In this document: positions 1 to 64,000 of the stretch, piece after piece
How the letters are laid out: the number at the start of each line of letters is the position of its first letter
Position numbering within the stretch: the stretch's first letter is position 1
Source: Dehalococcoidia bacterium
GTDB lineage: Bacteria > Chloroflexota > Dehalococcoidia > DSTF01 > WHTK01
Assembly (NCBI GenBank): GCA_965247485.1
Contig: OZ252017.1
Coordinates: 837,664 to 901,663 of the forward strand
DNA length: 64,000 nucleotides
Direction: 5' to 3'
Made by a program: the position numbers and the translations under genes
The notes under the pieces: model-generated
What the model saw: only the letters and a program-made list of their open reading frames with translations
Databases searched by the model: none
Told to the model about the DNA's origin: nothing

Positions 1-12
1 AGGTCGCCCGCG

Positions 13-843
13 GTGCGGATCAACACAAACGGAATCGAACTCAATGTTGAAATCAGCGGCGAGGGCCCCGCGGTCCTCCTGCTGCACGGATTCACCGGCA
101 GCAGCCAGACCTGGGACCCTTTCCAGGGCATCTGGGACGAATTCACAACCGTGGCAGTCGACATCATCGGCCACGGTAAGTCCGAGTCACCCGCCGACCC
201 GGCGCGTTTCACAATCGATTCCTGCATCGACGACCTTATCGCCTTGCTTGACCAACTCGAAATCAGGCGATGCGGCCTCCTTGGCTATTCGATGGGCAGC
301 CGCATCGCGGTGCGTTTTGCCTTGCGGCATCCACAACGCCTCTGGGCTTTGGTATTAGAGAGCGCCTCTGCCGGTATCGACGATTCAGCCCAGCGACGCG
401 AGCGGCTCACCAGCGATCAGGAACTTGCGGACCGCATCGAGTCTGAAGGTGTCGAGAAGTTCGTAAACTATTGGCAACAAATCCCCATTTGGGCCAGCCA
501 AGCCAGCCTCTCCGCCGAAAGCCGTCAGCAACTACGCGGCCAGCGGCTGACCAACAACCCTCTCGGACTGGCGAATAGCCTGCGCGGCATGGGCGCCGCC
601 AGCGACGAACCAATCATGAGCCAGATCGGCAGCCTCGCCATGCCGGCTCTGCTTGTAGCGGGATCGTTCGACACCCGTTACACCGAAATCGCCACCGAAA
701 TGGCCGCGGCTTTGGCCGCGGCGGAACTAAACGTCATCGAGGACGCCGGCCATGCGGTCCACCTTGAAAAGCCCGGTCGATTTGCCGGTGTCGTCACCGA
801 TTTCTTGCGTTGTTACGCACCCGTACGCGCCGAAGGAGTTTGA
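13..843 (+). CDS. alpha/beta-fold hydrolase, MenH-like (2-succinyl-6-hydroxy-2,4-cyclohexadiene-1-carboxylate synthase); possibly 5'-partial (GTG at 13, frame open to window edge)
   Basis: HGFTGS and GYSMGS (GxSxG nucleophile elbow) motifs; directly upstream of menB-menC-menE. Confidence 0.55.
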
Positions 844-850
844 GTCACAA

Positions 851-1669
851 ATGACTATTGATTGGCAGTCGATTCAGTCCTATACCGACATCCTCTACGA
901 ACACTACGAGGGCATCGCCAAAATAACGATTAACCGGCCCGAGGTGCGAAATGCCTTTCGGCCTCAGACGATCTCGGAGCTGGCCGATGCCTTTAGCCAC
1001 GCCCACCAAGACAGCACAATCGGCGTGATTATCCTCACCGGTGCCGGCGACAAGGCGTTCTGCTCCGGCGGCGACCAGAAGATCCGCGGCGACGGCGGCT
1101 ATATCGGTGACGACGGCGTGCCACGGCTAAACGTTCTCGAACTGCAACGCCAAATCCGCACTTTGCCCAAAGTAGTCATCGCCATGGTCGCGGGCTACGC
1201 GATCGGCGGTGGCCACGTCCTCCACGTTGTCTGCGACCTGACAATCGCCGCCGACAACGCCGTCTTCGGCCAAACCGGTCCAAAAGTCGGCAGTTTCGAC
1301 GCCGGTTACGGCTCCAGCCTGCTGGCTCGCAACGTTGGCCATAAGAAGGCCAAGGAGATCTGGTTTCTTTGCCGCCAGTACTTCGCGTCCGACGCTCTGG
1401 ATATGGGCATGGTCAATGCCGTAGTGCCACTCGACCACCTCGAAGATGAGACGGTCTCCTGGTGCCGAGAAATCCTCGATAAGAGCCCCGTGGCCCTGCG
1501 TTTTCTCAAGGCAGCCTTCAACGCCGACACCGATGGCCTTGCCGGCCTTCAGCAGTTGGCCGGCGACGCCACCCTGCTCTATTACCTGACAGACGAGGCC
1601 AAGGAGGGCAGAAACGCCTTCAATGAAAAGCGCCAGCCAGATTTCAGTCAGTTCCCCCGTTATCCCTAA
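851..1669 (+). CDS. menB: 1,4-dihydroxy-2-naphthoyl-CoA synthase
   Basis: Crotonase fold; characteristic MenB N-terminus MTIDWQ...[26 protein letters not shown] motif; ATG at 851 fits better than upstream M of the track ORF. Confidence 0.9.
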
Positions 1670-1684
1670 TGACCTCTTGAAGCC

Positions 1685-2791
1685 GTGAAAGTTGCAGAGA
1701 TTTCGCTATTCCCGTTTCGCATCCCATTTCGCCGACCCTATGTAACTGCGGCGGGCACCGCCGAAACTCGTGATGGCCTGATCTTTCGCCTGCGGACTGA
1801 CACCGGAATCGTTGGATACGGTGAATCCTCTGTTCTACCCCACAATCCAATTCAATTTGAGGACCTCGCCGACCCGGCGGAAGCCGCGGCCAAGGCGGCC
1901 CTAGGCCAAAACCTTGATCTAACGCCAAATGCGAATCCAGCTGGGGAACCAGCAGTCGTTGCCGCTCGATCGGGACTTGAAATGGCGGCATGGGACGCTC
2001 GTGCCCAGGATAGAGCTCTGCCCCTAGCCCGCCTGCTGAACCCGAAAGCCACTCAAGCGGTGGCTGTAAACGCCCTGCTCAGCCAAAGTTCCCTGGACAA
2101 AACCCTCACCGCCGCCCGAAAGGCGGTTGCAGCCGGCTTCAAGACACTCAAACTCAAGGTCGGAACCTTGCCCGATTTGGCTGGCGAGGAACAGCGGTTG
2201 GCCGCGGTGCGCGCGGTGGTTGGCGCCGACATCAAGCTGCGCCTCGATGCCAATGGCGCTTGGGGCGAAGCTGAGGCCGGGGAGATACTCAACGCCTTCG
2301 CTGCCTACGACATCGAATACGTCGAACAACCAATCGCCGCCGGAAATATCGAAGCGATGCGGCGTCTGCGTTCGAGGACCTCGACCAGAATCGCCCTCGA
2401 CGAAGACGTCACCAGCTTCGCCGCCGCCCAAAACGTTCTCGCGGCCAAAGCCGCCGACTTTCTGATCCTCAAGCCAATCTGCCTCGGCGGAATCGATTCC
2501 ACGATCAAAATCGCCGAAGCGGCACGGGCCGCCGGCGTCGAGGTCGTGATAACAACATCGATTGACACGGGCGTCGGCACCGCGGCAGCCCTGCATCTCG
2601 CCGCTGCGTTGCCCGACCAAAACGCCGCCGGCCTCGCGACGCTGGACCTGCTCTCGTCTCATCTGCTGAAGACCGCACCGGCGATCCAGAATGGGTGCAT
2701 GGCCATTCGCACTCAATCAGGCCTCGGGGTCGAACCTGACCCGGCGGCGCTCGCAAGATTCACGCTACGGCGCATTGAGGTTACGCCGTGA
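1685..2791 (+). CDS. menC: o-succinylbenzoate synthase (enolase superfamily)
   Basis: Enolase-superfamily motifs (KLKVG, LRLDANGAW, ALDEDV); position between menB and menE; GTG start. Confidence 0.7.
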   Translation: MKVAEISLFPFRIPFRRPYVTAAGTAETRDGLIFRLRTDTGIVGYGESSVLPHNPIQFEDLADPAEAAAKAALGQNLDLTPNANPAGEPAVVAARSGLEMAAWDARAQDRALPLARLLNPKATQAVAVNALLSQSSLDKTLTAARKAVAAGFKTLKLKVGTLPDLAGEEQRLAAVRAVVGADIKLRLDANGAWGEAEAGEILNAFAAYDIEYVEQPIAAGNIEAMRRLRSRTSTRIALDEDVTSFAAAQNVLAAKAADFLILKPICLGGIDSTIKIAEAARAAGVEVVITTSIDTGVGTAAALHLAAALPDQNAAGLATLDLLSSHLLKTAPAIQNGCMAIRTQSGLGVEPDPAALARFTLRRIEVTP

Positions 2792-4287
2792 CTGCTTCCG
2801 CCAGTGGCCGGCTCCCGGACTGGCTTCGCGAGCGCGCGAGCTTATCGCCTACTCACACCGCCCTCGTCTGCAACGACGATGTTTGGACCTTCGACGAACT
2901 TGACCGGCGCGCCGATCAGACCGCCATCAGCTTGCTCCTGGCTGGCCTGCGTCCCCGCGAGCGCGTAGCCTTGCTCGCCGGCAATAGCGCCGCCTTCGCC
3001 CAGGTCGCCTTCGCAACCGCCCGAACCAGCGCTACGCTGGTGCCCTTGAACATTCGCCTCACTCAAGCGGAAATCGGTTGGCAACTCTCGGATTGCCAGC
3101 CGGCCTTTATCATCACCGATAAACCCGAACTGATTGGCTCCTCGGCCGCTAGCGGCGCCGGCACCCCAGTTCTCTCCCTTGAAGAGCTCACCACCACGGC
3201 AAGTCACGAAGGGTCCGCGCCCGAACCAGAGATCGATGCCGACGACCCTCGGTGTATCTTCTACACCTCTGGCACCACCGGGAATCCCAAGGGTGCGATC
3301 CTGACTCACGCCAATTTCTTCTGGAGCGCCTTTGGTTCGCTGCTCCAGCTGGGACATCAGACCGGTGACCGCTGGCTGGCCTGCCTGCCGCTGTTTCACA
3401 TCGGCGGCCATTCAATCCTGACTCGCTGCGTGATCAACGGCACCACCAGCGTGATTCACGACTCGTTTGACGCGGAAGAGGCCAATCGTGCCATCGAAAG
3501 CGAAGCTGTCACCATGATTTCCGTTGTCCCGACCATGCTGCAGCGTATGCTCGATGCTCGAGGAGACCAGCCTTTCCCTGCAAACCTGCGCTGCGTCCTT
3601 CTCGGCGGCGGCCCCGTCTCCGGTGAGCTTACGCAACGCTGTCTGCGTCTCGGCGTACCAGCCTCTCAAACCTACGGCTTAACCGAGACAACATCCCAGA
3701 TTACGACCTTGGGACTGCAAGAGCTGGAGCAAAAGCCGGGCTCGGCCGGACGGCCGCTGATGCGATCCAAGATCAGGATTGAACGTCAAGATGGCTCTGT
3801 TTGCCAGCCCGGCGAAACCGGCGAGATTGCCGTCAGCGGCCCGACCATTACCTCGGGCTACTTTGGGCTTCAACAGGAGACAGCTCGCGCCCTTCGCGAC
3901 GGCTGGCTCCAGACCGGCGATGCCGGCTACCTGGATGCCGATGGCTACCTGTTCGTCATCGACCGCCGCGACGACCTGATCGTCTCCGGCGGTGAGAACG
4001 TCTACCCGGCCGAGGTCGAGGCGGTGTTGGAGTCGCACCCTGCCGTTTTGGAGGCCGGTGTCTTTGCTCAGGATGACCCGGACTGGGGTCAATCAGTTGT
4101 GGCTGCCGTCCTCCTCAAGACGGGCACTCAGGCCGATGCCGATGAGCTCCGAAGTCACTGCCGCCAATCGCTGGCGTCATTCAAAGTCCCAAAAACAATT
4201 TGGTTGACCGATGAGCTGCCCCACACCGCATCTGGCAAGCTCCTGCGCCGCGACTTGCGCTCGCGCTTCGCCCCCAGGCAAGCTTGA
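2788..4287 (+). CDS. menE: o-succinylbenzoate-CoA ligase (AMP-binding enzyme)
   Basis: AMP-binding signature YTSGTTGNPKG, YGLTET, GWLQTGD; overlaps menC stop (GTGA). Confidence 0.75.
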   Translation: MTASASGRLPDWLRERASLSPTHTALVCNDDVWTFDELDRRADQTAISLLLAGLRPRERVALLAGNSAAFAQVAFATARTSATLVPLNIRLTQAEIGWQLSDCQPAFIITDKPELIGSSAASGAGTPVLSLEELTTTASHEGSAPEPEIDADDPRCIFYTSGTTGNPKGAILTHANFFWSAFGSLLQLGHQTGDRWLACLPLFHIGGHSILTRCVINGTTSVIHDSFDAEEANRAIESEAVTMISVVPTMLQRMLDARGDQPFPANLRCVLLGGGPVSGELTQRCLRLGVPASQTYGLTETTSQITTLGLQELEQKPGSAGRPLMRSKIRIERQDGSVCQPGETGEIAVSGPTITSGYFGLQQETARALRDGWLQTGDAGYLDADGYLFVIDRRDDLIVSGGENVYPAEVEAVLESHPAVLEAGVFAQDDPDWGQSVVAAVLLKTGTQADADELRSHCRQSLASFKVPKTIWLTDELPHTASGKLLRRDLRSRFAPRQA

Positions 4288-4290
4288 CCG

Positions 4291-5112
4291 ATGCAGACAC
4301 CTGACGGTGACGCCGGAATCACCTTTCTCAACTCAACCGACGGTACCAGTCTCGCCTGCCACCATCAAGGCAGCGGGCCGCCGCTCCTCTTCGTCTATGG
4401 AGCCCTGGCCGACCAAACCTATTGGCGAGCCCTGCTACCGTTCTTGCGCGACAATTTCAGCCTCCATATTTTGGAGCGTCGCGGCCGCGGCGCTAGCGGC
4501 GACACCCAACCATACGCGGCAGAACGCGAGGTTGAAGATGTGGTGGCGGCCGTCGAACACATCGGACAGCCCTGTAACCTCTTTGGGCACTCCTCAGGAG
4601 CAATCCTCGCCCTGGAGGCGGCGCGGAGCACACAGCTTGTGCGCCGGCTCCTCCTCTACGAAACGCCCGTTGATACCAGCGGCACTGGGGAGCCAACCTT
4701 GCAGGCAGGCCTAAAGCAGACACTGGAGCGCATCCTGGCTCAGGGTGACCGCGATCAGGCGGTGGAAACTTTCCTCAGAGACGCCTTTGGTGCCCCCGCG
4801 CCGGCAATCGAAAAACTCAAAGGCAGCCCGCGCTGGCCGGACCACGTCGCCCTGGCTCACACGATGCTTTACGACGCCACCGTCGTGTCCCATTTCAATG
4901 GCGGCGAGATTGATCTGGCTGACTTCGCCACGCCGACCCAGCTTATCCTGGGCGGCTCCAGCCCCAGGGAAGACGCTTCTGGTACCAAGATCCTGGCCGC
5001 CGCCCTCCCTGATAGCCGCCTCTCCGTATTGGAAGGAGAAGGCCACAACGGGGTCTACACGGCGCCCGAGCGCGTTGCGGCGATAGTCAGAGACTTTTGC
5101 GCGTTGGAGTAA
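4291..5112 (+). CDS. alpha/beta hydrolase family protein
   Basis: GHSSGA nucleophile elbow, 273 aa; downstream of men genes. Confidence 0.6.
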   Translation: MQTPDGDAGITFLNSTDGTSLACHHQGSGPPLLFVYGALADQTYWRALLPFLRDNFSLHILERRGRGASGDTQPYAAEREVEDVVAAVEHIGQPCNLFGHSSGAILALEAARSTQLVRRLLLYETPVDTSGTGEPTLQAGLKQTLERILAQGDRDQAVETFLRDAFGAPAPAIEKLKGSPRWPDHVALAHTMLYDATVVSHFNGGEIDLADFATPTQLILGGSSPREDASGTKILAAALPDSRLSVLEGEGHNGVYTAPERVAAIVRDFCALE

Positions 5113-5170
5113 CCTGCTTTTCTCACTACACTCTCATGATGGTAGCCACCTCCGCGGCTAAGATGTCCTC

Positions 5171-6133
5171 ATGACCAGCACGATGCAGGACGCGGTTCAA
5201 ACCAACACCGCGTTGGTTGAGACGCGTGACCTGACCAAACGCTTTGGCGCAAAAATTCTGGCGCTGGATTCTCTAAACGTCACCGTCAATGCCGGCGTCA
5301 CCGGCCTGGTCGGCTCCAACGGTGCGGGCAAGAGCACTTTGATCAAAATCCTCCTCGGCCTGATTCCAGCTAGCGGCGGCTCCGCCTCTCTCTTCGGCTT
5401 CGATGTCGCCACTCAAGGTCCCACGCTCAGGCGGTTCGTCGGCTACATGCCGGAGCATGACTGCCTGCCGCCGGACGTCAGCGCCACCGAGTTTGTTTCG
5501 CACATGGCACAAATCAACGGCCTGCCCCGCGCCGCCGCGCGCGAGCGTACCGCCGAAGTTCTGCGCCACGTCGGCCTGTTTGAGGAGCGCTACCGGGCGA
5601 TCGGCGGTTACTCCACGGGCATGAAACAACGCGTAAATCTCGCCCAAGCCCTGGTCCACGACCCCCGCCTCCTGATGCTTGACGAACCCACCAACGGCCT
5701 CGATCCCGCGGGGCGAGACGAGATGCTCGACCTGATCCGCCGCATTGGCAGCGATTTTCAGATGTCGATCCTGATGTCGTCACATCTGCTCGGCGAAATC
5801 GAGCGCGTTTGTGACCACCTGGTCGTGATCGATGCCGGCCGCCTGATGCGCTCCGATTCGATTTCGAGCTTCACTGAGCAAGAGCAAGTGTTGGCCCTTG
5901 AAGTTGATTCCAAACAAGAAGAACTTGTCGACCGCCTCGCCGCCAAGGGCCTGGAAGCGTCAGTAGACGGACGCTTAATCCTCGTGGCCATAGACGGTTC
6001 AGCGCCTTACGACCTGGTTCGAGACGAAATCGTCGACCTCGGTATCGGTCTGCTTCGCCTGGAACAAAGGCGTCACAGTCTAGAAGACCTCTTCCGGGTT
6101 GAGAACGAAGAGGGGGCCGGCTCGGATGGCTGA
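5171..6133 (+). CDS. ABC transporter ATP-binding protein
   Basis: Walker A GSNGAGKST, signature YSTGMKQRV, Walker B LLMLDEPTNGLD. Confidence 0.85.
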   Translation: MTSTMQDAVQTNTALVETRDLTKRFGAKILALDSLNVTVNAGVTGLVGSNGAGKSTLIKILLGLIPASGGSASLFGFDVATQGPTLRRFVGYMPEHDCLPPDVSATEFVSHMAQINGLPRAAARERTAEVLRHVGLFEERYRAIGGYSTGMKQRVNLAQALVHDPRLLMLDEPTNGLDPAGRDEMLDLIRRIGSDFQMSILMSSHLLGEIERVCDHLVVIDAGRLMRSDSISSFTEQEQVLALEVDSKQEELVDRLAAKGLEASVDGRLILVAIDGSAPYDLVRDEIVDLGIGLLRLEQRRHSLEDLFRVENEEGAGSDG

Positions 6134-7019
6134 GCAAACGGCGAAGGGCACTGGGCGCATCTATGACCTCGGCTACCGTCCCTACGAGGGCGAGAGGCTA
6201 GGCCGTCAATACGCCATACGCTCACTCTTTATTTATAGCCTCCGGGCTGTATTCGGCATTGGCAGATCGATCATGAGCAAGATATTCCCCATTGGACTCG
6301 CGGTTATCGCCCTGGTACCGGCCACGGTTCAACTTGCGATCGCAGCAATAGCACCAGCTGACGTCGAATTTATTACCCATGAGGACTACTTCGGCATCGT
6401 TTCACTGGTCCTGGTGCTATTCTGCGCATTCGCAGCGCCGGAGATCGTTGGACGGGATCAGAGATTTCGCACAATCACGCTTTACTTCTCTCGGGCGCTA
6501 TCCCGTGTGGACTATGTTTCGGCCAACCTCGCCGCGCTGGCAGTCGCCCTCTTGTTTATCCTCCTGACGCCGCAAATAATCCTCCTGTTGGGCGGCGCCG
6601 TCGCCACTGATGACCTTCTCGGCCACCTGCGGGATGACCTGGACAAAGTGCCCCCGATACTCGGAAGCTCGATTGTCGTAGCACTCTTTATGGCTAGTAT
6701 CTCGATGGTCCTGGCCTGCTGGACACCGCGGCGAGCCTTTGCCACCGGCGGCGTCCTGGCCTACTTCGTGGTTTTCAGCGTATTGGCCGGCATCCTGGTC
6801 GAAACCACAACCGGTGGTGTCCAACAATACGTCCTCCTGATTGGCCCGCTAAGCGTTCTCGAAGGCGCCGTACTTTGGATTTTTGGCGAGGCTCCTGACC
6901 ATGACTCTGAGCTAGCCATGGCTGGGCTCAACGGAGCCTACTACCTCCTCGCGGTCGGATGCTATATCGCCGTCGCGCTTGGCGTCCTCTACCGCCGCTT
7001 TCTGAGGATGTCGGTCTGA
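6126..7019 (+). CDS. ABC-2 type transporter permease (multi-TM)
   Basis: Hydrophobic multi-helix protein between two ABC ATPases; ATG at 6126. Confidence 0.55.
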   Translation: MAEQTAKGTGRIYDLGYRPYEGERLGRQYAIRSLFIYSLRAVFGIGRSIMSKIFPIGLAVIALVPATVQLAIAAIAPADVEFITHEDYFGIVSLVLVLFCAFAAPEIVGRDQRFRTITLYFSRALSRVDYVSANLAALAVALLFILLTPQIILLLGGAVATDDLLGHLRDDLDKVPPILGSSIVVALFMASISMVLACWTPRRAFATGGVLAYFVVFSVLAGILVETTTGGVQQYVLLIGPLSVLEGAVLWIFGEAPDHDSELAMAGLNGAYYLLAVGCYIAVALGVLYRRFLRMSV

Positions 7020-7960
7020 TGTCAGTAGTCGAAGTTCCTCAAGTGGCGAATGCGGCGCTTAGCCTGGAAGGCGTGTCTCGCTGGTACGGCAACGTTGTCG
7101 CCGTCAACGACATCTCTTTTTCGCTAGGACCCGGATTAACCGGCTTGCTTGGTCCCAACGGCGCTGGCAAGTCCACCTTGCTTCACATGCTGGCCGGCGT
7201 TCTGAAACCCTCCAGCGGCGAAGCCAAAGTCATGGGACAATCCGCCTGGCGAAATCCGGATATTTACCGCCAGATCGGACTCGTTCCCGAGCGAGAGGCG
7301 ATCTACCTGTTTCTCACCGGCTTTGAATTTGTCCGCCTCAGCGCCCGGTTGCATAACCTGCCAGATGTTGATGCCGCCGCCAACCGAGCGTTGGATCAAG
7401 TCGAGCTAAACGATGTCAAAGACCGAGCCGTCGGTGGCTACTCCAAGGGCATGAAACAGCGCGTCAAGATCGCGGCCGCTATTGTTCACGATCCAGCAAT
7501 CCTGCTTCTAGATGAGCCGTTCAACGGCGCCGATCCAAGACAGCGGCTGCGAATGATGGACATGCTCAGGCAAATGGCCGACAGCGGCGCAACCATCGTC
7601 TTTTCCTCGCACATCCTCGAGGAAGTGGAGCGGCTAGCGTCTAGCGTCCTGGTGATCGTTGCTGGCCGGCTGGCTGCAGCCGGCGATTTCCACGAAATTC
7701 GCCAACTGATGACTGATCGTCCTCACTCGCTCATGCTGCGAACCAGCGACAACCGCGGCCTGGCCGCCGCGCTGATTAACCGGCCTTTCGTGAATGGGAT
7801 TGAAATTCAAGAAGAGTCGATGGCGATCCAGACGTCTGACCTCGGTTCCTTTGTCTCAGAGCTGCCTGGCGTCGCTAAGGACAATGGGGTCAGCCTTTTT
7901 GAACTATCACCCACTGACGAATCCCTTGAGAGCGTCTTCTCATACCTGGTGCGTCGTTGA
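7019..7960 (+). CDS. ABC transporter ATP-binding protein (second ATPase of the system)
   Basis: Walker A GPNGAGKST, signature YSKGMKQRV, Walker B LLLDEPFNGAD; ATG overlaps previous stop (ATGA). Confidence 0.85.
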   Translation: MSVVEVPQVANAALSLEGVSRWYGNVVAVNDISFSLGPGLTGLLGPNGAGKSTLLHMLAGVLKPSSGEAKVMGQSAWRNPDIYRQIGLVPEREAIYLFLTGFEFVRLSARLHNLPDVDAAANRALDQVELNDVKDRAVGGYSKGMKQRVKIAAAIVHDPAILLLDEPFNGADPRQRLRMMDMLRQMADSGATIVFSSHILEEVERLASSVLVIVAGRLAAAGDFHEIRQLMTDRPHSLMLRTSDNRGLAAALINRPFVNGIEIQEESMAIQTSDLGSFVSELPGVAKDNGVSLFELSPTDESLESVFSYLVRR

Positions 7961-8694
7961 CCGCCTTCATCTTTCGCCTAACCCTGCGGCAATTGGTCGG
8001 CCGCAAGAGTACCTTGCTGCTGGTCGGCCTTGGCTTGATCCCGCTCCTCGTCGCTGTCGTTTTTCGTCTCAGCGAGCCGGACATTGACCCGGACCGATGG
8101 GCCGCCCGTGTACTTTATGTGGGTCTGATCGTCACAGCGATCTTGCCACTCACCGTCCTCCTGCTCGGAACCTCGGTGCTGGGCGACGAGCTCGAAGACG
8201 GCACCGCGGTCTATCTTCTGACCAAACCAATGCCTCGCTGGCAGATCCTTCTGCCAAAACTCATGGCCGCCTGGGTGGTTTCGAGCCTCTTGGTTCTGGC
8301 CTCTGCGATTCCAAGTGGAGCAATAGCACTGCAAGGTCAAGGAGACTCTTCGCTGGTCCTCGGCTTCTCTGTGGCAATTCTTGCTGGCGCCTTCGCCTAC
8401 ACGGCAGCATTCGTGTTGCTCAGCATAGTGACCACCCGTGCGCTCATCGCTGGCTTGGTCTATGTCTTCCTCTGGGAAGGCGCGATAACTGGGATATTTG
8501 AAGGCACGCGATTCCTTAGTATCCGCCACTACACGATCGGATTTGCTGATTGGATCGCCGGGGCGCCCACCCAAACACTCGATGCCTATGTCGGCGGGCT
8601 AACCGCCGCCTTCCTGCTGGCCGTGGTCAGCGTCGCCGGCGTCATTTTTGCAAACCGCCGCCTGGAGCAAGCCGAGGTGAGGGAATCCTCTTGA
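7957..8694 (+). CDS. ABC-2 type transporter permease
   Basis: Six hydrophobic segments; translationally coupled to upstream ATPase. Confidence 0.55.
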   Translation: MTAFIFRLTLRQLVGRKSTLLLVGLGLIPLLVAVVFRLSEPDIDPDRWAARVLYVGLIVTAILPLTVLLLGTSVLGDELEDGTAVYLLTKPMPRWQILLPKLMAAWVVSSLLVLASAIPSGAIALQGQGDSSLVLGFSVAILAGAFAYTAAFVLLSIVTTRALIAGLVYVFLWEGAITGIFEGTRFLSIRHYTIGFADWIAGAPTQTLDAYVGGLTAAFLLAVVSVAGVIFANRRLEQAEVRESS

Positions 8695-8704
8695 CCGCTG
8701 CCTC

Positions 8705-9274
8705 TTAAGGTGCTCCACCCGGGCCTCTGCCGCCACCAGGCAACCCACCAGCGCCGGCGAGAAATCCCAAAGCCTCCGGCACTTTACTGATCGCCGTGGC
8801 CACGAAAGTACCATCCTCGTTTTCGCTTCCAATGACGATCACTTTCTGACCCTCCTCAAGACTGCCAACCTCAGCTTGGCTGAGAAGCTGCAAAGTCGTG
8901 GCCGGTCCGAGCACGATTGTTTGGCTGCCACCGCGGGTTTCGATCGTGATCGAATTCTCGCTTATCGCTGTAATGACTCCACTTGGATTCTGGCCCAACA
9001 AACCTCCTGCTCCGCCGAGACCACCGGCTGAACCGGGAGCCGCGCCCGGCGCAGCGCCCGGTTCAGCGGTGTCGCCGCCGTCACCAGCCGCATTGGCCGC
9101 CGCCGACTGCAGAACATCCGTCCCCAGCAGGGTCTGTAGCTGTTGAGCGCTGAGACCGCTCTCGATCGTCTTCGGGTCGCCGCGGCCCACAGCAATTCCG
9201 GCGCCGAAAGCAACTCCAAGCGCGAGCCCAAACACCGCCACGCCCGCTGCTACCTTGCGAAAATCAAAAACCAT
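8705..9274 (-). CDS. secreted/membrane-anchored Gly/Ala/Pro-rich protein with DUF5666-like beta domain
   Basis: N-terminal TM/signal segment, low-complexity GAAPGAAPG linker, C-terminal ITAISENSITIETRGGSQTIVLG repeat-like domain; last gene of the MacAB-like operon. Confidence 0.45.
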   Translation of the reverse strand: MVFDFRKVAAGVAVFGLALGVAFGAGIAVGRGDPKTIESGLSAQQLQTLLGTDVLQSAAANAAGDGGDTAEPGAAPGAAPGSAGGLGGAGGLLGQNPSGVITAISENSITIETRGGSQTIVLGPATTLQLLSQAEVGSLEEGQKVIVIGSENEDGTFVATAISKVPEALGFLAGAGGLPGGGRGPGGAP

Positions 9275-9310
9275 GTCTCTCTCCTAATGGGTTCAGCCTC
9301 TGGATCATTC

Positions 9311-10564
9311 TCATTCGTACCTAAGCGCCTCAATCGGCCGCAGCTTTGCTGCCGGGCGAGCCGGATAAAGCCCAAAGAAAACCCCGATTCCGGCAGCGAC
9401 AGCAAAAGCCATCAGTACCGATGTCCACGACACCACCGTCTGCACGTCCTCTCCCAACCCCGCGATGTCGCGGCCGTCAATAAAGGTCGCTGCCCCCACG
9501 CCGACCAAAATTCCGGCGACTCCACCGATCACCGTCACAGTGAGTGCCTCGGTTAGAAACTGCATCAAGATGTCGCTTTCGCGAGCGCCGACCGCCTTGC
9601 GTATGCCGATCTCCCGCGTCCGCTCGGTCACCGAGACCAGCATGATGTTCATGATCCCGATGCCTCCCACCAGCAGCGAAATACCAGCGATGCTGCCCAG
9701 CAGTACCGTCATCGTCTCGCTGACCTCATTCACCGCCGCCGCGATGTCCTCCTGGCTTTCGATAATCACGTCGGACTCGACAACTTGATGCTGGTCTCGG
9801 AGCAAAAGATCGATCGAGGTCTTCGCCTCGTCGATCTCGCCTTTGTCGGCAACCTGAACCGTGATTTGACTGACAATCGAAGAGTTGCCGGCCCCACGAA
9901 TCGACTGGATTTGGTTTTGGACCGTGGAAATTGGCAGGAAAATCTGGTCGTCGAGGCTGTTTTCGGAGGTGCCCCCCTTGGCTTCAAGGACGCCAACAAC
10001 CCGGACAGTGATCACCAGCCGGCCCAAACCCAGGCGAATCTGCTCCCCGAGAGGACTGGTATCAGGGAATAACTGCTCAGCCACGCTGCTGCCAAGAACC
10101 GCAACCCTGCTGCGCTGGTCGACGTCGGAAACGGATATGAAGGCACCCTCTGCCACTTGCAGCTCATAAGCTTCTGCATAGTCAGCCGTTACCCCAGCGG
10201 CCCTAGTAAAGGTATTCTGGCCGCCACCGCTGACCTGGAGGGGAATCCGGACCTCAGGCGCCACAACCACGGCCTCCGGCAGAAAGGCCAGAATCGCCTC
10301 GGCATCCTCCATCGACAGCGTTTGAGCCGAGCCGGCACCACCCGAAACACCGGCCTGAGTGGATGACCCGGGCCGCACAAAAACCAGGTTGGAGCCCAGG
10401 CCCTCAATCCGGTCCGTAACCGCCTTTTGCGACCCTTGGCCAACCGCCATCAGAGCGATAACTGCCCCAGCTCCGATGACGATGCCCAGCATGGTCAGCA
10501 GAGCCCGCATCTTGTTGGCGATTAGCGCCTCGATCGCGACTTGAACGGCATCCAGGAAGCTCAT
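9311..10564 (-). CDS. MacB/FtsX-family ABC transporter permease
   Basis: MacB_PCD periplasmic domain plus FtsX C-terminal 4 TM; N-terminus [31 protein letters not shown] typical of MacB/LolC/E permeases. Confidence 0.85.
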
Positions 10565-11004
10565 TTGGACTCGGCCGCTTCGGCCACTTCTGCCAGAGCG
10601 CTAGCCGGACTGGCCAGCCGCTCCATTTCCTCCAGGGCCCACCGCGGCGATCCAACCCTGATGTCGTCAACGATCAGGCCGTCACGCATTTGAATAATGC
10701 GCCCGGCATGCTCAGCAATCTCCGCTTCGTGAGTCACATAGATAACTGTGATCCCACGATCCCGGTTAAGGGTTTGGAAAATCGACAATATTTCCAGGCT
10801 CGTCCGGCTGTCAAGATTGCCGGTCGGCTCATCGGCGAGGATTAGAGATGGACCGGTTATCAGGGCGCGGGCGATGGCGACACGTTGTTGCTCACCGCCG
10901 GAGAGCTCTGCCGGCTTGTGGAACAGGCGCTCGCCTAAACCAACCGCCTCGAGCGCCTCCGCCGCCAAGGGCAGGCGGTCACGTATTCCCCGGTAGAGGG
11001 CCAA
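10561..11004 (-). pseudogene. ABC ATPase (MacB/LolD type), C-terminal 147 codons only (Q-loop to H-loop); first codon TTG is the internal Leu of ...ELPLALYRG...
   Basis: [15 protein letters not shown] signature, [11 protein letters not shown]alker B, VTHE H-loop; lacks Walker A, which lies on the opposite strand immediately adjacent. Confidence 0.85.
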
Positions 11005-11333
11005 TGATAGAACTCACAGAACTGACCAAGGTTTACGAGATGGGAGAGCACCAGGTTGTGGCTCTGAACCGCGTAAATCTGAGTATCGAAGACGGGGAAT
11101 TTGTCGCGATCATCGGAGCATCCGGTTTGGGGAAATCGACACTGATGAACGTTCTGGGATGCTTGGATCAACCTACTTCTGGGAGTTATGAACTGGACGG
11201 CCTCGCCGTGGGTGAGCTTACCGAGGATGATCTGGCTCTGGTGCGCAATCAGGCAATTGGATTCGTCTTCCAAAGCTATAACCTGCTGCCGCGGATGCCG
11301 GCGGTGCGACAGGTCGAGCTGCCGTTGGCCTAA
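11004..11333 (+). pseudogene. ABC ATPase N-terminal 109 codons (Walker A) of the same gene, inverted relative to the rest of the operon
   Basis: [46 protein letters not shown]...QVELPLA then stop; continues seamlessly into the minus-strand fragment once the 320-bp segment is flipped. Confidence 0.85.
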
Positions 11334-12976
11334 GGTGCCTGCAGCCCTCTTCCACCACCGCCGCCAGGAACGCCGACTGGGCCGGGAAACTGCTGCTCTG
11401 TCGTTTGCTGCGTCTGAGTTCCGCCGGTCGATGCGGCGATAACCAAGACCTCATCGCCCGGCTCAAGGCCCGAAAGAATTTGAGTCAGCGTGCCGTTCGT
11501 CACCGGGCGGACCTCGTCTCCAGCAGGCGTTTTGACGGTCACGACTTGCTGCCGGCCGGCACCGCTGACGGAGCGCGACGGTACGACCGGAGCGTCATCC
11601 ACCCTCTCAGTCGTCACGAGAATCGACGCGGTCATGCCAGGCGCCGGCAGCGGCACGTCAGTCGCCAAGTCTGCCGTGTTGATCGTCAGGTTGACCGAGA
11701 AAGTGACAACGCCCTGCTGCACCGAAGGAGCCGGGCCGATGGCGCTGACTTCCGCGTTATAGGTTCTGCCTGGCATGGCGTCGAAAGTCACCGTTGCGCT
11801 CTGACCAACCGCGAGGTTGATAATATCGGACTGATCCACGCTCGACTCGATCTCGACCAAGTCCGGATTCATCACCACGATGACTTCCGCCGTTCCCGAG
11901 ACACGGTCGCCCACGACCAAGTTGACTTCGCTAACCAAGTCATCAAACGGCGCAACGATCGTCGCCGCTTCGAGATCGCTGGCGGCGTTTTCCACAGCGA
12001 TCTTCGCTTGTGTAAGCGAAGCCTCCAGCGGCGCGACAACATCTGCTGCCGCTGGACCCATCAGCTCCGCGTATCGCGCGTCGGCCGCGCCCAGTGACGC
12101 GCGAGCCGTTTCCAGACTCAGTTGCACACTTTGAATCTCGCCCGCGTCCGGGCCGGCCAGAGTTTCGTCATATTTCTGCTGGGCAACAACCAGCCCCAAT
12201 TCCGCACTTTCGATCGCGCGCTCCAAGCTCCCGCTGCTGACCCCTTCCAGGTTTTGCGGATTGCTCAAATCGCTCCGTGCTTCTACCAAGGCATCCCTGG
12301 CGTTTTTCAGAGCTGTCTGCGCATTAAGAAGTGATTGCTCGGCCGCCGCGATTTCACTCAGCGTGGGCTTGCTGAGCACCTCATCCAGGTTGGCCTCCGC
12401 CGTCAAGACCTGGCCTTGGGCAGAGGAGATTGACTGCAGAGCCGATGCGGTGTCACTCGCACTCGCACCTTCAAGCACCGCATCCAGGCGCGCCTGAGCC
12501 GAAGCCAGCGAGGCTTCGGCAATCGCCAGCGACTGTTGAAGCTCCGTATCTTCGATCCGCGAGAGTGGTTCACCCGCCGCGACGCTTTCACCAAGGTTGA
12601 CCAGCACCTCGGTTACCTCGCCGGCACTGCCGAACGTTAGCGCCGCCTGTTGTCCGGCAGCCGCACTACCGCTGGCTGATATCGTGCTGTTCAAGGTCGT
12701 TTCAAACGCGGGAATGTAGGTCGCCGCGGTTGGCAAGGGAGCGTTCAGATCCGTTGCCGAGGCGTAGACCTTGTATCCGACAAAGGCCATCGCTAATCCC
12801 AGAACGACAAGGGCGATCACTTCCAACGACGAAGGTCCCCGTGAGATAGATCTCCCTTGCAACAACAGGCGACCGCGACCTCCATCGGCAATTGACTGGC
12901 TCAAAGTAAAATCCTTCTCAGCGATCCTAGTTCTCGCTCTGGAGGCATTTATCAAGAAACCTTTAAACAACAGCAA
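11330..12976 (-). CDS. HlyD-family periplasmic adaptor (membrane fusion protein) of the MacAB-like efflux system
   Basis: N-terminal TM anchor, long coiled-coil (Ala/Leu/Gln-rich), beta-barrel C-terminal domain; 548 aa; upstream of ATPase and permease. Confidence 0.75.
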
Positions 12977-13124
12977 AGATCGATAGAACTTTCTGCGGGG
13001 CCTGCAGGGAATGGCGGCCGGAAATTAGCGCTCTCTCGCCGGCAATTGAGGACCATCACCCCTGATTTTTAAGACCAAACACCTGCCGGCCTCCCCTGAC
13101 CTTCGCGCACCGGACGGCTCCGAT

Positions 13125-13460
13125 GTGCGCGTTCTGCTTGACCTCGAAGGCGGCAGTATGGCCCACTTTGAACTTGCCCCTGGCCGCGCTTCCCAGGCCG
13201 TCGTCCATCGCACCGTCGCCGAAATTTGGTACATCATCAGCGGTAAGGGAGAAATGTGGCGCCGCCAAGACAACCGCGAGGAAGTCATCGACATTGCACC
13301 TGGAACCTGCTTGACGATCCCGCTCGGCACCTCGTTCCAGTTCCGCACCACCAGCCCCGAATCCCTGAGGGCGATAGCGATCACCATGCCACCCTGGCCG
13401 GGTGCAACCGAGGCCGATCAAGTCAGAGGCAAGTGGGTTGCCAACCTCAACGACCGCTGA
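13125..13460 (+). CDS. cupin domain protein
   Basis: Small (about 100 aa) cupin beta-barrel motif pattern; the true start may be the internal Met (MAHFEL...) within the track ORF. Confidence 0.5.
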   Translation: MRVLLDLEGGSMAHFELAPGRASQAVVHRTVAEIWYIISGKGEMWRRQDNREEVIDIAPGTCLTIPLGTSFQFRTTSPESLRAIAITMPPWPGATEADQVRGKWVANLNDR

Positions 13461-13499
13461 GAGCTGCTCTGCTGGCGCCCCATTAACGCCTGGTAGAAG

Positions 13500-14156
13500 A
13501 TGATGTCCATGCGACTTTTGCTGGGCACCAAGATCACCGAAGCTGAGCCCGATTGGCGCCAAGCACTGCCGCGGCGTCCGGTGCTGATCGATCTCGGCGC
13601 CGGTGACGGCCGCTTTGCCTATGAACAAGCCAGGCACGATCCGGAAAACCTCTATGTCGCCGTCGACGCTGATAGCGCCACGCTCTCTGAATACGCCTTT
13701 AAAGCCGCCCGCAAGCCCTCCCGTGGCGGGATCGGCAACGCGATTTTTGTCGTTGCGGCGGCCGAAGCGCTGCCTGAGGAGCTGGCGGGCATCGCCAGCC
13801 TTATCCGGGTCAATTTTCCCTGGGGCAGCCTACTGCGCGGCCTTGTGCTGCCGGAACCCACCATCCTCAAGGCCGTAGCCGGTTTGGCTAGTCCTGACGC
13901 ACGCTTTGAGTTTGTCATCTGCTACGACCCGATTCATGACCTCGCCGGCCTCGGCGGTGAGCCCCTCAAGCCGCTGGATCAAACCCGAATCGACACCGTC
14001 TTGGAGCCGGCTTACGCCGCCGCAGGCCTGCTTCTAAAAGCCCGCCGCAAGCTCGACCTCAAAGAAGCCCTGGCCATTCCTTCGACCTGGGGTAGGCGTC
14101 TCGCCTATGGTCACCGCCGGGATGTCTTTTTGATTGAGGGCAGCTTTCAAGTCTGA
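13500..14156 (+). CDS. KamB/NpmA-family 16S rRNA (adenine1408-N1)-methyltransferase homolog (aminoglycoside-resistance type, class I SAM MTase)
   Basis: Family-like motifs along the whole length: LGTK..., IDLGAGDGR (SAM motif I), YVAVD, KPSRGG, NAIFVVAAAEALPEEL, FPWGSLL, RFEFV, WGRRLAYGHRRDVF; 218 aa like KamB/NpmA. Confidence 0.65.
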   Translation: MMSMRLLLGTKITEAEPDWRQALPRRPVLIDLGAGDGRFAYEQARHDPENLYVAVDADSATLSEYAFKAARKPSRGGIGNAIFVVAAAEALPEELAGIASLIRVNFPWGSLLRGLVLPEPTILKAVAGLASPDARFEFVICYDPIHDLAGLGGEPLKPLDQTRIDTVLEPAYAAAGLLLKARRKLDLKEALAIPSTWGRRLAYGHRRDVFLIEGSFQV

Positions 14157-14218
14157 ACCCGCGACCAATCAGGGCCCATCAGCTAACCTTGCATAGAACT
14201 AATTGATCACGCCCCGAA

Positions 14219-14947
14219 ATGGAGCCCTTCATGCTGAATGCGCGCAGCCTCCTGTTCGTCCCGGCCAACAGCGAGGCGATGATCGATGAAGCCGCTGCCA
14301 GCGCTGCTGACGTGGCCGTCCTCGATTTGGCGAACTCTGTGCCCGTGGACCAGAAAATCGCGGCTCGTTCCACGATTCGCTCCACCATCGAAAAACTCAA
14401 GGCAGCGGGCAAGACCGTCCATGTCCGCGTCAGCCATCTCGACTCCGGTTTGACCACGGAAGATTTATCCGCGGCTATCGGGGCCGGTCTCGACGGCATC
14501 GTCTATCCCAAGACCGATGCGCCCCACCAAATTCGAGAGCTTGATGTCTTGATCCGTCAGCAAGAGGTTAGCCACGAAGTACGGCCCGGCACCGCCGGCC
14601 TGTTCCCGCAGCTTGGCAGCGCCAACGGCCTCCTACGCTGCGAGGAAATCGCGCTCGCCTCAACCCGTATCGCCGGCCTCTCCCTCGACATTGAAGCCTA
14701 CACGGCCGATGTCGGCATCTTGCCGACCAGCTCCGGGCACGAACTAGACTATGCTCGCAACGTCCTGACTCACTGCTGCGCCGCGCATAAGCTGATGCCG
14801 CTCGACGTTGCCTTCTCAGAAGTCAAAGACCTTGCCGGACTCACCGAGGAAGCAATTCGCGCCCGCTCGCTTGGCTTCAAAGGCAAGTACCTGATTCATG
14901 CCGACCAAATCGACGCCGTGAACCGCGCATTTGCCCGGACGTCTTAA
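14219..14947 (+). CDS. HpcH/HpaI aldolase / citrate lyase beta (CitE)-like protein
   Basis: N-terminal RSLLFVPANSE...VLDL motif typical of CitE/malyl-CoA lyase family. Confidence 0.7.
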   Translation: MEPFMLNARSLLFVPANSEAMIDEAAASAADVAVLDLANSVPVDQKIAARSTIRSTIEKLKAAGKTVHVRVSHLDSGLTTEDLSAAIGAGLDGIVYPKTDAPHQIRELDVLIRQQEVSHEVRPGTAGLFPQLGSANGLLRCEEIALASTRIAGLSLDIEAYTADVGILPTSSGHELDYARNVLTHCCAAHKLMPLDVAFSEVKDLAGLTEEAIRARSLGFKGKYLIHADQIDAVNRAFARTS

Positions 14948-14994
14948 GGGCCGGCGGGGCGCAAATTAGGCAGCTCGCCGGCTCATGCCGGAAA

Positions 14995-15939
14995 TTAGAA
15001 GCGCTCCGCAAACCACTGATAGCGCTCAGGTGAGAGCTCCAGAAGTCCGACCGGGTCGCCAAAGTAGAGGGCAAAGCTGTTGGCGAAGTCCTCAAGCGGG
15101 TCATTTTTGGAAAGCCCGCTCCAGACCGCCTCACCGTCATAGGCATATTCCACTCGGGAGTGGTCAATTAGCGCTCCAACCTGGCTGGCCGGCGTGAGAA
15201 CTTGCCAGCCTGCCATGGCCATGAAGCTCTGCATCTCATCCCCTAGCAGCACGTCGCGTAGTCACCTGCTGGTGCATATCGCAGATTAAAGGCATGGCCG
15301 AACTCATGCAGAATCGTCAGCACCGGTTGCCTGGGATACAGCACTACTTCATTCAATCCGTCATTGGTCGTAAAGAAGTTGGCCGCTCCACCGTACGGCT
15401 GACTTCCCACTGAAGTAACCCCATCTGTGTTGACGCTAATCTTAATAATTCCCAATGCCGGATTTCCCAGCTCGGCCCTCACGGACGCCGGCAGACTAGC
15501 CAGAGCCTGTTGCACGTGGTCACAAGGTCCCAGTTTCCCGACCCAAGAGCTGGACAGAAGCACCGTCCTCTGCTGGCGCGGCTGGAACCACGGCCACTTG
15601 CTGTTCAAGTGATTCCTCGGCGGCTAGAACCTCCGGGCTAGCCTCGGTTGCGGTGCCAGACTCGGAAACCGAGCTACCTTCAGCTACGAGGCCACCCTGC
15701 GACGGCCATATGCTTTCTACGTAAACCCGCGAGGCGGAGTCAGCGACATAAGTAACGGCCTCGGTGCTCGATGTTTCCGCGACTGAACCAGCGGCCGGCT
15801 CTGCCGGTTGAAGTTCCAGGCTCGGCGCCAGTGATGCGGCGACATGCAGGAAAAACAGTGCCGCCAAGCCTGCGACCAAAGTCAGCAGTAGGCGGCCGGG
15901 GAATTGAAGCGCTCGCGACTGAGCAAATCGAGCTAGCAT
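14995..15939 (-). pseudogene. secreted HExxH zinc metallopeptidase, apparently disrupted by two frameshifts (three overlapping ORF pieces)
   Basis: Piece 1 (15939-15520) signal peptide plus Ser/Ala/Glu-rich linker; piece 2 (15608-15243) ends ...TILHEFGHAFNL (HExxH); piece 3 (15252-14995) continues with LGDEMQ... (candidate third ligand Glu); overlaps of 89 nt and 10 nt in different frames. Confidence 0.4.
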
Positions 15940-16076
15940 GCCAGCATCCTTGCTGCCTGGTCGCGCTTAGGCGCGACTCAAGTATTCGGACCGTCCTGGT
16001 CCTCACATACAAAAACGCCGGCCCTTGGCCGGCGTTTCACTTCTGAAATGGCCGTAGGACTGAATTTCTGCGGCGC

Positions 16077-16682
16077 CTAGCCGCCCTTCCCAATCAGGCT
16101 CAAGAATTCAGACCGGGTTCGTGCGTCAGTCTTGAAGCGGCCGAGCATACAACTCGTGCTGGCAAGGCTGTTCTGCTTCTCGGCTCCCCGCATCATCATG
16201 CAAAGATGTTGCGCCTCCATCACCACGCCCACTCCCTTTGGCTCCAATATCTCCTCGATCGCAGTGGCGATCTCCGTTGTCAGACGTTCTTGAACCTGGA
16301 GCCGGCGAGCGTAAACGTCAGCTATGCGCGCCAACTTGCTCAGCCCCACTATCTTGCCATTTGGCAGATAGGCGATGTGGCAACGGCCAAAAAACGGTAG
16401 CAGATGGTGTTCGCAGAGGCTGTAAACCTCTACGTCTCTCACCACCACCATTTCGTCATACTCGGCCGCGAAAAGCGCGCCGCCCAAGACATCTCGCGGG
16501 TCGACATCATAACCCTGCGTTAGGAACGATAGGCTGTTGGCTACGCGAGTCGGTGTCTCACGCAGGCCGTCTCGATCCGGGTTCTCACCAAGCTCAGCCA
16601 GCAGTGAGCGAACCAACCCGGCCAGGATCGAAGATCCTGCGCCATCACTTTCTGAGTCGAACTCGGCTTCACTTTCCATCAT
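16077..16682 (-). CDS. folE: GTP cyclohydrolase I
   Basis: Conserved [31 protein letters not shown] region. Confidence 0.9.
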
Positions 16683-16720
16683 TTGATTCTAACCCGTTAA
16701 ACCCGAGATTGACTGCTCCC

Positions 16721-17212
16721 CTACCAGCGTTCCTGATGGACCAACTCCTCCAGAGCTAGCCGTTTGCGGCTTTCTCTCGGTGCCTCATTCGGCGCCGGAT
16801 AGCCAAACGCAACGGCGATAGCCACGCCGAAGTTTTCGGGAATTCCAAGCGTATCCCGGCTTAGCTCCTCGTCTTGTAACCCGATCGGGCAATTTATGAT
16901 CCCTTCACTCCAGGCCGCTAGCATCATGTTCTGCGCCACCCGGCCGGCATCAAAAGCGCTAGCCCCCTGTTCCAGAGCCACCACCACACAAAGCGGCGCT
17001 GTGCGCAAAGGTTCCCCTCCGCGTCCTCCAGTCGCCAGCTTTCGCCTCGTATCCGGATCACGCACGACGATGAGACGGCATGGCTGTGAATTGCTGGAGC
17101 TCCCGGCCATTCGCCCAGCCTGCAATATGCGGTTAACCGCGTCCTCTTCCAAGTTGCGAGAATCATAGTTGCGCCGATCGCGCTTGGTCACAATGGTCTT
17201 GTAAGCGTCCAT
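16721..17212 (-). CDS. nitroreductase family protein
   Basis: Nitroreductase-fold N-terminal motif (KRDRRNY...RILQAGRMAGSSSNSQPCRLIVV). Confidence 0.65.
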   Translation of the reverse strand: MDAYKTIVTKRDRRNYDSRNLEEDAVNRILQAGRMAGSSSNSQPCRLIVVRDPDTRRKLATGGRGGEPLRTAPLCVVVALEQGASAFDAGRVAQNMMLAAWSEGIINCPIGLQDEELSRDTLGIPENFGVAIAVAFGYPAPNEAPRESRKRLALEELVHQERW

Positions 17213-17284
17213 CTAGCCCATTCCTTGTCTCTGCTGATCAGGAGCCTGTACTGTTCGAATCAAAATACTGCATTCGGAGGCCTC

Positions 17285-17683
17285 ATGACCGAACTCTCTC
17301 AAGATGCTCAGAAACTGATCGATGAAAAGCATCTCGCCCACGTCGTCACCCTGATGAAGGACGGCTCGCCTCAGGTGTCACCCGTGTGGGTTGATCACGA
17401 CGGCACTCATATCTTGGTCAACACCGCGGAAGGCCGTCAAAAACCGCGCAACCTTAGACGGGACGCCCGCGTCGCCGTTTCCATCGTTGACCATGAGAAC
17501 AGCTTTCGTTACCTGCTCGTACGCGGCAAAGTCACTGAGATCACTACAGACGGGGCCTGGGATCACATCCACAAGCTAAACCTCAAGTACACCGGCTCAA
17601 GCGACTATCCAAAGCACGAGGGTCAGGTGCGCCTCGTGATAAAGATTCTGCCGGAGCACGAATTCTTCAGTATCTCAGGATAG
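17285..17683 (+). CDS. PPOX-class F420-dependent oxidoreductase / pyridoxamine 5'-phosphate oxidase family protein
   Basis: HVVTLMKDGSPQVSPVWV...RNLRRDARVAVSIVD...RYLLVRGKV pattern; ATG at 17285 preferred over upstream M. Confidence 0.7.
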   Translation: MTELSQDAQKLIDEKHLAHVVTLMKDGSPQVSPVWVDHDGTHILVNTAEGRQKPRNLRRDARVAVSIVDHENSFRYLLVRGKVTEITTDGAWDHIHKLNLKYTGSSDYPKHEGQVRLVIKILPEHEFFSISG

Positions 17684-17796
17684 AATCCACCCCCAGCGAC
17701 CAACCACCATTTCAGAAAGTCGTCTTTGGCAGGCCGACAATGCGCCCCAGAGCCTTCCGCTAGCCGGGCTCACGAGAATGGTAGAATTCAGTCTAA

Positions 17797-17870
17797 GCGG
17801 CCAAGGTGTTGTGGTGGCATTCGTCCCTCCCACGGATGAGGCGGGGGTTCAATTCCCCCTGGCCGCTCCA
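17797..17870 (+). tRNA. tRNA, probably tRNA-Gly (anticodon CCC), 74 nt with encoded CCA; integration target of the downstream island
   Basis: Acceptor GCGGCCA/TGGCCGC, anticodon stem CGTCC/GGATG with loop CTCCCAC, T-arm GGGGG-TTCAATT-CCCCC, discriminator T, CCA; D-stem is weak (GTGT/GCAT), hence moderate confidence. Confidence 0.55.
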
Positions 17871-17871
17871 G
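17847..17871. repeat. attL core: 25-bp direct repeat GTTCAATTCCCCCTGGCCGCTCCAG (tRNA 3' end), identical copy at 30205-30229
   Basis: Exact 25/25 match between the two positions. Confidence 0.7.
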
Positions 17872-17897
17872 TCTTTTGCTTCGGTTTTGTATCTAAA

Positions 17898-17919
17898 AGA
17901 GGCCCGTGACAGGGCCTCT
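17898..17919 (-). terminator. perfect 8-bp stem-loop (AGAGGCCC-GTGACA-GGGCCTCT) between tRNA and integrase stop; possible integrase terminator (weak T-tract)
   Basis: Inverted repeat read directly; followed on minus strand by TTTAGAT. Confidence 0.3.
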
Positions 17920-17947
17920 CTAGGGTTCTGACCGCCTATCTGACCGC

Positions 17948-19075
17948 CTAACCGTGAAAAAGCTTATCCATGACGCTTACAGCTTGCTCCTGGGCGCCCT
18001 CGATCACGTGAGCGTAAATGCGCAATGTAGTCGAGATGTCGCTGTGGCCGAGCAGCTCCGAAACCACCTTGACCGGGACACCCTGAGAGAGCAGAACGGT
18101 CGCCGCGGTGTGTCTCAAATCGTGAAATCTCATTCGTGGTAGGCCTGCCTTGTCAAGTAACGGATGCAGCCCGCGGCTTAGGACGTGGCTATTGTCTAGG
18201 GGCTTGCCGAGCGCGTTTGTGAATGCGAGCCCGTATTCTTTCCACGCGGCGCCGGCAAGTTGGCGCTGACTGGGTTGATTAAGTCGATGGGTTTCTAGGG
18301 CCTCGCAAGCGGTTGCCGATAGCCAAACTGTGCGGCGTGACTTCTGAGTCTTCGGCTGGCCAAACAGAGGCTCGCCACCTCTCACTGTGGTCAACGTGCG
18401 GCTCACCTGAACCCGTTGGCGCTCGGTGTCTATGTCGCTCCACCGCAAAGCTTGGAGCTCGCCGAGTCGAAGACCTGACGTTAGTGCGAGGACAAAGAAC
18501 GCCTCAAGGGGATGACCTCTCGCGGCCTCGAGAAGCTGACGGGCATCCTCCGGGCCCAGGTGTCTTTGCTCGCCAGTGCTGCGCCGCGGCGGCGTGACGA
18601 GCGATGCGACATTTCGCCCAACAAGGCCCAGGCGCTCGGCATCACGCAAGGCGACATGGAGAACGCCATGACAATGCGCCACGGTGGTTGCACTGACTCG
18701 CCTTCCAATGGAGGCATAGGCTGCTCGCAAATCGGCCGGCTGAAGCTTGGAAAGGACGCGCCTTCCGAGTGCTGGCCCAAGATGTAGACGGCAAAGTGTG
18801 TTGTAGCGGCGCCACGTTTCCGGCCGTAAATCGCCCTGCTTGCCCTCTAGCCAGCTCGACAAGTACGCGCCAACCAAGAGTTTGTCACCTAGCAACGGGA
18901 GATTATCGTCCTGGCGCTTCTGGGCGTCCCGGAGCTTTTTGGAGACCTCAATGCGAGTCTTGCCGAATAGTGACCGGCGCCGCCGTTTTCCCGTGCTGGG
19001 CAGCGTTAGAGTGGCCTCCCAGCGGCCGTCTGCACGGAGACGGATGCTGCCTTCGCCCTTACCTCTCCGAGTCAT
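17948..19075 (-). CDS. int: tyrosine-type site-specific integrase
   Basis: C-terminal catalytic region HDLRHTAATVLLSQGVPVKVVSELLGHSDISTTLRIYAHV (R..H..R..Y); adjacent to tRNA and att repeat. Confidence 0.9.
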   Translation of the reverse strand: MTRRGKGEGSIRLRADGRWEATLTLPSTGKRRRRSLFGKTRIEVSKKLRDAQKRQDDNLPLLGDKLLVGAYLSSWLEGKQGDLRPETWRRYNTLCRLHLGPALGRRVLSKLQPADLRAAYASIGRRVSATTVAHCHGVLHVALRDAERLGLVGRNVASLVTPPRRSTGEQRHLGPEDARQLLEAARGHPLEAFFVLALTSGLRLGELQALRWSDIDTERQRVQVSRTLTTVRGGEPLFGQPKTQKSRRTVWLSATACEALETHRLNQPSQRQLAGAAWKEYGLAFTNALGKPLDNSHVLSRGLHPLLDKAGLPRMRFHDLRHTAATVLLSQGVPVKVVSELLGHSDISTTLRIYAHVIEGAQEQAVSVMDKLFHG

Positions 19076-19077
19076 CG

Positions 19078-19848
19078 TTAGCCTCCCTTTTTAATCATGG
19101 CAAGACGTGCCGCTATGTCATCTACATAGACCCCTCTAGGGGCCATTTTCCGGAGCCAGGAGTGAACAGGGCCCATTAACTCTGCGCCATATTTGATGTG
19201 TATAATCTCCGGATCTAGGATGTCTTCGTAAGTAAGTTGGGTGTCGGCTGTCTTTGGCTGGTAAGGGAAGGATTTCTCGCCAGACTGCGGCGGCCAAGTG
19301 CCACGAAACTCTTGGTGGACGCGAGCGTATGTTTCGTCGTCACGCCATAGAGCCCACCCCAAATATGCCTCCAAAGTCCGGCGGTCGGTCTCAGAAGCCC
19401 GCTCTGGCCTGCGCTCCCAAAACGCGAGGTCGACCGCCATCCACATACGGCTTTGGGGGCTGGCGTCGGGGGCAGCCTGCGTAACACGCCAAAACCAAAG
19501 CATGACCGGCAACAAAGGCCGTTTCAAACGATCTCCGATTGGGTTTAGTTCCCTTGCCAGATCGAAAAAGGCAGAGCTTGCTTCCCATGGTAAGGATCCG
19601 TCATCACTGAACGACTCGGGCCAGGTGACCACCTCTAGCCATCGACGTTCAGGGTTTGGTATCCGGGCCTCTCGGATGATGTCACTGACCGCACGAAGGC
19701 TGGGAGTCTTCTTACCCTTATACCCTTCCAGTCCCTCGGCGATCTTTGCTTGAATTAGCCGGCGCATAACCACGGCTCCCATCTGGCTATGGTTAACTGC
19801 GTTCACCTCAATCGTCCTACGGATTTGTGGATCGATTCTTGCTGGCAT
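19078..19848 (-). CDS. hypothetical protein, leftward gene next to int (position of a satellite/prophage master regulator)
   Basis: 256-aa ORF, Trp/Arg-rich, no recognisable motif. Confidence 0.45.
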   Translation of the reverse strand: MPARIDPQIRRTIEVNAVNHSQMGAVVMRRLIQAKIAEGLEGYKGKKTPSLRAVSDIIREARIPNPERRWLEVVTWPESFSDDGSLPWEASSAFFDLARELNPIGDRLKRPLLPVMLWFWRVTQAAPDASPQSRMWMAVDLAFWERRPERASETDRRTLEAYLGWALWRDDETYARVHQEFRGTWPPQSGEKSFPYQPKTADTQLTYEDILDPEIIHIKYGAELMGPVHSWLRKMAPRGVYVDDIAARLAMIKKGG

Positions 19849-19997
19849 TTGCCTACAAATCCTCCCTAGCTGCTATGTCCTTGGATTTTACTTCCATAGC
19901 ATTGCCATTCTGGCGCTTGACGACTGCCATACCAGGATTGATTCTACATCTCAGCAGAGGGCTGTCAAGGGATGGCAACCGCAAGAGGAGGCACCAA

Positions 19998-20192
19998 ATG
20001 GTAACCGAGACCACACGGCTAGCTTATCGAAGGATGGAAGCTGCAAAGGCCATCGATGTCAGCACCGACACCCTGGACAGATTGATTCAACGCGGAGAGA
20101 TCAAGTCTTTCAAGATCGGCGCCGCCATCTGCATCAGCGCTGACGAGCTCACACGTTTCATCAGAGAGCGCGAAGCGGCCGGCGGCGGCTAG
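19998..20192 (+). CDS. excisionase/AlpA-like helix-turn-helix DNA-binding protein
   Basis: AKAIDVSTDTLDRLIQRGEIKSFKIG HTH; RBS GGAGG upstream of ATG 19998; divergent from int. Confidence 0.55.
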   Translation: MVTETTRLAYRRMEAAKAIDVSTDTLDRLIQRGEIKSFKIGAAICISADELTRFIREREAAGGG

Positions 20193-20198
20193 CGCGAA

Positions 20199-20456
20199 GT
20201 GACGACCGCTGCCCATCATCCCAACTTCGTAGAACGCGACGAGATCTTGCGCCTACATCCAGGGCCGTGGAAAAAGAGCGGCGCCTGGCAGATGGCCTTC
20301 TGCCCAGTTCTAGCGCACGGCGACGGCCAGAAGCATGGCGGCAGGGGTGGCGAGTCCCTCGGGCTCTCAGACAAGGGCGTGCTCTCCTGCTTTGCTGGCT
20401 GTGCCTTTCGTGATGTCATGGCAGCGCTGCGGGCGGGTGATCAGGCGATTCGATGA
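20199..20456 (+). CDS. primase CHC2-type zinc-finger domain protein (separate small ORF preceding Toprim gene)
   Basis: CPVLAHGDGQKH...SCFAGC resembles the DnaG CHC2 zinc-binding motif; GTG start; stop overlaps next start. Confidence 0.5.
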   Translation: MTTAAHHPNFVERDEILRLHPGPWKKSGAWQMAFCPVLAHGDGQKHGGRGGESLGLSDKGVLSCFAGCAFRDVMAALRAGDQAIR

Positions 20457-22288
20457 CACCTTTGGGCGCTAAGCCGACGAACTGGTATGGCGAGACGATC
20501 TCGGGCTGGTATGGATATCAAGATGAAGCTGGCTCGGTTCGGTTTGACGTTGCGCGAACGCCCAGCAAAGAGTTTCCTGTCTATCACCCGGAAGGCACGA
20601 AATGGGCCAAGGGGTACGGCGGTCGGCGAATCCTCTACCGACTCCCCGAACTATTAGAGGCAGATCCAGCCGAGCCGGTTCTCTTATGCGAGGGCGAGAA
20701 GGACGCTGACCGGGCCCGGGCCGAAGGGTTCACCGCCACCACTACGCCAGGCGGCGCCTGGGCGGCTGATCATTGCGACCTCGGGCCGCTCGTTAATAGA
20801 ACTGTCGCGATCCTCCCAGACAACGACGAAGGGGGTGAAAACTATAGCTCTACGTTAACGGGCCTACTCGTTGGCAAGGCCGCCTCGATCAAGGTCATTG
20901 ACCTAACCGGCGTTCCGCCAAAAGGCGACGTTAGTGATTGGTTCGACGCCGGGCATGGCTCTGAGGAACTGAAGCAGTTGATCGGGCAACAAACGCCGGT
21001 AACACCCGTTTCTCCTCCGCAGCCTTCCACCTCGCAATCAACTACGTTGCTATTCCGGACGCCGCGACAAATCGCCCAACTCACACCCGAAACCCCAGAC
21101 GCGGTGGTCGCAGGCATCCTTGTAAGAGGCGCAATGACGGAAGTCAGCGCCAAAATCAAGACCGGCAAGACGACCTTCATGGGGCACTTAATCGCTGCTG
21201 TTCGCTCTGGGCACGACTTCTTAGGCTTGAAAACAAAACGCACAGCTTTTGTTGTGCTTACTGAGGAGCGAATTCAAACAATGCGAGCGGCCCTAGGGCG
21301 CGTCGGCCTTCTAGATGCGGACGATGTCCACATTCTCTCTCTGTACGACGCTGGCAAGCTCCCATGGCCCGACATAGTTGCCGAGGCGGAGAAATATGCC
21401 AAGGAGGTTGGCGCCGGCGTTATCGTCGTGGATACGCTTACTCGCTGGGCGCGCATTCCAAGCGATGATGAGAACAGCTCTGGCGCCGCGGCTGAAGCTA
21501 TTGAGCCCTTGGAGGCGGCAGCTGCTCATGGGTTCGCAATCCTTGTTATCCGTCACGACCGAAAAAGCGGAGGTGAGCTAGGAGACAGCGCTCGCGGGTC
21601 GTCAGCATTCGGTGGTGCTGCCGACATCATCCTCAACCTTCGCAGAGCGAATACCGAAGGCCATGAAAGTCGCCGGATATTACTAGGCGTCGGGCGCTTT
21701 GATGACGTTCCGTCTCAACTGACTATCGAGCTTCAAGCCGGCCGCTACGTAGTTCTTGGCGACACTGCCGCCATAGAACGTGACGAAACAAAGAGCCGAC
21801 TCCTGGACGTTTTGCCAGGTGTAAGCGGAGACCCTATTCGAGAGGATGATGTTCTTGCGCGGCTTGGCACTGAAGCAAAGAGATCAACTGTTCGGCGCGC
21901 CCTCAATGACCTGGTCGCGAATGCGTCCGTTGAACGAGTCTCCGGACTTGGGACGCGAGGCACTGCGAAAGGCTATCGCTTAGGCTCCCGTTACTCTACT
22001 GACCAGCCTATAGAGATGGACCCTGGTCAGAAGACTAACTCTCACGTTCCTGAAAGTAACGTGGATTACTTTAGTGACCAGCCCCATACCCCTGGTCAGA
22101 AACATAGTCCCCTACTCAACGGAAACTCTACTGACCAGCCCCCATTTCCTATAGGTGGTCAGTTGGGTAAGAACGACCTTTGCACAGAGCTTGGGTGTGA
22201 ACGTCCCGGTACTCACGCCAATCCAACCGATGGTGAGCTCGTTTGTCTGTATCACTTCACGCGGATGACCGCTGAGGTTGCGTCGTGA
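20453..22288 (+). CDS. Toprim-domain DNA primase fused to RecA-like (AAA_25/RepA-type) helicase domain; repeat-rich C-terminal tail
   Basis: Toprim motifs LCEGEKDADRA and ILPDNDEGG; Walker A KTGKTT, Walker B VIVVDTL; C-terminal STDQP/PGQK repeats and a Cys-rich tail. Confidence 0.8.
   Translation: MTPLGAKPTNWYGETISGWYGYQDEAGSVRFDVARTPSKEFPVYHPEGTKWAKGYGGRRILYRLPELLEADPAEPVLLCEGEKDADRARAEGFTATTTPGGAWAADHCDLGPLVNRTVAILPDNDEGGENYSSTLTGLLVGKAASIKVIDLTGVPPKGDVSDWFDAGHGSEELKQLIGQQTPVTPVSPPQPSTSQSTTLLFRTPRQIAQLTPETPDAVVAGILVRGAMTEVSAKIKTGKTTFMGHLIAAVRSGHDFLGLKTKRTAFVVLTEERIQTMRAALGRVGLLDADDVHILSLYDAGKLPWPDIVAEAEKYAKEVGAGVIVVDTLTRWARIPSDDENSSGAAAEAIEPLEAAAAHGFAILVIRHDRKSGGELGDSARGSSAFGGAADIILNLRRANTEGHESRRILLGVGRFDDVPSQLTIELQAGRYVVLGDTAAIERDETKSRLLDVLPGVSGDPIREDDVLARLGTEAKRSTVRRALNDLVANASVERVSGLGTRGTAKGYRLGSRYSTDQPIEMDPGQKTNSHVPESNVDYFSDQPHTPGQKHSPLLNGNSTDQPPFPIGGQLGKNDLCTELGCERPGTHANPTDGELVCLYHFTRMTAEVAS
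21994..22165. repeat. three imperfect copies of palindromic unit CT(A/G)(C/T)TGACCAGCC-N7-14-CCTGGTCAGAA inside the primase-helicase gene 3' end (candidate replication-origin iterons)
   Basis: CTGACCAG / CTGGTCAG inverted arms at 21998-22030, 22075-22100, 22131-22162. Confidence 0.5.
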
Positions 22289-22938
22289 ACCGCCAGGAGA
22301 GGCGCCGGGCGGGCAAAGCCGACAAGGGCCTCACAGAGAAGCTACGCGCTGAGCTACCCGGTATTCTCGGCTGGGCTGTGCGTGGGTGCCTTGAATGGCA
22401 ACGGCGTGGCCTCGAGCCGCCGGCCTCTATACAAGCAGCGACCGACGACTATCGCACTGAGAGCGATCCTTTAGCGGGCTTCCTCGCTGAGTACTGCGTT
22501 CTTGGTGACGGGCTGGCATCACCAGCCAACCCGCTGTACAAGGCCTACGCCCGGTGGGCGGCTGATCAAGGTTATCGCGACCGCGAATTGCTCACGAGCA
22601 CGGCATTTGGGCGGCTGGCGGGGAGTCGTTTCGACAGTGGCCGGAGCCGCGCCGGGAAGGTTTATTACGGCCTAGGTCTCTTAAATGCACAGCAAAGTGA
22701 TCTAAAGGTGACGGGTTTCACGTCTGACGACCCGTCACTTCCACTAAACCTTCCTATGTATTCACCTACGCGAGATTTGTTAGAAAACTCGTCACAACCC
22801 GTCACACCCGTCACAGAGGAAAACGAGCTCTGCACTCAGGCCAATTGCGACCTTCCGGGCACCCACGCCGAGCCAACTACTGGCGAACTTGTTTGCCTTG
22901 CCCACTTCCAGAAATTGGCTTCAGAGGTGACGTCGTGA
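22285..22938 (+). CDS. phage/plasmid primase P4-family C-terminal domain protein (D5/PriCT-like)
   Basis: Conserved pattern GILGWAVRGCLEWQRRGL...TDDYRTESDPLAGFLAEYC; ends with same Cys-rich tail as preceding gene. Confidence 0.6.
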   Translation: MNRQERRRAGKADKGLTEKLRAELPGILGWAVRGCLEWQRRGLEPPASIQAATDDYRTESDPLAGFLAEYCVLGDGLASPANPLYKAYARWAADQGYRDRELLTSTAFGRLAGSRFDSGRSRAGKVYYGLGLLNAQQSDLKVTGFTSDDPSLPLNLPMYSPTRDLLENSSQPVTPVTEENELCTQANCDLPGTHAEPTTGELVCLAHFQKLASEVTS

Positions 22939-23068
22939 ACCGTGAAAATCGGTGGCTCATGATGAGGGGGAAGGGGCCCTCGGATACTTCTCAGATATGG
23001 AAACGAACACCGCTACCCTACCACTCCTCGCACGCGGTCAGGTTTCAACCAAGGGGGGTTCAGCCTTA

Positions 23069-23545
23069 ATGGGTTCTCGCGGACCTTCGCCAAAGCCCAC
23101 AGCACTAAAGGCCTTGCATGGCACCGCTCGTCGCGACCGGAGCAATCCAAGCGAGCCTCAGCCGCAGGTCACCGCCGTTTCTTGTCCCGCGTTCCTAGAC
23201 TCCGCGGCGAAGGCAGAGTGGCGCCGGCTCATCCCGCACCTGGTCAAGTTGAAACTCATGAGCGATCTAGACCGGGGCCTCCTCGCTGCCTATTGCGCGG
23301 CCTGGAGTCGCTGGCGGAAGGCGGAGCTTGCGATCCAGAAGTTCGGTGAGGTCTTAGCGACGCCAAGCGGGTATATGCAGAAGAACCCTCACGTGACGAT
23401 TGCCAACGAATCAATCAGAACGCTCGAGAAACTGGCGGGGCACTTCGGTCTGTCGCCATCCACAAGGACGCGGGTTAGCGCCACACCAGAGGAGCAGGAG
23501 GACGATCCATTCGATGAATGGGAGCAGCGAAGGAGGTCGAGGTGA
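23069..23545 (+). CDS. terS: phage terminase small subunit, P27 family
   Basis: GPSPKPTALKALHGT...AKAEWRRLIPHLVKLKLMSDLDRGLLAAYCAAWSRW...NPHVTIANESIRTLEKLAGHFGLSPSTRTR matches the P27 TerS pattern; ATG 23069 preferred. Confidence 0.8.
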   Translation: MGSRGPSPKPTALKALHGTARRDRSNPSEPQPQVTAVSCPAFLDSAAKAEWRRLIPHLVKLKLMSDLDRGLLAAYCAAWSRWRKAELAIQKFGEVLATPSGYMQKNPHVTIANESIRTLEKLAGHFGLSPSTRTRVSATPEEQEDDPFDEWEQRRRSR

Positions 23546-23937
23546 TAAGGGCCATGATCGAACCGCTAACCGAAACCCCACCGCCGCCGGACTTCATCGG
23601 TAACCGAGATGCGGAGTGGGTGCGCGACTGGCACACACTCGCCGGAAAGCTCGTCGCATCGCGCACCTTGGCCGAGCTGGACCTAGTAATGCTCTGCCTG
23701 CTTATCGACGCTTGGCAGATCTACAGCCGCGGCCTTCGAGACATCGCCCGTTATCCAGAGCCAGAAGGCCTAAGGGAATCAATCGAAGAATGGCGGCTTC
23801 ACGCTCGCCAAGCCGCCAGTGAGTTTTTTCTTATACCTGAATCGCGAATCAATTTAGGAATCGTGGCCGACGCCGGCGGAGACAGCGAGTTATCGGCCCT
23901 TTTTCGAGAGAACAACGACGAATCAATCACGCAATAG
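23518..23937 (+). CDS. hypothetical protein with weak TerS-like helical pattern (second small-terminase-like/packaging-interference candidate)
   Basis: DAEWVRDWHTLAGKLVASRTLAELDLVMLCLLIDAWQIY mirrors the P27 A..EW..L...L..L.D...L...AW spacing. Confidence 0.35.
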   Translation: MGAAKEVEVIRAMIEPLTETPPPPDFIGNRDAEWVRDWHTLAGKLVASRTLAELDLVMLCLLIDAWQIYSRGLRDIARYPEPEGLRESIEEWRLHARQAASEFFLIPESRINLGIVADAGGDSELSALFRENNDESITQ

Positions 23938-24689
23938 CGGGCCGTAGGCCCGCCCAGTCAAGGGAGGAAAGACGATGGCAGCCACAGCGATTCAGGAAAT
24001 TAGCAAAAACGCGAAAGTCGACTACTGGCAGAACGATCATCCCTACGAGGTGGTTCGCATCGAGCCGTGAATTCCTGGACGAAATTGACTCATGATTATT
24101 CCTCGAGCATTTGAGGGCACATGGCTTGAGCCAGAGGAGCCTGCCTGGCGACCTGGAGACCCTTTCCCTGCGCCGTGGATACGTGAGGAATCGGAGAGAT
24201 GGTTAAGAAACTAATCAGCGAGAGCACCTCGCCAAGTTGAAGATGGTGACTGTTTTTGGTACGCCGAAAGCCCATAACTGGACAACTTACGCTCTGTTTA
24301 GAGTGAGTCTACAGCTGTGAATCGCCCGCCGCTTAGTAGCGTAGGCTTGGAAGGCAGATCGCACCGTGCGCTGTAGCAGCGTATCTAGGACCGTGAGCGA
24401 GAGCTGTCCAGTTATGGTGTGAAAGTTCTTGGGATTTTCTCCTACGCGATGCGGCGCCGTCCGGCGACCATGCTAAGAAGCCATGCAGTCAACGAAACCC
24501 TTGCCGACCCGCAGTTTGTCCGCGCCAATCCCAGGCTATCAATGCCTTAATCTCCACGGTCGGGACCTAAACTGTCCAAATTCTTACGGCCCTCGACCTG
24601 AACAGCGATGGCGCTGAGATTGACGAAGAGGACCGCCAATAGGCCACAGCAAGTCAGATTCGTGGTCGTGTATGAGGCGGGAAAGGATG

Positions 24690-24810
24690 GTTTGCCGGAA
24701 GGAGGCTCGAACCCCCAAGGCCTCGCGGGCGGCGGATTTTAAGTCCGCAGACGATAGGTTACTGACGTGTACTACCGTCCGCCCACGATGCGATTTGGTA
24801 GGCTTTCGGC
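24690..24810 (-). pseudogene. tRNA-Leu(TAA)-like remnant with ~30-nt insertion in the D-arm region (pseudo-tRNA)
   Basis: On minus strand: anticodon arm GCGGA-CTTAAAA-TCCGC, long variable arm, T-arm GGGGG-TTCGAGC-CTCCT, acceptor GCCGAAA/TTCCGGC with one mismatch; total about 120 nt, too long for an intact tRNA. Confidence 0.3.
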
Positions 24811-24981
24811 CGCCTACGTCCTGCGTCGGTTGAGGTTGTCCGTCCCGGTTGCTGTCTAATTTGCTGTCATTGCTCAATGCCGATGGCCCGCTACCGCTTG
24901 CCACCCACTTCATTCGGAGCGTCGCAAGTAGGTCGTTGTCGTTGCGACATTGCCTAGTATCAGCTGATCTCGTTCAGAAAG

Positions 24982-26034
24982 ATGCCGTACACGACAATGA
25001 TGAGAAGGCGGGGACGATACGGAGTCCCAATGCAGACGTACGGGTCGATCATCCCAGGCGGTCCAACCCTGGCTCGTCTCCTCCCAGAGGGAGCGCAGGA
25101 AGGCAGGGAGGAGCCACGACTATCACGTGAGGCGAAGGCGCGCCTCAGGGCTGTTGAGTGGCACAAGGATCACGGCGAGAAGGTGAGTCTGACGGCAAGA
25201 CGCTTTGGACGCAGCCGCTCAACCCTTTACTAGTGGCTAGAGTGCTACCGGCTCCGGGGTCCGCGGGGTCTGGAAGACCGCAGCCATAGGCCACACCAGG
25301 TCCGCAAGCCGACTTGGAGCCTAGAGTTCGAAGCAGCGGTGCTACGCCTGCGCCAAGACAATCCCGTCTGGGGCAAAGACAAGCTACAGCCGATCCTCAG
25401 ACGCGAAGGGGTCACTATCTCGGTCTCGATTGTGGGCCGCATCCTTAGCCGGCTCAGACGCCAAGGCAAACTGGGGCCTGCGAGTCTGAAGGACCCTTGC
25501 ATCGTCTCTCGGCCTCAGGTGCGGCCCTATGCCGTGCGTGAGCCCAAAGACTACGTCGTCAAGGCGCCGGGAGATCTGGTTCGGTGGACAGCGCCGACGT
25601 GCGCTGGACCGGTATTACCTGGCGCGTGATATTGTCAGCCGCTGGGACGTCTTGGGTGTCTACGGCCGCGCTACCGCCGGCACGGCGCGCGACTTCCTCG
25701 ATACGGTCATCGAGCGTATGCCGGGTCCGGTGAAGGCGATCCAGGTGGACGGTGGCTCTGAGTTCAGGGCCGAGTTTGAGGCCGCCTGTGAGCAGAAGGG
25801 GCTGCGGCTTTTTGTGCTGCCACCATGCTCCCCCAGGCTCAACGGCTGCGTGGAACGAGCCCAGCGCACCCACAAAGAGGAGTTTACCAGTTGGTTGACC
25901 CACCCGACTCGCTCAGCCAACTGAGAACCCAGCTGCTCCAACAGGAGCAGCGTTACAATACTTACCGGCCCCATCAGGCCCTTGGCCATCTAACGCCGCA
26001 AGAGTGGCTGCTAGCATTCACCGAGAGGAAGTAA
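24982..26034 (+). mobile_element. degraded IS481-family insertion sequence (transposase ORF split into at least 4 frames)
   Basis: HTH piece (24982-25233), LRLRQDNPVWGKDKLQPILRREG piece, DDE/rve core (DGGSEFRAEF...LPPCSPRLNGCVERAQRTHKEEF) and C-terminal YNTYRPHQALGHLTPQEWL piece in different frames. Confidence 0.7.
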
Positions 26035-26102
26035 GTGTCCGGCATCTACTGGACGAGTACAAGCACTTGCGCCTTCCAAACCGTCGCCCTACACTAATTG
26101 CA

Positions 26103-26129
26103 TTAGCACTCGCTTTAGCCGAGTGCTAA
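26103..26129. promoter_or_regulatory. CIRCE operator (HrcA binding site), perfect consensus TTAGCACTC-N9-GAGTGCTAA
   Basis: TTAGCACTC (26103-26111), 9-nt spacer, GAGTGCTAA (26121-26129); 40 bp upstream of groES. Confidence 0.85.
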
Positions 26130-26170
26130 ACTACGATAAAGCCTGAATTTATCCCCACGAGGAGGTCAGA

Positions 26171-26467
26171 ATAGCTTCGAGACTAATCCCTCTTGCCGAC
26201 AAGCTTGTTCTTAGGCCGATTGTCCAGGAGGAAGTCCTCTCCAGCGGAATCGTCATTCCAGACACCGCCAAAGAAAAGCCTAACCAGAGCGAAATCATCG
26301 CCGTGGGTCCAGGAAAGCGCGACGAGGACGGCAAAGTGATCATCCCGGAGGTCGTGATTGGTGACCGAGTGCTTTACGCCAAGTACACCGGCCAAGAGAT
26401 CAAGGTAGAAAATGAAGAGCTAATCGTTCTAGCGGAGAAAGATATCCTCTGCAAGGTCGAAGTCTAA
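26171..26467 (+). CDS. groES: co-chaperonin GroES (10 kDa chaperonin); apparent ATA start codon 5 nt after GGAGG
   Basis: Translation (I)ASRLIPLADKLVLRPIVQEE...GIVIPDTAKEKPNQSEIIAVGPGKRDEDGKVIIPEVVIGDRVLYAKYTGQEIKVENEELIVLAEKDILCKVEV; not in ORF track because no ATG/GTG/TTG start. Confidence 0.75.
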   Translation: MASRLIPLADKLVLRPIVQEEVLSSGIVIPDTAKEKPNQSEIIAVGPGKRDEDGKVIIPEVVIGDRVLYAKYTGQEIKVENEELIVLAEKDILCKVEV

Positions 26468-26491
26468 GTCCGCCCGCGTTAGGAGGGTCTA

Positions 26492-26551
26492 TTGGCAAAA
26501 CAAATCGTTTTTGATGAAGAGGCGCGTCGCTCACCGAAGGGTGAATCGTGA
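26492..26551 (+). pseudogene. groEL: groEL 5' remnant: 19 codons (L/M)AKQIVFDEEARRS... then unrelated sequence and stop
   Basis: AKQIVFDEEARR is the conserved GroEL N-terminus; RBS AGGAGGG upstream; TTG start; reading frame terminates at 26549-26551. Confidence 0.6.
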
Positions 26552-26769
26552 GTAATCACACAGGCCTTCAGTACGAAGGATACATTCAAGAAACAGGGTT
26601 CGGGATAAGTGAACTAGTACCGAGCGCCAACGAAACCATGGAAGACATTGTGTCGGCTTTAAAGGCTGCTGCAGAACGCCTCAAGCTTCACGTCCTTATT
26701 TGGGTGGATGAAGACAGGATTCTGCTTGCGTGTCCGCCTCCTGCCTTTGCCGGCATGCAGAGAAGTTAG
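26548..26769 (+). CDS. hypothetical small protein (73 aa), lower-GC cargo
   Basis: ORF only; non-repetitive composition. Confidence 0.25.
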   Translation: MSNHTGLQYEGYIQETGFGISELVPSANETMEDIVSALKAAAERLKLHVLIWVDEDRILLACPPPAFAGMQRS

Positions 26770-27728
26770 TAATCCTCAACGCGCCACCACACCTAAAGCC
26801 GAAAGGAGAAGAGGGCCTCCACGAGATGGCCCGCAGGATACGTTTTCGAAGCTGACGATTCGCGAGGCGTTCTGCGGACCTCTAGGAACCGGCAGGTTTT
26901 GCAACGATTTGGAAAATGAGGCTGGTTGCACTAAGACTTCGGCGCCAGACGACTTTCTTGCCTTGGCTCGATGCAGCAAGGGATGTCCGTCTCTTAATCG
27001 CTCGTTGAGAATCATCCTCGCTCAGGTCGATGGCTCCCCAATCGCCAACTTTAAGGGAACCTAAATATTCCAAGTACTCAGTGAGATCCTGGAGGTTAGT
27101 ATGCCTTCGCGTAAGATGACTAACTTCTGCATCAGACAGCTTCCTAAAATTTGGCATTGAAGTATCCCTCCAAGCTAATTCGTGGGTGCTCCACAGGAGC
27201 CCTATTGGATGCTAATCATAGGCCAAATTAGACGTCAAGCGTATACTCATTTTACTCCTGCTCTTTATTTCGACTATATTGTTATCGTAAGGGAATATGC
27301 ATTAGGCAGCAAGTGGGAAGCTCTCGCCGTGACAATGCATGATGCCCGCTCGTGGCACGAGACGCATAACGCCTAATGGCCCCTCCAGATTCCAAGTCAG
27401 GACCGAAACTGAAACAGCCGGTGGGGATCCAAGAGATCGGTCGGCGGCTGGCATTTGGGCCCCCGGGATACTTCCTAGGCTCGCTATCTGAGTGCGGGTG
27501 TTGGCCCGTAAAGAACATTCGCTAGCATCTGACCGCCACTGGTTTCTTCGAACCTCGTCAGACCGTTTGACTTGGAATCTTGAACCAACCTCTCAAACCA
27601 TCCAAGATATTGTCAGCAGAGTACGAGTCTTAGTCTTCGCTAACTGCATTCGCCAATGAGCTAAAAGAGAGATTCTTTGGTAGACTAATTCGAACCGTAT
27701 ATAGCCAATTGCAAAGACCGCTACCTAT

Positions 27729-28517
27729 TTGAGCAAGTTGAACTATATGCAGCAGACACGGAGAGTATTCGCTATGGAGCACCTTCTACCTTCTGAAGAC
27801 ACAGCCCGAGATCGACTATGTGTAGCGCTCGACTTGGCGGGAAGAGCTGACATTTCTCGGTGTATTTCAGAACTCGCAGATTTAGTCGGTTATTTTAAGG
27901 TAAATTCTGCATTTGCTCTGTACGGTCGTAGCCTGATCGAAGAAATATCCGAAGCTGGGGCCAAAGTTTTTCTCGATTTGAAACTCCATGACATTCCACA
28001 TGCTGTATCTGGATATGCAGATGCAGTCACTCGATTGGGAGTCGATTTAGTAACGGTTCACATCGCTGGCGGTACCCACATGCTTAAAGAACTTGTCAGA
28101 ACAGCAGATGACACAGCTAAAGAACTTGGAGTCAAGCGACCATTATTCATCGGTGTCACAGTCCTGACTAGTGTTGACAAGAGTATTCTCAACTCTGAGA
28201 TGAACATCAGGGGCGATGTTCGTCAGGAGGTGGCAAGAAGAGCCTTCTTAGCCGCGAAATCAGGACTCGATGGCATCGTCTGCTCTGCCGAAGACTTACA
28301 TTTCGTGAAGGGTGACCTACCCGAGGACTTCTTCTATGTAACACCGGGGATACGTGGTCTCAATGAGGAATCTCAAGACCATAAACGAGTTCTCTCCTAC
28401 GGGGAATCGGTTCAGGCAGGAGCAAGCTTGCTAGTTGTGGGCCGGGCGATCGTATCTGCTCCAGCCAGACGCGATGCGGCTTCCAAAATCCTGAGTGAAA
28501 TGACAGTGGAGGTCTGA
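27729..28517 (+). CDS. orotidine 5'-phosphate decarboxylase (PyrF type 1)-family protein, island cargo
   Basis: Hallmark motifs VALD...KVFLDLKLHDIPHAV, VTVH, VTVLTS, CSAED, VTPGIR, VVGRAI; lower GC than flanking chromosome. Confidence 0.8.
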   Translation: MSKLNYMQQTRRVFAMEHLLPSEDTARDRLCVALDLAGRADISRCISELADLVGYFKVNSAFALYGRSLIEEISEAGAKVFLDLKLHDIPHAVSGYADAVTRLGVDLVTVHIAGGTHMLKELVRTADDTAKELGVKRPLFIGVTVLTSVDKSILNSEMNIRGDVRQEVARRAFLAAKSGLDGIVCSAEDLHFVKGDLPEDFFYVTPGIRGLNEESQDHKRVLSYGESVQAGASLLVVGRAIVSAPARRDAASKILSEMTVEV

Positions 28518-28518
28518 G

Positions 28519-29097
28519 TTGGACTTCTCTCGCAAACCAGTCATTGGCTGCATCCACCTTCTGCCGACTCCAGGCTCTCCAGAATACGATGGTGACATGG
28601 CAAGGGTGTCCAATCTTGCACTCGAGGAAGCCGCCATTCTCAGAAGGTGCGGCGTCGACGCGCTCATTGTTGAGAACTTCCGGGACGGACCCTTCTTTCC
28701 AGAAGCTGTTCCAGTAGAGACGGTCGCCGCTATTTCAGGTGTCGCCCGCGAGATCGTGATGACAGGGGACGTACCCGTAGGTATAGCCGTTCTTCGCAAT
28801 GACGCCGAAGCCGCGATAGCGATAGCAACGGCAGTAGGCGCACAGTTCGTTCGTATAAACGTGCATATAGGCGCCGTGCTCGCGGAGCAAGGAATCGTTC
28901 AGGGCCGAAGTTTCGCGAGTATGCGATTACGGGCTAATCTACGCTCAAATGTTGCGATTTGGGCTGATGCGCGGGTCAAGCACTCCTTCCCTTTCGTATA
29001 TTCGAGTATCTCACAGGAGATTCGTGATCTAAACGGAAGAGCAGACGCAATTCAGCCCTGCGGTCCGCACTGGGCGCCTCTAAAGGCATCGCACTGA
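28519..29097 (+). CDS. BtpA/SgcQ-family (TIM-barrel) protein, C-terminally truncated relative to family (192 aa)
   Basis: PVIGCIHLLPTPGSPEY N-terminal motif and ADARVKH typical of BtpA; family members are usually about 260 aa; possible frameshift near 29065. Confidence 0.5.
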   Translation: MDFSRKPVIGCIHLLPTPGSPEYDGDMARVSNLALEEAAILRRCGVDALIVENFRDGPFFPEAVPVETVAAISGVAREIVMTGDVPVGIAVLRNDAEAAIAIATAVGAQFVRINVHIGAVLAEQGIVQGRSFASMRLRANLRSNVAIWADARVKHSFPFVYSSISQEIRDLNGRADAIQPCGPHWAPLKASH

Positions 29098-29279
29098 ATG
29101 AAGACGCCGGCATTGCGTTAAAGGCACTGCTGGAGGCCCCCTTAGCTCGTCAGGCCCTTGTACGCCGCCACGTCGAACTCCTCCACAATCGGGGAAGAAT
29201 GGCTGCCGGCAGTCCTGATTCTTTTAGAGGCTGAAGAGAAGCAGGCAGAGGCGGAGCGGCTGGACGCAGAGGGCTCGCT

Positions 29280-29585
29280 ATGACTGCTAGTCAACCCACC
29301 GAGACTTTCATCGTTCACGTACAGGACACTGAGACTATGCAGCTCCTCCAGTACCAGGTCGACTTCGGCGCGGCTACCGCAATTCGGGAATTATGCCGGG
29401 CATTGCAGGGTGTAGGCCGGGCTCAAGCCTCCGATGTGGGTGAGGCTCCCGTGACCACTCAGGAGCTTCTCCAGCTCCACGTTGAGGCTCTCCTGACGGT
29501 CCCCGAAGAATGGCTGGAATCGGCGCTGATCCAACTGGAGTCATGGGCCAAGATCGCCGGCGACTACCAGCCAGACACGGGCTAA
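29280..29585 (+). CDS. hypothetical acidic protein (101 aa)
   Basis: ORF with decent codon periodicity; no motif. Confidence 0.35.
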   Translation: MTASQPTETFIVHVQDTETMQLLQYQVDFGAATAIRELCRALQGVGRAQASDVGEAPVTTQELLQLHVEALLTVPEEWLESALIQLESWAKIAGDYQPDTG

Positions 29586-29647
29586 GGCCAGGCGTATAGT
29601 CGAAGGAATGACCGCGGGCGAAAACAAGACAGGCCTAATGAGACAAA

Positions 29648-29962
29648 ATGGACACGCCAAAGGAGTTCCCAGAAGAGCTGCTGCCATATCTGGAGCAGTT
29701 GGCGTCTGAGGACCGAGAGCGCCTGCTCGCAGAATTCGAGCGCGACATTCACGTAGAAGAGGCAAGGGCTCTAACGGGCGACAAGCTGGCGAACGAACTA
29801 GAGCGGCTGATAGCTATGGTGAAACTGCTCTCGCTCTTGAAGAAGCAAGAGGGCCCGGAAGCGCTCCGGTTGTTTAGTGATCGCGTCGGACTTTTACCGG
29901 GGCAGCTTGAGGCTCGGCTTAATGACCTCGACGACATTGAGCATATATGGGATGCGCAATAG
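29648..29962 (+). CDS. hypothetical acidic helical protein (104 aa)
   Basis: Glu/Leu-rich, predicted helical; no motif. Confidence 0.35.
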   Translation: MDTPKEFPEELLPYLEQLASEDRERLLAEFERDIHVEEARALTGDKLANELERLIAMVKLLSLLKKQEGPEALRLFSDRVGLLPGQLEARLNDLDDIEHIWDAQ

Positions 29963-30204
29963 GGCCCCCAGGGGACCTCGAAAACCTTAGAGCAAACGGC
30001 CTTGGAACCGCTGGCGAACCACTTTCCGGCTATTTATGAATTCCAAATGTTTTTAGAAAAGGTTTGCAGTGCCCACTTTCGCCACCTTTTGACCGCCTAT
30101 CTGACCGCCAGACGCAGCGGAACTATGCGGTCTCTAGCGGCCTAGATGGTAGAATCTGAATCTAGATGCGGCCCTTAGCGGTTTTGAGCGGAGCCTTAGA
30201 GGAA

Positions 30205-30229
30205 GTTCAATTCCCCCTGGCCGCTCCAG
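30205..30229. repeat. attR core: second copy of 25-bp direct repeat GTTCAATTCCCCCTGGCCGCTCCAG
   Basis: Exact match to 17847-17871. Confidence 0.7.
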
Positions 30230-30335
30230 ATTTTGCCCAACCGCGCTGATCTTAGGCACGGTCTAGCCATTCCAACATCGCGTCGGATCTTGGCGCGGCC
30301 TGGCTCTACCAGCCAGCGAGGACGCGCAACCGATC

Positions 30336-31523
30336 ATGACCACAGATAACGAAGACGAGGACGATTCCCAACAGCAAGAACCGCTCAGCGCTGACGGCGA
30401 AGAACCCGGCGCGTTAGAACCGCTTGAGCCGGCCAAGCTCCGCCCGGGCGGGCCGGTCGCACGTCGAATTTATACCTCCGGCCGTCCGGAACTCGACCAA
30501 CTCGTGGCCGAAATCTTGCGCGAACTCGAAACCGGCGCTGCCCCGACCGAGGCAGCACCGATCAGCACCGCGACCCTTGAGTTGGCGCGGGAGATGCTAA
30601 CCTCCTCTCTTCGACTCGTTTTGCAGCACGCCACCCGGGCAGAAATAAAACTTGTCAACGCCGCCCTCAAGGAGTTCGCCTACTCCTTCCGAGTCTTTGC
30701 CCCCTACCGCGACCTGCCCAAGGTCAGCATCTTCGGCTCGGCCCGAGTCGCTCCCGGCGAGCCGGCCTACCTCGCGGCTCGTGATTTCGCCATTGCCATC
30801 GCTGCCAAGGGTTGGATGGTTATAACCGGCGCCGGTCCCGGGATCATGGCCGCCGGCCACGAGGGCGCCGGTGCCAGTCAAAGCTTCGGCGCCAACATTC
30901 AGCTGCCAGCCCTCAACCCGGCTAACGCCTACATCGCCAAAGACGACAAACTGATCAACTTTAAATACTTCTTCACGCGCAAAGTTACTTTCCTCAAGGA
31001 ATCCAGCGCCTTCGTCCTTCTGCCCGGAGGATGGGGAACCCTGGACGAAACGTTTGAGCTGCTGACCCTGATGCAAACCGGCAAAAGCGACCTCCACCCG
31101 GTCGTACTCCTCGAACCGGAGGGCAGCAGCTACTGGCACCGCTGGCTGGAATTCCTACGTGAGGAAGTCCTTCAGCGCGGCTTCATTCTTGAGAGCGATC
31201 TCTCGCTGTTGTGCATCGCCAATAACGCTGAAGAGGCAGTCGACGAAGTAGAGGCCTTCTACCGCAATTATCAATCCGCTCGCTTCGTCGGTGACCACTT
31301 GGTTCTGCGGCTCAAGCAGGCTCCCAGCCCCGCGGCGCTAAGGCGCCTTAATCGTGAATTTACCGACCTCCTGGAGGAGGGTTCTTTTGAAGTAATAGAG
31401 CCGACGGCGCCCGAAAAACGCGACCAGGATTCACTCGACAGTGAACGCCTGGCCTTCTTTCCCAAGCACGCCTACGGCCGGCTGCGCGAACTAATCGATG
31501 TCTTGAACGACCTGACTGAGTAA
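30336..31523 (+). CDS. LOG-family protein (TIGR00730 / Rossmann-fold nucleotide-binding, lysine decarboxylase-like) with N-terminal extension
   Basis: KVSIFGSARV...ITGAGPGIMAAGHEGA...LPGGWGTLDETFELLTLMQTGK motifs. Confidence 0.75.
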   Translation: MTTDNEDEDDSQQQEPLSADGEEPGALEPLEPAKLRPGGPVARRIYTSGRPELDQLVAEILRELETGAAPTEAAPISTATLELAREMLTSSLRLVLQHATRAEIKLVNAALKEFAYSFRVFAPYRDLPKVSIFGSARVAPGEPAYLAARDFAIAIAAKGWMVITGAGPGIMAAGHEGAGASQSFGANIQLPALNPANAYIAKDDKLINFKYFFTRKVTFLKESSAFVLLPGGWGTLDETFELLTLMQTGKSDLHPVVLLEPEGSSYWHRWLEFLREEVLQRGFILESDLSLLCIANNAEEAVDEVEAFYRNYQSARFVGDHLVLRLKQAPSPAALRRLNREFTDLLEEGSFEVIEPTAPEKRDQDSLDSERLAFFPKHAYGRLRELIDVLNDLTE

Positions 31524-31537
31524 AAGCCTCAGCCAAT

Positions 31538-32437
31538 CTAACCCTCAGTCAAGCTCAAGTTGCCCAGTTTTTCTAGGGTTCTAACCAGGGCCTGAGTGCC
31601 CTCTTCACCGCGGCCTTCCGCCTCCAACCCCGCGAATAGCTGGTGCACCAGCGACGTGCCCGGCAAAGGCTGCGTGCTCTCGCGTGCCACCTCTAGTGCC
31701 AGCCTGAGGTCTTTTTGTTGATGCTGAACTTTGAACCCCGGCCGGAAGTCACCCTCCAGCATGCGTGGCGCCAGATTCGTCAGCTGCCAGGATGCCGCGG
31801 CACCATTCTCGACCGCCTCCAGCATCGTCCCAGGAGCAACGCCGGCCTTCTTCGCCAGCATTAATGCCTCGCAGACAGCCAGATTGGTCACCGACACCAG
31901 CACCTGATTGCAAAGTTTGACCGTCTGACCCGAACCAGAAGGCCCGCAATAGGTAATCGTCTTACCCAACACCTCAAAAAGCTCGCGGCAACGCTCGAAC
32001 ACTTCCTGCTTGCCGCCGACCATGATTGTCAAGGTCGCGTTGATCGCTCCCGCCTCGCCGCCGGAGATCGGCGCGTCCAACATCTCGATACCCTGGGCCG
32101 CGTATCGCTCCGCAACCGACTGCGTAACCGCAGGCGAAATCGTCGACATGTCGATGTGAATCAATCCGGGCGCGGCGCCCTCGGCGATCCCCCCGTCACC
32201 CAAGGCAACCTGCTCTACGTCGGGCGAATCGCCAACCACCGTGAACACCACTTTGCTCTGCCGAGCCACATCGGCGGCAGACTCGCCTTCGCGAGCGCCT
32301 TCCTCGACCAGCGCATCAATCCCAGGCCGGCTGCGATTCCAAACCGTCAACTCATGCCCAGCCTTCAGCAAGTGCGTGGCCATCGGCCTGCCCATGATCC
32401 CCAACCCAACGAATCCCAATCTCATCGCCGGCCTCAC
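31538..32437 (-). CDS. NAD(P)-binding 3-hydroxyisobutyrate/2-hydroxy-3-oxopropionate reductase family dehydrogenase
   Basis: N-terminal Rossmann MRLGFVGLGIMGRPMATHLLKAGHELTVWNRS; 6PGDH-type NAD-binding. Confidence 0.8.
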   Translation of the reverse strand: MRPAMRLGFVGLGIMGRPMATHLLKAGHELTVWNRSRPGIDALVEEGAREGESAADVARQSKVVFTVVGDSPDVEQVALGDGGIAEGAAPGLIHIDMSTISPAVTQSVAERYAAQGIEMLDAPISGGEAGAINATLTIMVGGKQEVFERCRELFEVLGKTITYCGPSGSGQTVKLCNQVLVSVTNLAVCEALMLAKKAGVAPGTMLEAVENGAAASWQLTNLAPRMLEGDFRPGFKVQHQQKDLRLALEVARESTQPLPGTSLVHQLFAGLEAEGRGEEGTQALVRTLEKLGNLSLTEG

Positions 32438-32516
32438 CTTTCATCGCTAATCGCAATTTTCTGAACAGAGATCAACTCCAGGCGCCGTCGCAGCCTTCGT
32501 GAAAAACTTCAGTTGA

Positions 32517-32690
32517 TAAGCTCTCACAAGCACCCCTTTTACTGGGGTCTGGGTGTCCCCAGCTTTGGAAGTCCCCCAGTTCTAAAGCCAGCCCCGGCTT
32601 TCAAAGCCAACGCCCCGCAACCCCCTTTAGCGGGGTCTGGGGTGTCCCCAGCTTTAGAAGTCAATAGGTTCGCCAAAGCCACTGCTTTTC
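32517..32690. repeat. about 1.5 copies of the GGGGTGTCCCCA / CTTTCAAAGCCAGCGCCCCG repeat family (same family as 33915-34225)
   Basis: Shared strings ...ctttagcggggtctggggtgtccccagctttagaag... Confidence 0.6.
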
Positions 32691-33821
32691 GAATGCGACT
32701 TTTGCCCAATGCCAAATGATACTCGGCTGCCTTAGCTTGATGCGGCGCTCAGCGGCAAGAAAGTTTCCTTGCGCCAGGGCCGCGGCCCCAGCCCCAACCT
32801 CAAGGAAGCATTTGCCCTCACCATCGTACGGGTCCGGCGCTGGGCCCCCTCGAATCCGGAAGGCAATCTGCCTCGACGCCGCTTTTGCCTGATTCTCGGC
32901 GAAAACGCCTGCCTTTGGCAGCTTGAGCCCATCCGACAGCGTTATTGAGGTGATGTCACCTATGGCGAACACGTTCTCGTGCTGTGTCTCCAAGGTTGCG
33001 GAATCGACTGGTAACCAGCCACTCGAATCGAGCAAATCCGTTGCGCCAATCACCTCCGGAGCCTGATGCTCCGGCACAGCAATCAACAAATCAAACGGCA
33101 CCGGCTCAGCGTCGGCGAAATTGACCACGCGGCCGCGGGGGTCAACGCCGATCAAATTGCGGCCCATGTGGAGCTCGATTCCTTTGTGCGCCAATAAGCC
33201 GGAGATTTCCTCACCGACCCGCGGGCCGGCGACCGCCATCGGACGCTCCTCCGGCGTGTGAATCTCAATCTCCACCTTCTGACGCATTCGGCGGGCGTGG
33301 AAATGCTGCTCTATGAGCATCGCGGCCTCGTACGGCGCGGCCGGGCATTTAAAAGGAACCCCAGCAACCGCAATTACAACCCTGCCTCCGGCAAAATAGC
33401 GCAGACTGGCGGCAAGCCGCTCGGCGCCATCCAGGGTGTAGAAATTCTGCGCCGCTTCCGCCAAGCCAGGTTTCAGATCCAGCGTTGTATCCGCCCCCAA
33501 GGCCAGGATCAAGTAGTCGTATCGAATCTCACGGCTGTCCGCGCGAATCTGGCGGTTCGCAAGGTCAATCTCCCGGACCTCCGCGTTGACAAACTCAACC
33601 CCGTGACGCGCCAGTTGCCCTCTCTGCCTACTGATCTCCTTCGCCTTGCGATCGCCGGTCATGACCCACAGATAGGACGGCGGAAACGAAGCCACAGGAT
33701 CTCGATCGACTACAACGACGCGACACTGCGACCGCACCAAGCGTCGCATCTCCTTGGCCGCCGCTACGCCGCCAATACCGCAGCCAAGAATCAAAACAGT
33801 GGGCTCAGACAAACTCGTCAT
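32661..33821 (-). CDS. FAD-dependent pyridine nucleotide-disulfide oxidoreductase (NDH-2 / sulfide:quinone oxidoreductase-like)
   Basis: N-terminal FAD Rossmann VLILGCGIGGVAAAKE, second GxGxxG-like motif, 386 aa. Confidence 0.7.
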   Translation of the reverse strand: MTSLSEPTVLILGCGIGGVAAAKEMRRLVRSQCRVVVVDRDPVASFPPSYLWVMTGDRKAKEISRQRGQLARHGVEFVNAEVREIDLANRQIRADSREIRYDYLILALGADTTLDLKPGLAEAAQNFYTLDGAERLAASLRYFAGGRVVIAVAGVPFKCPAAPYEAAMLIEQHFHARRMRQKVEIEIHTPEERPMAVAGPRVGEEISGLLAHKGIELHMGRNLIGVDPRGRVVNFADAEPVPFDLLIAVPEHQAPEVIGATDLLDSSGWLPVDSATLETQHENVFAIGDITSITLSDGLKLPKAGVFAENQAKAASRQIAFRIRGGPAPDPYDGEGKCFLEVGAGAAALAQGNFLAAERRIKLRQPSIIWHWAKVAFEKQWLWRTY

Positions 33822-33914
33822 CTATCGACGAGTTTACCAGAAGCCCATCCGCGCTCTGATCGCGACCGACTAGTCAGGCCTGTACACACCCTCTCGACAG
33901 ACAAATCCCATGCC

Positions 33915-34225
33915 CTTCAAAGCCAGCGCCCCGTTACCCCCTTTACCGGGGTCTGGGGTGTCCCCCAACTTTCAAAGTCCGGTTTGGGGTGTCCCCAGTT
34001 CTAAAGCCAGCCCCCAGGTTTCAAAGCCAGCGCCCCGTTATCCCCTTTGGCGGGGTTTGGGGTGTCCCCAACCTTCAAAGTCCAGTTTGGGGTGTCCCCG
34101 GCTTTAGAAGCCTCCCCAATTTTCAAAGCCAGCGCCCTTTACCCCCTTTAGCGGGGTTTGGGGTGTCCCCAACTTTCAAAGCGTGTCCCCCCCCCAACTT
34201 TCAAAATCCCCCCGGGCATCAACAT
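33915..34225. repeat. tandem array: 3 copies of an about 105-bp unit (each with two GGGGTGTCCCC(A)ACTTTCAAAG sub-repeats) immediately upstream of the oxidoreductase gene
   Basis: Units at about 33915-34020, 34020-34125, 34125-34225; roughly 85-90 percent identity by eye. Confidence 0.7.
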
Positions 34226-34280
34226 AAACCCACACCTTCTGCTATCTTTGCTAAATTCCAGCGGAAAACGGGAGGCACGA

Positions 34281-34730
34281 ATGACCCACGAACACCACGA
34301 TGACGACCTCGACCACTATATGGATCATGAACTCCACCCTCGCCATTTCTTTGGCGTTCTGCCTGTCTTTCTCGTTGACGACATCGTGCAGACCGTCGAA
34401 TACTACCGTGACGTCCTCGGTTTTGAAGTCGACTTCCTTTATGGCACACCACCCGCCTACGCCAGCGTTTCGCGCGACGACGCGATCATCAATTTCAGCC
34501 GGTCTGAACCTTCCGGCCGCCGCAACAGCATCACCAACGCGGGCACCGGCAACGGCACAGACGCCTACATCGTCGTCAGCGACATTGATGAAATCTTTGA
34601 CGAAGTGAAGTCTCACGGCGCCAAAATCGTGACTAATCTGGTCAACCAGGATTACGGAATGCGCGAATTTCAGATCGAGGACTGCAACCAGTATCGTCTT
34701 GCCCTTGCCGAGGAAACCGATGAAATCTAG
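34281..34730 (+). CDS. glyoxalase/bleomycin-resistance (VOC) family protein with His/Asp-rich N-terminus
   Basis: VOC-fold pattern FGVLPVFLVDDIVQTVEYYRDVLGFEV ... DAYIVVSDIDEIFDEVKSHGAKIV; ATG 34281 with GGAGG RBS. Confidence 0.65.
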   Translation: MTHEHHDDDLDHYMDHELHPRHFFGVLPVFLVDDIVQTVEYYRDVLGFEVDFLYGTPPAYASVSRDDAIINFSRSEPSGRRNSITNAGTGNGTDAYIVVSDIDEIFDEVKSHGAKIVTNLVNQDYGMREFQIEDCNQYRLALAEETDEI

Positions 34731-34756
34731 ACCCGCCTGCACCTATTGATCGAGCG

Positions 34757-35107
34757 ATGAGTGAGACCGAATTAGCCGAACGCAAATGCCAGAACCTGCC
34801 GGCCGGCGCGCTGGTACTCGAGCCCAAAAGCATCGAACATCTTTTGCTGGCTGTCGATGGTTGGCACCTGAGCAAGGACGGTAATTCAATTAGACGCACT
34901 CTGGAGTTCGAGGACTTCACCTCAGCGATCAGCTTTGTAAATGGCGTAGCCAGCCTCGCGGAAGCCGAACAGCACCACCCGAACATTAGGATTCATTCCT
35001 ATCGTCGGGTGACCCTAGAGTTTTCAACCTTCTCAATTGGCGGGTTGTCCGAAAACGACTTCATCATGGCCGCGAAGCTCAACCGGACCCTCGCTGCACC
35101 CGAGTAA
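34757..35107 (+). CDS. pterin-4a-carbinolamine dehydratase
   Basis: W.L..DG.SIRRTLEFEDFTSAISFVNGVASLAEAEQHHPNI...RVTLEFSTFSIGGLSENDF pattern of PCD/DCoH. Confidence 0.8.
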   Translation: MSETELAERKCQNLPAGALVLEPKSIEHLLLAVDGWHLSKDGNSIRRTLEFEDFTSAISFVNGVASLAEAEQHHPNIRIHSYRRVTLEFSTFSIGGLSENDFIMAAKLNRTLAAPE

Positions 35108-35114
35108 TCTTGGC

Positions 35115-36338
35115 CTAAATCGCATCCCCACCATCAGAGATCAGCGTGCGGCCGGTCAGCCGATAGTAATGTCGCTCCATCACCAACATGTTGGCCTCAA
35201 GCCGGCCCTCTGCCGCAACCTTCGCCCGGTTGGACTCCAGCACAGAGCGACGTAGCTCCTCGTCCGAAAAAGAACGGGCCAGCGCCGTGGCAAGCCCATT
35301 GACATCACCTGCCTTTACCCTCAAACCATTCACTCCATCGCTAATGAAGCCGTCCTGGCTTGGCAGGTCACTGACGATCGGAAAGCAACCCGCGGCCATG
35401 GCCTCCATCGTGCTGACAGCCAACGAATCGGAGACCGGCACAGAAGCATAGATCTGAGCACTCGCCAACGCCGCCTTCAGGCTCCCAGGGTCCAGCGTGC
35501 CCAGAAACTGAACCGCCTCACCAAGCCCGAGTTCAGCCGCGAGAGCTTCCAAGCGCCGCCGTTGGCTGCCGTCGTGCGCCACAAGCAGGCGCGCCTTTGG
35601 CAAGCGCGGCAAAAATTGCGCAAACGCTCGCAGCACGACATCGACCTTGTACAACGGCTCTAGTGCCCGATCGCTAATTAGCGTGGGCCGGTGGTCACCG
35701 GCCATTTCGTTTACCGAAGCCGGGGCAGGCGACAAAAAGAGGTCATGAACCCCCAACCGCACCAATTGCGCCCGTCCCTCGTTCACTCCGAGAGCCATCG
35801 CCCGATCTGCCAAAGCCGGATCGTTGGCGGTCACGAGGTCAGCCCGTCCCAGCGTCCATTTGGCGAACAAGTGGCCCATTGGCTTGTAAGAATCGACCAA
35901 CAGGTCTGAACCCCACGCACTGACGACATAGGGATGGAACCCGGCCAGGGCTCCGTAGAAACCATGCTCAACAGCGTAGTGAGCGTGGAAAATATCCGGC
36001 GATATTTCCCTCAGCTCGCGGCCCAAGCCGGCGCGTAGGTAGCGGGCGCCGTCAAGCGGCCGGCGCACTGACGGCGGCAGTCTCCGCGCCAACGAACGCC
36101 AGGTTGCCCTCTGTTCGGAGCCTTCACCGGGCGCTGCAAGAGCGGATGGCGCGGCTCGTTCTTGCAGCGCGTGCACCTTGACTCCCGGCAATTCGACCCG
36201 CGGCCGATAGTAGGAGATCGCGTGAACCTCGTGGCCACGCTCGACAAAAACTCGCAGCCAGCGGCGCGTGTGCTGGCTCTCAAAGTCACCCAAGAATGCA
36301 ATGCGTAGTGGCGCTCCGGGCAGTTCTACATCGCTCAT
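35115..36338 (-). CDS. glycosyltransferase family 4
   Basis: C-terminal GT-B motif EAMAAGCFPIVSDLPSQDGFISDGVNG (E-x7-E region). Confidence 0.75.
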   Translation of the reverse strand: MSDVELPGAPLRIAFLGDFESQHTRRWLRVFVERGHEVHAISYYRPRVELPGVKVHALQERAAPSALAAPGEGSEQRATWRSLARRLPPSVRRPLDGARYLRAGLGRELREISPDIFHAHYAVEHGFYGALAGFHPYVVSAWGSDLLVDSYKPMGHLFAKWTLGRADLVTANDPALADRAMALGVNEGRAQLVRLGVHDLFLSPAPASVNEMAGDHRPTLISDRALEPLYKVDVVLRAFAQFLPRLPKARLLVAHDGSQRRRLEALAAELGLGEAVQFLGTLDPGSLKAALASAQIYASVPVSDSLAVSTMEAMAAGCFPIVSDLPSQDGFISDGVNGLRVKAGDVNGLATALARSFSDEELRRSVLESNRAKVAAEGRLEANMLVMERHYYRLTGRTLISDGGDAI

Positions 36339-37735
36339 TCGTCGTCACCATTCCGCGGCGCCTTAGATCGCTTCGAACCGAATGGCAGATCTCGCGCCAT
36401 ATCGAGCAGAGCCGCCTTGGCCACGCCGGCATCAGCCGGGCGCGGAATCAGCGCCTCAATCAGGGAGCCGCCAGAAAGACGGCGATAAGCAACCACCGTT
36501 AGCCCCAGACTGACAGCGTAGGCAAGGCTGGAGGCCGCCGCGGCGCCCGGCACCTCGAATATTGGAATCAGCACTAAGTCAGCGCCGATCGCCACGGATA
36601 ACGTTGCCAGGGCTATCCAAGCGTTTATCATCGGTTTTCCCCGGCTAAAAATGTACGCGGCAAGCACCTTGCTGCCGGCGAGGGCGACAGTACCAGGCAA
36701 CAACCACAAAAACGGCGCCACCGCGTCCTCGAATGCCTCTCCAAAGATCGCTGGTATAACAAACGGCGAGACAGCCGCCGCTGCCAGGGAGGCTAGCGTC
36801 GTCACAAGGAGCGTGCCCCGGCAAATCAGTGGCGTCATCCGCCGGGCATACTCCTCATCGCTTGCAGTAAGGTTGGTGAGCAAAACAACCGTCACCGAGT
36901 TGGCGATAAACCAAAGCCCCTCACTCAGCGAGACCCCTGTGGCGTACAATCCAACCCCGCTGGCGTTGACGAACAGCAAGACCAGGTACGAGTCCAGTCG
37001 GTAATTCAGCAGTTGAATTAGGTTTCCTGCTTGAGCCTGAAGGCCAAATCGCACCGCCAGCGCCAACTGACCCGGCGTCGCCATGCGGTGGGGCCATGAT
37101 CGTCGGCCAATAAGCACGTAGCCAAAGCCCACCGGTGGTAGAAACGCCAGGCTCCAAGCGAAGATCGCGTTTGAGATCGTCAGGTTCTCCAGAAGCTCAA
37201 CCGCTCCGAGGGCCACCAGAACCGAGAGCGGCAGCGATACTTCCAGCAAATTCATCGCGCCAAAGCGGCCCTGAGCCCGCAGCACTCCCTCCAGGATTCG
37301 AAACTGAATCACCGCCGGCACCGCTACCAACAGCAGCCAGAAGGGGACATTCTCTTTGCCCAATTCGTCGTTGAACAAAATTGCCGCGATCAGCACGCCG
37401 GCGCCCGTGAGACCCAGCGCCAGAAGCGTGACACTAAGCCCGGCTTCTAGAGCTTGTGGACCGCTCATTTCACGGCGCCCCACTAGAAAAACGACCGCGG
37501 TCCCAATTCCTAAACTGAAGAATGCAAATCCCAGGCTCACGGCCGCTTGATAAAGCGCTGTCACCCCGCGTCCTTCCGGCCCCAATTCACGCGCCACAAG
37601 TACAACCACCAGAAAGCCAAGGCCGTAGGCGGCCACGGTGCTCAGGAAGACCAAATTTACGTTGAGGAGAAATCCACCACCCGTACCACCCGGTGTGGCG
37701 TTTTGGCCGGGACTAGACATCAGCCGCCCCGGCAA
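36335..37735 (-). CDS. polysaccharide biosynthesis flippase (Wzx/MOP superfamily)
   Basis: 466 aa, about 12-14 TM helices; between two GT4 genes. Confidence 0.65.
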   Translation of the reverse strand: MPGRLMSSPGQNATPGGTGGGFLLNVNLVFLSTVAAYGLGFLVVVLVARELGPEGRGVTALYQAAVSLGFAFFSLGIGTAVVFLVGRREMSGPQALEAGLSVTLLALGLTGAGVLIAAILFNDELGKENVPFWLLLVAVPAVIQFRILEGVLRAQGRFGAMNLLEVSLPLSVLVALGAVELLENLTISNAIFAWSLAFLPPVGFGYVLIGRRSWPHRMATPGQLALAVRFGLQAQAGNLIQLLNYRLDSYLVLLFVNASGVGLYATGVSLSEGLWFIANSVTVVLLTNLTASDEEYARRMTPLICRGTLLVTTLASLAAAAVSPFVIPAIFGEAFEDAVAPFLWLLPGTVALAGSKVLAAYIFSRGKPMINAWIALATLSVAIGADLVLIPIFEVPGAAAASSLAYAVSLGLTVVAYRRLSGGSLIEALIPRPADAGVAKAALLDMARDLPFGSKRSKAPRNGDDE

Positions 37736-38987
37736 AGTCCCGAGATTCCATCATCTCTTCCAGCGCCTCAGCTTCAGCATCGATGCGCTGATCCCAGGTC
37801 CAGAAATTGCTTTCAGCGAAGCCTAAGGCGCCCTCGCCCAGCCTGATCCTGAATTCGGCGTCGCGTGCGAGATCCGCCAGCGCATCAGCGATAGCTTCCG
37901 GCTCACTCGTTGGCAGCAAAACGCCGGTTTCGCCGTTGAGAATCAGGTCACCGGTGTCACCAGCATCCAAAGTCAAGATGCAGCGGCCGCAGCGCATCGC
38001 CTCGAGCAACGGGTTTCCCACGTTGGAAAGCTCATTCAATGAAAGAAAAACATCGGCGGCCCAAAGGTACTGCTGAACTTCGTCGTGTGGCACCGCTCCA
38101 ACAAAATTGACCTGTCGATCAATACCCAGAGCCCGGGCCTGGAGTTCGAGCTTGCTTCGCTCCTCGCCATCTCCAACCACCAAAAGGCGGGCGCTGGTAT
38201 TCCTCCGCCGCAGCGCGGCAACCGCATCCAAGGCCCGATCTACTCGCTTCCAGCGCGCCAGCCGCACGGCCGTCACCAAAACAAACTCATCGTCGGCCAG
38301 CCCGAGTCGCGTCCGGGCATCCGCGGCCTCTTTGGCGGTCGGTGCTCGCACATCGTCAAAATCCAACCCGTTGCGCCAAAATCTGACTTTTCCCGCTGAT
38401 CCCGGATTGAGCTGCTCCAGCACCTCATCGCCCTGGGTGCCATCGTCAGTCATTATGTATAGTTCAGCCGGTGTTTGCAGTGCCTGGACTTCTTCTTGCC
38501 TCCGCAGCAGGCTGATCCGCCGACCCAGATAAGGGTGCATGATCGTTCCCTGAAACCGCGCCACGATGGGTAGGCGTTGATGTCTTAGCCGGCCAGTAGC
38601 CAAGATGCCGTGCACCTCATAGCCATATAGCAGGTCAAACTTTTGCTGCCTCATCAATCGCCTAGCCTCACGAGCAGCAAGAATCGGAAACAGGAGGGCG
38701 AAAGCCAGCTTTTGGCCAACTTTGCGCACCAACGGCGGCAAAGGAAGCCGCGTTGAGGCCGGCGCCGGCATGTTCAGCAAGTGGTAGCGCACACCCGAAA
38801 TCAGCGGCGGCGGTTGGGGCGGCTGGCCGAACTGATGATTTGCCCCAATGCCCGGCCCAATGAAGTCAATGCTGTGGCCGCGGCGGGCCAAACCCTCCAG
38901 CGTTTTGAACAATGAGGGTGCACCCCCTTGTCCGGGGAGAGCCCAAACCTCGAGACCGCTGATTATTAGAATGCGAAATTGAGCCAT
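37713..38987 (-). CDS. glycosyltransferase family 4
   Basis: GT-B C-terminal motif NPLLEAMRCGRCILTLDAGDTGDLILNGETG. Confidence 0.75.
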   Translation of the reverse strand: MAQFRILIISGLEVWALPGQGGAPSLFKTLEGLARRGHSIDFIGPGIGANHQFGQPPQPPPLISGVRYHLLNMPAPASTRLPLPPLVRKVGQKLAFALLFPILAAREARRLMRQQKFDLLYGYEVHGILATGRLRHQRLPIVARFQGTIMHPYLGRRISLLRRQEEVQALQTPAELYIMTDDGTQGDEVLEQLNPGSAGKVRFWRNGLDFDDVRAPTAKEAADARTRLGLADDEFVLVTAVRLARWKRVDRALDAVAALRRRNTSARLLVVGDGEERSKLELQARALGIDRQVNFVGAVPHDEVQQYLWAADVFLSLNELSNVGNPLLEAMRCGRCILTLDAGDTGDLILNGETGVLLPTSEPEAIADALADLARDAEFRIRLGEGALGFAESNFWTWDQRIDAEAEALEEMMESRDFAGAADV

Positions 38988-39060
38988 TTGGCCTGATTGG
39001 ACCCTTTACAAGCACGCGGTAACTTGAAGCATTGAGACCGGAATTCGTATCATACAAAGT

Positions 39061-39137
39061 CGGCAAGCTCGGGGTGTAGCTCAGCCAGGTAGAGCGCACG
39101 GTTCGGGACCGTGAGGCCGGCAGTTCGAATCTGCCCA
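39061..39137 (+). tRNA. tRNA-Pro (anticodon CGG), 77 nt with encoded CCA
   Basis: Canonical cloverleaf: acceptor CGGGGTG/CACCCCG, D-arm GCTC-AGCCAGGTA-GAGC, anticodon arm CACGG-TTCGGGA-CCGTG, T-arm GGCAG-TTCGAAT-CTGCC, A-CCA. Confidence 0.85.
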
Positions 39138-39211
39138 CCCCGACCAGCTAATCCGGGGGGTTGCACCCGCCATCCCTATCCTGTTCGAATCAAACTGAGG
39201 TGTCCAGACCT

Positions 39212-40063
39212 ATGGAAATGAATCCACAAGCTCAGCGTGAGGAGGCGGCCCGTCTCAAGCGCCAGAGCACCGACCAGGCGATCCAGTTGGCCCTTGAAGG
39301 CAAATGGGAAGAGGCCGTAACCGTCAATCGCACCATACTCTCAACCCGCCCGGCCGAAGTCGATGCCTGGAATCGCCAGGGCAAAGCTCTCAACGAGCTC
39401 GGCCGATACCGAGAAGCCTTTGAATCTTATGGCAAGTCAGTCGAACTCGATCCGATCAACACAATAGCCAAACGCAACCTCGAGCGCCTTTCAGCTCTCC
39501 AGGAAGTCGACCAGGCTCAGGGTGTCGAGGGTGCTTCAAAGGTCGCCCAAGACCTCTTTATTGAGGAAGTCGGTAAATCCGGCGTGACTACGATCGACGG
39601 GATGTCGCGAGAGATGCTGGCGACCCTCACGGCTGGCGACGAAGTTTATCTGGCGCCGGCAGAGAGCCTGTTAAACATCGATAACGCCCAAGGCGAAACA
39701 ATCGGAACCGTCGAGCCCAAGCTTGGTCTCCGCCTCTTACGCCTCATCGAGGGCGGCAACCGCTACGCGGCTGCGGTCAAGAGCGTTGCTGAGAATGACG
39801 CCGAGTTGATCATCAAGGAGACCTACAAGGATCCCAGTCAAACCCGCCTCTCCTTTCCAGCCGGCCGTGAGGGCGTCCGAGCTTACACCAAGGAATCGCT
39901 GGTTCGCCTCACCGATGACGATGATGATGAAGTCATCGACTCCGATACGGATAACGAAGACTGGGAGAGTGATACCGACGATCCTGACGCGGGCAAAACC
40001 ACCGCCACCACCACCCCGAACGTGATCGAACCTGACGACAATGACGAGGACACCGACGACTAG
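39212..40063 (+). CDS. TPR-repeat protein with highly acidic Asp-rich C-terminal tail
   Basis: TPR-like helices (AWNRQGKALNELGRYREAFESYGKSVELDP) and DDDDEVIDSDTDNEDWESDTDDPD tail. Confidence 0.5.
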   Translation: MEMNPQAQREEAARLKRQSTDQAIQLALEGKWEEAVTVNRTILSTRPAEVDAWNRQGKALNELGRYREAFESYGKSVELDPINTIAKRNLERLSALQEVDQAQGVEGASKVAQDLFIEEVGKSGVTTIDGMSREMLATLTAGDEVYLAPAESLLNIDNAQGETIGTVEPKLGLRLLRLIEGGNRYAAAVKSVAENDAELIIKETYKDPSQTRLSFPAGREGVRAYTKESLVRLTDDDDDEVIDSDTDNEDWESDTDDPDAGKTTATTTPNVIEPDDNDEDTDD

Positions 40064-40067
40064 TGAG

Positions 40068-40754
40068 ATGAAGTCGCGTCCGCGCATTGCTGTTTCCAGT
40101 TGGGATTTCGCTGGCGGAGAGCGAAGTCAGCTTTACTGTGACCGAGTGCTGGATGCAGGCCTCGAGCCAGTGCTTTTAGGTCAGCCGGGCCAGAGTCTGG
40201 AGGATTGCGCCGGCTTGGTCCTAATCGGTGGCGTGGATGTCGATCCTTCGCTTTACCGTGAGGAACCTGGCCCACACACTCAGACACCCGACCCGGCTCG
40301 GGACGGTTTCGAATCTGGGCTGCTGCACGAGGCCATGCAACGCGACCTCCCTACCCTGGCAATTTGTCGCGGTTTTCAACTCCTCAACGTCTGCCTCGGT
40401 GGAAGTCTTGTCCAGCACATCGAAGGATGGGCCCACGCCACTAATCGCGATGAGGACAAAACTTCGAGTCATCATCAAGTGAAACTCAGCGGTCTACTCG
40501 CCGAGGTCCTTGACGCGTCCGAGGCAGTAGTCAACTCTCGCCACCATCAAGCAGTGACCGCTGAATGCCTCGCGCCCGGCCTTGAGCCCCTGGCCGCCTC
40601 CAGCGATGGCCTTATCGAAGCCGCCCGGGACCAGAATCACCGCTGGCTGCTTGGTGTTCAATGGCATCCCGAACGCACCGAGCCTCATCTGCCCGACTTC
40701 GACACCCAGAGCCTGCGCCTGTTCCGAGCCTTCGCCCAAGCCGCGGCCAGCTAA
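40068..40754 (+). CDS. class I glutamine amidotransferase (gamma-glutamyl-GABA hydrolase / peptidase C26-like)
   Basis: LAICRGFQLLNVCLGGSL (catalytic Cys), ...WHPE (His). Confidence 0.75.
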   Translation: MKSRPRIAVSSWDFAGGERSQLYCDRVLDAGLEPVLLGQPGQSLEDCAGLVLIGGVDVDPSLYREEPGPHTQTPDPARDGFESGLLHEAMQRDLPTLAICRGFQLLNVCLGGSLVQHIEGWAHATNRDEDKTSSHHQVKLSGLLAEVLDASEAVVNSRHHQAVTAECLAPGLEPLAASSDGLIEAARDQNHRWLLGVQWHPERTEPHLPDFDTQSLRLFRAFAQAAAS

Positions 40755-40891
40755 ATCCTCACATCTGGAATCACTGCCTGCCCGAGAGACTTTTTGAGCT
40801 CAAATTCGGCCGGTATGGTATCATTGATTTAGCAATTAAAGTCTCCCGCAGCCTTCACTCCGATGTGACGGCGCCTTCTTGAGAGCATCTC

Positions 40892-43444
40892 ATGACAACC
40901 TCCCCTATTGACGCCGGCAGCGTCCGCCCGACGCGAATCGAAGAGGAGATGCGCACCGCCTACCTGGATTACGCGATGAGCGTGAACGTCTCTCGCGCTA
41001 TTCCAGATGTTCGAGACGGCCTCAAGCCGGTGCAGCGCCGCATCCTCTATGGCATGTCGGAACTGAATTTAGCTGCTGGTAACGCCTACAAAAAAAGCGC
41101 CAGCGTCATCGGTGAAGTGATGGGTAAATTCCATCCTCATGGCGATGCCCCAATCTATGAGGCCCTCGTACGCATGGCCCAAGATTTCGCGCTTCGCTAC
41201 CCTTTGGTCGATGGCCAGGGAAATTTCGGCAGCATCGACAACGATCCGGCCGCCGCAATGCGGTATACGGAGGCCCGGCTAACCGCCATAGCAGGCGAGA
41301 TCCTCACTGACCTTGAAAAAAATACGGTCGATTTTCAGCCTACGTTCGACGACAGCCGTGAGGAACCAACTGTCCTGCCGGCGCGCGTACCAAACCTGCT
41401 GATCAACGGCGCTTCCGGCATTGGCGTCAGCCTTGCGACCAATATCCCACCCCATAACCTCGGCGAAATCTGTGACGCAATCTCTCTACTAATCGACGCG
41501 CCCGAAAGCACAACCGACGAATTGACCGAAATCGTCAAAGGACCAGATTTCCCCACCGGGGGGATAATTTTCGGTCGCCAGGCGATCAGGCAGGCCTACA
41601 GCGATGGCCGTGGCCGCATTGTTGTCAGAGCCCAAGCCCATGTCGAGGAATCGCCAAACGGCCGGGCGCAAATCATCGTCACGGAGCTGCCTTTCCAGGT
41701 AAACAAGGCAGCCTTGGTCGGACGCATAGCCGAACTCGTCAAGGCGAAAAAGATCGAGGGAATTAGCGATCTTCGGGATGAGTCTGACCGTCAGGGAATG
41801 CGCATCGTCCTCGAGCTGGGCCGTGGCGTCCAAGCTCGCCCGGTTCTCAACGCTCTCTACAAGCACACGTCCATGCAGACCACCTTCGCTGTGAACATGC
41901 TGGCGCTTGTAAACCGTGAGCCTCGGACCATCCGCCTAAAGTCGGCGCTGGAAAACTTTATCGACTTCCGGCGAGAGGTAATCCGCCGCCGCACCGAGTT
42001 TGATCTGGCTAAGGCCCAGGAGCGGGCTCACATTCTCGAAGGCCTCCTGAAAGCCCTCGAGAACATGGACGCAATTATCATCGCCATTCGCGAGTCAGCC
42101 TCCGCGGAAGCAGCCCGCACCCGGTTGCAGGAAGCACCCTTTGCCCTCAGCGAACGCCAGGCCCAGGCCGTATTGGACATGCAGCTCCGGCGGCTTGCCG
42201 CCCTGGAGCGCCAAAAAATTGAGACCGAGTACGCCGAACTCATTCAACTGATCAGTGAACTCGAAGATCTCCTCGCCAACCGCCAAAAGATCGACTTCCT
42301 GCTCAAAGAAGAGTCGCAGGAAGTCAAAGAGAAGTACGGCAACGAGCGCCGCACCCAAATCATCGAGAAAGAGGTCGAGGACTTCAGCGAAGAAGACCTA
42401 ATTCCTCATCAGGAGGTCGTAATAACCCTCACTCAGAAGGGTTACATCAAACGCGTGCCCCTGGAAACCTACCGGCCTCAGCGCCGTGGCGGCCGCGGAG
42501 TCGCCGGAATGGGCGTTCGCGAAGCCGATGGGATCCATCGCCTCTTGATCGCCGATACCCACGACAGCGTGCTCTTCTTCACCGGCCGAGGCCGCGTCTT
42601 TCAACTGCCGGCTCACGAAATACCCGATTCATCAAGAACCGCTCGAGGCACACCGATAGTCAACCTCATCGAGATTGGCGAAAAGGAAACCATCACTGCC
42701 GTCGTGACAACCACCACCTATGACCAAGACTTCATGCTGCTGGCGACCAGAAAGGGTGAAATCAAGAAGACGCCGCTGCGTGAATTCGCCAGCGTTCGCC
42801 GCGCCGGTCTGATCGCGATGGGCCTCGAAAAGGAAGATGAGTTAGTTTTCGCGCGCCTCGCCCGTGACGAGGACGATACAGTCCTTGTCGCCTCACACGG
42901 CAAAGCCATCCGCTTCTCCGTTCAGACCCTCCGCTCAGCTTCGCGGTCTAGCGGCGGCGTGCGAGGCATGCGATTAATCGCCGCCGGTGACGAGGTTGTA
43001 GCCATGGAGACTGTCGTCCCCGACGCCATGCTGCTAACCATTTCTGAAACTGGCCTCGGCAAACGAACCTCTTTCGAAGAGTACCCTCGACACTCGCGCG
43101 GCGGTCAAGGCGTAGCCACTCACAACGTCACCGACCGCACCGGCCGCGTCGTAGCCGCTCGGGCCGTGACCGAGGATGAGGACGTTATGACAATCTCTGA
43201 GAGTGGAATCGTCATGCGAACATCCGTCCAAAGCATCGCCAAAGTGGGACGCTCCGCCCAAGGAGTACATGTGATGAACGTCGGTAGCGGCGATCGCGTC
43301 GCTTCGGTGGCAATCATTGACCTATCTAAGCAGCCACCCGTCGACGACGATGAAAGCGAGGGGACAGTCGGCGATTCCCCTCCCGCAGCCGATAACCCGC
43401 CTCCCAAGGGTGGGGGCAACGGCCGCAAGCCTCGTCGCCGGTAA
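40892..43444 (+). CDS. gyrA: DNA gyrase subunit A
   Basis: [26 protein letters not shown], active-site RYTEARL, GyrA-box QRRGGRG, 850 aa with beta-pinwheel C-terminal domain. Confidence 0.95.
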
Positions 43445-43525
43445 CCTGGCGCCTGCCAGCCCGATTGACACTATTCCGACTCCGTTCCTAGAATCAATCT
43501 GCCCCTATGGGCCGGAGGAGTCACA

Positions 43526-43732
43526 ATGCGAAAAGAAATGATGGATATTCTCGCCTGCCCTGTCTGCAAAGGACCGCTAACTCTGGCAGCAACCAAGGAG
43601 GATGGCGACGAGGTGGTCGAAGGATCGTTGCATTGTGCCAAATGCGATGAATCCTACCCGATCAAGGAAACAATCCCGAATCTGCTGCCTCCAGACCTGC
43701 GCCAGGCCATGGAGAGCGGCAGCACTACGTGA
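43526..43732 (+). CDS. Trm112-like (UPF0434) zinc-ribbon protein
   Basis: ILACPVCKGPL...LHCAKCDESYPIKETIPNLL. Confidence 0.7.
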   Translation: MRKEMMDILACPVCKGPLTLAATKEDGDEVVEGSLHCAKCDESYPIKETIPNLLPPDLRQAMESGSTT

Positions 43733-43953
43733 ACCGAGCACAGACAATCGGCATCATCCTGATGGTCGGCGCCGCGCTCCAAATGCTGCTCTTCCTGATC
43801 GGCGTTACCCGCCGCAGTTACGCGGCCCTGGCTCTTCCAGTGATCGCGGCAATGACAACCCTCGCGGCGCTGACTTTTTGGGTGGGCTTTACCATGCTGC
43901 GTTTGGAAAATGAAGATCAGGAGCCGGCCTCAGTCAGCTCACCAGACGCATGA
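43729..43953 (+). CDS. small membrane protein (2 TM), hypothetical
   Basis: Hydrophobic 74-aa ORF coupled to Trm112-like gene. Confidence 0.3.
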   Translation: MNRAQTIGIILMVGAALQMLLFLIGVTRRSYAALALPVIAAMTTLAALTFWVGFTMLRLENEDQEPASVSSPDA

Positions 43954-43962
43954 GATCGACTT

Positions 43963-44481
43963 TTAGGCCGGGACCTCGCCCTCGTTTGCATTAGCCCAAT
44001 CTGGGCCGCCGATTCGTCGCAATCCGCTGGCTTCAACCTGACTTAGGAACATCTCCAACGGCTCACCTGTGGGCGGATAAAGCAGCCCCGGTTCTAAATC
44101 CAGCAGCGGCTGCAACACAAACGCACGCTCGCGAAGCCGCGGGTGGGGCAAGACAAGCTCTTCAGTCTCCACGGTTTCGTTGTTGTAGAGCACGATGTCG
44201 AGATCGATCGGCCGAGGCTCCCAACGCTGCCGTGAGTGGCGGCCAATTGCCTCCTCTATTCGCTTCAAGTGACGCAGAAGGAGACCAGGTGGCAGCCCTG
44301 TTGCCACCTGGCAAACAGCGTTTAGATAATCGGGCGGCGGTGCCGGCTGCTGCGGCGGCGATTCATAGAGCGGCGAAGACGCCTCAACTCGCACCAGGGG
44401 CTCCAACATTCGCAGAGCTAGCGCCAAGTTCGCTTGACGATTACCAAGGTTAGATCCGATAGCCAGATAAATCCCAGACAT
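43963..44481 (-). CDS. folK: 2-amino-4-hydroxy-6-hydroxymethyldihydropteridine pyrophosphokinase
   Basis: N-terminal AIGSNLGNRQANL motif; adjacent to folP. Confidence 0.85.
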   Translation of the reverse strand: MSGIYLAIGSNLGNRQANLALALRMLEPLVRVEASSPLYESPPQQPAPPPDYLNAVCQVATGLPPGLLLRHLKRIEEAIGRHSRQRWEPRPIDLDIVLYNNETVETEELVLPHPRLRERAFVLQPLLDLEPGLLYPPTGEPLEMFLSQVEASGLRRIGGPDWANANEGEVPA

Positions 44482-45314
44482 CAGACATCGCCCCGGACAA
44501 TAGCGTCAGTCATCCGGCTTACTTCCACCATCTCGGCCACATCGTGTACCCGGACCATGTCCGCGCCGTTCATGATCGCGATGGCTGTAGTGGCCGCACT
44601 TCCCCAAATCCGCTCCGCCTCCGGACGTTCTAGCACTGTCCCAATCGTCGACTTGCGTGAAGTGCCAACCAGCAAAGGAAGACCGAGATCGCCAAGCTCA
44701 GCGAGGCGCCTCAGCATTTCCAAGTTCTGCTCCGTGGTCCAGCCGAATCCGAAGCCAGGGTCGGCAATGAGTTTTTCCGAACCCAGGCCCGCCGCTGTCG
44801 CGATCTCCTGGCTCATTGCCAGGCCGGCCCTTACGTCCCCGATCACGTCTCCAATTTGACGGCCGCGTTGGTTGTGCATAATCACGGACGGAATGTTTCG
44901 CTTCGCCGCCACTCTGGCAACCTCCGGGTCGTGGCGAAAACCCCAGATATCGTTGATCATGTCTGCGCCGGCATCGAGCGCCGCCTCAACAACCGGCGCT
45001 CGATAGGCGTCAATACTTACCGGCAAACTAGTAGCTCGAACAATCGCCTCGATCGCCGGCACGATCCGGCGCCTCTCTTCTTCGATGCTCAACTCTGCAA
45101 ATCCGGGCCGGGTTGACTGCCCACCGACATCGATGATGTCAGCGCCTCCATCTGTAAATCGGCGTGCCTGTTCGGCCGCACCGGCCGCCTCACCGATGCC
45201 ATCGCCAGAGAACGAGTCCAGGGAGACGTTCACAACCCCCATGATGAAGGTCCGGCTGCCCCACACAAAGCGGTGCGACCTCACCGTAAGACTCCCGCTT
45301 AACTTGCTAATCAC
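44481..45314 (-). CDS. folP: dihydropteroate synthase
   Basis: GADIIDVGGQSTRPG and DIWG motifs of pterin-binding domain. Confidence 0.9.
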   Translation of the reverse strand: MISKLSGSLTVRSHRFVWGSRTFIMGVVNVSLDSFSGDGIGEAAGAAEQARRFTDGGADIIDVGGQSTRPGFAELSIEEERRRIVPAIEAIVRATSLPVSIDAYRAPVVEAALDAGADMINDIWGFRHDPEVARVAAKRNIPSVIMHNQRGRQIGDVIGDVRAGLAMSQEIATAAGLGSEKLIADPGFGFGWTTEQNLEMLRRLAELGDLGLPLLVGTSRKSTIGTVLERPEAERIWGSAATTAIAIMNGADMVRVHDVAEMVEVSRMTDAIVRGDV

Positions 45315-45402
45315 GATTTCATGTTAGTCGCGTCCTCGGCGCCAAACAAAGGGGCAAAGCGGCGTCAATTCAGTTCGCCAATGCCGCAACCGCTAAAACA
45401 AC

Positions 45403-46107
45403 TTGACAATTCCTTTCAATCGACACATAGTCGGAGCCACTGGTCAAATTGAAGCAAGGCGGGAAGGCGGTCAGCCGATGGAGCCAACGCCCGGAGCCTC
45501 CGCCGGTAGCGGCTACCCGGTGCGACTAGAAATCGAGCGGCCAGGCGCTCAGTCACGACTGACAAACTTCCCATTTCTCGGTGGCCTTATTCGAGCCGTC
45601 TTGCTGATTCCTCACCTGGTTATTCTAAATTTGCTCTCACTGGCCGCGAACGTTGCCTATTTCATCGCTACCTTTGCCATCTTGTTCACGGGACGCTATC
45701 CGCTTGGGCTCTTCAATTTTGCCGTCGGTGTCACACGCTGGAACACAGCGGTTTTAGCCTACTGGAGCCACCTCTGCGACGAATATCCGCCGTTTTCAAT
45801 GGAGTCTGGCAATCCCCGTATCCTTCTTGAAGTTGACTACCCCGATCGGTCCACCCGGCTTTTAAATCTCCCCTGGCTCGGCATGTTGGTCAAACTTGTC
45901 CTCTTGACCCCACATCTCATAATCCTTGGTTTCCTTCTCTTTGCGTTTTCGATCGTTACTCTCGTCTCCGAGTTCGCGATCCTTTTCACCGGCTCCTATC
46001 CCCAACCTCTACACACTTTCGCCGTGGGCGTCAGTCGCTGGTGGACCAGGACCAACGCCTACTTAGTCGCAATTACGGACCGTTATCCACCGTTCAGCCT
46101 CAGCTAG
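45403..46107 (+). CDS. DUF4389-domain membrane protein (two internal repeats)
   Basis: Repeated ILFTGRYP...FAVGV.RW...AY......YPPFS modules. Confidence 0.5.
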   Translation: MTIPFNRHIVGATGQIEARREGGQPMEPTPGASAGSGYPVRLEIERPGAQSRLTNFPFLGGLIRAVLLIPHLVILNLLSLAANVAYFIATFAILFTGRYPLGLFNFAVGVTRWNTAVLAYWSHLCDEYPPFSMESGNPRILLEVDYPDRSTRLLNLPWLGMLVKLVLLTPHLIILGFLLFAFSIVTLVSEFAILFTGSYPQPLHTFAVGVSRWWTRTNAYLVAITDRYPPFSLS

Positions 46108-46199
46108 CTAAATCTCATGCGACACCCTCACCCAGGCCCATTGCAATGCATCAAATGAACTGATGCCGTGCATGGACCGACGAAGATTAGAAGAATCGA

Positions 46200-46841
46200 G
46201 TGGCTATGGAATCAGACGCACATCCTCAAGACATGCCTGTTTACCCGATCAGGCTGGAAATAACCCAGCCAGAGACACAGCGCCGCCTTACAAACTTCCC
46301 GTTGTTCATCGGCACCCTGATCCGGCTTGTCCTGCTGATTCCTAGCTACCTGGTGCTCTATTACTTGATGTTTGGTGCCCTAATCGGCTATGTGGCGGCC
46401 ACGTTTGTCATCACCCTGCGAGGCCGCTATCCCAGGGGAATCTTCAAGCTATTGGTTGGAATTCACCGCTGGGAGGCAAACATCACCGCCTACTTTCTCC
46501 ACCTGTTCGACGACTATCCTCCATTGGACCTCGACCAGCGACTAGACCGAGCCCTCCAACTGGAAGTCGATTACCCGCAGCATCCGTCTCGGTGGCTCAA
46601 TGCACCTGGAATCGGCTTCGCCATCAAAGCGGTCATTCTTATCCCTCATTTTCTAGTTCTCAACGCCCTCTACTTCCTGGCCAGCGTCATCGTGCTAATC
46701 GGCCAAGTGGCGATACTTTTCAATCGCCGATTTCCACCTGGACTGCATCAAATGGTCGTCGGCTTTGTCCGTTGGGAACATCGAGTCACGGGCTACCTCT
46801 TCGGCCTCACCGACAAATACCCACCATTCAGTCTCTCCTGA
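46200..46841 (+). CDS. DUF4389-domain membrane protein, paralog of the upstream gene
   Basis: Same two-module architecture ending ...DKYPPFSLS. Confidence 0.5.
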   Translation: MAMESDAHPQDMPVYPIRLEITQPETQRRLTNFPLFIGTLIRLVLLIPSYLVLYYLMFGALIGYVAATFVITLRGRYPRGIFKLLVGIHRWEANITAYFLHLFDDYPPLDLDQRLDRALQLEVDYPQHPSRWLNAPGIGFAIKAVILIPHFLVLNALYFLASVIVLIGQVAILFNRRFPPGLHQMVVGFVRWEHRVTGYLFGLTDKYPPFSLS

Positions 46842-47108
46842 GAAAACGACCCAATCCTGGCCAAATGCTAAGCTGCAAAGGCAATGTTCCGTTCTCGCGG
46901 CCTTCGGCTCAGCCTCGTCGGGGCACTCATCTTCTTCCTCAGCTTGTTTTCGCTGGTCGCCCTGCCCTCCGGCCCCCCGATCGTGGGAATGGCCTTGGGC
47001 GGAGCTGCCATCTGCGCAGGATTCGTCTGGACGCTGCTCTCGCCGTACAGTTCCTAATACTCTTTCCGGCAAAGGCCATAAAACTCTTTTAAGAAAGTTT
47101 CGGCGCCG

Positions 47109-48164
47109 CTAGCGTGTCCAGTTGAACTCGTCCACTAAGACATTTGTTGCCGCCACTAGGGCGTCATGCGCACCGGCCACTAGGTTTCTCTGGACGATCG
47201 TCGCATTATAAAGGTCCACCAGGTCGTTGAAATCCAGCGCGATCGAGTTAAAGTGCTCGCGCAATTCGTCGTACTGGGCAAAGGCATCCGGCGGCAGCTG
47301 GCCCTCCGGGTAAGCCGCAAGGATCACGTCTATCTGACCGCGCAGCGCGTCCAGCTGAGCCTCAACATTGGCGACTTCCTGGCTATTCTCCGCTATCGCT
47401 GCATCGAGGCTCGCTATTTGAGCCGCCAAGACTCTTATTTGGGCTTGATTCGCGTCAATTTTCGCCTGCAGAGGTGCTCGCAGCGCTGCCACCCGCACTT
47501 CTTCATCGGCGTGGAATTGATCATGAGCGGCCTGAATCTCTAACTGTTCCTGGTTCCAGAGCGTTTCAACTTTGGTCTCCAGCACCTCACAACTCTCTGC
47601 CGCTGAGAACTCGACCATCTTCCCTCTAATGACCTCGACACCAGCGAAGTTGATGTCGACATGACGTTGCTCGTGAGCGGCAACAGCCGCTGAGAACGTT
47701 TGCCACTTCGACGCGATTTCTGCAGGAAGACTGCTTAGCCCCAAGTGTCTGGGCAAGATTACCCTGACATCGAGTGAGATTCTCATCGGGCCGATCAAGC
47801 AACCCTCCGGGAACGACAAGGTCTCCAGGCTGTATCCCCAGAGTGTCGCGGTAAGCCCGCTCGCCTTCTCCGTGTCACTATGAGGACCCGAAAGGGAAAT
47901 AGATTCGAAAATCTCGGTTGTAGTCTCCCCTTCAACCGAGTAGAAGACCGTCGTGAGGCTCGTGTCGACATGGATGCGATCTGACGCTACCGCGGTTGCT
48001 GTTGGCGTTGGCGTGGCTTCTGCCTGCGTGACCGAGGTAGACGTAGCGGTCGCCGTCGGCACTGTGCCCGGCCCCTCCGCATTGCTTTGGCTGCAGGCGG
48101 CCACTACCAGCAAGAACGCCAGCGCCAAAAATGCCTTGATCTGCTTGCGAAATGAATCGATCAC
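47109..48164 (-). CDS. lipoprotein with HExxH motif (DUF922-like) and long C-terminal coiled coil
   Basis: Lipobox LVVAAC, Thr/Ala-rich linker, AAHEQRHVD, heptad-rich Q/A/L C-terminus. Confidence 0.45.
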   Translation of the reverse strand: MIDSFRKQIKAFLALAFLLVVAACSQSNAEGPGTVPTATATSTSVTQAEATPTPTATAVASDRIHVDTSLTTVFYSVEGETTTEIFESISLSGPHSDTEKASGLTATLWGYSLETLSFPEGCLIGPMRISLDVRVILPRHLGLSSLPAEIASKWQTFSAAVAAHEQRHVDINFAGVEVIRGKMVEFSAAESCEVLETKVETLWNQEQLEIQAAHDQFHADEEVRVAALRAPLQAKIDANQAQIRVLAAQIASLDAAIAENSQEVANVEAQLDALRGQIDVILAAYPEGQLPPDAFAQYDELREHFNSIALDFNDLVDLYNATIVQRNLVAGAHDALVAATNVLVDEFNWTR

Positions 48165-48177
48165 GCTTTTTACTAGG

Positions 48178-49278
48178 CTACCGGGTGCGAATCGGAATCG
48201 CCACGGTCTTCTCCATACTCAATGCTACTCGCCAGTTCCGCCGGGAGGCGATTTTCATTACTTCATAAGGGTGAGCAGATACCTCGATCTCGATCTGGCA
48301 TTCGGCCAAGCCAGCGTCCCCCATCAATCTCGTGTACAGCCGAAAATTATTTCCGGTACCAACGGTCTCATTTATCTCGACCTCCAAAGTGGTCTCGAAG
48401 TTCCCCTTCGGCCGGCGATCACGCTGGATTATGACGTGCTCCGGGCGAACGCAGAGCGCCGCATCGTCGCCCAGATTGACATTGGAATCGGCCCTGGCGC
48501 GACCGCGAAACCAGGGCGTTTCAACTTCGACAAACTGCTCGTTCTTGACCACGACGCGACCTTTGAAAATGTTGCGGGAGTCCAGTAGCTCTGCAACTCT
48601 GACTGACGCCGGCCGGCTAAAAACCTCCGCTTTGGGCCCGAACTGCAGAACAACACCGTCATCGAATATTGCAATCTGATCGGCCAGTGAGTAAGCCTCC
48701 TGGAGGTCGTGGGTCACAAACAGAGTTGCTAGCCCCAAACGTCGCTGCAACTGTGCAACCTCACGCCGCAAAACATCACGTATCGAAGAATCGAGCGCCG
48801 TGAACGGCTCGTCTAGCAACAGCAGGCGCGGCCGCGCTGCCAACGCTCTGCCCAGCGCAACTCTTTGCTGCTGGCCACCCGACGTCGCCTGCGGAAGACG
48901 CGTCTCCATACCATTGAGTCCCAGCAACTCCACAAGCTCCGCGACGCGCTCTTGCCGCTGCGTACGAGGCCAATCCTGGATAGCAAAGCCAATGTTTTCG
49001 GCCACGGATAGGTGAGGGAACAAGGCCAAATCCTGCACTACGTAGCCCAGGTTGCGGGACTGAGGTGGCAGGTCAAGACCCCGCGCGGCGTCAAAAACCA
49101 CACCCTCTGGTAATTCGATGCGGCCAGCGTCCGGCGTGAGCAACCCAGCGATCGCGCGTAGGGTCAGCGTCTTGCCAGAGCCAGAGGGGCCAAGCAAAAC
49201 TACAAGTTCGTCCTGCGCCTCGAACCGGGGCTGTAGCCAAAACTCCCCGATCCGTTTTTCAAAGCGGACTGAAAGCAC
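48178..49278 (-). CDS. modC: molybdate ABC transporter ATP-binding protein with C-terminal TOBE domain
   Basis: Walker A GPSGSGKT, signature TSGGQQQRVALGRAL; operon with modB/modA. Confidence 0.8.
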   Translation of the reverse strand: MLSVRFEKRIGEFWLQPRFEAQDELVVLLGPSGSGKTLTLRAIAGLLTPDAGRIELPEGVVFDAARGLDLPPQSRNLGYVVQDLALFPHLSVAENIGFAIQDWPRTQRQERVAELVELLGLNGMETRLPQATSGGQQQRVALGRALAARPRLLLLDEPFTALDSSIRDVLRREVAQLQRRLGLATLFVTHDLQEAYSLADQIAIFDDGVVLQFGPKAEVFSRPASVRVAELLDSRNIFKGRVVVKNEQFVEVETPWFRGRARADSNVNLGDDAALCVRPEHVIIQRDRRPKGNFETTLEVEINETVGTGNNFRLYTRLMGDAGLAECQIEIEVSAHPYEVMKIASRRNWRVALSMEKTVAIPIRTR

Positions 49279-49280
49279 GT

Positions 49281-50120
49281 CTATATCCCGCGGCGCGCCG
49301 CTGATCCCGCAACGACACGCAGAAGAATCAACAATCCTACGCCCGTGAAGACCAAAACCACCGCCAACGCTATCGCCAGATCGATTGACCGCCCCGCATC
49401 AAAGACACCGATGATTGCCAGCGGCATTGTTTGGGTGCGCTCCGGGAAGTTGCCAGCAAACACCAAGGTTGCGCCTAACTCGCTAAGGGCCCGTGCCCAG
49501 CAAAGAATTGCCCCGGCGAGGACCGATGGCCATGAGAGGGGAAGAAGTACCTGGCGGAAGATGCGCAACGGGCTTGCGCCCAGGGTTGCCGCCACGCCTT
49601 CGTACTCGGAACTGACATTCTCAAAGCCCGCCTTCACCGTCCGTATATAAAACGGCGCCGCGACAAAAAGTTGTGCTAGGACCACGGCCGTCGTCGTGAA
49701 AGCCACTTCGATACCGAGGGAGTCCAGCTCGCCGCCGAGTATCCCTCGCCGCCCAAATGCCAGAAGCAGGGCGACCCCGGCCACAGTCGGAGGCAAGATC
49801 AGCGGCAAATCGACCAGCAAATCAACGATCGCTTTGCCAGGAAAGTTTCCACGTGCCAGCAGATAGGCGACCGGCGTGCCAAAAAGTACAGCCAGAACCA
49901 GAGCGATTGAGCTTGTCACCGCGCTCAGCCACATCGCATTGATTACAAGGCTGGAGGTGAGATTACCCGCAAGTTCGCCATTGGCGATCGCCCGCCAAAT
50001 CAAAGCCAGAATCGGCGTAACCACAAATGCGACAAAAAGGAACGCTAAGGGCATGAATGCCCGAGTCGCCTCAATGCCGCCACCCTTCCGGCTGATTTGG
50101 CGAATTCTTACGTTACTCAA
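49281..50120 (-). CDS. modB: molybdate ABC transporter permease
   Basis: EAA-loop region ARALSELGATLVFAGN typical of ModB/CysT-type permeases. Confidence 0.8.
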   Translation of the reverse strand: MSNVRIRQISRKGGGIEATRAFMPLAFLFVAFVVTPILALIWRAIANGELAGNLTSSLVINAMWLSAVTSSIALVLAVLFGTPVAYLLARGNFPGKAIVDLLVDLPLILPPTVAGVALLLAFGRRGILGGELDSLGIEVAFTTTAVVLAQLFVAAPFYIRTVKAGFENVSSEYEGVAATLGASPLRIFRQVLLPLSWPSVLAGAILCWARALSELGATLVFAGNFPERTQTMPLAIIGVFDAGRSIDLAIALAVVLVFTGVGLLILLRVVAGSAARRGI

Positions 50121-50964
50121 AGGGTAAAAAACCGTATGACTTCAGAATAAGTTGGCCTGTGGCCGACAAGACAAAGTCGATAAACGCCCGCGCACCGGAC
50201 TCATTTTTTCCTTCCGCCACCAGGGCGATCGGGTAAGAGACCACCAGGTTAAACCGCTCAGGCACCGCGATTACGTTGAGATCGGTCGCGAGGTCCGGGG
50301 TGACATCCGTAAAGTAGACCACGCCTGCATCAGCCTCTCCCAGGGCTACTTTCGCCGCGACCTGCTTCACATTGCTTTCTAATGAGATCACATTTGCCAA
50401 GACCGCGGCGCTAAAATCCGGACCGTATGCTGTCTCATCGCTCATGGCAGTCAAGATCTGCCGCGTGTAGAACCCAACCGGAACCTGCTCGTTAGCCAGG
50501 ATTATCTTGTTGCCATCACGCCGTAAATCCAGTGGTGATTCGATCATTGCCGGGTTGGCCGCGGGAGTAATAATCACCAGCGTGCTGCGGGCAAAAACAC
50601 TCGCATTCCCCGCTACCACTCCTTTTTGTTCAGCAATCTCCATCTGCTCAACATTGGCGCTAGCGAAAACATCGGCGCGTGCGCCCTGTTCAAGCTGAAA
50701 CCTCAGCGTCGGGGTACCGGCAAAGCTGAAAACTACCTTAATGCCAGGGTGATCTTCCTTAAAACGCACCCCAATCTCAGTGAAAGCAGATGAGAGAGAG
50801 GCTGCCGCAAAAACAGTAATCTCTCCGTCCAACCCATCGCTGTTCTTAGGCTCAGAAGGATTGAGGTCGCCACCGCAGCCAACTCCAATGAATGTCAGCA
50901 ATAGGGCTGCAGTAGCTATCAAGGCCCTTCTCAAGTACCTAATCCTCACCTGCAGCCAAGGCAA
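50113..50964 (-). CDS. modA: molybdate-binding periplasmic protein
   Basis: Lipoprotein signal; ITVFAAASLSSAF...VVFSFAGTPTL motif. Confidence 0.8.
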   Translation of the reverse strand: MPWLQVRIRYLRRALIATAALLLTFIGVGCGGDLNPSEPKNSDGLDGEITVFAAASLSSAFTEIGVRFKEDHPGIKVVFSFAGTPTLRFQLEQGARADVFASANVEQMEIAEQKGVVAGNASVFARSTLVIITPAANPAMIESPLDLRRDGNKIILANEQVPVGFYTRQILTAMSDETAYGPDFSAAVLANVISLESNVKQVAAKVALGEADAGVVYFTDVTPDLATDLNVIAVPERFNLVVSYPIALVAEGKNESGARAFIDFVLSATGQLILKSYGFLPFE

Positions 50965-51487
50965 CTAGACTTTCCTGGAGCCAGGCGCGAGTGGACTCCG
51001 CCGCGGAAGCTTTCGACGCCAAGACGATGGAGTCGAAGCTCATCGACTCAACAGCTTCGGCCTGCCGCGTTATGTCTAATGAATAAGAATCGCAAGCTTC
51101 GATCTGACTGGCGATCAATCGACGGGCCAGGCCCGGCTGCTCTTCCAAGGCGAAGTAGAGCTTAGCGAGAAAATCATTGCGTACCTCGCGCATGCGGCTG
51201 ACCGGTCGCAAGAGCCAACGTTGGAACTCCGCCTCACCTTCCGCCGTGATTGCGTAGATCGCCTTCGGCGGGTATTCGCTCCGATCCCATTCGCCATCAA
51301 TCAACTCAAGGCCTGAAAGCGACTTGAGGATCGCGTAAACCATCGCTGGCTCGACCGGGCAGACCCGGCCCAACCCGCTCCCAGCAACAAGATGACGCTG
51401 CAGGTCATAGCCATGGGCTGGCCGGCGGCGCAACAGACCTAGAACTGCGTACTCGCTAGCCGTTAGAAAAGTCTTAGCTCGAGGCAT
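50939..51487 (-). CDS. PadR-family transcriptional regulator
   Basis: Winged helix LSEYAVLGLLRRRPAHGYDL...AIYAITAEGEAEF. Confidence 0.75.
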   Translation of the reverse strand: MPRAKTFLTASEYAVLGLLRRRPAHGYDLQRHLVAGSGLGRVCPVEPAMVYAILKSLSGLELIDGEWDRSEYPPKAIYAITAEGEAEFQRWLLRPVSRMREVRNDFLAKLYFALEEQPGLARRLIASQIEACDSYSLDITRQAEAVESMSFDSIVLASKASAAESTRAWLQESLVALAAGED

Positions 51488-51936
51488 TACTCAGCAAATA
51501 CTTAATCAATTATTGAGTATCGTCAAGCAGTTCGCCCTCGCTACGCCAGACCGTCACAACCGTAACCAGTGCCAGAAAAAGACCGAGCTAGCCGCACCGC
51601 CGCCGCTGCCGGTCGCGGAACCGTAGATCAGTCGGGTCCTTGAGCGCCCGCTGCCAACTCAGCCAAAATAGCGCCGCGGTTACGATGACAATGTCCAGGC
51701 CAAAGAACAGCACCATCACGGCCAGGTCGATGGTCACTCTGGCTTCTCGTAGGACGTCGGGGATGAGTCCATTTTTATGATCCGCCTCCCTGCCGATCAA
51801 AGAGTCTAAGAGTCTAAAACGCGGCTCCCCGCTAAGGCATTTCAGCCCGCCAGCCGGGGTGGCAATTGACATCGCGCTTCTAGGCCGGAATGATCGCTGA
51901 GTGAATCCGTGCAGCCCAGCATGACTAGGAGTAAGA

Positions 51937-52809
51937 ATGAAAATTGGTGCTGTATTTCCCCAGACTGAGATCGGCAGCGATCCAGGCGGGATCCGCGACT
52001 ATGCCCAGGCGGTCGAAGCGCTCGGCTTCAACCACCTGCTTGCCTTCGACCATGTTGTTGGCGCTGACCCAGACCGCCCCGGTGGTTGGGACAGACCATA
52101 TGACAAGAACAGCATGTTCCACGAACCGATGGTCCTGTTTGGCTATCTAGCCAGCCTGACCAAGCGAATTGGCCTGGTCAGCAACGTAATCATCTTGCCT
52201 CAGCGCCAAACCGTGCTGGTCGCCAAGCAGGCCGCGGAGATCGATGTACTAAGCGGCGGCCGCCTTCGGCTAGGCGTCGGCATCGGCTGGAATCAGGTGG
52301 AGTACCAAAGCCTCAACCAGGAATTTTCAGACCGCGGCCGCCGGGTCGTCGAGCAGATTAGTGTCCTGCGCGCCCTCTGGACCAAGGAAGTCGTTAACTT
52401 CAAAGGACGCTGGCACAATATTGAGCTCGCCGGTATCAATCCACTGCCGGTCCAGCGCCCAATTCCGATTTGGATCGGCGGCGGCGCCGCCGCCGTGCTT
52501 CGTCGCATCGCCCGCCACGCCGACGGCTGGTTCCCTCAGTTTCCATTAGACGAAAATGCCCGACCAATCATGGACCAACTCCAAACCTACATACGCGATG
52601 CTGGACGGGAACCATCCGATGTCGGCATCGAAGCGCGCCTCGAATTTTCGCGCATGAACTGGGAAGAAATGGCAGAGGCGATCGAGACCTGGCGTGATTT
52701 GGGCGCCACCCACATCGGTATCAACACAATGAGGGCGGACCTCAAGACCCCTGAGGACCACATCAAAGTACTAACCCAGTTCCGAGAATTAACAAGTCAG
52801 TACACTTGA
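51937..52809 (+). CDS. LLM-class F420-dependent oxidoreductase (luciferase-like monooxygenase family)
   Basis: TIM-barrel LLM N-terminus MKIGAVFPQTEIGSDPGGIRDYAQAVEALGFNHLLAFDHV. Confidence 0.75.
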   Translation: MKIGAVFPQTEIGSDPGGIRDYAQAVEALGFNHLLAFDHVVGADPDRPGGWDRPYDKNSMFHEPMVLFGYLASLTKRIGLVSNVIILPQRQTVLVAKQAAEIDVLSGGRLRLGVGIGWNQVEYQSLNQEFSDRGRRVVEQISVLRALWTKEVVNFKGRWHNIELAGINPLPVQRPIPIWIGGGAAAVLRRIARHADGWFPQFPLDENARPIMDQLQTYIRDAGREPSDVGIEARLEFSRMNWEEMAEAIETWRDLGATHIGINTMRADLKTPEDHIKVLTQFRELTSQYT

Positions 52810-52854
52810 AGATCGTCGGGCGTTCTGGCCTACTAAAGTGGAGAGGTAACCAAA

Positions 52855-53088
52855 ATGGGTAAGGAACAGCTTCAGGCTTTGGCAAGAATCATCCAGGAGC
52901 AATCGGCAAAGGGACCGGGTAACGCCGTAACCGGTTCCTGGACAATTCGTTGGGATGGTGAGCGCGAGGTCTTTACCTTCGATAAGTGCGAAGACGGCTT
53001 CTATTGCGCTGAGCGCCCCGCCGTCGTCGACCTGGAAGGCCGTGTGTTAGATCCCGGCGGTCCGCTTTTCGAGGAAGCTCCAGAGTGA
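52855..53088 (+). CDS. hypothetical protein (77 aa)
   Basis: ORF with RBS-like GGAGAGG upstream. Confidence 0.3.
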   Translation: MGKEQLQALARIIQEQSAKGPGNAVTGSWTIRWDGEREVFTFDKCEDGFYCAERPAVVDLEGRVLDPGGPLFEEAPE

Positions 53089-53879
53089 ACCCACGCCTCG
53101 TGGGCGCCGCATTGCAGCGCCTCGCCGGAACCGGCCGCCTGGTGGTCTACGATGTCGCGGCTGACAGCGCACCATCGCGCGCCACTACCTCGACCCCTTT
53201 TGTTCGCGGAGGGGATGATTGGTGGCGCTTCGTCCAGCGCCGCCGTGCCCTGGATGACGGGCTCGACTTAAACCTACTCGTCTCGCTGCGCCGGCTGAGC
53301 CCGGATGAGCGGCTCTTGGTTGTGGGCTGGGGCACCGCCTTCACCAATTCATTTCTGCTGGTCGAACCCAGCGATGTGTCGGTCAACTTCACCACTCAAG
53401 CCGGCGTCACAGATTTCGCCAGCGCCAATGATCTTGCCGAGCCCGAAAAGCTAATCCGAGCAGCCTATGCGGAATGGGTCTACTGGGTTCGCGATCGCGG
53501 CAGTGATCTTGAAAGTCGCACCGCGCGGCTCGATGTCATGAACCCAAACCAAACGATCTGGCAAACGATCTGGGACCAACTGCCGCAAACCTTCGACGCC
53601 GCGGAGTTTCTCTCAATCCTGACTCTGCTCAACCTGCGCGAGCCGGAACTTTTTACTGGTGGGCGCGAGGTGGCTCGGGCAATTGTGCCTTTCCTCACCC
53701 GTCTGGGCATGCCAATCCTCTACGACGCTCGACACGTTATGCAGGCTATGCGTCAGCTAATCAATGCTGGGCTGGCTTCAGCCCAGGACCCGCAAGAAAA
53801 CCTGCGAACCTACCGCGGTCCTGGTGCACCATTGCCAGCAGAAATAAGTGACGAGCGCTTTGCGCTCATGCTCCGCTAA
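53085..53879 (+). CDS. hypothetical protein (264 aa)
   Basis: ORF translationally coupled to the preceding one; no motif recognised. Confidence 0.4.
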   Translation: MNPRLVGAALQRLAGTGRLVVYDVAADSAPSRATTSTPFVRGGDDWWRFVQRRRALDDGLDLNLLVSLRRLSPDERLLVVGWGTAFTNSFLLVEPSDVSVNFTTQAGVTDFASANDLAEPEKLIRAAYAEWVYWVRDRGSDLESRTARLDVMNPNQTIWQTIWDQLPQTFDAAEFLSILTLLNLREPELFTGGREVARAIVPFLTRLGMPILYDARHVMQAMRQLINAGLASAQDPQENLRTYRGPGAPLPAEISDERFALMLR

Positions 53880-54732
53880 CGCCAGCCCCTCGTCTCCTGC
53901 CAACCACCGCTGCGATCAGCCCGCGCCGTGGTGAGAAGAGAGCAACCGCCATGAACAGGCTGGTCGCCGTGAGTACAATCGTGCCGCCCGCCGCCAAATC
54001 GGTGTGCCAGGAGACATACAAACCAATGACGCCAGATGCGGCGCCAAGCACCGCACTCAGCGGCATCATCCGATCCATATCGTCCACAAGCAGGCGCGCC
54101 GTCGCTGCCGGCGTGACAAACATCGCCAAAACCAGCACATTCCCGACAGCTCGCAGTGAAACCACGATGGCCAAGGTGATCAGCATCAGCAGTAACGTCT
54201 CAAGCCAAAAGACCGGCAGGCCCATCGCCATCGCCATCTCGCGGTCGAAAGATGTCAGAATTAGGACCCGGCGCAACACGAAGCCAATCGCTAAGGCCAG
54301 ACCCCCAAAGCCCAAGCTCAGGTAAATATCCGTCGAGGTCACCGACAGAACATCGCCAAAAAGCAACGCCGTTAAGTCCCGCGTGTAGCCCGGGGATGTG
54401 CTGATTAGCACGACACCAAGTGCAAACGTCCCCGCAAAGACGACACCGATCGCCGTGTCCTCACGTAAGCGCCGGGTCAAACTCACACTGCTGATCATCA
54501 TTGCTGTCAAGAGTCCGAATGCCGCGCCGCCGGCGAAGAAGTTAATCTTGAGCAGGAAGGCGATTACAACACCCGGGAACACCGCGTGCGAAATCGCGTC
54601 GCCCACGAAGGCTAGACCGCGAATCACGACGAAGGCCCCGAGAAAACCCGCCACCGATCCCACGATCAGCACTTCGAGCAATGCCATGCGCATGAAACGA
54701 AATGAGAGCGGATCTAGCAGCCAGTCCAACAT
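53866..54732 (-). CDS. metal (Zn/Mn) ABC transporter permease, ABC-3 family
   Basis: ZnuB/MntB-like multi-TM with conserved DxxxA...G-rich helices. Confidence 0.8.
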   Translation of the reverse strand: MLDWLLDPLSFRFMRMALLEVLIVGSVAGFLGAFVVIRGLAFVGDAISHAVFPGVVIAFLLKINFFAGGAAFGLLTAMMISSVSLTRRLREDTAIGVVFAGTFALGVVLISTSPGYTRDLTALLFGDVLSVTSTDIYLSLGFGGLALAIGFVLRRVLILTSFDREMAMAMGLPVFWLETLLLMLITLAIVVSLRAVGNVLVLAMFVTPAATARLLVDDMDRMMPLSAVLGAASGVIGLYVSWHTDLAAGGTIVLTATSLFMAVALFSPRRGLIAAVVGRRRGAGVSGA

Positions 54733-54740
54733 GCCTGCAA

Positions 54741-55571
54741 TCAGTCCCCAGTTTCGTGGTGGTGCGCATCTTCCAGGATGTGGTCAAAGTGCTCCTCGCC
54801 GTGCAGCAGGTGCAGGTGCGTCCCATAGGCGTTGCTCAGAACACTCTCGGTCAGTGTTTCTCGCGTGGGACCAAAGGCAACTAGCCTCTGGTTTAAAACA
54901 CAAACCGTGTCACAGTTAGCTGAGGCCTGATTTAGATCGTGTGTCGCCATGATCACGGTTCGGCCTTGGTCTCGCATAGAGCCAAGGATTTCCAGAAAAA
55001 CGTCTTGGGTTTGCGGGTCGACTCCGGTCATTGGCTCGTCAACCAGGACAACGCTGCCTTCCTGCGCCAAAGTCCTGGCAAAAAGTACCCTCTGCTGCTG
55101 GCCAAACGACAGCTCACCGATCGCCGACCTGCGCAAGTCAGCCAGACCGACTCGCTCTAACGCGCCCTCCGCCGCCTCTTTATCTGATTTAGACGGCGAT
55201 CGCAGCCAACCCGCATGGCGAAGCCGGCCCATAAGTGCGACATCAAGTGCTCGTAATGGCAAATCGAGCTCCAGGTCCTTGCGCTGCGGCAAGTAGGCGA
55301 ACACCTCACGTGCCTCCGTAGGCGTCCTTCCGTCCATGTCGATTCGTCCAGAGGCCAAGCCGAGAACTCCCAAGATCGCCCGTAGCAGTGTGCTTTTGCC
55401 CGACCCATTCGGCCCGATAACTCCGAGGAATGAGCCAGGGTCGATCACACAGCTTATTTCGCTAAGCGCTGGTCGTTCCCCCAACAGGACGCTGACTTTG
55501 TCAATCCGAATCGCCGGAACGGCCCCGGCTAGCCGTCCGCTGGTGTTGGCTCGAATCCCTAAAACCGACAT
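54741..55571 (-). CDS. metal ABC transporter ATP-binding protein (ZnuC/MntA-like)
   Basis: Walker A GPNGSGKST, signature LSFGQQQRVLFARTL, Walker B VVLVDEPMTGVD. Confidence 0.85.
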   Translation of the reverse strand: MSVLGIRANTSGRLAGAVPAIRIDKVSVLLGERPALSEISCVIDPGSFLGVIGPNGSGKSTLLRAILGVLGLASGRIDMDGRTPTEAREVFAYLPQRKDLELDLPLRALDVALMGRLRHAGWLRSPSKSDKEAAEGALERVGLADLRRSAIGELSFGQQQRVLFARTLAQEGSVVLVDEPMTGVDPQTQDVFLEILGSMRDQGRTVIMATHDLNQASANCDTVCVLNQRLVAFGPTRETLTESVLSNAYGTHLHLLHGEEHFDHILEDAHHHETGD

Positions 55572-55654
55572 AACAGATACTTTATCTCAAACAGAACCAG
55601 CGACGCGACTTTGAGCAGCCCTGTAATAAAGCCCCGGACTATAATTGATTCATC

Positions 55655-56428
55655 ATGATCAGTGGCGCTCGCTACGTGAACGGAATGCCTGAGCGGTCGT
55701 GGCCAGCGGATCACGCTGACATTCTTGACCTGCTGGCAAGCGCGGAGCCAGTTCAAGCAGCCATTTTGGCCGCCGGCTCCAATTACGTCTATTTATTGAC
55801 CCTTCGCGACGCGTCCGCCGGCGATGGCTACGCCGTCTACAAACCAAAGCACGGCGAAGCCCCCTTGTCGGACTTTCCCGAAGGGACCTTGTACAAGCGT
55901 GAGTATGCTTCCTATCTAGTTAGCGAAGCCCTTGGCTGGGGCCTGGTGCCGCCAACGATCATTCGCCAGGCAGCGCTGCAGCCGGGTGTTGGAGCCCTTC
56001 AACTGTTTATCGTTCACGATCCGGCCCAGCACTACTTTACCCTGCGCCAAGACCACGCCGAAGAAATGAAACGAGTTGCGGTTTTTGACTGGCTGACAAA
56101 CAATGCCGATCGCAAGGGAGGCCATTGCCTCCTGGCCCCCGATCATCGCATCTGGTGCATCGACCAGGGCCTCACCTTCCACGAAGACGACAAACTCCGG
56201 ACCGTAATCTGGGACTTCCAAGGCCAGCCAGTCCCGGCCCGCCTGGCCGGCGAAGTCGCTGAATTCGGCAATCAACTCCGAGAAGATGAAAACCTTCGCT
56301 CTCAACTAATGGAGCTTATTAGTGAAGCCGAGTTTGCCGCCCTGGCCAGGCGAGCCGAGATCATCGGCCGAAACGGCATCTTCCCGCAGCCGCCCGTCAG
56401 CCGGCCCTACCCCTGGCCGATGATTTAG
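55655..56428 (+). CDS. SCO1664-family protein (PI3/4-kinase-like fold)
   Basis: ...DWLTNNADRKGGHCLL...IWCIDQGLTFHEDDKLRTVIWDF pattern. Confidence 0.55.
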   Translation: MISGARYVNGMPERSWPADHADILDLLASAEPVQAAILAAGSNYVYLLTLRDASAGDGYAVYKPKHGEAPLSDFPEGTLYKREYASYLVSEALGWGLVPPTIIRQAALQPGVGALQLFIVHDPAQHYFTLRQDHAEEMKRVAVFDWLTNNADRKGGHCLLAPDHRIWCIDQGLTFHEDDKLRTVIWDFQGQPVPARLAGEVAEFGNQLREDENLRSQLMELISEAEFAALARRAEIIGRNGIFPQPPVSRPYPWPMI

Positions 56429-56455
56429 CTCAGGGTCAAAAAAAAACGCGTCCGG

Positions 56456-56992
56456 CTATGACGTCCCCGCCTCGCCCCAAACGCGCTTCAGCGCTTCTTT
56501 TCGAACGTCTTCGCGTACGCCGGCGATCCGGAAGCCAAGGTCGCGAACCGTAACCAGCGTCTCTACTACTTGAGCGGCCTTGGGCCCTCGCAGCGCGGAG
56601 TCAAAGTCTTTCGAAATATCGAGAGCTAGGCCAATCGCTTCTTCAGCGACCTTCTGCCCTTCCGGCGTCAGCCCAACCCACACCACCCGCCTATCCTGCC
56701 GATCACGACTCCTAGTGATCAGGTCGCGGTCTTCCAAGCGGTTGAGCAGTCCGCTGACGCTATGGGTCTCTTGAAGCAGTAAGGCCGCCAGCATGGATGG
56801 CGTGATCTTTTCTTTCGCGTAATAGACAAGCGCTAGAATGCGCTGTTGTGCCACGCTGAGCTTGAGATGCGCAAGCCGCTTCTCCAAGCCCCTCTGCGCC
56901 ACATTGGCAGCATCAATTAGCGTCATTAGCGGCATGGTCTCCGAACGTACAGAGTCCTTCGCCAGATTTGTCATCATCGTTCTCCTATCCAA
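56456..56992 (-). CDS. MarR-family transcriptional regulator
   Basis: Winged-helix core LSVAQQRILALVYYA...VSGLLNRLEDRDLITR...DRR. Confidence 0.8.
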   Translation of the reverse strand: MDRRTMMTNLAKDSVRSETMPLMTLIDAANVAQRGLEKRLAHLKLSVAQQRILALVYYAKEKITPSMLAALLLQETHSVSGLLNRLEDRDLITRSRDRQDRRVVWVGLTPEGQKVAEEAIGLALDISKDFDSALRGPKAAQVVETLVTVRDLGFRIAGVREDVRKEALKRVWGEAGTS

Positions 56993-57023
56993 CTAACCTT
57001 CGTGCCGGCCGAATCTAGACGGT

Positions 57024-57047
57024 ATTACTCGCTAGAGTATCAGTAAT
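57024..57047. promoter_or_regulatory. nested palindrome ATTACTC-GCTA-GAGTATCAGTAAT about 30 bp upstream of MarR start; candidate MarR operator
   Basis: ATTACT/AGTAAT outer arms and TACTC/GAGTA inner arms in the MarR-purA intergenic region. Confidence 0.3.
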
Positions 57048-57347
57048 GGGCCGATGGTACCGGTCGATCAATCTATGCACAAGATGAAAATTATAGAATT
57101 TCGCATTAAATTTGTTTCAACTTAGAAATTGCTCGTCAGAGAAGAAGACCTCTCGCAAAGGTGATCGAGCTCGGGCCATCTAAAGAACGGGGGCTATAGA
57201 GCGCCCGGCAGCGGCTGAAATCATAGCCGGGCACGCAGGGTCACAACTAATCCGCTCGCCGAAATCTTTCTGGTATACTCCATCCCGGCGCGGCCAAGAG
57301 CTCGCACGACGAGAGAAGGAGCACCCCGACAACAGTCGGGGTTAATT

Positions 57348-58646
57348 ATGCCCGCAACAGTTGTAATCGGCGGCCAGTGGGGTGATGAGGGCAAGGGCCG
57401 GATCGTCGACCTGTTGGCTCGAGACGCCACCCTTATTGCCCGCTATTCGGCCGGAAACAACGCCGGCCACACAATTATCAATCACCTGGGGCTGTTCGCA
57501 CTGCACCTAGTCCCAGCCGGAATTTTTTACCCGGACAAGACCTGCTTGATCAGCAACGGCGTCGCCATCGACCCAAGCGTATTGCTCGATGAGATCGCCT
57601 CGCTCGAGTCGAAAGGCGTTAGTACAGACAATCTGCTGGTCAGCGACCGCGCCCACGTGATCATGCCGTACCACCCGCTCATCGACCAACTCGATGAGAA
57701 ACTACGCGGCGGGGCGGCCGTCGGCACGACCGGTCGTGGCGTTGGACCAGCCTTTGTCGACAAGGTAGGTCGAATGGGCATTCGCATGGGTGACCTGATC
57801 AATCCCGTGGCATTTCGTGAGCGCCTTAGCTTCATACTTCCGTACAAGAATGCAGCCCTGACCAGGCTCTACGATAGTGAGCCGCTTTCCTTTGATCAGG
57901 TCTACTCGACTTACAGCGAATTTGCCAGCCAACTCGCGCCACGCGTGGCAGACACCTCGAAACTCGCCCGCGAAGCCTTGGCTCGCGGTGAAAGCATTCT
58001 GCTAGAGGGTGCCCAGGGAGCACTCCTGGACCTTGATGCCGGCACCTATGACTACGTCACTTCGTCCGTCCCTTCATCCACCGCGCCCGGAGCTGCTATT
58101 GGAGCCGGGATCGGGCCAGCTGAAATCGTCAAGGTCGTTGGGGTTTTCAAGGCTTATATGACACGAGTCGGAAATGGCCCCATGCCGACTGAGCTAGTTG
58201 ACGACGAGGCCGGCCAGATTCTGCGTCTCCACGGGCCACGACCGGAAATCGGTACCACCACAGGACGCCCTCGCCGCACCGGATGGTTTGACGCCGTCGT
58301 TTCGCGTTACTCCGCGTCGATAAACAGTGTCAGCTCAGTAGCCTTGACTCGCCTTGATGTTCTGGACCCGTTCCGCTCAATTCAGGTATGCGTTGGCTAC
58401 AAAATTGACGGCGAACTGGTCGAAAGTCCTCCCGCAAGCATTTCGGCCTTCGCCAACGCCCAGCCCCAATTCGAGGAATTGCCCGGCTGGCAGGATGACA
58501 GCACCCAGGCGCGACAATTCGAAGATTTGCCAATCAACGCCCAGAACTACGTAAAACGGATTCGGGAACTTATTGGCAAGCCGATTGGGATTGTCTCTGT
58601 CGGCCCGGAACGCGAACAAGTCATCATCATCGACAATCCGATCTAG
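57348..58646 (+). CDS. purA: adenylosuccinate synthetase
   Basis: N-terminal P-loop VVIGGQWGDEGKGRIVDLLA, GTTGRGVGPA, 432 aa. Confidence 0.95.
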   Translation: MPATVVIGGQWGDEGKGRIVDLLARDATLIARYSAGNNAGHTIINHLGLFALHLVPAGIFYPDKTCLISNGVAIDPSVLLDEIASLESKGVSTDNLLVSDRAHVIMPYHPLIDQLDEKLRGGAAVGTTGRGVGPAFVDKVGRMGIRMGDLINPVAFRERLSFILPYKNAALTRLYDSEPLSFDQVYSTYSEFASQLAPRVADTSKLAREALARGESILLEGAQGALLDLDAGTYDYVTSSVPSSTAPGAAIGAGIGPAEIVKVVGVFKAYMTRVGNGPMPTELVDDEAGQILRLHGPRPEIGTTTGRPRRTGWFDAVVSRYSASINSVSSVALTRLDVLDPFRSIQVCVGYKIDGELVESPPASISAFANAQPQFEELPGWQDDSTQARQFEDLPINAQNYVKRIRELIGKPIGIVSVGPEREQVIIIDNPI

Positions 58647-58660
58647 CCACCTGCCCCAAA

Positions 58661-59176
58661 ATGGCCGGACAAGATCTCCCTGATTACCTCAGACCCAACC
58701 TCGATTTAATCATCGTCGGTATCAATCCCGGCTTGCGATCTGGCGCAGCCGGGCACCACTACGCTTTCCCTGGCAACCACTTCTGGAGCCTGCTCTACGA
58801 ATCCGGCCTTATCCCTGAACCTCTGACCTTCCAGGAGGACCATCGCGTGCTCGATTACGGCATCGGTCTCACTAACTTGGTTCACCGCACATCGCGCTCC
58901 GCCGGCGACCTGACTCGTGCGGAGTTGGCTGCCGGCGCAGAAGACCTTGGCTCCCGGCTGCTCTCTCTCCGGCCACGCATCGTTTGCTTCAATGGCATGG
59001 GTATCTTTACGGCATTTTCAGGTCAGAAGAAGGCCACTTTGGGACTCCAGCAAGAACGATTTCACGAAATCAAGCTGTTCGTGACCCCGTCCTCAAGTGG
59101 CCGTACCGCCGCCTACCAGCGCGATGTAAAGCTGCGCTGCTACCAGGAACTCAAGGCGCTGGTTGACCAAACCTAA
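58661..59176 (+). CDS. mug: G/U mismatch-specific uracil-DNA glycosylase (Mug/TDG family)
   Basis: LIIVGINPGLRSGAAGHHYAFPGNHFW and NPSG-type C-terminal motif (TPSSSG). Confidence 0.8.
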   Translation: MAGQDLPDYLRPNLDLIIVGINPGLRSGAAGHHYAFPGNHFWSLLYESGLIPEPLTFQEDHRVLDYGIGLTNLVHRTSRSAGDLTRAELAAGAEDLGSRLLSLRPRIVCFNGMGIFTAFSGQKKATLGLQQERFHEIKLFVTPSSSGRTAAYQRDVKLRCYQELKALVDQT

Positions 59177-59852
59177 ACGTCCAACGCAGGTGTCTCGCGT
59201 TGCTCTATGCGGGCGAAGGTGTGATAGTTTACTGAGATTCTCGGCCAAGCCTGACAGTTGTCCCAATCATCCTGCAGTCCCACACACCAAGTCCGTTGAG
59301 AAGCTGAAATTGACGCTAAAACCGCGAACAAAGCCAGAAGCCTCGGCACCGTCGGCCCCTCGCGCTGACGCCATCCTTTCCGAGCGCCTGGAGGAATTCC
59401 TCGGCCGGTTGCTCGAAGGCACATCGCCCAACGCTGGCATATTTTGCTCCTTCTGCTACAATCCCCTGCCACGTAAGTTCAAAAGCTGCGATCACTGCGG
59501 CCAGGACCTTGAAAAGCGTTCCGCCCTCAAAGCATTGCCGAGCGCGGTCCTGCAAATGTACCGGCGCAAGCTCCGTACCGAGAGCCTGATCGTCAACTCT
59601 TTTGCCTACCTGGGCTTGGCTCTCGGGTTGGCTCTCTACCTCGGCCTGGTGGCAATTAATGTCCTCTACCTGGAAAAGGCACTGTGGTTTTTTGTCATCG
59701 CCACCGTAATTTTCTTATTCAGCAGCCGCATGCTAGCCGGCTTGATCGGCGGATACATTGGTGATGAACTCGGCTACCGCGTGGCCAAGCGGCACCTGGC
59801 GGAAGACTGGGCGGCACATCTCAGCCAGCGCGAATCAGAACGCGACTCCTAG
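59163..59852 (+). CDS. membrane protein with N-terminal zinc-ribbon (CxxC...CxxC)
   Basis: FCSFCYNPLPRKFKSCDHCGQDL followed by 2 TM helices. Confidence 0.4.
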   Translation: MTKPKRPTQVSRVALCGRRCDSLLRFSAKPDSCPNHPAVPHTKSVEKLKLTLKPRTKPEASAPSAPRADAILSERLEEFLGRLLEGTSPNAGIFCSFCYNPLPRKFKSCDHCGQDLEKRSALKALPSAVLQMYRRKLRTESLIVNSFAYLGLALGLALYLGLVAINVLYLEKALWFFVIATVIFLFSSRMLAGLIGGYIGDELGYRVAKRHLAEDWAAHLSQRESERDS

Positions 59853-59875
59853 GATTTTTCGCAGAAGAGACGACG

Positions 59876-60805
59876 TTAGACGCTGACCGGCAAGTCTATC
59901 TTTTGACGCCGAACCTCGGCCATCAGCTTGGCTGATGAATCACCGTCCAGGTCATACAGAGGCAACCGCAACCCGCCAACCTCAAAACCAATCTGGTTTA
60001 GAACGTGCTTCACCGGAATTGGATTCGGGGCGATGGTCATTAGAGCCGTCATCAGCGGCAACAGGCCACGGTGAGCCGCCGCGGCTTCTGAATTCCTGCC
60101 CGCGACAAAGTCCTCAATCATTTTTTTCATTTGGCGACCGATCAAGTGTGAGCAGACGCAAATTACCCCGTAGCCTCCCACCGAGAGCAGGGGCAACGTG
60201 ACCTGGTCATCTCCGCTCCAAACTGGGAAATCAGGCCCGGCCTCAGCCACGATCTTGCTTACCGAATCGAGGTTGCCGCTGGCCTCTTTGACCCCCGTTA
60301 TGTTAGGAATGGCCGCTGTCCGGATAATCGTCTCCGGCAGCATGTTCACACCGGTGCGACTCGGAATGTTGTACAGAACGCCGGGAATCTCTACCGCCGC
60401 CGCGATCGCCTCAAAGTGCCGAAATAGCCCCTCCTGAGTCGGACGGCTGTAGTAAGGCACTGTCAGCAGCAACCCATCCACGCCAACCGCCTCTGCCTCA
60501 CGCGACAACTCAATGCTTTCCTGGGTGTCGTAGGTGCTTGTGCCGGCAAGGACGGCCCCGTCATCACCCGCCGCCTCCTTCACCGCTCTGAAGAGGTCGA
60601 GCTTCTCTTGGCGCTTCAGCGTCGGCGCCTCACCCGTGGTACCAGAAACGATGAACCCTTCGCTGCCCGAATCGAGCAGCGTCCGCGCTAGCTTTTGCGC
60701 CTGAATGTAGTCAACCCTGTCATCGCTCGTAAATGGGGTAACCAGCGCCGTCAGCAGCCGGCCGAACCTTGGCGTTCCGGAGGAACCATTCTCAGAACCA
60801 GACAT
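59876..60805 (-). CDS. dapA: 4-hydroxy-tetrahydrodipicolinate synthase
   Basis: GTTGE motif and catalytic Lys region ...ITGVKEASGN. Confidence 0.9.
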   Translation of the reverse strand: MSGSENGSSGTPRFGRLLTALVTPFTSDDRVDYIQAQKLARTLLDSGSEGFIVSGTTGEAPTLKRQEKLDLFRAVKEAAGDDGAVLAGTSTYDTQESIELSREAEAVGVDGLLLTVPYYSRPTQEGLFRHFEAIAAAVEIPGVLYNIPSRTGVNMLPETIIRTAAIPNITGVKEASGNLDSVSKIVAEAGPDFPVWSGDDQVTLPLLSVGGYGVICVCSHLIGRQMKKMIEDFVAGRNSEAAAAHRGLLPLMTALMTIAPNPIPVKHVLNQIGFEVGGLRLPLYDLDGDSSAKLMAEVRRQKIDLPVSV

Positions 60806-60997
60806 CTACATCCTCCTGAGCTTCATTTTAGTGGCATGTTTCTCGCCGCGAGAGATCCAGCCAGAAGGTCCATGCCCAGTGAACGAGAGGCCAACTTCTT
60901 CCTTTGCGGCGAGTGGCCCAGACGTAACCAGCGGGCTTTGCACCCGGATTCCTGCAAGTATAGGCCCTGTGAGGACCATCTGCTGAAAGAAGGCCGA

Positions 60998-62017
60998 TTA
61001 AACCAGTTTGCGGCTGATTAGCTCTTCGGCAATTTGCAAAGCGTTGAGCGCCGCGCCTTTACGCAGGTTGTCACCGACCGCCCAGAAGGCGATGCCATTG
61101 GGGTGCGAGAGGTCACGCCGAATACGGCCAACAAACACGGGGTCCTGGCCGGCAGCCTCCCAGGGCTGCGGATAAACGCTCGCCTGAGGGTCATCCTGAA
61201 CCACCACTCCCGGCGCCGGGCGCAACATGTCGGCAAATTCCTCCGGCGCCATCGGGTCGGTTAGCTCCACGAAGACGGCGGCGGAGTGGGAGACAAAGAC
61301 GGGCACTCGAACACAGGTCGCGGCTATGGCGATCGAAGGATCGTGCATTATCTTGTGTGTCTCGTGGACCAGCTTCATCTCTTCGCTGGTATAAGCATCT
61401 TCCTTCCAGGAGCCAATCTCGGGGATCAAATTGAAGGCAATCTGGTGGGGGTACACGGATGGAGCGACCGTGCCGTCCTCAAGCACTTGGCGAGACATCG
61501 TCTCCAGCTCTTTGACTGCCGGACCGCCGGTACCCGACACGGCCTGGTAAGTTGAGGCGATAATCCGCTTCACCGGGTTTATCTTGTGCACCGGCCATAG
61601 CGCCATAACCACGGGCGTGGTCGCGCAGTTCGGTGTCGCGATGATGCCTTTGTGCTGCTCGATGTCGTCCCCATTGATCTCGGGCACCACGAGCGGCACT
61701 TCCGGATCCATGCGCCAAGCGCCGGTCTTGTCGATAACGATAGCCCCTGCCTTCACGGCGCTGGGCGTGTACTCACGCGAGATCTCATCCGGTACGGCGT
61801 TGAACACAAGGTCGCAACCGCCAAAGCAATCGTGGCTTAGAGCCTCAACTTCGATATCTTGCTCACCGAAGCGAATCTTCTTGCCGGCTGAGCGCGCCGA
61901 CGCGATCAATCTCAGCGAACCGAGTGGAAATGAGCGCGTGGAGAGGATGCGCAGCAATTCTTCTCCCACGATCCCGGTCGCACCAACAATAGCCACGTTA
62001 TAGGCCTTTGCCATCAC
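60998..62017 (-). CDS. asd: aspartate-semialdehyde dehydrogenase
   Basis: VAIVGATGIVG Rossmann, catalytic ATPNCATT cysteine region. Confidence 0.9.
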   Translation of the reverse strand: MMAKAYNVAIVGATGIVGEELLRILSTRSFPLGSLRLIASARSAGKKIRFGEQDIEVEALSHDCFGGCDLVFNAVPDEISREYTPSAVKAGAIVIDKTGAWRMDPEVPLVVPEINGDDIEQHKGIIATPNCATTPVVMALWPVHKINPVKRIIASTYQAVSGTGGPAVKELETMSRQVLEDGTVAPSVYPHQIAFNLIPEIGSWKEDAYTSEEMKLVHETHKIMHDPSIAIAATCVRVPVFVSHSAAVFVELTDPMAPEEFADMLRPAPGVVVQDDPQASVYPQPWEAAGQDPVFVGRIRRDLSHPNGIAFWAVGDNLRKGAALNALQIAEELISRKLV

Positions 62018-62203
62018 CGCACCCTTTTAGGCTGAACTCCACGGCAAGATTCGTATGATCATAACGGCTGACAATGCAGGCCGGCAAACGCAATCGTCTA
62101 AACACCGCCAGGACGTCCCAAATTTGTTCTGACGCTCGACCTACTACCCGCCTCCTTAGCCGCGATTCTGGTTCAATTCAAGGAGTAGAGCCGGGCTCTA
62201 TCC

Positions 62204-63166
62204 TCAAGACCCACGCAGGCAGCCGACCGTATATGGATATTCCCAGGTCGCATGGTAGTGGTAGATATCAACGTTATCACCGTCCCAGGCAACAACGTGC
62301 GAATGGCCGTGGCACTCACCTAGGTCGCCATTTCTAAGCGCCACACCGTCCACTCCCTGATGACCATAAATACCAAACCCGTCCAGGGCGTATCCCACGA
62401 GTTCAGAATGCCCACCTGTCTCTCGCTCCAGGCAGGGCGTAATTGAGTGGTGATGGTACTCCCCGGTCTGCTCGGGGTGACCGTCGCATTTGTCCAAAAC
62501 CTCATGGGCCACGGCATCCCGTCCCTGAGCGTCGAGAGCATTGAAGATTGAACCACCGGACGTCGTTATGCCGATAGCGCCCATCGGAACACAGCTCGCA
62601 TCGGCGGCGAGCTCCGGATTGGCCGGAAGGGTTAGCAGTACACGGCGAGTGGAGATTGAGTTCGGGTTCCGGTCGTACTGGTACGCCTCGTCATTGCGGC
62701 CAACCGGAAAGATTCCGGTCGAGTAAGCACTTGGTACCCCGTTTCCTTCAATGATTCGTTGGCTTCCTTCGATTCTTACCGAGAATTCGCCTGGCCAGGC
62801 TACTTCGCCATCTACAACGGCCTTGGCAGTGAGGTCCCAGGTTCCGTCGCCACTTATCCAGGGGCCATCCTGAAACGCACCGCCTCCACCGAACCGCGTC
62901 TGGCAGGCGAAGACCGAACCGGCCACTGGCCGGGTTGAGACTTTACCATCGCCTAGCGGCAGCCGCGTAAGGTCGATTGCGTCCTCCTCCACAGCTTGGG
63001 TTGGTTGCTCATCGGCTTGGGTTGCGGCAGGCGCTACTGAACCAGAATCGCCGCCTTCCCCACACCCAGCGGCGGCAACGACAACAAGGAGCAGACTTAG
63101 ACGTAAGCCAATCAAGCGCTGGCACTTAACCAAGACCGCTCCGCCTCCAGAAAATTCGTTACCCAT
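62204..63166 (-). CDS. YHYH-domain secreted lipoprotein
   Basis: Signal/lipobox AAGCGEGG; C-terminal EYHHHS...YHYHATWEYPYTVGC motifs. Confidence 0.65.
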   Translation of the reverse strand: MGNEFSGGGAVLVKCQRLIGLRLSLLLVVVAAAGCGEGGDSGSVAPAATQADEQPTQAVEEDAIDLTRLPLGDGKVSTRPVAGSVFACQTRFGGGGAFQDGPWISGDGTWDLTAKAVVDGEVAWPGEFSVRIEGSQRIIEGNGVPSAYSTGIFPVGRNDEAYQYDRNPNSISTRRVLLTLPANPELAADASCVPMGAIGITTSGGSIFNALDAQGRDAVAHEVLDKCDGHPEQTGEYHHHSITPCLERETGGHSELVGYALDGFGIYGHQGVDGVALRNGDLGECHGHSHVVAWDGDNVDIYHYHATWEYPYTVGCLRGS

Positions 63167-63283
63167 CCAGTTTGGAACCCAAAAGCCTCCAACCGCAAGC
63201 CACCGTAAGACCGCAACCCACGCCTAGCATTAGACCGCCGCACTGACTAAAATCGACGAGACCAACTGACAACGGGGGACTCG

Positions 63284-63586
63284 ATGACAGCAGCTGTAGG
63301 CAAGCGATACGTTGCCGCTTCCGGGGCCGAGGTAATCATTACCAAGGGGAGTTCGGGAAGCCTCAGCGATGGTGAAGATCCGCTCTACCTCAAGGACGAA
63401 GCCAATGCTTCGCCCGAAAACGCCAGCAGTGACCGCAAGGATCCCGTGATTCAGCTCGGCAAGCGCTACCGATCATCGGACGGTGAAGTTGAACTCCTGG
63501 TGATAAAGCCCGGAGTTTGCGACCTTCGCTACGACGGCGAACCTATGGACCAGCTGAAGCCAAAAATTCTGCCATCGGCAGACTGA
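63284..63586 (+). CDS. hypothetical protein (100 aa)
   Basis: ORF only. Confidence 0.3.
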   Translation: MTAAVGKRYVAASGAEVIITKGSSGSLSDGEDPLYLKDEANASPENASSDRKDPVIQLGKRYRSSDGEVELLVIKPGVCDLRYDGEPMDQLKPKILPSAD

Positions 63587-63673
63587 CCCGCCAAATCAGG
63601 TACTCGAAGGATGCATCGGCATACGAATTGATCTGACTCACGCTCGGCTCACCTTGCAGCTCGGCCAGGTGAA

Positions 63674-64000
63674 CTAGGACTGAGCAAGTTCCTTGTGCCG
63701 CGCCAAAACAAAGACATCTACGGATTCCACGTACTCACGCCGGAAGGCCGCGTAATAGGTGCGCAGCATCTGGTTCATTTCTCGCTGCGGAACGATTCGA
63801 CGTTCAAAGTCCGAGTCCGCCGGAAAGTCCGCGATTCCTCCGACCTCAACCCCGTAGAGAACCTGATATGTCGTGGTTCCTGCCGGCTGGGTTTTTGAGT
63901 GAGTAGTGGCGCGGCAGCGGAAGTGCCCCAGGTGGGTGGCCTTTGGCCCCAGGACGCCGGCCTGGGCCAGGGCGATACGCTCAATCGCCGCGTCAGGATC
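63674..64000 (-). CDS. 3' end of a gene continuing beyond the window (108 codons visible), hypothetical
   Basis: Open frame from window edge to TAG at 63676-63674 on minus strand; not in track because no start inside window. Confidence 0.4.
   Translation of the reverse strand, partial: DPDAAIERIALAQAGVLGPKATHLGHFRCRATTHSKTQPAGTTTYQVLYGVEVGGIADFPADSDFERRIVPQREMNQMLRTYYAAFRREYVESVDVFVLARHKELAQS

Follow-up and report, generated by a model that had tools for sequence, protein, structure and literature searches.

A short heat-shock module lies on the plus strand of a 64-kb stretch of DNA (hereafter the window, meaning the whole stretch analysed) from a Dehalococcoidia bacterium. Its operator is a CIRCE element (HrcA operator) at 26103-26129 that reads TTAGCACTC-GCTTTAGCC-GAGTGCTAA, with perfect 9-bp arms on either side of the 9-nt spacer GCTTTAGCC. 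A first-pass annotation had called an exact CIRCE with a 9-nt spacer at this position, and the call holds: the site has 0 mismatches to TTAGCACTC-N9-GAGTGCTAA and is the sole match in the window at 3 mismatches or fewer, with 0.03 matches expected by chance (shuffling, 3 mismatches allowed). A putative groESL promoter, TTGCGC-N17-TACACT (26067-26095, plus strand), is intact and ends 7 nt before CIRCE. It was found by phylogenetic footprinting, being below the threshold of a generic sigma-70 scan, which missed it; the TTGCGC and TACACT hexamers, their spacing and the fixed 7-nt gap to CIRCE are conserved across Dehalococcoidia loci, and the spacers vary. CIRCE is placed between this conserved promoter and groES, the latter 41 nt downstream, and the same layout occurs in relatives, where identical CIRCE arms stand ahead of groES. 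In its operator, in the 7 nt from the conserved -10, in the 41 nt from CIRCE to groES and in the 24 nt from groES to groEL, the module is like the CIRCE/HrcA groESL operons of the Bacillus-type regulon in their Dehalococcoidia version.

The groES frame (26171-26467, plus strand) comprises 98 amino acids and a stop. It had been read as an intact GroES frame, and alignment bears this out: the product matches the Pfam Cpn10 model PF00166 at 2.7e-27 and 95 bits (cut-off 21) over profile positions 2-93 of 93, and also matches NCBIfam co-chaperone GroES models. The frame opens on ATA, positioned as claimed 5 nt after the GGAGG of a GAGGAGG sequence (26159-26165); no in-frame ATG, GTG or TTG occurs from the upstream stop at 26144-26146 until 26303, the first one. 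Beyond groES, a groEL 5' remnant (26492-26551, plus strand) begins with TTG, encodes (M)AKQIVFDEEARRSPKGES* and stops at a TGA (26549-26551). The annotation was right that a groEL N-terminus is cut short there, with the remnant running to that TGA, but the native portion is longer than the 13 codons it had recognized: native sequence extends to 26539, i.e., 16 codons (48 nt), and is followed by 3 unrelated codons and the TGA. The donor groEL described below reads ...ARRSLKSGVD at this point, so the S and K of the remnant are native and P15 is a substitution. No other groEL fragment was found elsewhere in the 64-kb window by tblastn. That groEL is destroyed, as had been asserted, is therefore confirmed, and groES has no intact co-transcribed groEL as partner; a groEL merely split by the low-GC patch to its right, with the remainder nearby, is ruled out by the same search.

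Directly to the left of the promoter lies a degenerate IS481-family insertion sequence (IS; 24965-26061, plus strand), delimited by inverted repeats of ~28 bp located by inverted-repeat alignment (IRL 24965-24992, IRR 26035-26061), and 96.8% identical to an intact IS in a donor-type locus (L001) of another Dehalococcoidia lineage. Its transposase (25030-26034, plus strand) is a pseudogene that tblastn splits across three frames; CAG has become TAG at 25231, single base pairs are missing after 25582 and 25882, and 19 bp are missing after 25619. The 341-aa transposase of L001 has NF033577 (IS481) as its best family (4.4e-60), its 203.6 bits falling short of the curated cut-off of 224. No matching 4-6 bp target-site duplication was found on comparing 24960-24964 with either 26062-26066 or 26540-26545, and at the donor locus AGCAC/CGCAC is the only candidate, and a possible one, for such a duplication.

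To the right of the break at 26539, the remnant abuts an unrelated, lower-GC patch (26540-29097, plus strand). Its first gene is an orphan open reading frame (ORF; 26548-26769, plus strand) whose GTG overlaps the groEL remnant stop; it has 0 homologues among 1.84 billion representative proteins and no Pfam, NCBIfam or PHROG match. An ORF on the minus strand (26882-27157) is next, followed on the plus strand by a divergent OMP-decarboxylase-like (pyrF-like) gene (27729-28517) and a C-terminally truncated btpA (28519-29097) that lacks the C-terminal third and ends at about residue 178 of ~255. The description of this downstream DNA as lower in GC and unrelated was borne out as to the second point, 26540-30087 having no similarity to any fetched locus by blastn or tblastx; as to the first, the drop is only modest, from 0.51 in the block to 0.46-0.53 downstream, which is below the rest of the window. 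The OMP-decarboxylase-like protein has no relative above 59% identity outside the window genome, and among its closest relatives (52-59%) are Streptomyces, Micromonospora and Paraburkholderia proteins with an orotidine-5'-phosphate decarboxylase annotation. A recent capture of the pyrF-like gene from relatives is ruled out, the next best homologue being 59% identical. This cargo end is pieced together from foreign fragments, of which groEL and btpA are truncated.

All of these features lie in an integrative, phage-satellite-like island of 12.2 kb (17884-30087, unstranded). The 3' end of a tRNA-Gly(CCC) gene (17797-17870, plus strand; ARAGORN, Rfam tRNA 50 bits) carries the left att direct repeat (17847-17876), and a copy of this 3' end (the last 24-30 nt) forms the right att direct repeat (30205-30234, plus strand); Rfam found nothing beyond tRNA in the window. 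Domain assignments with Pfam, NCBIfam and PHROGs identified a tyrosine integrase (17948-19075, minus strand), a primase-helicase (20453-22288; TOPRIM/AAA_25, 611 aa), a primase C-terminal fragment (22285-22938) and a P27-type small terminase (22952-23545) with a second, weaker small terminase behind it, and found no capsid, other virion structural or large-terminase genes in the island. The island genes are absent from all seven same-lineage contigs that span the tRNA-Gly site (L045-L051); in the three that were compared with it by alignment to the window (L046, L048 and L051), unrelated filler (926 bp in L046) replaces 17884-30087, and the tRNA repeats still bracket it. The att repeats, the gene content and the absence from conspecific contigs place the module inside a strain-specific island, in agreement with the integrative setting that had been proposed for it. 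As in PICI-like satellites and tRNA islands with cargo by attR, a tyrosine integrase stands beside the tRNA, a replication module with primase-helicase and one or more small terminases (TerS) are present, the element measures 12 kb (within ~10-15 kb) between att direct repeats, virion genes including capsid genes are lacking, and presence is variable. Unlike theirs, the island cargo consists of truncated foreign fragments and not of intact accessory genes. The carrier appears to be a PICI-like satellite in Chloroflexota.

Some further features of the island and its site were recorded. In L046 (8823-9865), two copies of the tRNA-Gly 3' end bracket the 926-bp filler, which has a 62-aa ORF, and a 117-bp right arm as in the window (30088-30204). 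Because the island-free L046, L048 and L051 keep two repeat copies, the tRNA-Gly site seems to have been used before, or an element to have been replaced. Inside each island end is a 23-nt direct repeat, TT(C/T)TGACCGCCTATCTGACCGCC (17926-17948 and 30087-30109), which contains a doubled TGACCGCC and is a candidate arm-type integrase binding site. A second primase-helicase (P0140) is encoded in the window genome outside the window; it is 84% identical to the island protein overall and ~95% in the core, with 430 aa and a shorter N-terminus, and the next relative anywhere is just 49% identical. P0140 suggests a second, related island elsewhere in the window genome. No relatives of the island primase were found in IMG/VR. 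The similarity of the ORF at 22285-22938 is confined to the C-terminal end of phage DNA primases, and its Cys-rich tail (LCT..C..PGTHA.P..GELVC..HF) recurs at the end of the 611-aa primase-helicase; duplication or splitting of a replication-gene module may explain it.

The origin of the module was traced through the IS. Window positions 24964-26539 correspond to L001 8773-10369 as one contiguous block, with 96.7% identity over 1597 nt. Homology begins at the left terminus of the IS, continues unbroken through the IS, promoter, CIRCE, groES and 48 nt of groEL, and ends at 26539. The block, ~1.6 kb and collinear with the donor chromosome, comprises the whole IS and 477 bp of its right flank (26062-26539, plus strand), the latter holding the groESL promoter, CIRCE, groES and the first 16 groEL codons. 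That the captured unit is the IS with its right flank indicates that the IS was involved in the capture; the earlier proposal of a promoter-proximal groESL piece taken up with the help of IS481 is upheld by this collinearity. Donor-type loci were found in four assemblies (L001-L005, with L005, GenBank CBDCMQ010000006.1, on the same 72,554-bp contig as L003). By gene calls, L001 and L003 have a 341-aa IS481-family transposase directly upstream of CIRCE, groES and a 548-aa groEL, and L002 has a 238-aa transposase call, groES and a 551-aa groEL; in L005 the IS and flank arrangement is seen by alignment only, and L004, a 992-bp contig, contains the last 45 bp of the IS, groES, the start of groEL and nothing more.

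Sequence comparison further showed that the block is foreign to the species that now carries it. The closest GroES in a search of 5.8 billion proteins (P0001, 96% identity) is encoded on the chromosome of another Dehalococcoidia MAG lineage. The 477-bp flank is 96.6% identical to L001-L005, as against 85.1% to the groESL of its own species (P0005-type, L035-L044). Three window proteins occur exactly in a 3,064,122-bp NCBI/ENA contig, in which the pyrF-like protein also has a 100% identical match. The window genome has 99.5% amino acid identity to P0005-type genomes and 92.4% to the L001 genome over shared proteins. In the P0005 lineage, groESL occupies a syntenic tsaD-DUF2851-HTH locus with no IS upstream. 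These identities (96.6% L001-type, 85.1% own-species) lead to the conclusion that the block originated in an L001-like species; they rule out the groESL of the present host as the source, and the label of a host-type module that the first-pass annotation had given it has to be withdrawn. Neither the junction of the groEL remnant with the cargo nor that of the IS with the promoter was found in JGI metagenome contigs, and a plasmid collection gave distant groES matches only.

The donor-type loci have peculiarities of their own. In L001 (9887-9900), just 5 bp separate the right end of the IS from the -35 in the promoter of the essential groESL operon, and that operon is intact in 4/4 assemblies; compared with the sister lineage, ~65 bp of upstream intergenic DNA is apparently missing at the insertion site. 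The 9-nt CIRCE spacers of the island (GCTTTAGCC, 26112-26120) and of L001 (GGCTAAAGC, 9942-9950) are exact reverse complements. The spacer GGCTAAAGC is found in 5/5 donor-type loci (four assemblies) and the outgroup spacer is GCTTCAGTC, so that the island orientation is the ancestral one; the outgroup and donor spacers taken together point to a flip of the hairpin loop in the donor chromosome after copying, as a small palindrome-mediated inversion.

Differences between the window and L001 in the flank were polarised with the P0005 lineage as outgroup. There are 12 point differences in the 477 bp; 11 are polarisable, and all 11 are derived in the window and none in L001, the twelfth (26062, beside the IS end) being of ambiguous polarity. 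Derived changes in the leader are at 26098, 26137 and 26141. In groES, classed here as a pseudogene, they are ATG to ATA (26173), K4R (26181), G40S (26288) and A62V (26355), and on the groEL side they are a Shine-Dalgarno (SD) change from GGAGCG to GGAGGG (26486), ATG to TTG (26492), a synonymous CAG to CAA (26503) and L15P (26535). Of the two origins that had been offered for the ATA, a mutated ATG is supported by the outgroup as a derived G to A change, and a deliberate rare start is less likely, M1 being present in 112 of 113 full-length GroES homologues; G40 is present in 113 of 113. Along the window branch, groES gained 4 non-synonymous changes (a small sample, n=4) and no synonymous ones, as compared to 39.5 synonymous and 6.5 non-synonymous changes between functional orthologues (L001 vs L035; dN/dS 0.05). 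The probability that four of four changes would be non-synonymous is ~0.0004 at a dN/dS of 0.05 and ~0.34 under neutrality. Of the properties expected of a functional GroES, then, the frame retains the full-length Cpn10 domain and lacks a usable start, invariant residues with purifying selection, and a groEL partner.

Divergence on the window branch is 2.3% in the flank, whereas synonymous divergence between the two species (pS) is 0.57, which makes the capture recent compared with the separation of the species. Within the block, the promoter and CIRCE, with both arms unchanged, are the only intact parts. At 2.3% divergence, the absence of any change in the 18 CIRCE arm positions has a probability of ~0.65 by chance, and as this outcome is expected by chance 65% of the time, intact arms are no evidence of selection; the intactness of promoter and CIRCE is what chance predicts, and selection would give the same. 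To judge by its substitutions, the whole block is behaving like unconstrained DNA. With all genes of the block mutationally dead or dying, groES is, as read from its sequence, a mutational pseudogene relic in an IS-associated captured fragment, a hitchhiker and not part of a working chaperone module.

Three other explanations were weighed. The first-pass annotation had held groES to be perhaps retained and functionally suggestive, and the satellite might indeed keep a working co-chaperonin, with GroES made from a rare AUA behind a strong GGAGG and tuning host GroEL for capsid assembly in the manner of T4 gp31. The open 98-codon frame that still scores as Cpn10 and the ideal SD spacing would fit this, as would AUA initiation in E. 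coli at ~1-2% of AUG (range 0.02-3% across assays; 10.1101/063800) and the existence of phage co-chaperonins (PMC6318259, PMC5649160), a GroES homologue being present in 32 of 50,697 phage records. However, the loss of the start is derived and unique, G40S falls on the invariant glycine, all four changes are non-synonymous and on the island branch only, and the linked transposase and groEL are wrecked in a block that behaves as neutral DNA. The known phage co-chaperonins (T4 gp31, RB49 CocO and marine-virus GroES; PMC6318259, PMC5649160) are likewise Cpn10-fold genes on virus-related mobile elements, but they are intact, expressed and phage-diverged, whereas the island groES, at 96% identity to a cellular gene, shows no phage-style specialisation, has been inactivated by mutation and was brought in as flanking DNA of an IS; the 32 phage homologues are all below 60% identity to it. 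A working co-chaperonin is thus very unlikely, although with an open frame and a strong SD there is some slight prospect of trace AUA-initiated translation. A second explanation, also very improbable, would make use of the regulatory DNA alone: the promoter and CIRCE would have been co-opted, either as a heat/HrcA-responsive promoter, a switch that would sense heat or proteotoxic stress, for the cargo (ORF 26548, the pyrF-like gene and the truncated btpA) or as an HrcA-titrating decoy during island replication. If it were true, a decoy active at satellite replication would derepress the host chaperonins on which capsid assembly depends. In its favor, neither the -35 and -10 nor the arms, which are identical to those of the host operator, have changed, as against 11 substitutions in the remainder of the 477 bp; no terminator-like site occurs from 26129 to 27800, and the GTG of ORF 26548 overlaps the groEL remnant stop. 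Against this stand the chance expectation for intact arms (P ~0.65) and the cargo itself, since ORF 26548 is without homologue or family match, the ORF beyond it is convergent, the pyrF-like gene has a promoter-like site of its own (27251-27280) and lies at a distance of 1.2 kb, and btpA is truncated; the suggestion that the CIRCE promoter now drives downstream cargo is accordingly not favored.

The remaining explanation, and an extremely improbable one, is that a long-read metagenome assembler spliced IS-groESL reads of a co-occurring sister species into the contig. The window does come from a metagenome-assembled contig (3.06 Mb), the donor-type organism is in the same series of ENA assemblies, and the assembly may be noisy in places, as a 335-bp inversion in another part of the window might suggest. 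A chimera, however, would be ~100% identical to the donor and would run on into groEL, whereas the block differs from the donor by 31 substitutions, one 19-bp deletion and two 1-bp deletions and retains the ancestral orientation of the CIRCE spacer, which is lost in 5/5 donor-type loci (four assemblies). The inverted segment itself (10998-11332) lies in an ABC-transporter ATPase gene, is inverted relative to the conspecific L046 and is flanked by a 10-nt imperfect inverted repeat only; in L048 a 978-bp deletion begins at that breakpoint as well (10997/10998). Either a genuine hotspot of rearrangement or an error of long-read assembly could account for the inversion. Intergenic repeats of ~72-89 nt (core CCCC..GGGGTCTGGGTGTCCCCAGCTTTGGAAGTC; 32532-32662 and 33916-34181) also vary in copy number among conspecific genomes, with extra tandem copies in L051.

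The reading preferred here, with a probability of roughly 0.85, is that 24965-26539 is a dead, IS-linked piece of the groESL locus of another, sister Dehalococcoidia species that travels as a passenger with a phage-satellite-like island integrated at tRNA-Gly. What the sequences show is a donor lineage whose intact CIRCE-groES-groEL operon has an IS481-family element 5 bp ahead of its -35, an island that contains the same IS and exactly 477 bp of right flank as one collinear block, and mutations that have accrued since copying in the island copy alone, namely the transposase nonsense codon and three frameshifting deletions, the loss of the groES start and of the invariant glycine, and further substitutions. 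Uptake of the block probably took place while the island lived in a donor-like host. Since the block is embedded in a mobile island, acquisition in an L001-like host and a later move of the island into the present species is the simplest reading. The likely route would be homologous recombination of an island copy of the IS with its chromosomal counterpart and then an illegitimate excision of the kind that gives rise to F-primes or specialised transducing phages; a different illegitimate, non-homologous joint at 26539 is a possible alternative. The present host, by comparison with conspecific genomes, probably keeps its own intact groESL elsewhere, and host HrcA would be expected to bind the island CIRCE still, the host's own operator having identical arms.

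IS elements mobilise adjacent chromosomal DNA in several known ways, among them ISEcp1-type one-ended transposition, composite transposons and IS-driven F-prime formation. The island block is like these in that an IS and its contiguous flank moved together and in that one block boundary coincides exactly with the IS terminus. Unlike ISEcp1, the island IS is of the IS481 family, and one-ended (ISEcp1-like) transposition was rejected as unsupported because no IR-like sequence that might act as a surrogate right end is present at the groEL breakpoint (the best local alignment of IRR with the donor breakpoint region scores 11, below the random mean of 12.3) and no target-site duplication is found at the IS or at the IS with flank. 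Compared with CIRCE/HrcA groESL operons, the island copy differs in being mobile and of foreign-species origin, with a groES that has no start codon and a groEL cut after 16 codons. A literature search found no precedent for a satellite-borne GroES or a CIRCE pseudogene.

In summary, what looked like an auxiliary chaperone on a satellite is a pseudogene relic, and as such it should not be counted as a satellite-encoded GroES. The case is one more instance, well documented here and not surprising, of host DNA hitchhiking by way of an IS into a mobile island and decaying there. Its value lies in providing a clean record, and one that can be dated, of DNA movement between two Dehalococcoidia species, in which an IS appears to have dragged 477 bp of an essential operon into a host-switching island, where the copy apparently drifted neutrally by 2.3% since capture while the donor copy stayed fixed. 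The carrier, as a PICI-like satellite in Chloroflexota, may outweigh the groES fragment in interest.

Follow-up and report, generated by a model that had tools for sequence, protein, structure and literature searches.

A probably decaying fragment of a conserved PyrF-BtpA cassette in a satellite-like island at a tRNA-Gly gene of a Dehalococcoidia bacterium

The stretch of DNA analyzed here, a 64-kb window from a Dehalococcoidia bacterium, contains a 12.4-kb island bounded by copies of a tRNA-Gly 3' end, with satellite-like genes, which holds a PyrF-like gene, a BtpA gene fragment, and two small ORFs. The features at the locus are as follows:

17847-17876, plus strand: attL, the 3' end of tRNA-Gly(ccc), the tRNA gene itself occupying 17797-17870
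17948-23937: island backbone, with integrase, excisionase-like, primase/helicase, and terminase small subunit genes
17948-19075, minus strand: tyrosine integrase
19827-20192: excisionase-like ORF
20453-22288 and 22285-22938: primase/helicase
22952-23545: terminase small subunit, with a second, weaker copy at 23518-23937
24982-26034, plus strand: IS630/DDE_3-type transposase pseudogene, four ORFs in different frames, GC 0.61-0.65
26171-26467, plus strand: groES-like gene with the whole GroES domain, a probable pseudogene with ATA in place of the expected ATG, 6 nt past AGGAGG
26492-26551, plus strand: groEL-like stub, ~13 initial codons (LAKQIVFDEEARRS) that run into unrelated codons and then a stop, as read by eye
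27158-27773: non-coding, low-GC DNA, ~0.6 kb upstream of pyrF, holding the left junction; no Rfam match
27774-28517, plus strand: PyrF-like gene of the type-1 OMP decarboxylase family, intact, 247 aa, HMM scores above the cut-offs
28519-29052, plus strand: homologous N-terminal ~178-181 codons of a BtpA/SgcQ gene (profile positions 2-176 of 254; 59-61% identical to partner BtpAs)
29053-29097, plus strand: non-homologous tail of 14 codons (QPCGPHWAPLKASH, then a stop) made by the breakpoint, which marks where the cassette fragment ends on the right
29280-29585, plus strand: small acidic orphan ORF of 101 aa, pI 4.16, host-like codon usage
29648-29962, plus strand: small acidic orphan ORF of 104 aa, pI 4.49, host-like codon usage
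30205-30234, plus strand: attR, a copy of the tRNA-Gly(ccc) 3' end, 28/30 identical; the cargo lies inside it

The island ends proposed in a preliminary description of this DNA, made from the letters alone, hold up, as does its placement of the PyrF/BtpA pair in the accessory part of a satellite-like island: the tRNA 3' end recurs at the right boundary, and the integrase and backbone genes lie between the two copies. Together, att repeats at a tRNA gene, an integrase, a module for replication, and a small terminase make up a set like that of the PICIs, and no capsid or tail genes were detected in Pfam and PHROG scans of the island's larger ORFs. From its genes and att repeats we would call the island satellite-like, that is, a putative PICI-like phage satellite. 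It shares with PICI-type satellites the position of its cargo, at the att-distal end of an island with integrase, excisionase-like, primase/helicase, and small terminase genes. In contrast to the accessory cargo of such satellites, the cargo here consists of gene fragments and includes no known or candidate defence family. Relatives of the island primase/helicase or integrase were absent from IMG/VR, terminase small subunit relatives were matched at only ~45% identity, and searches with these three genes yielded no related satellite carrying PyrF/BtpA cargo.

The composition of the accessory end is uneven. The three lowest 1-kb GC bins of the window are those of 26-29 kb (0.521, 0.477, and 0.529, with a window mean of 0.582), and a low-GC segment had indeed been noted earlier, as reaching from 26.5 kb to the right att site. 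The low GC is real in 26-29 kb, but from ~28.4 kb to attR the GC is 0.55-0.62, which is ordinary. Third-position GC is 0.43 in the PyrF-like gene and 0.54 in the BtpA fragment, versus 0.63-0.73 in flanking genes, and the codon-usage scores of the two are 0.05-0.06 (0.048 for the PyrF-like gene), versus a host mean of 0.285 with a standard deviation of 0.055. These values argue that both genes are of foreign origin.

As the preliminary description had recognized, the PyrF-like gene is a complete type-1 OMP decarboxylase by its family matches. Pfam OMPdecase PF00215 aligns over profile positions 2-221 of 221 with 152.8 bits, NCBIfam NF001273 scores 206.6 bits (cut-off 193), OMP decarboxylases in the PDB match at up to 8e-40, and the motifs DLKLHDIPHAV, VTPGIR, and VVGRAI are all present. 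The ATG at 27774 is preferred as the start over the TTG at 27729, since the gene is called at 247 aa in the database and homologues begin to align near residue 12; a plausible ribosome-binding site precedes the intact ORF. After the gene's own database entry (P0001, 100%), the nearest relative is 59% identical. The window copy has all of D20, K42, D68, K70, D73, G223, and R224, which are invariant alignment columns, and its catalytic Asp/Lys network was matched by motif to yeast D37, K59, D91, K93, and D96. In its full-length match, its catalytic network, and its GR phosphate motif, the protein is like type-1 PyrFs such as those of Coxiella (3TR2) and E. coli (1EIX). It is unlike them in lying outside a pyr operon, in belonging to a clade linked to BtpA, in a Gln to His replacement found throughout that clade, and in two changes of its own, N76H and T77A.

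The clade-wide replacement falls in a D-Q-x-R motif, whose second position is Gln in 66/66 type-1 PyrFs outside the clade and His in 69 of the 70 within it, the window copy with its His203 included. With numbering checks, we take this Gln to be the phosphodianion gripper, equivalent to E. coli Q201 and yeast Q215. Yeast Q215 has been described as such a gripper, the Thr of D-I-P-N-T grips the ribose 2'-OH, and the yeast T100'A change costs ~2.5 kcal/mol (PMC12874384). In the window copy, DIPNT has become DIPHA, H76 and A77 replacing the N-T of the clade; the Thr at the position of residue 77 is at least 90% conserved across the clade, and A77 equates to yeast T100'A. Both substrate-gripping residues are therefore changed, the phosphate Gln to His203 and the ribose Thr to Ala77. 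At columns that are at least 90% conserved, the window copy deviates at 7 of 70, the most among 65 clade members. With its catalytic residues kept, the protein may still be expressed and active, at most with a weakened decarboxylase activity.

A rival explanation would be that this is the host's only pyrF, a housekeeping gene, and that the island boundary has been misjudged. The gene passes the NCBIfam pyrF equivalog cut-off, and the genome context read is the 64-kb window. Nevertheless, the gene lies between att repeats that match at 28/30 positions, with the integrase adjoining, and in codon usage it scores over 4 standard deviations below host genes. No pyr genes were found near it in the 64-kb window, which bears out the earlier remark that it stands outside a pyrimidine operon. 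In our tree it falls within the BtpA-linked clade, apart from P0044, a pyrF that sits in a carB-pyrBIDKCE-pyrF operon, and the clade is one of BtpA-linked second copies. In actinomycetes with BtpA-linked pyrF copies, the housekeeping gene is a type-2 pyrF. Given also the Gln to His replacement at the phosphate gripper and the T100'A equivalent, we regard a housekeeping role as extremely improbable.

The BtpA gene starts 1 nt past the pyrF stop, as in the intact cassettes described below. The ORF (28519-29097, 192 aa) encodes only the N-terminal two thirds of a family member, with PF03437 matching at 161.9 bits over profile positions 2-176 of 254 only, and TIGR00259 at 157.9 bits (cut-off 153.4); the cyanobacterial BtpA equivalog model gives 164, far under its cut-off of 400. 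The other 119 close relatives all have lengths of 255-297 aa, which makes the window copy the sole truncated one of 120 and agrees with the earlier report of a truncated BtpA beside pyrF. That report had suspected a frameshift near 29065. However, homology stops at 29052 (..RADAI|QPCG..), and the missing ~83 C-terminal residues are in no frame of the 64 kb, either by tblastn with full-length partners or by a three-frame read. A frameshift is thus ruled out, and because no frame in the window encodes the BtpA C-terminus, the truncation is attributed to a deletion or rearrangement breakpoint.

To place the break in the fold, we turned to an AF2 model of the full-length relative P0139, which is a (beta/alpha)8 barrel (pLDDT 93.5) whose nearest folds are the phosphate-binding barrels TrpA, ThiE, RPE, PRAI, and HisF. 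The break maps inside beta6 of the eight strands, leaving beta1 to mid-beta6 in the window copy, which falls short of the complete barrel of ~255-297 residues. The window copy therefore shares with the BtpA/SgcQ family a strong match over the N-terminal two thirds, in a family whose full-length member models as a barrel of the phosphate-binding type, but unlike the family it ends after ~181 residues. The part that survives has hardly degenerated (1/58 deviations), which suggests that the truncation is recent or that the stub is tolerated. SbzO, a BtpA-family protein of the altemicidin/SB-203208 pathway, shows that members of the family can work on the ribose-phosphate moiety of intermediates derived from nucleotides (PMC9516700, PMC13518217). 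Unlike that pathway, there are no SbzN, SbzH, or SbzP partners here, and the partner of the cassette BtpA elsewhere is a PyrF-like enzyme.

The genes upstream of the pair are broken as well. In the groES-like gene, the first canonical in-frame start, a GTG at 26303, would drop 40 or more residues, and the ATA probably represents a lost start codon and the gene a pseudogene. The peptide of 26492-26551 presumably derives from a groEL, as we take it to resemble GroEL N-termini. An inverted-repeat search around the fragment revealed no convincing IS ends. Across 23.8-30.4 kb, Rfam returned two sub-threshold chance matches only, and predicted promoters and terminators were at the level of shuffled sequence.

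Could the BtpA truncation and the apparent pseudogenes instead be artefacts, produced by a chimeric join or by erroneous indels in a metagenome assembled from long reads? The source does look like a metagenome-assembled contig, with P0001, P0121, and P0124 all coming from one 3.06-Mb contig that was seen once, and the transposase is split by frameshifts, an error type typical of long reads. Indels, however, do not explain the missing part of BtpA, which is absent in all frames; outside the island, 20 ORFs with 300 aa or more run on without a break, and the att repeats frame the region in a coherent way. We judge an artefact very unlikely.

The preliminary description had proposed looking for the same gene pair in other genomes, and it was found there, as the core of a larger cassette that is the usual home of the pair. 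In full, this cassette encodes an M20 (ArgE/DapE-type) deacylase, a PyrF-like protein, BtpA, an aKG-HExxH-like protein, and a dTMP-kinase-like protein. Intact cassettes were found in Streptomyces, Paraburkholderia, Variovorax-type contigs, and metagenomes, for instance in Streptomyces CP109183.1 at ~10.645 Mb, in Paraburkholderia sediminicola JAQQDV010000007.1, and on contig Ga0209051_1000073. The range overall covers Actinomycetota, Proteobacteria, and metagenomes whose GC runs between 32% and 72%, and the cassettes often lie beside PqqD, ABC-exporter, and small-ORF genes or else beside IS elements. A PyrF-like gene is followed directly by a full-length BtpA in Streptomyces (L001-L003), a JGI contig, Paraburkholderia (L004), L190, and L192.

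The coupling of the two genes is specific to this clade. Among BtpA relatives at least 56% identical to the window's, a PyrF-like gene lies immediately upstream in all, including 9/9 metagenome loci (L110-L118), versus none of the 71 loci with BtpAs at most 52% identical. For other pyrFs, a BtpA neighbour was seen in 0/80 genome loci among the matches listed (at most 46% identical) and in 0/24 viral loci. Twenty-four of the PyrF matches P0002-P0069 have a longest contig of the same size as that of a BtpA match, and one solitary PyrF-like gene of the same clade occurs without BtpA (L191). The window has the core of the arrangement, a His-signature PyrF-like gene immediately upstream of BtpA at a spacing of 1 nt, and is 50-64% identical to cassette members in PyrF and 57-65% in BtpA.

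With the five-gene cassette, then, the window shares the gene order, the near-zero spacing, and the His signature of the clade. It is unlike the cassette in having no M20, HExxH-like, or kinase gene and no last third of BtpA, and in the location of its copy, a satellite-like island integrated at a tRNA gene instead of a cluster with PqqD, ABC-exporter, or aminotransferase genes. By tblastn, none of the M20, HExxH-like, and Tmk-like genes is present in the 64-kb window (best E = 0.017, in unrelated places), and no fragments of cassette genes were found in 26.5-27.7 or 29.1-30.2 kb. Intact cassettes have an M20 or Tmk gene at the position that is occupied by 27158-27773 here. With the partner genes absent, the module would not be able to work as a module at this locus.

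The partner genes and surroundings of the cassettes suggest that they serve biosynthesis or tailoring in a specialised pathway related to nucleotides rather than pyrimidine housekeeping. The pair had been considered as possible decaying metabolic hitch-hikers; the two genes are a conserved cassette core and not stray genes of primary metabolism. No account of the cassette came up in the searchable literature. In it, a clade of type-1 OMP decarboxylase paralogues, with Gln replaced by His at a phosphate-gripping position, is coupled to a BtpA-family barrel, which would give the poorly understood BtpA/SgcQ family a testable biochemical role; annotation pipelines currently name this second pyrF an ordinary OMP decarboxylase.

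The remaining question is whether the pair, or what is left of it, serves the island. The preliminary description stated that such a pair is not a described defence system, which agrees with PADLOC-DB, where the PyrF-like protein, BtpA, both small ORFs, and orf91 have 0 matches. It nonetheless offered the pair as a candidate for a new cargo module, and this proposal lacks support, as PHROGs likewise matches neither the pair nor the small ORFs and the pair does not recur among the phages and satellites of IMG/VR and INPHARED. BtpA relatives are absent from both collections, the PyrF relatives in IMG/VR are only 27-37% identical and without BtpA, and BtpAs on plasmids are at most 46% identical to the window's; across viral contigs, phage genomes, and plasmids, nothing closely related to the pair turned up. 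A PADLOC match of the cassette kinase to PDC-M51B (2e-7) was judged to be generic P-loop kinase similarity. A tempting candidate for new defence cargo is thereby removed.

Some observations do speak for functional cargo, in which the PyrF-like protein, alone or with the BtpA stub, would alter the pyrimidine or nucleotide pool for defence, helper interference, or host benefit. The gene lies at the accessory end of a satellite-like island, its ORF is intact with catalytic residues kept, PyrF relatives occur on some IMG/VR contigs, and the solitary clade member elsewhere hints at a possible stand-alone use. Against this stand not only the empty defence and phage searches but also the broken conserved partner, the other cassette genes that are missing, the substitutions at clade-conserved PyrF residues, and the pseudogenes around it, and we consider functional cargo unlikely. 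Rather improbable, too, is a specific form of this idea, in which the PyrF-like protein would be a retained, working satellite cargo, an OMP decarboxylase paralogue neofunctionalised (Gln to His) for a non-OMP nucleotide and used in nucleotide-pool manipulation or in helper or phage interference; if true, the parent cassette would be an undescribed nucleotide-tailoring pathway sampled by mobile elements.

We therefore think it likely that the PyrF/BtpA segment is a decaying, foreign fragment of a conserved cassette and not a new anti-phage module. The decaying hitch-hiker alternative raised at the outset gains from the truncation, the missing partners, the broken neighbours, and the deviant PyrF residues. 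The segment of ~27.7-29.05 kb would have been acquired horizontally and cut at both ends; of a cassette core made of a PyrF-like gene followed immediately by BtpA, only PyrF and ~181 BtpA codons would be left. A deletion or illegitimate-recombination break at 29052 would have taken part of beta6, beta7-beta8, and with them the phosphate-binding loops of the superfamily. The fragment would then sit where the island collects dead DNA, beside a frameshifted transposase, a start-less groES, and a groEL stub, and the accessory end of the island may be seen as a graveyard of captured gene fragments. Judged from sequence, the fragment has probably lost its function, and decay is suggested by the 7/70 deviations of PyrF and the broken neighbours, versus 1/58 in the remaining part of BtpA.

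The two small acidic proteins had been listed with the pair as part of one cargo. Their acidity is confirmed by the calculated pI values, but nothing ties them to the pair, and with their host-like codon usage they look like orphans of the host type. ORF 29280-29585 retrieved, among 1.84 billion representatives, itself and one match without an aligned stretch, and no family in profile searches (Pfam, NCBIfam, PADLOC, PHROGs); it is probably a real gene, unrelated to the PyrF/BtpA pair. ORF 29648-29962 retrieved only itself in 5.8 billion clusters and is predicted to be all-helical, at low confidence (single-sequence AF2, pLDDT 55.5). On these data, both are read as separate orphan genes, apart from the cassette fragment.

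The PyrF-like gene and the truncated BtpA gene that follows it are enclosed by a 12.4-kb island, the relevant features of which are as follows (window coordinates):

17797-17870, tRNA-Gly(ccc) gene, flanking the island
17948-19075, minus strand, tyrosine integrase, directly inside attL
farther into the island than the integrase, excisionase-like ORF
two ORFs, primase/helicase, with AAA_25 and a Pox_D5 C-terminal region
22952-23937, small terminase, two consecutive overlapping Terminase_4 ORFs
27774-28517, plus strand, PyrF-like gene
from 28519, plus strand, truncated BtpA gene
29280-29585 and 29648-29962, plus strand, two small acidic ORFs

The 3' end of the tRNA gene, at 17847-17876, recurs at 30205-30234 (28/30 identical). 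The second Terminase_4 ORF scores far more weakly (25.7 bits) and is perhaps a decayed copy or the product of a duplication. Pfam and PHROGs scans of the larger island ORFs showed no capsid or tail families, and with the att repeats, integrase, primase/helicase and small terminase present, the "satellite-like" context proposed in the preliminary description is therefore reasonable. A 16-nt direct repeat, ACTCTACTGACCAGCC, occurs in three copies (21993-22008, 22068-22083 and 22125-22140; 88-100% identical, spaced by 75 and 57 nt) shortly after the GntR-like winged-helix region of the primase/helicase gene, in its 3' part, and possibly represents iterons of the island's replication origin. A 23-nt direct repeat, TTyTGACCGCCTATCTGACCGCC, which is a tandem of TCTGACCGCC, lies just inside both island ends (17926-17948 and 30087-30109); these copies are candidate arm-type integrase-binding sites. 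Immediately outside attR, a LOG/TIGR00730-family (Lysine_decarbox) protein at 30336-31523 carries ~125 extra N-terminal residues, which start acidic and have no family match.

The ORFs were found where they had been described, and the first is a complete, bona fide type-1 OMP-decarboxylase-family protein, matching Pfam over the whole profile (152.8 bits), NCBIfam NF001273 at 206.6 bits (cut-off 193) and, as its best PDB match, the Coxiella OMPDC (8e-40). Its start is better placed at the ATG at 27774, giving a 247-aa product identical to database protein P0001. Its closest relatives, many from Streptomyces, Micromonospora, Nonomuraea and Paraburkholderia, are at most 59% identical. The profile matches would also suit a housekeeping pyrF; however, in a neighbour-joining tree built from 136 sequences, P0001 clusters with all BtpA-linked sequences and stands separate from P0044, the PyrF within a carB-pyrB-pyrI-pyrD-pyrK-pyrC-pyrE operon. 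By sequence, then, the window PyrF belongs to the BtpA-linked clade and not to the housekeeping pyrFs. Column comparison adds a signature: the Gln of the D-Q-x-R motif is Gln in 66/66 other PyrFs and His in 69/70 clade members, the window PyrF included. Going by the E. coli structure, we take this Gln to be Q201 there and Q215 in yeast, a numbering that agrees with the motif positions. Yeast Q215 is a phosphodianion "gripper" (PMC12874384). Because sequence alignment pairs the bacterial Gln with yeast Q216, a shift of one residue, its structural equivalence to Q215 is something we only infer. The Gln-to-His change suggests that the clade's substrate, or its grip on the substrate, is unlike that for OMP.

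The same gene pair recurs in other genomes, a point that the preliminary description had proposed to check. A PyrF-like gene is followed directly by a full-length BtpA in three Streptomyces loci, a JGI contig, Paraburkholderia and two further contigs (L190 and L192). In metagenomes, a scan that started from BtpA gave 80 loci; a PyrF-like gene lay immediately upstream in 9/9 loci whose BtpA was at least 56% identical to that of the window and in 0/71 more distant ones. Near other pyrFs, BtpA was found at 0/80 genome loci (among the matches listed) and 0/24 viral loci. For 24 PyrF matches among P0002-P0069, the longest contig equals in size that of a BtpA match, often with the same organism name. 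Judged from gene order, a larger conserved cassette has the pair as its core; it is located as follows:

L001 (Streptomyces), 5705-11097
L004 (Paraburkholderia), 6775-11379
L114 (metagenome), 8026-13093
L190, 270-5015
L192, 7067-9276

The usual companions are an M20 ArgE/DapE-type deacylase, a dTMP-kinase-like protein and a ~360-aa protein that weakly matches the aKG-HExxH peptide hydroxylase model (33.9 bits, cut-off 40) and is fused to M20 in Streptomyces. The genes around the cassette differ from locus to locus (PqqD, AurF-like, asparagine-synthase/lasso-cyclase-like, ABC or C39 exporters and small ORFs; aminotransferase and FAD proteins in L114), with PqqD, ABC-exporter and small-ORF genes frequent. 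Host GC ranges from 32% to 72%, and annotation pipelines name the PyrF-like member plainly "orotidine-5'-phosphate decarboxylase". IS66, IS3 or DDE_3 elements abut some cassettes. Three metagenome contigs, L110 (10964-13016), L111 and L112, have an IS3-type integrase gene upstream and IS66 (transposase and TnpB) right after BtpA, at the cassette end, which is independent evidence that IS activity cuts and moves the cassette. On a 36.5%-GC contig (L191, 2651-3394), a solitary PyrF-like gene of the His-signature clade, with no BtpA remnant beside it, adjoins a LysR regulator; it is either a stand-alone enzyme or another remnant.

The window BtpA matches BtpA/SgcQ only over profile positions 2-176 of 254, and is the sole member shorter than 255 aa among its best 120 database relatives. 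A frameshift near 29065 had been suggested, but homology with full-length partners reaches ..RADAI (nt 29052) and ends; the missing ~83 residues were found neither in the other two forward frames nor when two full-length BtpAs were compared by tblastn with all of the window. We rejected the frameshift accordingly, and the defect reads as a breakpoint with no C-terminal remnant. An assembly artefact was considered as a rival origin of this truncation. AlphaFold models P0139, a full-length relative 58% identical to the window BtpA, as a (beta/alpha)8 barrel (pLDDT 93.5) whose strands lie at 9-14, 49-53, 88-91, 111-114, 147-152, 178-181, 206-208 and 226-229. Mapped onto this model, the window protein breaks off inside the sixth strand; beta7, beta8 and two conserved loops, GSG and G-x-x-GS, are missing from it. 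Among solved structures, those closest in fold are TrpA, ThiE, ribulose-phosphate epimerase, PRAI and HisF (TM ~0.6), barrels in which C-terminal loops bind the substrate phosphate, and the one PDB similarity that a full-length partner shows at sequence level maps to the region missing here. The window BtpA would thus be unable to form a closed phosphate-binding barrel. Since the surviving part is hardly degenerate (1/58 deviations), the truncation is probably recent.

The window PyrF departs from its clade at 7 of 70 columns that are at least 90% conserved, the highest count among 65 members. The departures include DIPNT to DIPHA, and its Ala77 corresponds to yeast T100'; the yeast T100'A substitution raises the barrier for OMP by ~2.5 kcal/mol (PMC12874384). 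Upstream, an IS630/DDE_3-type transposase lies in pieces over four frames (24982-26034), and the region may be bounded by 17-nt terminal inverted repeats (24339-24355 and 26071-26087, 82% complementary). In the segment at 26171-26551, a groES copy spans the whole GroES domain with host-like codon usage, and we read an ATA at the place of the expected ATG, behind AGGAGG. Beyond it and a ribosome-binding site, a stub of only ~13 codons resembles, by eye, a groEL start; the segment has the look of a groESL operon fragment, captured in truncated form.

Base composition sets the pair apart. The lowest-GC 1-kb bins of the 64 kb are those at 26-29 kb (0.521, 0.477 and 0.529; window mean 0.582). The lower GC described from ~26.5 kb to the right att site holds for a trough at ~26.0-28.4 kb (200-bp resolution) and fails from 28.4 kb to attR, where GC is ordinary. 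GC3 is 0.43 in pyrF and 0.54 in btpA, against 0.63-0.73 in flanking chromosomal genes. On a codon-usage log-odds score trained on 20 long non-island ORFs, pyrF (0.048) and btpA (0.063) fall below the host minimum (0.129; mean 0.285, sd 0.055). The two downstream ORFs, acidic as described (pI 4.16 and 4.49), have in-frame scores of 0.246 and 0.322, against strongly negative values in the other sense frames; they resemble genuine genes whose codon usage is like that of the host, and are unrelated in composition to the pair.

Functional cargo, possibly a new anti-phage module, had been put forward as one candidate. The completeness of PyrF would accord with this; against it, the pair has no PADLOC match, the BtpA clade was not found in IMG/VR or INPHARED, and PLSDB plasmids hold only BtpA relatives at most 46% identical. 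The acidic ORFs matched nothing in PADLOC, PHROGs, Pfam or NCBIfam; one found only itself among 5.8 billion clusters, and the other itself plus one match without an aligned stretch among 1.84 billion representatives. The alternative of decaying hitch-hikers is best supported, given the cut BtpA, the PyrF deviations and the broken neighbour genes. We think it quite likely that the accessory end of the island captured a ~1.3-1.9-kb piece of a foreign PyrF-BtpA cassette, cut on both sides, which persists as a non-functional remnant, its pyrF possibly still weakly active.

The window feature is of an ordinary kind, a gene remnant that a mobile island acquired horizontally, and it is the parent cassette that merits follow-up; no description of it was found in the searchable literature, and it appears to be undescribed. 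Very tentatively, from its OMPDC-like site, phosphate-binding barrel, NMP-kinase-like protein and deacylase/hydroxylase companions, it might build or tailor a ribose-5-phosphate-bearing pyrimidine-like unit, which in some clusters would probably, though again tentatively, be attached to or act with a peptide. A precedent for its BtpA acting on ribose-phosphate is the BtpA-family protein SbzO, which processes this part of an intermediate derived from NAD (PMC9516700, PMC13518217).

Follow-up and report, generated by a model that had tools for sequence, protein, structure and literature searches.

Hypervariable Tandem Arrays beside a Sulfide:Quinone-Oxidoreductase-Like Gene Probably Derive from an Interspersed Repeat of Chloroflexota

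Results

The two repeat blocks beside a FAD-dependent oxidoreductase gene are probably hypervariable, VNTR-like arrays of a truncated module, which would derive from a REP/BOX/MIRU-like interspersed repeat of Chloroflexota and vary by slippage or unequal recombination. We examined them in the window, i.e., the whole 64-kb stretch of DNA that was analysed, where tandem repeats were called with TRF, core copies were located by a repeat search, and modules were identified with a covariance model (R1).

Two Arrays of a Composite Unit Adjoin the SQR-Like Gene

The oxidoreductase gene lies on the minus strand at the coordinates given in the preliminary description (Table 1), and its homologues carry the name sulfide:quinone oxidoreductase (SQR) from JGI, while an exact look-up of the window protein returned no record. 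The locus in other assemblies was reached via SQR homologues together with the glyoxalase and pterin-dehydratase proteins, the glyoxalase protein being identical on 13 contigs. The wider neighbours of the arrays in the window are metabolic and glycosyltransferase genes.

The upstream array was the sole strong array in the 64-kb window as called by TRF (period 104, 87% matches, score 398), and this result and the in-register core copies confirmed the periodicity of the blocks. Three copies of a ~105-bp unit had been proposed for 33915-34225; the array itself stands, with 2.6 copies, and the rest of that stretch is a degenerate tail that ends at ~34215. For the downstream block, the ~1.5 copies described at 32517-32690 were retained as 1.5 units, but their overlap with the 3' end of the gene was not, since the array ends ~30 nt earlier. 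Its last base is the base before the SQR stop codon (32661-32663), so that the array abuts the coding sequence without overlapping it, and adjoins the stop codon rather than supplying it.

Table 1. Coordinates of the repeat features and flanking genes in the 64-kb window.
Feature	Position	Strand	Remarks
3-Hydroxyisobutyrate-dehydrogenase (HIBADH)-like gene	31538..32437	-	flanking gene
Downstream array	32517..32660	+	HIBADH-SQR intergenic region, ~1.5 units
Core hairpin GGGG-TGT-CCCC	32639..32649	+	exact copies also at 33955, 33986, 34059, 34089, 34160; 1-mismatch copy at 32550
FAD-dependent oxidoreductase, SQR-like	32661..33821	-	Pyr_redox_2 6e-21, FCSD_central; flanked gene, outside the repeat
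Upstream array	33916..34181	+	SQR-glyoxalase divergent intergenic region; 104-nt unit x2.6
Hairpin-only sub-repeat (GTTTGGGGTGTCCCCAG + TTCTAAAGCC), unit 1	33983..34013	+	second copy 34086-34116; repeat families D3, D4
Degenerate array tail	34182..34215	+	C9 tract at 34187-34195, then last CCCCAACTTTCAAAA motif
Glyoxalase/VOC-family gene	34281..34730	+	divergent from SQR; flanking gene

Full modules, consisting of TTTRGCGGGG, a hairpin and TTTCAAAG, were found in the upstream array at 33934-33981, 34038-34085 and 34139-34186 (R1, 49-63 bits). The downstream array has a degenerate module at 32530-32576 (25.9 bits) and a complete one at 32618-32660 (63 bits; the covariance-model match itself spans 32618-32665), and these five were the only covariance-model matches in the whole window, with zero copies of the element outside the two arrays. 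The repeat search likewise placed five in-register copies of a 47-nt core at 32525, 32614, 33930, 34034 and 34135; the short CCCCAAnTTTCAAAG sub-motif was located seven times, as far as 34209. With at most one mismatch, GGGGTGTCCCC occurred 7 times in the window, always within the two blocks, against 1.3 expected.

Each unit had been described as two hairpin sub-repeats. The hairpin was borne out by covariation (see below); the make-up had to be corrected, because the unit combines a full module with two partial sub-repeats, one hairpin-only and the other tail-only. Including the closing pairs T-A and Y-R, the stem of the core hairpin reaches 6 bp. The two arrays stand in direct orientation relative to each other and have units in common, and the HIBADH-SQR array is antisense to both HIBADH and SQR. 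Neither promoter-like nor terminator-like sites, including terminator-like sites with a T-run, were detected inside the arrays. Since the units known from this and related loci are 104, 73 and 40 nt long, none of them divisible by 3, the arrays are non-coding and the Pro/Gly-rich ORFs are spurious, as had been proposed.

Unit Number Varies among Near-Identical Strains

Eleven conspecific contigs, whose flanking genes are 99.5-99.9% identical, were compared. The HIBADH-SQR region (IGR1) occurred in four lengths (131, 220, 394 and 438 nt) and the SQR-glyoxalase region (IGR2) as three to four alleles (357 nt, with two different alleles of this length, 455-461 nt and 531-533 nt). The differences correspond to whole units of ~73, 89 and 101 nt, and unit number ranged from 0.5 to 4 between strains >99.5% identical. 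This variation at both arrays supports a recombination/slippage hotspot, in line with the recombination hotspot that the preliminary description had envisaged. In addition, the 531-533-nt IGR2 alleles contain a 73-nt unit of the IGR1 type, and the poly-C tract of the array tail varied from C8 to C14 across conspecific assemblies. Exactly one SQR copy was present in 11/11 contigs. Contigs in assemblies from short reads were broken inside the arrays.

The Arrays Belong to a Dispersed Family and Are Not Tied to SQR

An exact-core scan identified four Chloroflexota/Dehalococcoidia genomes and 56 metagenome loci. The hosts include Dehalococcoidia and Ktedonobacteraceae, the latter indicated by SufB and DnaK matches at 91-95%. 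Additional, diverged copies were present inside already-matched loci, with several copies per few kb in L003, L016 and L025. For these pattern-selected loci the density is ~1 extra copy per 20 kb, an upwardly biased figure given that no copies were present in 65.6 kb of unselected Ktedonobacteraceae sequence (three loci). The core pattern had no match in viral contigs. As judged from these matches, the arrays were shown to belong to a dispersed, patchy repeat family and not to a locus-specific sequence.

Family copies are mostly intergenic, although some lie within ORFs and some beside unrelated housekeeping genes. Many start at most ~20 nt from the stop codon of a gene in the same orientation, and between co-directional genes the sense orientation was modestly favoured (16 vs. 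6), which is a weak trend only because longest-ORF gene calls are noisy in G+C-rich contigs. The elements upstream of dnaK in L008 were missing from three relatives with 94-96% DnaK identity.

The SQR locus itself was compared in two related species. In L006 (86% SQR identity), the gene order is syntenic, neither array is present, and one solitary copy occurs elsewhere. In L007 (84% SQR identity), both arrays are present in the reverse orientation with respect to SQR, so that the HIBADH-SQR array is sense in L007 and antisense in the window; the unit there is 40 nt long and repeated 6.8 times. The arrays are thus not tied to the SQR gene, being present, absent or inverted among related species, and the meaning that had been attached to their flanking of a single gene is not supported. 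When the empty site in L006 was set against the window and L007, no clear target-site duplication emerged; insertion junctions are blurred because the compared species are only ~80% identical. Note that two species sharing only ~80% nucleotide identity are both occupied at both SQR-flanking intergenic regions.

The Hairpins Are Maintained by Compensatory Changes

The array module measures ~40 nt: TTTRGCGGGG is its linker, nnGGGG-TGT-CCCCnn its G+C hairpin of 6-7 bp, and TTTCAA(A)G its tail. In other Chloroflexota, this linker and this hairpin make up the 3' half of a composite element, the 5' end of which is a second hairpin (CCAGAGGGGC-loop-GCCCCTTTGG) and the 3' end a pyrimidine-rich tail or a third hairpin. 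Most family copies outside the window are of this longer type (~70-130 nt, with the second hairpin), and the module reiterated in the arrays was also found alone, without the 5' module.

Across the family, the core hairpin has UA as its outer pair in 15 sequences, GC in 10, CG in 9 and AU in 1, and the 5' hairpin has pairs that alternate between GC and either AU or CG. Paired cells amounted to 94%, compared with 40-73% when the partners were slid, and the observed covariation was reached in 0/500 shuffles. At three variable A/G positions of the 5' hairpin, G.U alternatives occurred in 27, 9 and 5 sequences, with almost no unpaired cells. Compensatory changes in both hairpins, together with G.U but no A.C pairs, indicate that one strand is the folding strand. 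The alignments therefore show that the family hairpins are real and that compensatory changes maintain them on one strand. The invariance seen in the core is partly due to ascertainment, as the scans demanded the exact core. The RNA folding that had been proposed as a check agreed in part: the plus-strand unit and arrays folded better than shuffles (z -2.8 to -3.1), but single modules did not (z -0.2 to -0.9).

Conservation of the linker TTTRGCGGGG and of the tail CTTTCAAAG is at the sequence level and not in pairing, and CTTTnAAAG and GGGGTGTCCCC are near-palindromic. Covariation, G.U pairing, the modest sense bias and the frequent placement after stop codons are also expected of a functional RNA element.

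Comparison with Known Repeat Classes

REP/BIME elements and clusters of Proteobacteria are GTAG- or CGTC-tagged palindromes mobilised by RAYT transposases (PMC3733652, PMC3116915). The present family appears to resemble REPs in being a short G+C-rich, mostly intergenic hairpin, here of 6-7 bp with covarying closing pairs, with many copies dispersed over the scanned genomes and metagenome loci, occasional intragenic copies and a patchy distribution between relatives. Unlike REPs, it has no GTAG or CGTC tag beside the stem: alignments A2 and A3 contain no GTAG/CTAC or CGTC/GACG column, and the stem is flanked by TTTRGCGGGG(n2-4) on the 5' side and by Ann-TTTCAA or a pyrimidine tract on the 3' side. 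It also differs in its conserved single-stranded linker and second hairpin, which make it a composite element, in its head-to-tail units as opposed to the inverted doublets of REPINs, and in its host phylum. Moreover, neither a RAYT gene nor a transposase or other candidate mobilising gene was seen in ~0.39 Mb of loci, where all-against-all ORF clustering yielded ABC transporters, SufB/C, CoA-transferases, a PIN toxin and DnaK as the only recurrent families.

As VNTRs, the arrays are head-to-tail intergenic units of tens of bp whose number is polymorphic among strains. MIRU-VNTR loci of Mycobacterium tuberculosis were reportedly described by Supply et al., and the arrays share with them tandem intergenic units of 40-100 bp in gene clusters, at several loci, with polymorphic unit number in near-identical strains. 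MIRUs have been described with short ORFs overlapping the flanking stop and start codons, which gives frame-keeping unit lengths; no such in-frame units were found in the arrays, whose 40-, 73- and 104-nt units are instead built around a covarying hairpin. Pneumococcal BOX elements consist of boxA, a variable number of boxB, and boxC. The likeness lies in a modular composite repeat with stable hairpins, one internal module of which is reiterated in tandem a variable number of times; sequence and phylum are unrelated, and here the reiterated module also occurs without the 5' module.

The preliminary description had suggested a MITE-like mobile repeat. The family is small, non-coding and dispersed, with presence/absence polymorphism, in agreement with this suggestion. 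However, a MITE in the strict sense is not supported: the repeat search found 0 inverted pairs among the window units, and the inverted repeats around full-length copies differ from locus to locus, with 10-nt terminal inverted repeats in one Ktedonobacteraceae subgroup (L055; weaker in L028 and L047) and none shared family-wide; neither a clear target-site duplication nor a related full-length IS was found.

Rfam 15 at the gathering score matched only tRNA and rRNA in the window and 20 loci with full-length elements, and with E up to 10 the best sub-threshold match to the arrays had E = 3.2. Compared by eye with consensus sequences, a sigma-54 promoter, a hammerhead core, an integron attC site and a CRISPR were rejected for misfitting spacing or core residues. 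By these comparisons, the family lacks defining features of GTAG/CGTC REPs, of MITEs and of CRISPR arrays, and it matches no Rfam family. A literature search with the literal core sequence gave unrelated primer and eukaryotic matches only, and a keyword search for Chloroflexota repeat families found nothing relevant, i.e., no description for the phylum in the searchable literature.

Discussion

Array variability and a dispersed family without a curated RNA match give the blocks the appearance of REP/MIRU-type repeat DNA, not of an SQR regulator. We propose that an element copy may have been seeded independently in the SQR-flanking intergenic regions by a putative trans-acting mechanism, plausibly via a single-stranded hairpin as in REP/RAYT or IS200/IS605-type systems, and that the arrays would then expand and contract by replication slippage or unequal recombination between units, possibly with exchange of units between the two arrays. 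Double occupancy in both species could instead reflect an old insertion followed by rearrangement, or site preference. The case for mobility comes from presence/absence and from orientation only, since comparison with the empty L006 site reveals no clear target-site duplication. Probably the arrays are near-neutral passengers, whose effects, if any, on SQR and glyoxalase, such as altered promoter spacing or extra hairpins in the intercistronic RNA, would be incidental.

More tentatively, the 70-130-nt composite, with its 5' hairpin, GGCGGGG linker, GGGG-TGT-CCCC hairpin and tail or third hairpin, may be an undescribed strand-specific structured element common to the distant classes Dehalococcoidia and Ktedonobacteria. 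It would be either a new type of non-autonomous mobile element that uses a single-stranded intermediate and prefers the 3' ends of genes and palindromes already in place, or a functional RNA motif present in multiple copies; in both cases the window arrays would represent a truncated module prone to tandem copies. It seems unlikely that the hairpins are an RNA cis element, e.g., a 3'-UTR or intercistronic stabiliser against exonucleases, a terminator or attenuator, or a 5'-UTR structure, and that the arrays tune SQR, HIBADH or glyoxalase. The single folding strand, the folding of unit and arrays beyond shuffles, the sense bias and the many copies within ~20 nt of a co-oriented stop codon would suit such an element; against it, single modules fold no better than shuffles, the arrays have no T-run terminator-like site, the HIBADH-SQR array changes from antisense to sense between the window and L007, L006 does without both arrays, unit number varies among near-identical strains, and positions upstream of dnaK are not kept between orthologues. 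The same variation in copy number, orientation and presence, and the lack of promoter- or terminator-like sites, speak against the dedicated regulatory array that had been suggested.

Double-stranded DNA binding sites, whether for a transcription factor, a nucleoid-associated protein or a partition or replication iteron binder, are a still weaker candidate. One array lies between divergent genes, and both the sequence-level conservation of linker and tail and the near-palindromes would fit, but the stem-extension pairs covary, which double-stranded recognition does not require; number, spacing (40, 73 and 104 nt) and orientation vary freely, copies occur inside ORFs and beside unrelated housekeeping genes, and no regulator gene is linked. 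We consider it highly improbable that the direct-repeat blocks make SQR a mobilisable or amplifiable cassette, excised or duplicated by inter-array recombination: directly oriented arrays with common units and the IGR1-type unit in IGR2 alleles would permit this, but the gene order is the same in L006 without repeats and in L007 with inverted ones, SQR is single-copy in each of the 11 conspecific contigs, and the adjacent genes include no integrase or recombinase. That the blocks are a CRISPR array, degenerate or orphan, or an artefact of assembly is hardly credible. Regular spacing and hairpins in the units recall CRISPR, and the CCCC-loop-GGGG hairpin resembles type I-E CRISPR repeats in shape only; but the inter-core sequence repeats with the unit, leaving no unique spacers, in line with the earlier view, and no cas genes lie within 5 kb. 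Recurrence in >10 independent assemblies, with long-read contigs of at least 3 Mb among them, shows that the arrays are not artefacts of assembly.

Small interspersed repeats have been studied extensively in Proteobacteria, Firmicutes and mycobacteria; Chloroflexota is a large, mostly uncultured phylum. If the blocks are VNTR-like arrays of such a repeat, as we favour, they may be of use as strain-level markers for uncultured populations. The family accounts for broken contigs and for spurious Pro/Gly-rich ORFs in assemblies of metagenomes, and provides a covarying hairpin motif with a putative mobilising or binding partner. At the SQR locus the practical lesson is a negative one: the repeats are not to be taken for a device that regulates the oxidoreductase gene.

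Repeat Arrays on Both Sides of an SQR-Like Gene

The gene flanked by the repeats encodes a Pyr_redox_2/FCSD-type flavoprotein, whose homologues are named sulfide:quinone oxidoreductase (SQR) by JGI. Tandem Repeats Finder (TRF) detected only one strong array in the 64-kb window, upstream of this gene (period 104, 2.6 copies, 87% matches, score 398), and an ungapped repeat search recovered five in-register copies of a 47-nt core and seven copies of the sub-motif CCCCAAnTTTCAAAG, indicating that the tandem repeat of the preliminary description is real. The 11-mer GGGGTGTCCCC (≤1 mismatch) was found seven times against 1.3 expected, in every case within the two blocks. The downstream block had been thought to overlap the 3′ end of the gene; its last base is 32660, immediately before the stop codon, so there is no overlap with the coding sequence.

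The 104-nt unit is a composite of a full module (TTTRGCGGGG, then (T/C)(T/C)TGGGG-TGT-CCCCA(A/G), then nTTTCAAAG), a hairpin-only sub-repeat, a tail-only sub-repeat and a species-specific stretch, CCAGCGCCCCGTTA, which is able to pair with the linker. The plus-strand unit and the arrays folded better than shuffled sequence (z −2.8 to −3.1), whereas single modules did not (z −0.2 to −0.9). Neither sigma-70-like promoters nor terminator-like sites were found inside the arrays by a promoter/terminator scan. The Pro/Gly-rich ORFs are spurious, as had been stated, since none of the unit lengths (104, 73 and 40 nt) is divisible by three.

Several other features of the window were recorded. At its end, the upstream array carries a poly-C tract, C9 in the window and between C8 and C14 in long-read assemblies of the same species; this homopolymer between the divergent genes either truly varies in length or was misread by long-read sequencing. 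A perfect 9-bp inverted repeat (AAACTCGTC / GACGAGTTT, 7-nt loop) surrounds the SQR-like start codon and could block translation initiation in the mRNA. Furthermore, a tRNA gene with phage-like genes after it lies in a gene-poor region where G+C falls to 0.50, and the region resembles a decayed integrated element.

Positions of features in the window and in comparison loci (L-numbers)
Feature	Position	Strand	Remark
SQR-like gene	32661-33821	minus	
HIBADH-like gene (3-hydroxyisobutyrate dehydrogenase)		minus	neighbour of SQR
Glyoxalase-family gene		plus	divergent neighbour of SQR
Upstream array	33916-34181		
47-nt core copies	32525, 32614, 33930, 34034, 34135		
Last CCCCAAnTTTCAAAG copy	to 34209		
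Poly-C tract	34187-34195		
9-bp inverted repeat	33811-33835		
Gene-poor region	17797-27500		
tRNA gene	17797-17867		
Pox_D5-like gene	22285-22938		phage-like
Terminase small subunit	22952-23545		phage-like
DDE transposase	25339-25924		broken
CobD-like gene	L003:5106-6479		in-frame copy
Called ORF	L006:15368-16408		in-frame element
Copy between inverted repeats	L014:3644-3830		40-nt arms
Copy between inverted repeats	L012:989-1105		
Copy between inverted repeats	L055:2532-2646		
CTTGAGC-N8-GCTCAAG	L008:10200-10240		
Different palindromic repeat	L080-L082, about 9700-9900		
Unrelated tandem repeat	L002:3957-4242		
Unrelated tandem repeat	L010:4950-5140		
Unrelated tandem repeat	L050:2321-2503		
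Unrelated tandem repeat	L030:213-777		

A Dispersed Family with a Strand-Specific Hairpin

An exact scan for CCCCTTTNNCGGGGTYTGGGGTGTCCCC in one genome per species matched four records, all of them Chloroflexota or Dehalococcoidia MAGs, and a slightly looser core pattern matched 56 loci from metagenomes but nothing among viral contigs; the repeat therefore belongs to a dispersed family. Most of these loci carry a longer element, GGGGAGTCCAGAGGGGC-loop-GCCCCTTTGGCGGGG-nnn-GGGGTGTCCCC-nnn, of which the common 30 nt make up the 3′ half; after it come a pyrimidine-rich tail and, in many cases, a third hairpin or GGGTGGGTGGGTGGGA tract. A second, window-like group (L040, L044, L045 and L051/L058) consists of TTTAGCGGGG, the hairpin and the TTTCAA tail without the 5′ hairpin, often in tandem. 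With one covariance model per group, additional, diverged copies turned up within these loci; L003, L016 and L025, for instance, each yielded three. SufB and DnaK encoded beside the elements in L013 and L008 were 91–95% identical to proteins named Ktedonobacteraceae, indicating that the family is present in at least two Chloroflexota classes. No Rfam 15 family matched the window or 20 loci with full-length elements, and no description of the repeat family was found in the searchable literature.

In an alignment of 38 distinct full elements, where the search pattern imposed the invariant GGGG/CCCC and linker columns but not the closing pairs or any of the 5′ hairpin, 94% of the cells in the two proposed helices were standard pairs; this value dropped to 40–73% when partners were slid by 1–3 columns, and none of 500 shuffles reached the observed covariation. 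The outermost pair of the core hairpin was U-A in 15, G-C in 10, C-G in 9 and A-U in 1 of the full elements, in agreement with the window-type alignment (C-G 9, U-A 9, A-U 3), and two pairs of the 5′ hairpin switched G-C/A-U and G-C/C-G. Three further pairs alternated solely between A-U and G·U (27, 9 and 5 G·U cells), which a fold on the GGGGTGTCCCC strand would permit and one on the opposite strand would forbid. Hairpin conservation is thus strand-specific, and the alignments point to a structure under constraint on one strand.

Variation between Species and Strains

Three loci syntenic with the SQR region were reached via SQR homologues. The L005 contig (99% identity) is interrupted within the upstream array. 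In L006 (86% protein and about 80% nucleotide identity), gene order is unchanged, no repeat is present in the intergenic regions of 121 and 142 nt, and a solitary copy lies 4.5 kb away within a called ORF. L007 (84% identity; 3.59-Mb contig) has the element in both intergenic regions, sense to SQR, whereas the window copies are antisense; its upstream array has 6.8 copies of a 40-nt unit (95% matches). Two L008 elements upstream of dnaK are likewise missing from three relatives with 94–96% identical DnaK. Presence at orthologous sites is therefore patchy and orientation free, and the arrays are not a fixed feature of the SQR gene. In the three relatives, another palindromic repeat, GTCATCCTGAGCG...CGCTCAGGATGAC, occupies the position of the L008 elements, and a related segment, CCTGAGC...GTCGAAGG, is inserted within some L001 and L025 elements. 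Between the two L008 elements, adjoining a MerR/HspR-type gene, CTTGAGC-N8-GCTCAAG resembles an HspR operator (HAIR).

Strain-level comparison was based on 13–15 contigs from different samples, several of 3–3.4 Mb, that encode the exact window glyoxalase and pterin-dehydratase proteins; in 11 of them the flanking genes were 99.5–99.9% identical to the window. The HIBADH-SQR spacer had alleles of 131, 219–220, 394 (with an N gap) and 438 nt, and the SQR-glyoxalase spacer alleles of 357 (two different deletion alleles), 455–461 and 531–533 nt. These differ by whole units of about 73, 89 and 101 nt, so that the copy-number variation envisaged in the preliminary description is present in near-identical strains. 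The extra unit of the 531–533-nt alleles is of the type belonging to the other array, suggesting exchange between the two. Short-read contigs terminate within the arrays.

Origin of the Arrays

The main alternative is a functional RNA hairpin, that is, a stabiliser, terminator or 5′-UTR element. Covariation of the helices, a weak sense bias (16 versus 6) between co-directional genes and frequent placement directly 3′ of stop codons favor it; however, orientation is flipped between the window and L007, the L006 site is empty, unit number varies freely and the arrays lack T-runs. Specific results contradict each of the remaining candidates: an array of protein-binding sites, an SQR recombination cassette, a degenerate CRISPR and an artefact of assembly.

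We propose instead that a seeded copy would become an array through amplification and contraction by replication slippage or unequal recombination, and that new sites may be reached via a trans-acting function recognizing the single-stranded hairpin and its flanks, by analogy with REP/RAYT and IS200/IS605. This putative spread step is the weakest part of the mechanism, since about 0.39 Mb of loci showed no gene for such a function and no clear target-site duplication was visible when the window and L007 were compared with the empty L006 site, a comparison in which about 80% identity blurs the junctions. The CobD-like gene of L003 holds its copy within a ~43-residue insertion relative to PDB 1lc5, and the in-ORF copies of L003 and L006 are reminiscent of Rickettsia palindromic elements. 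Several full-length copies, also in L049 and L020, lie between inverted repeats of locus-specific sequence, reflecting either insertion into pre-existing palindromes or a variable closing helix. The CobD-like insertion and the copies between inverted repeats are compatible with a mobile element.

Among known repeats, the family lacks the GTAG/CGTC tag of REP and the common inverted termini of a MITE, and the arrays have neither CRISPR spacers nor the in-frame units of MIRU proper. Other Chloroflexota loci contain unrelated tandem repeats (periods of 123, 72, 62 and about 200 nt), and tandem repeats may be common in this phylum. Within one species, the arrays behave as VNTRs under the general bacterial definition, and they work like REP clusters, pneumococcal BOX elements and mycobacterial MIRU-VNTRs.
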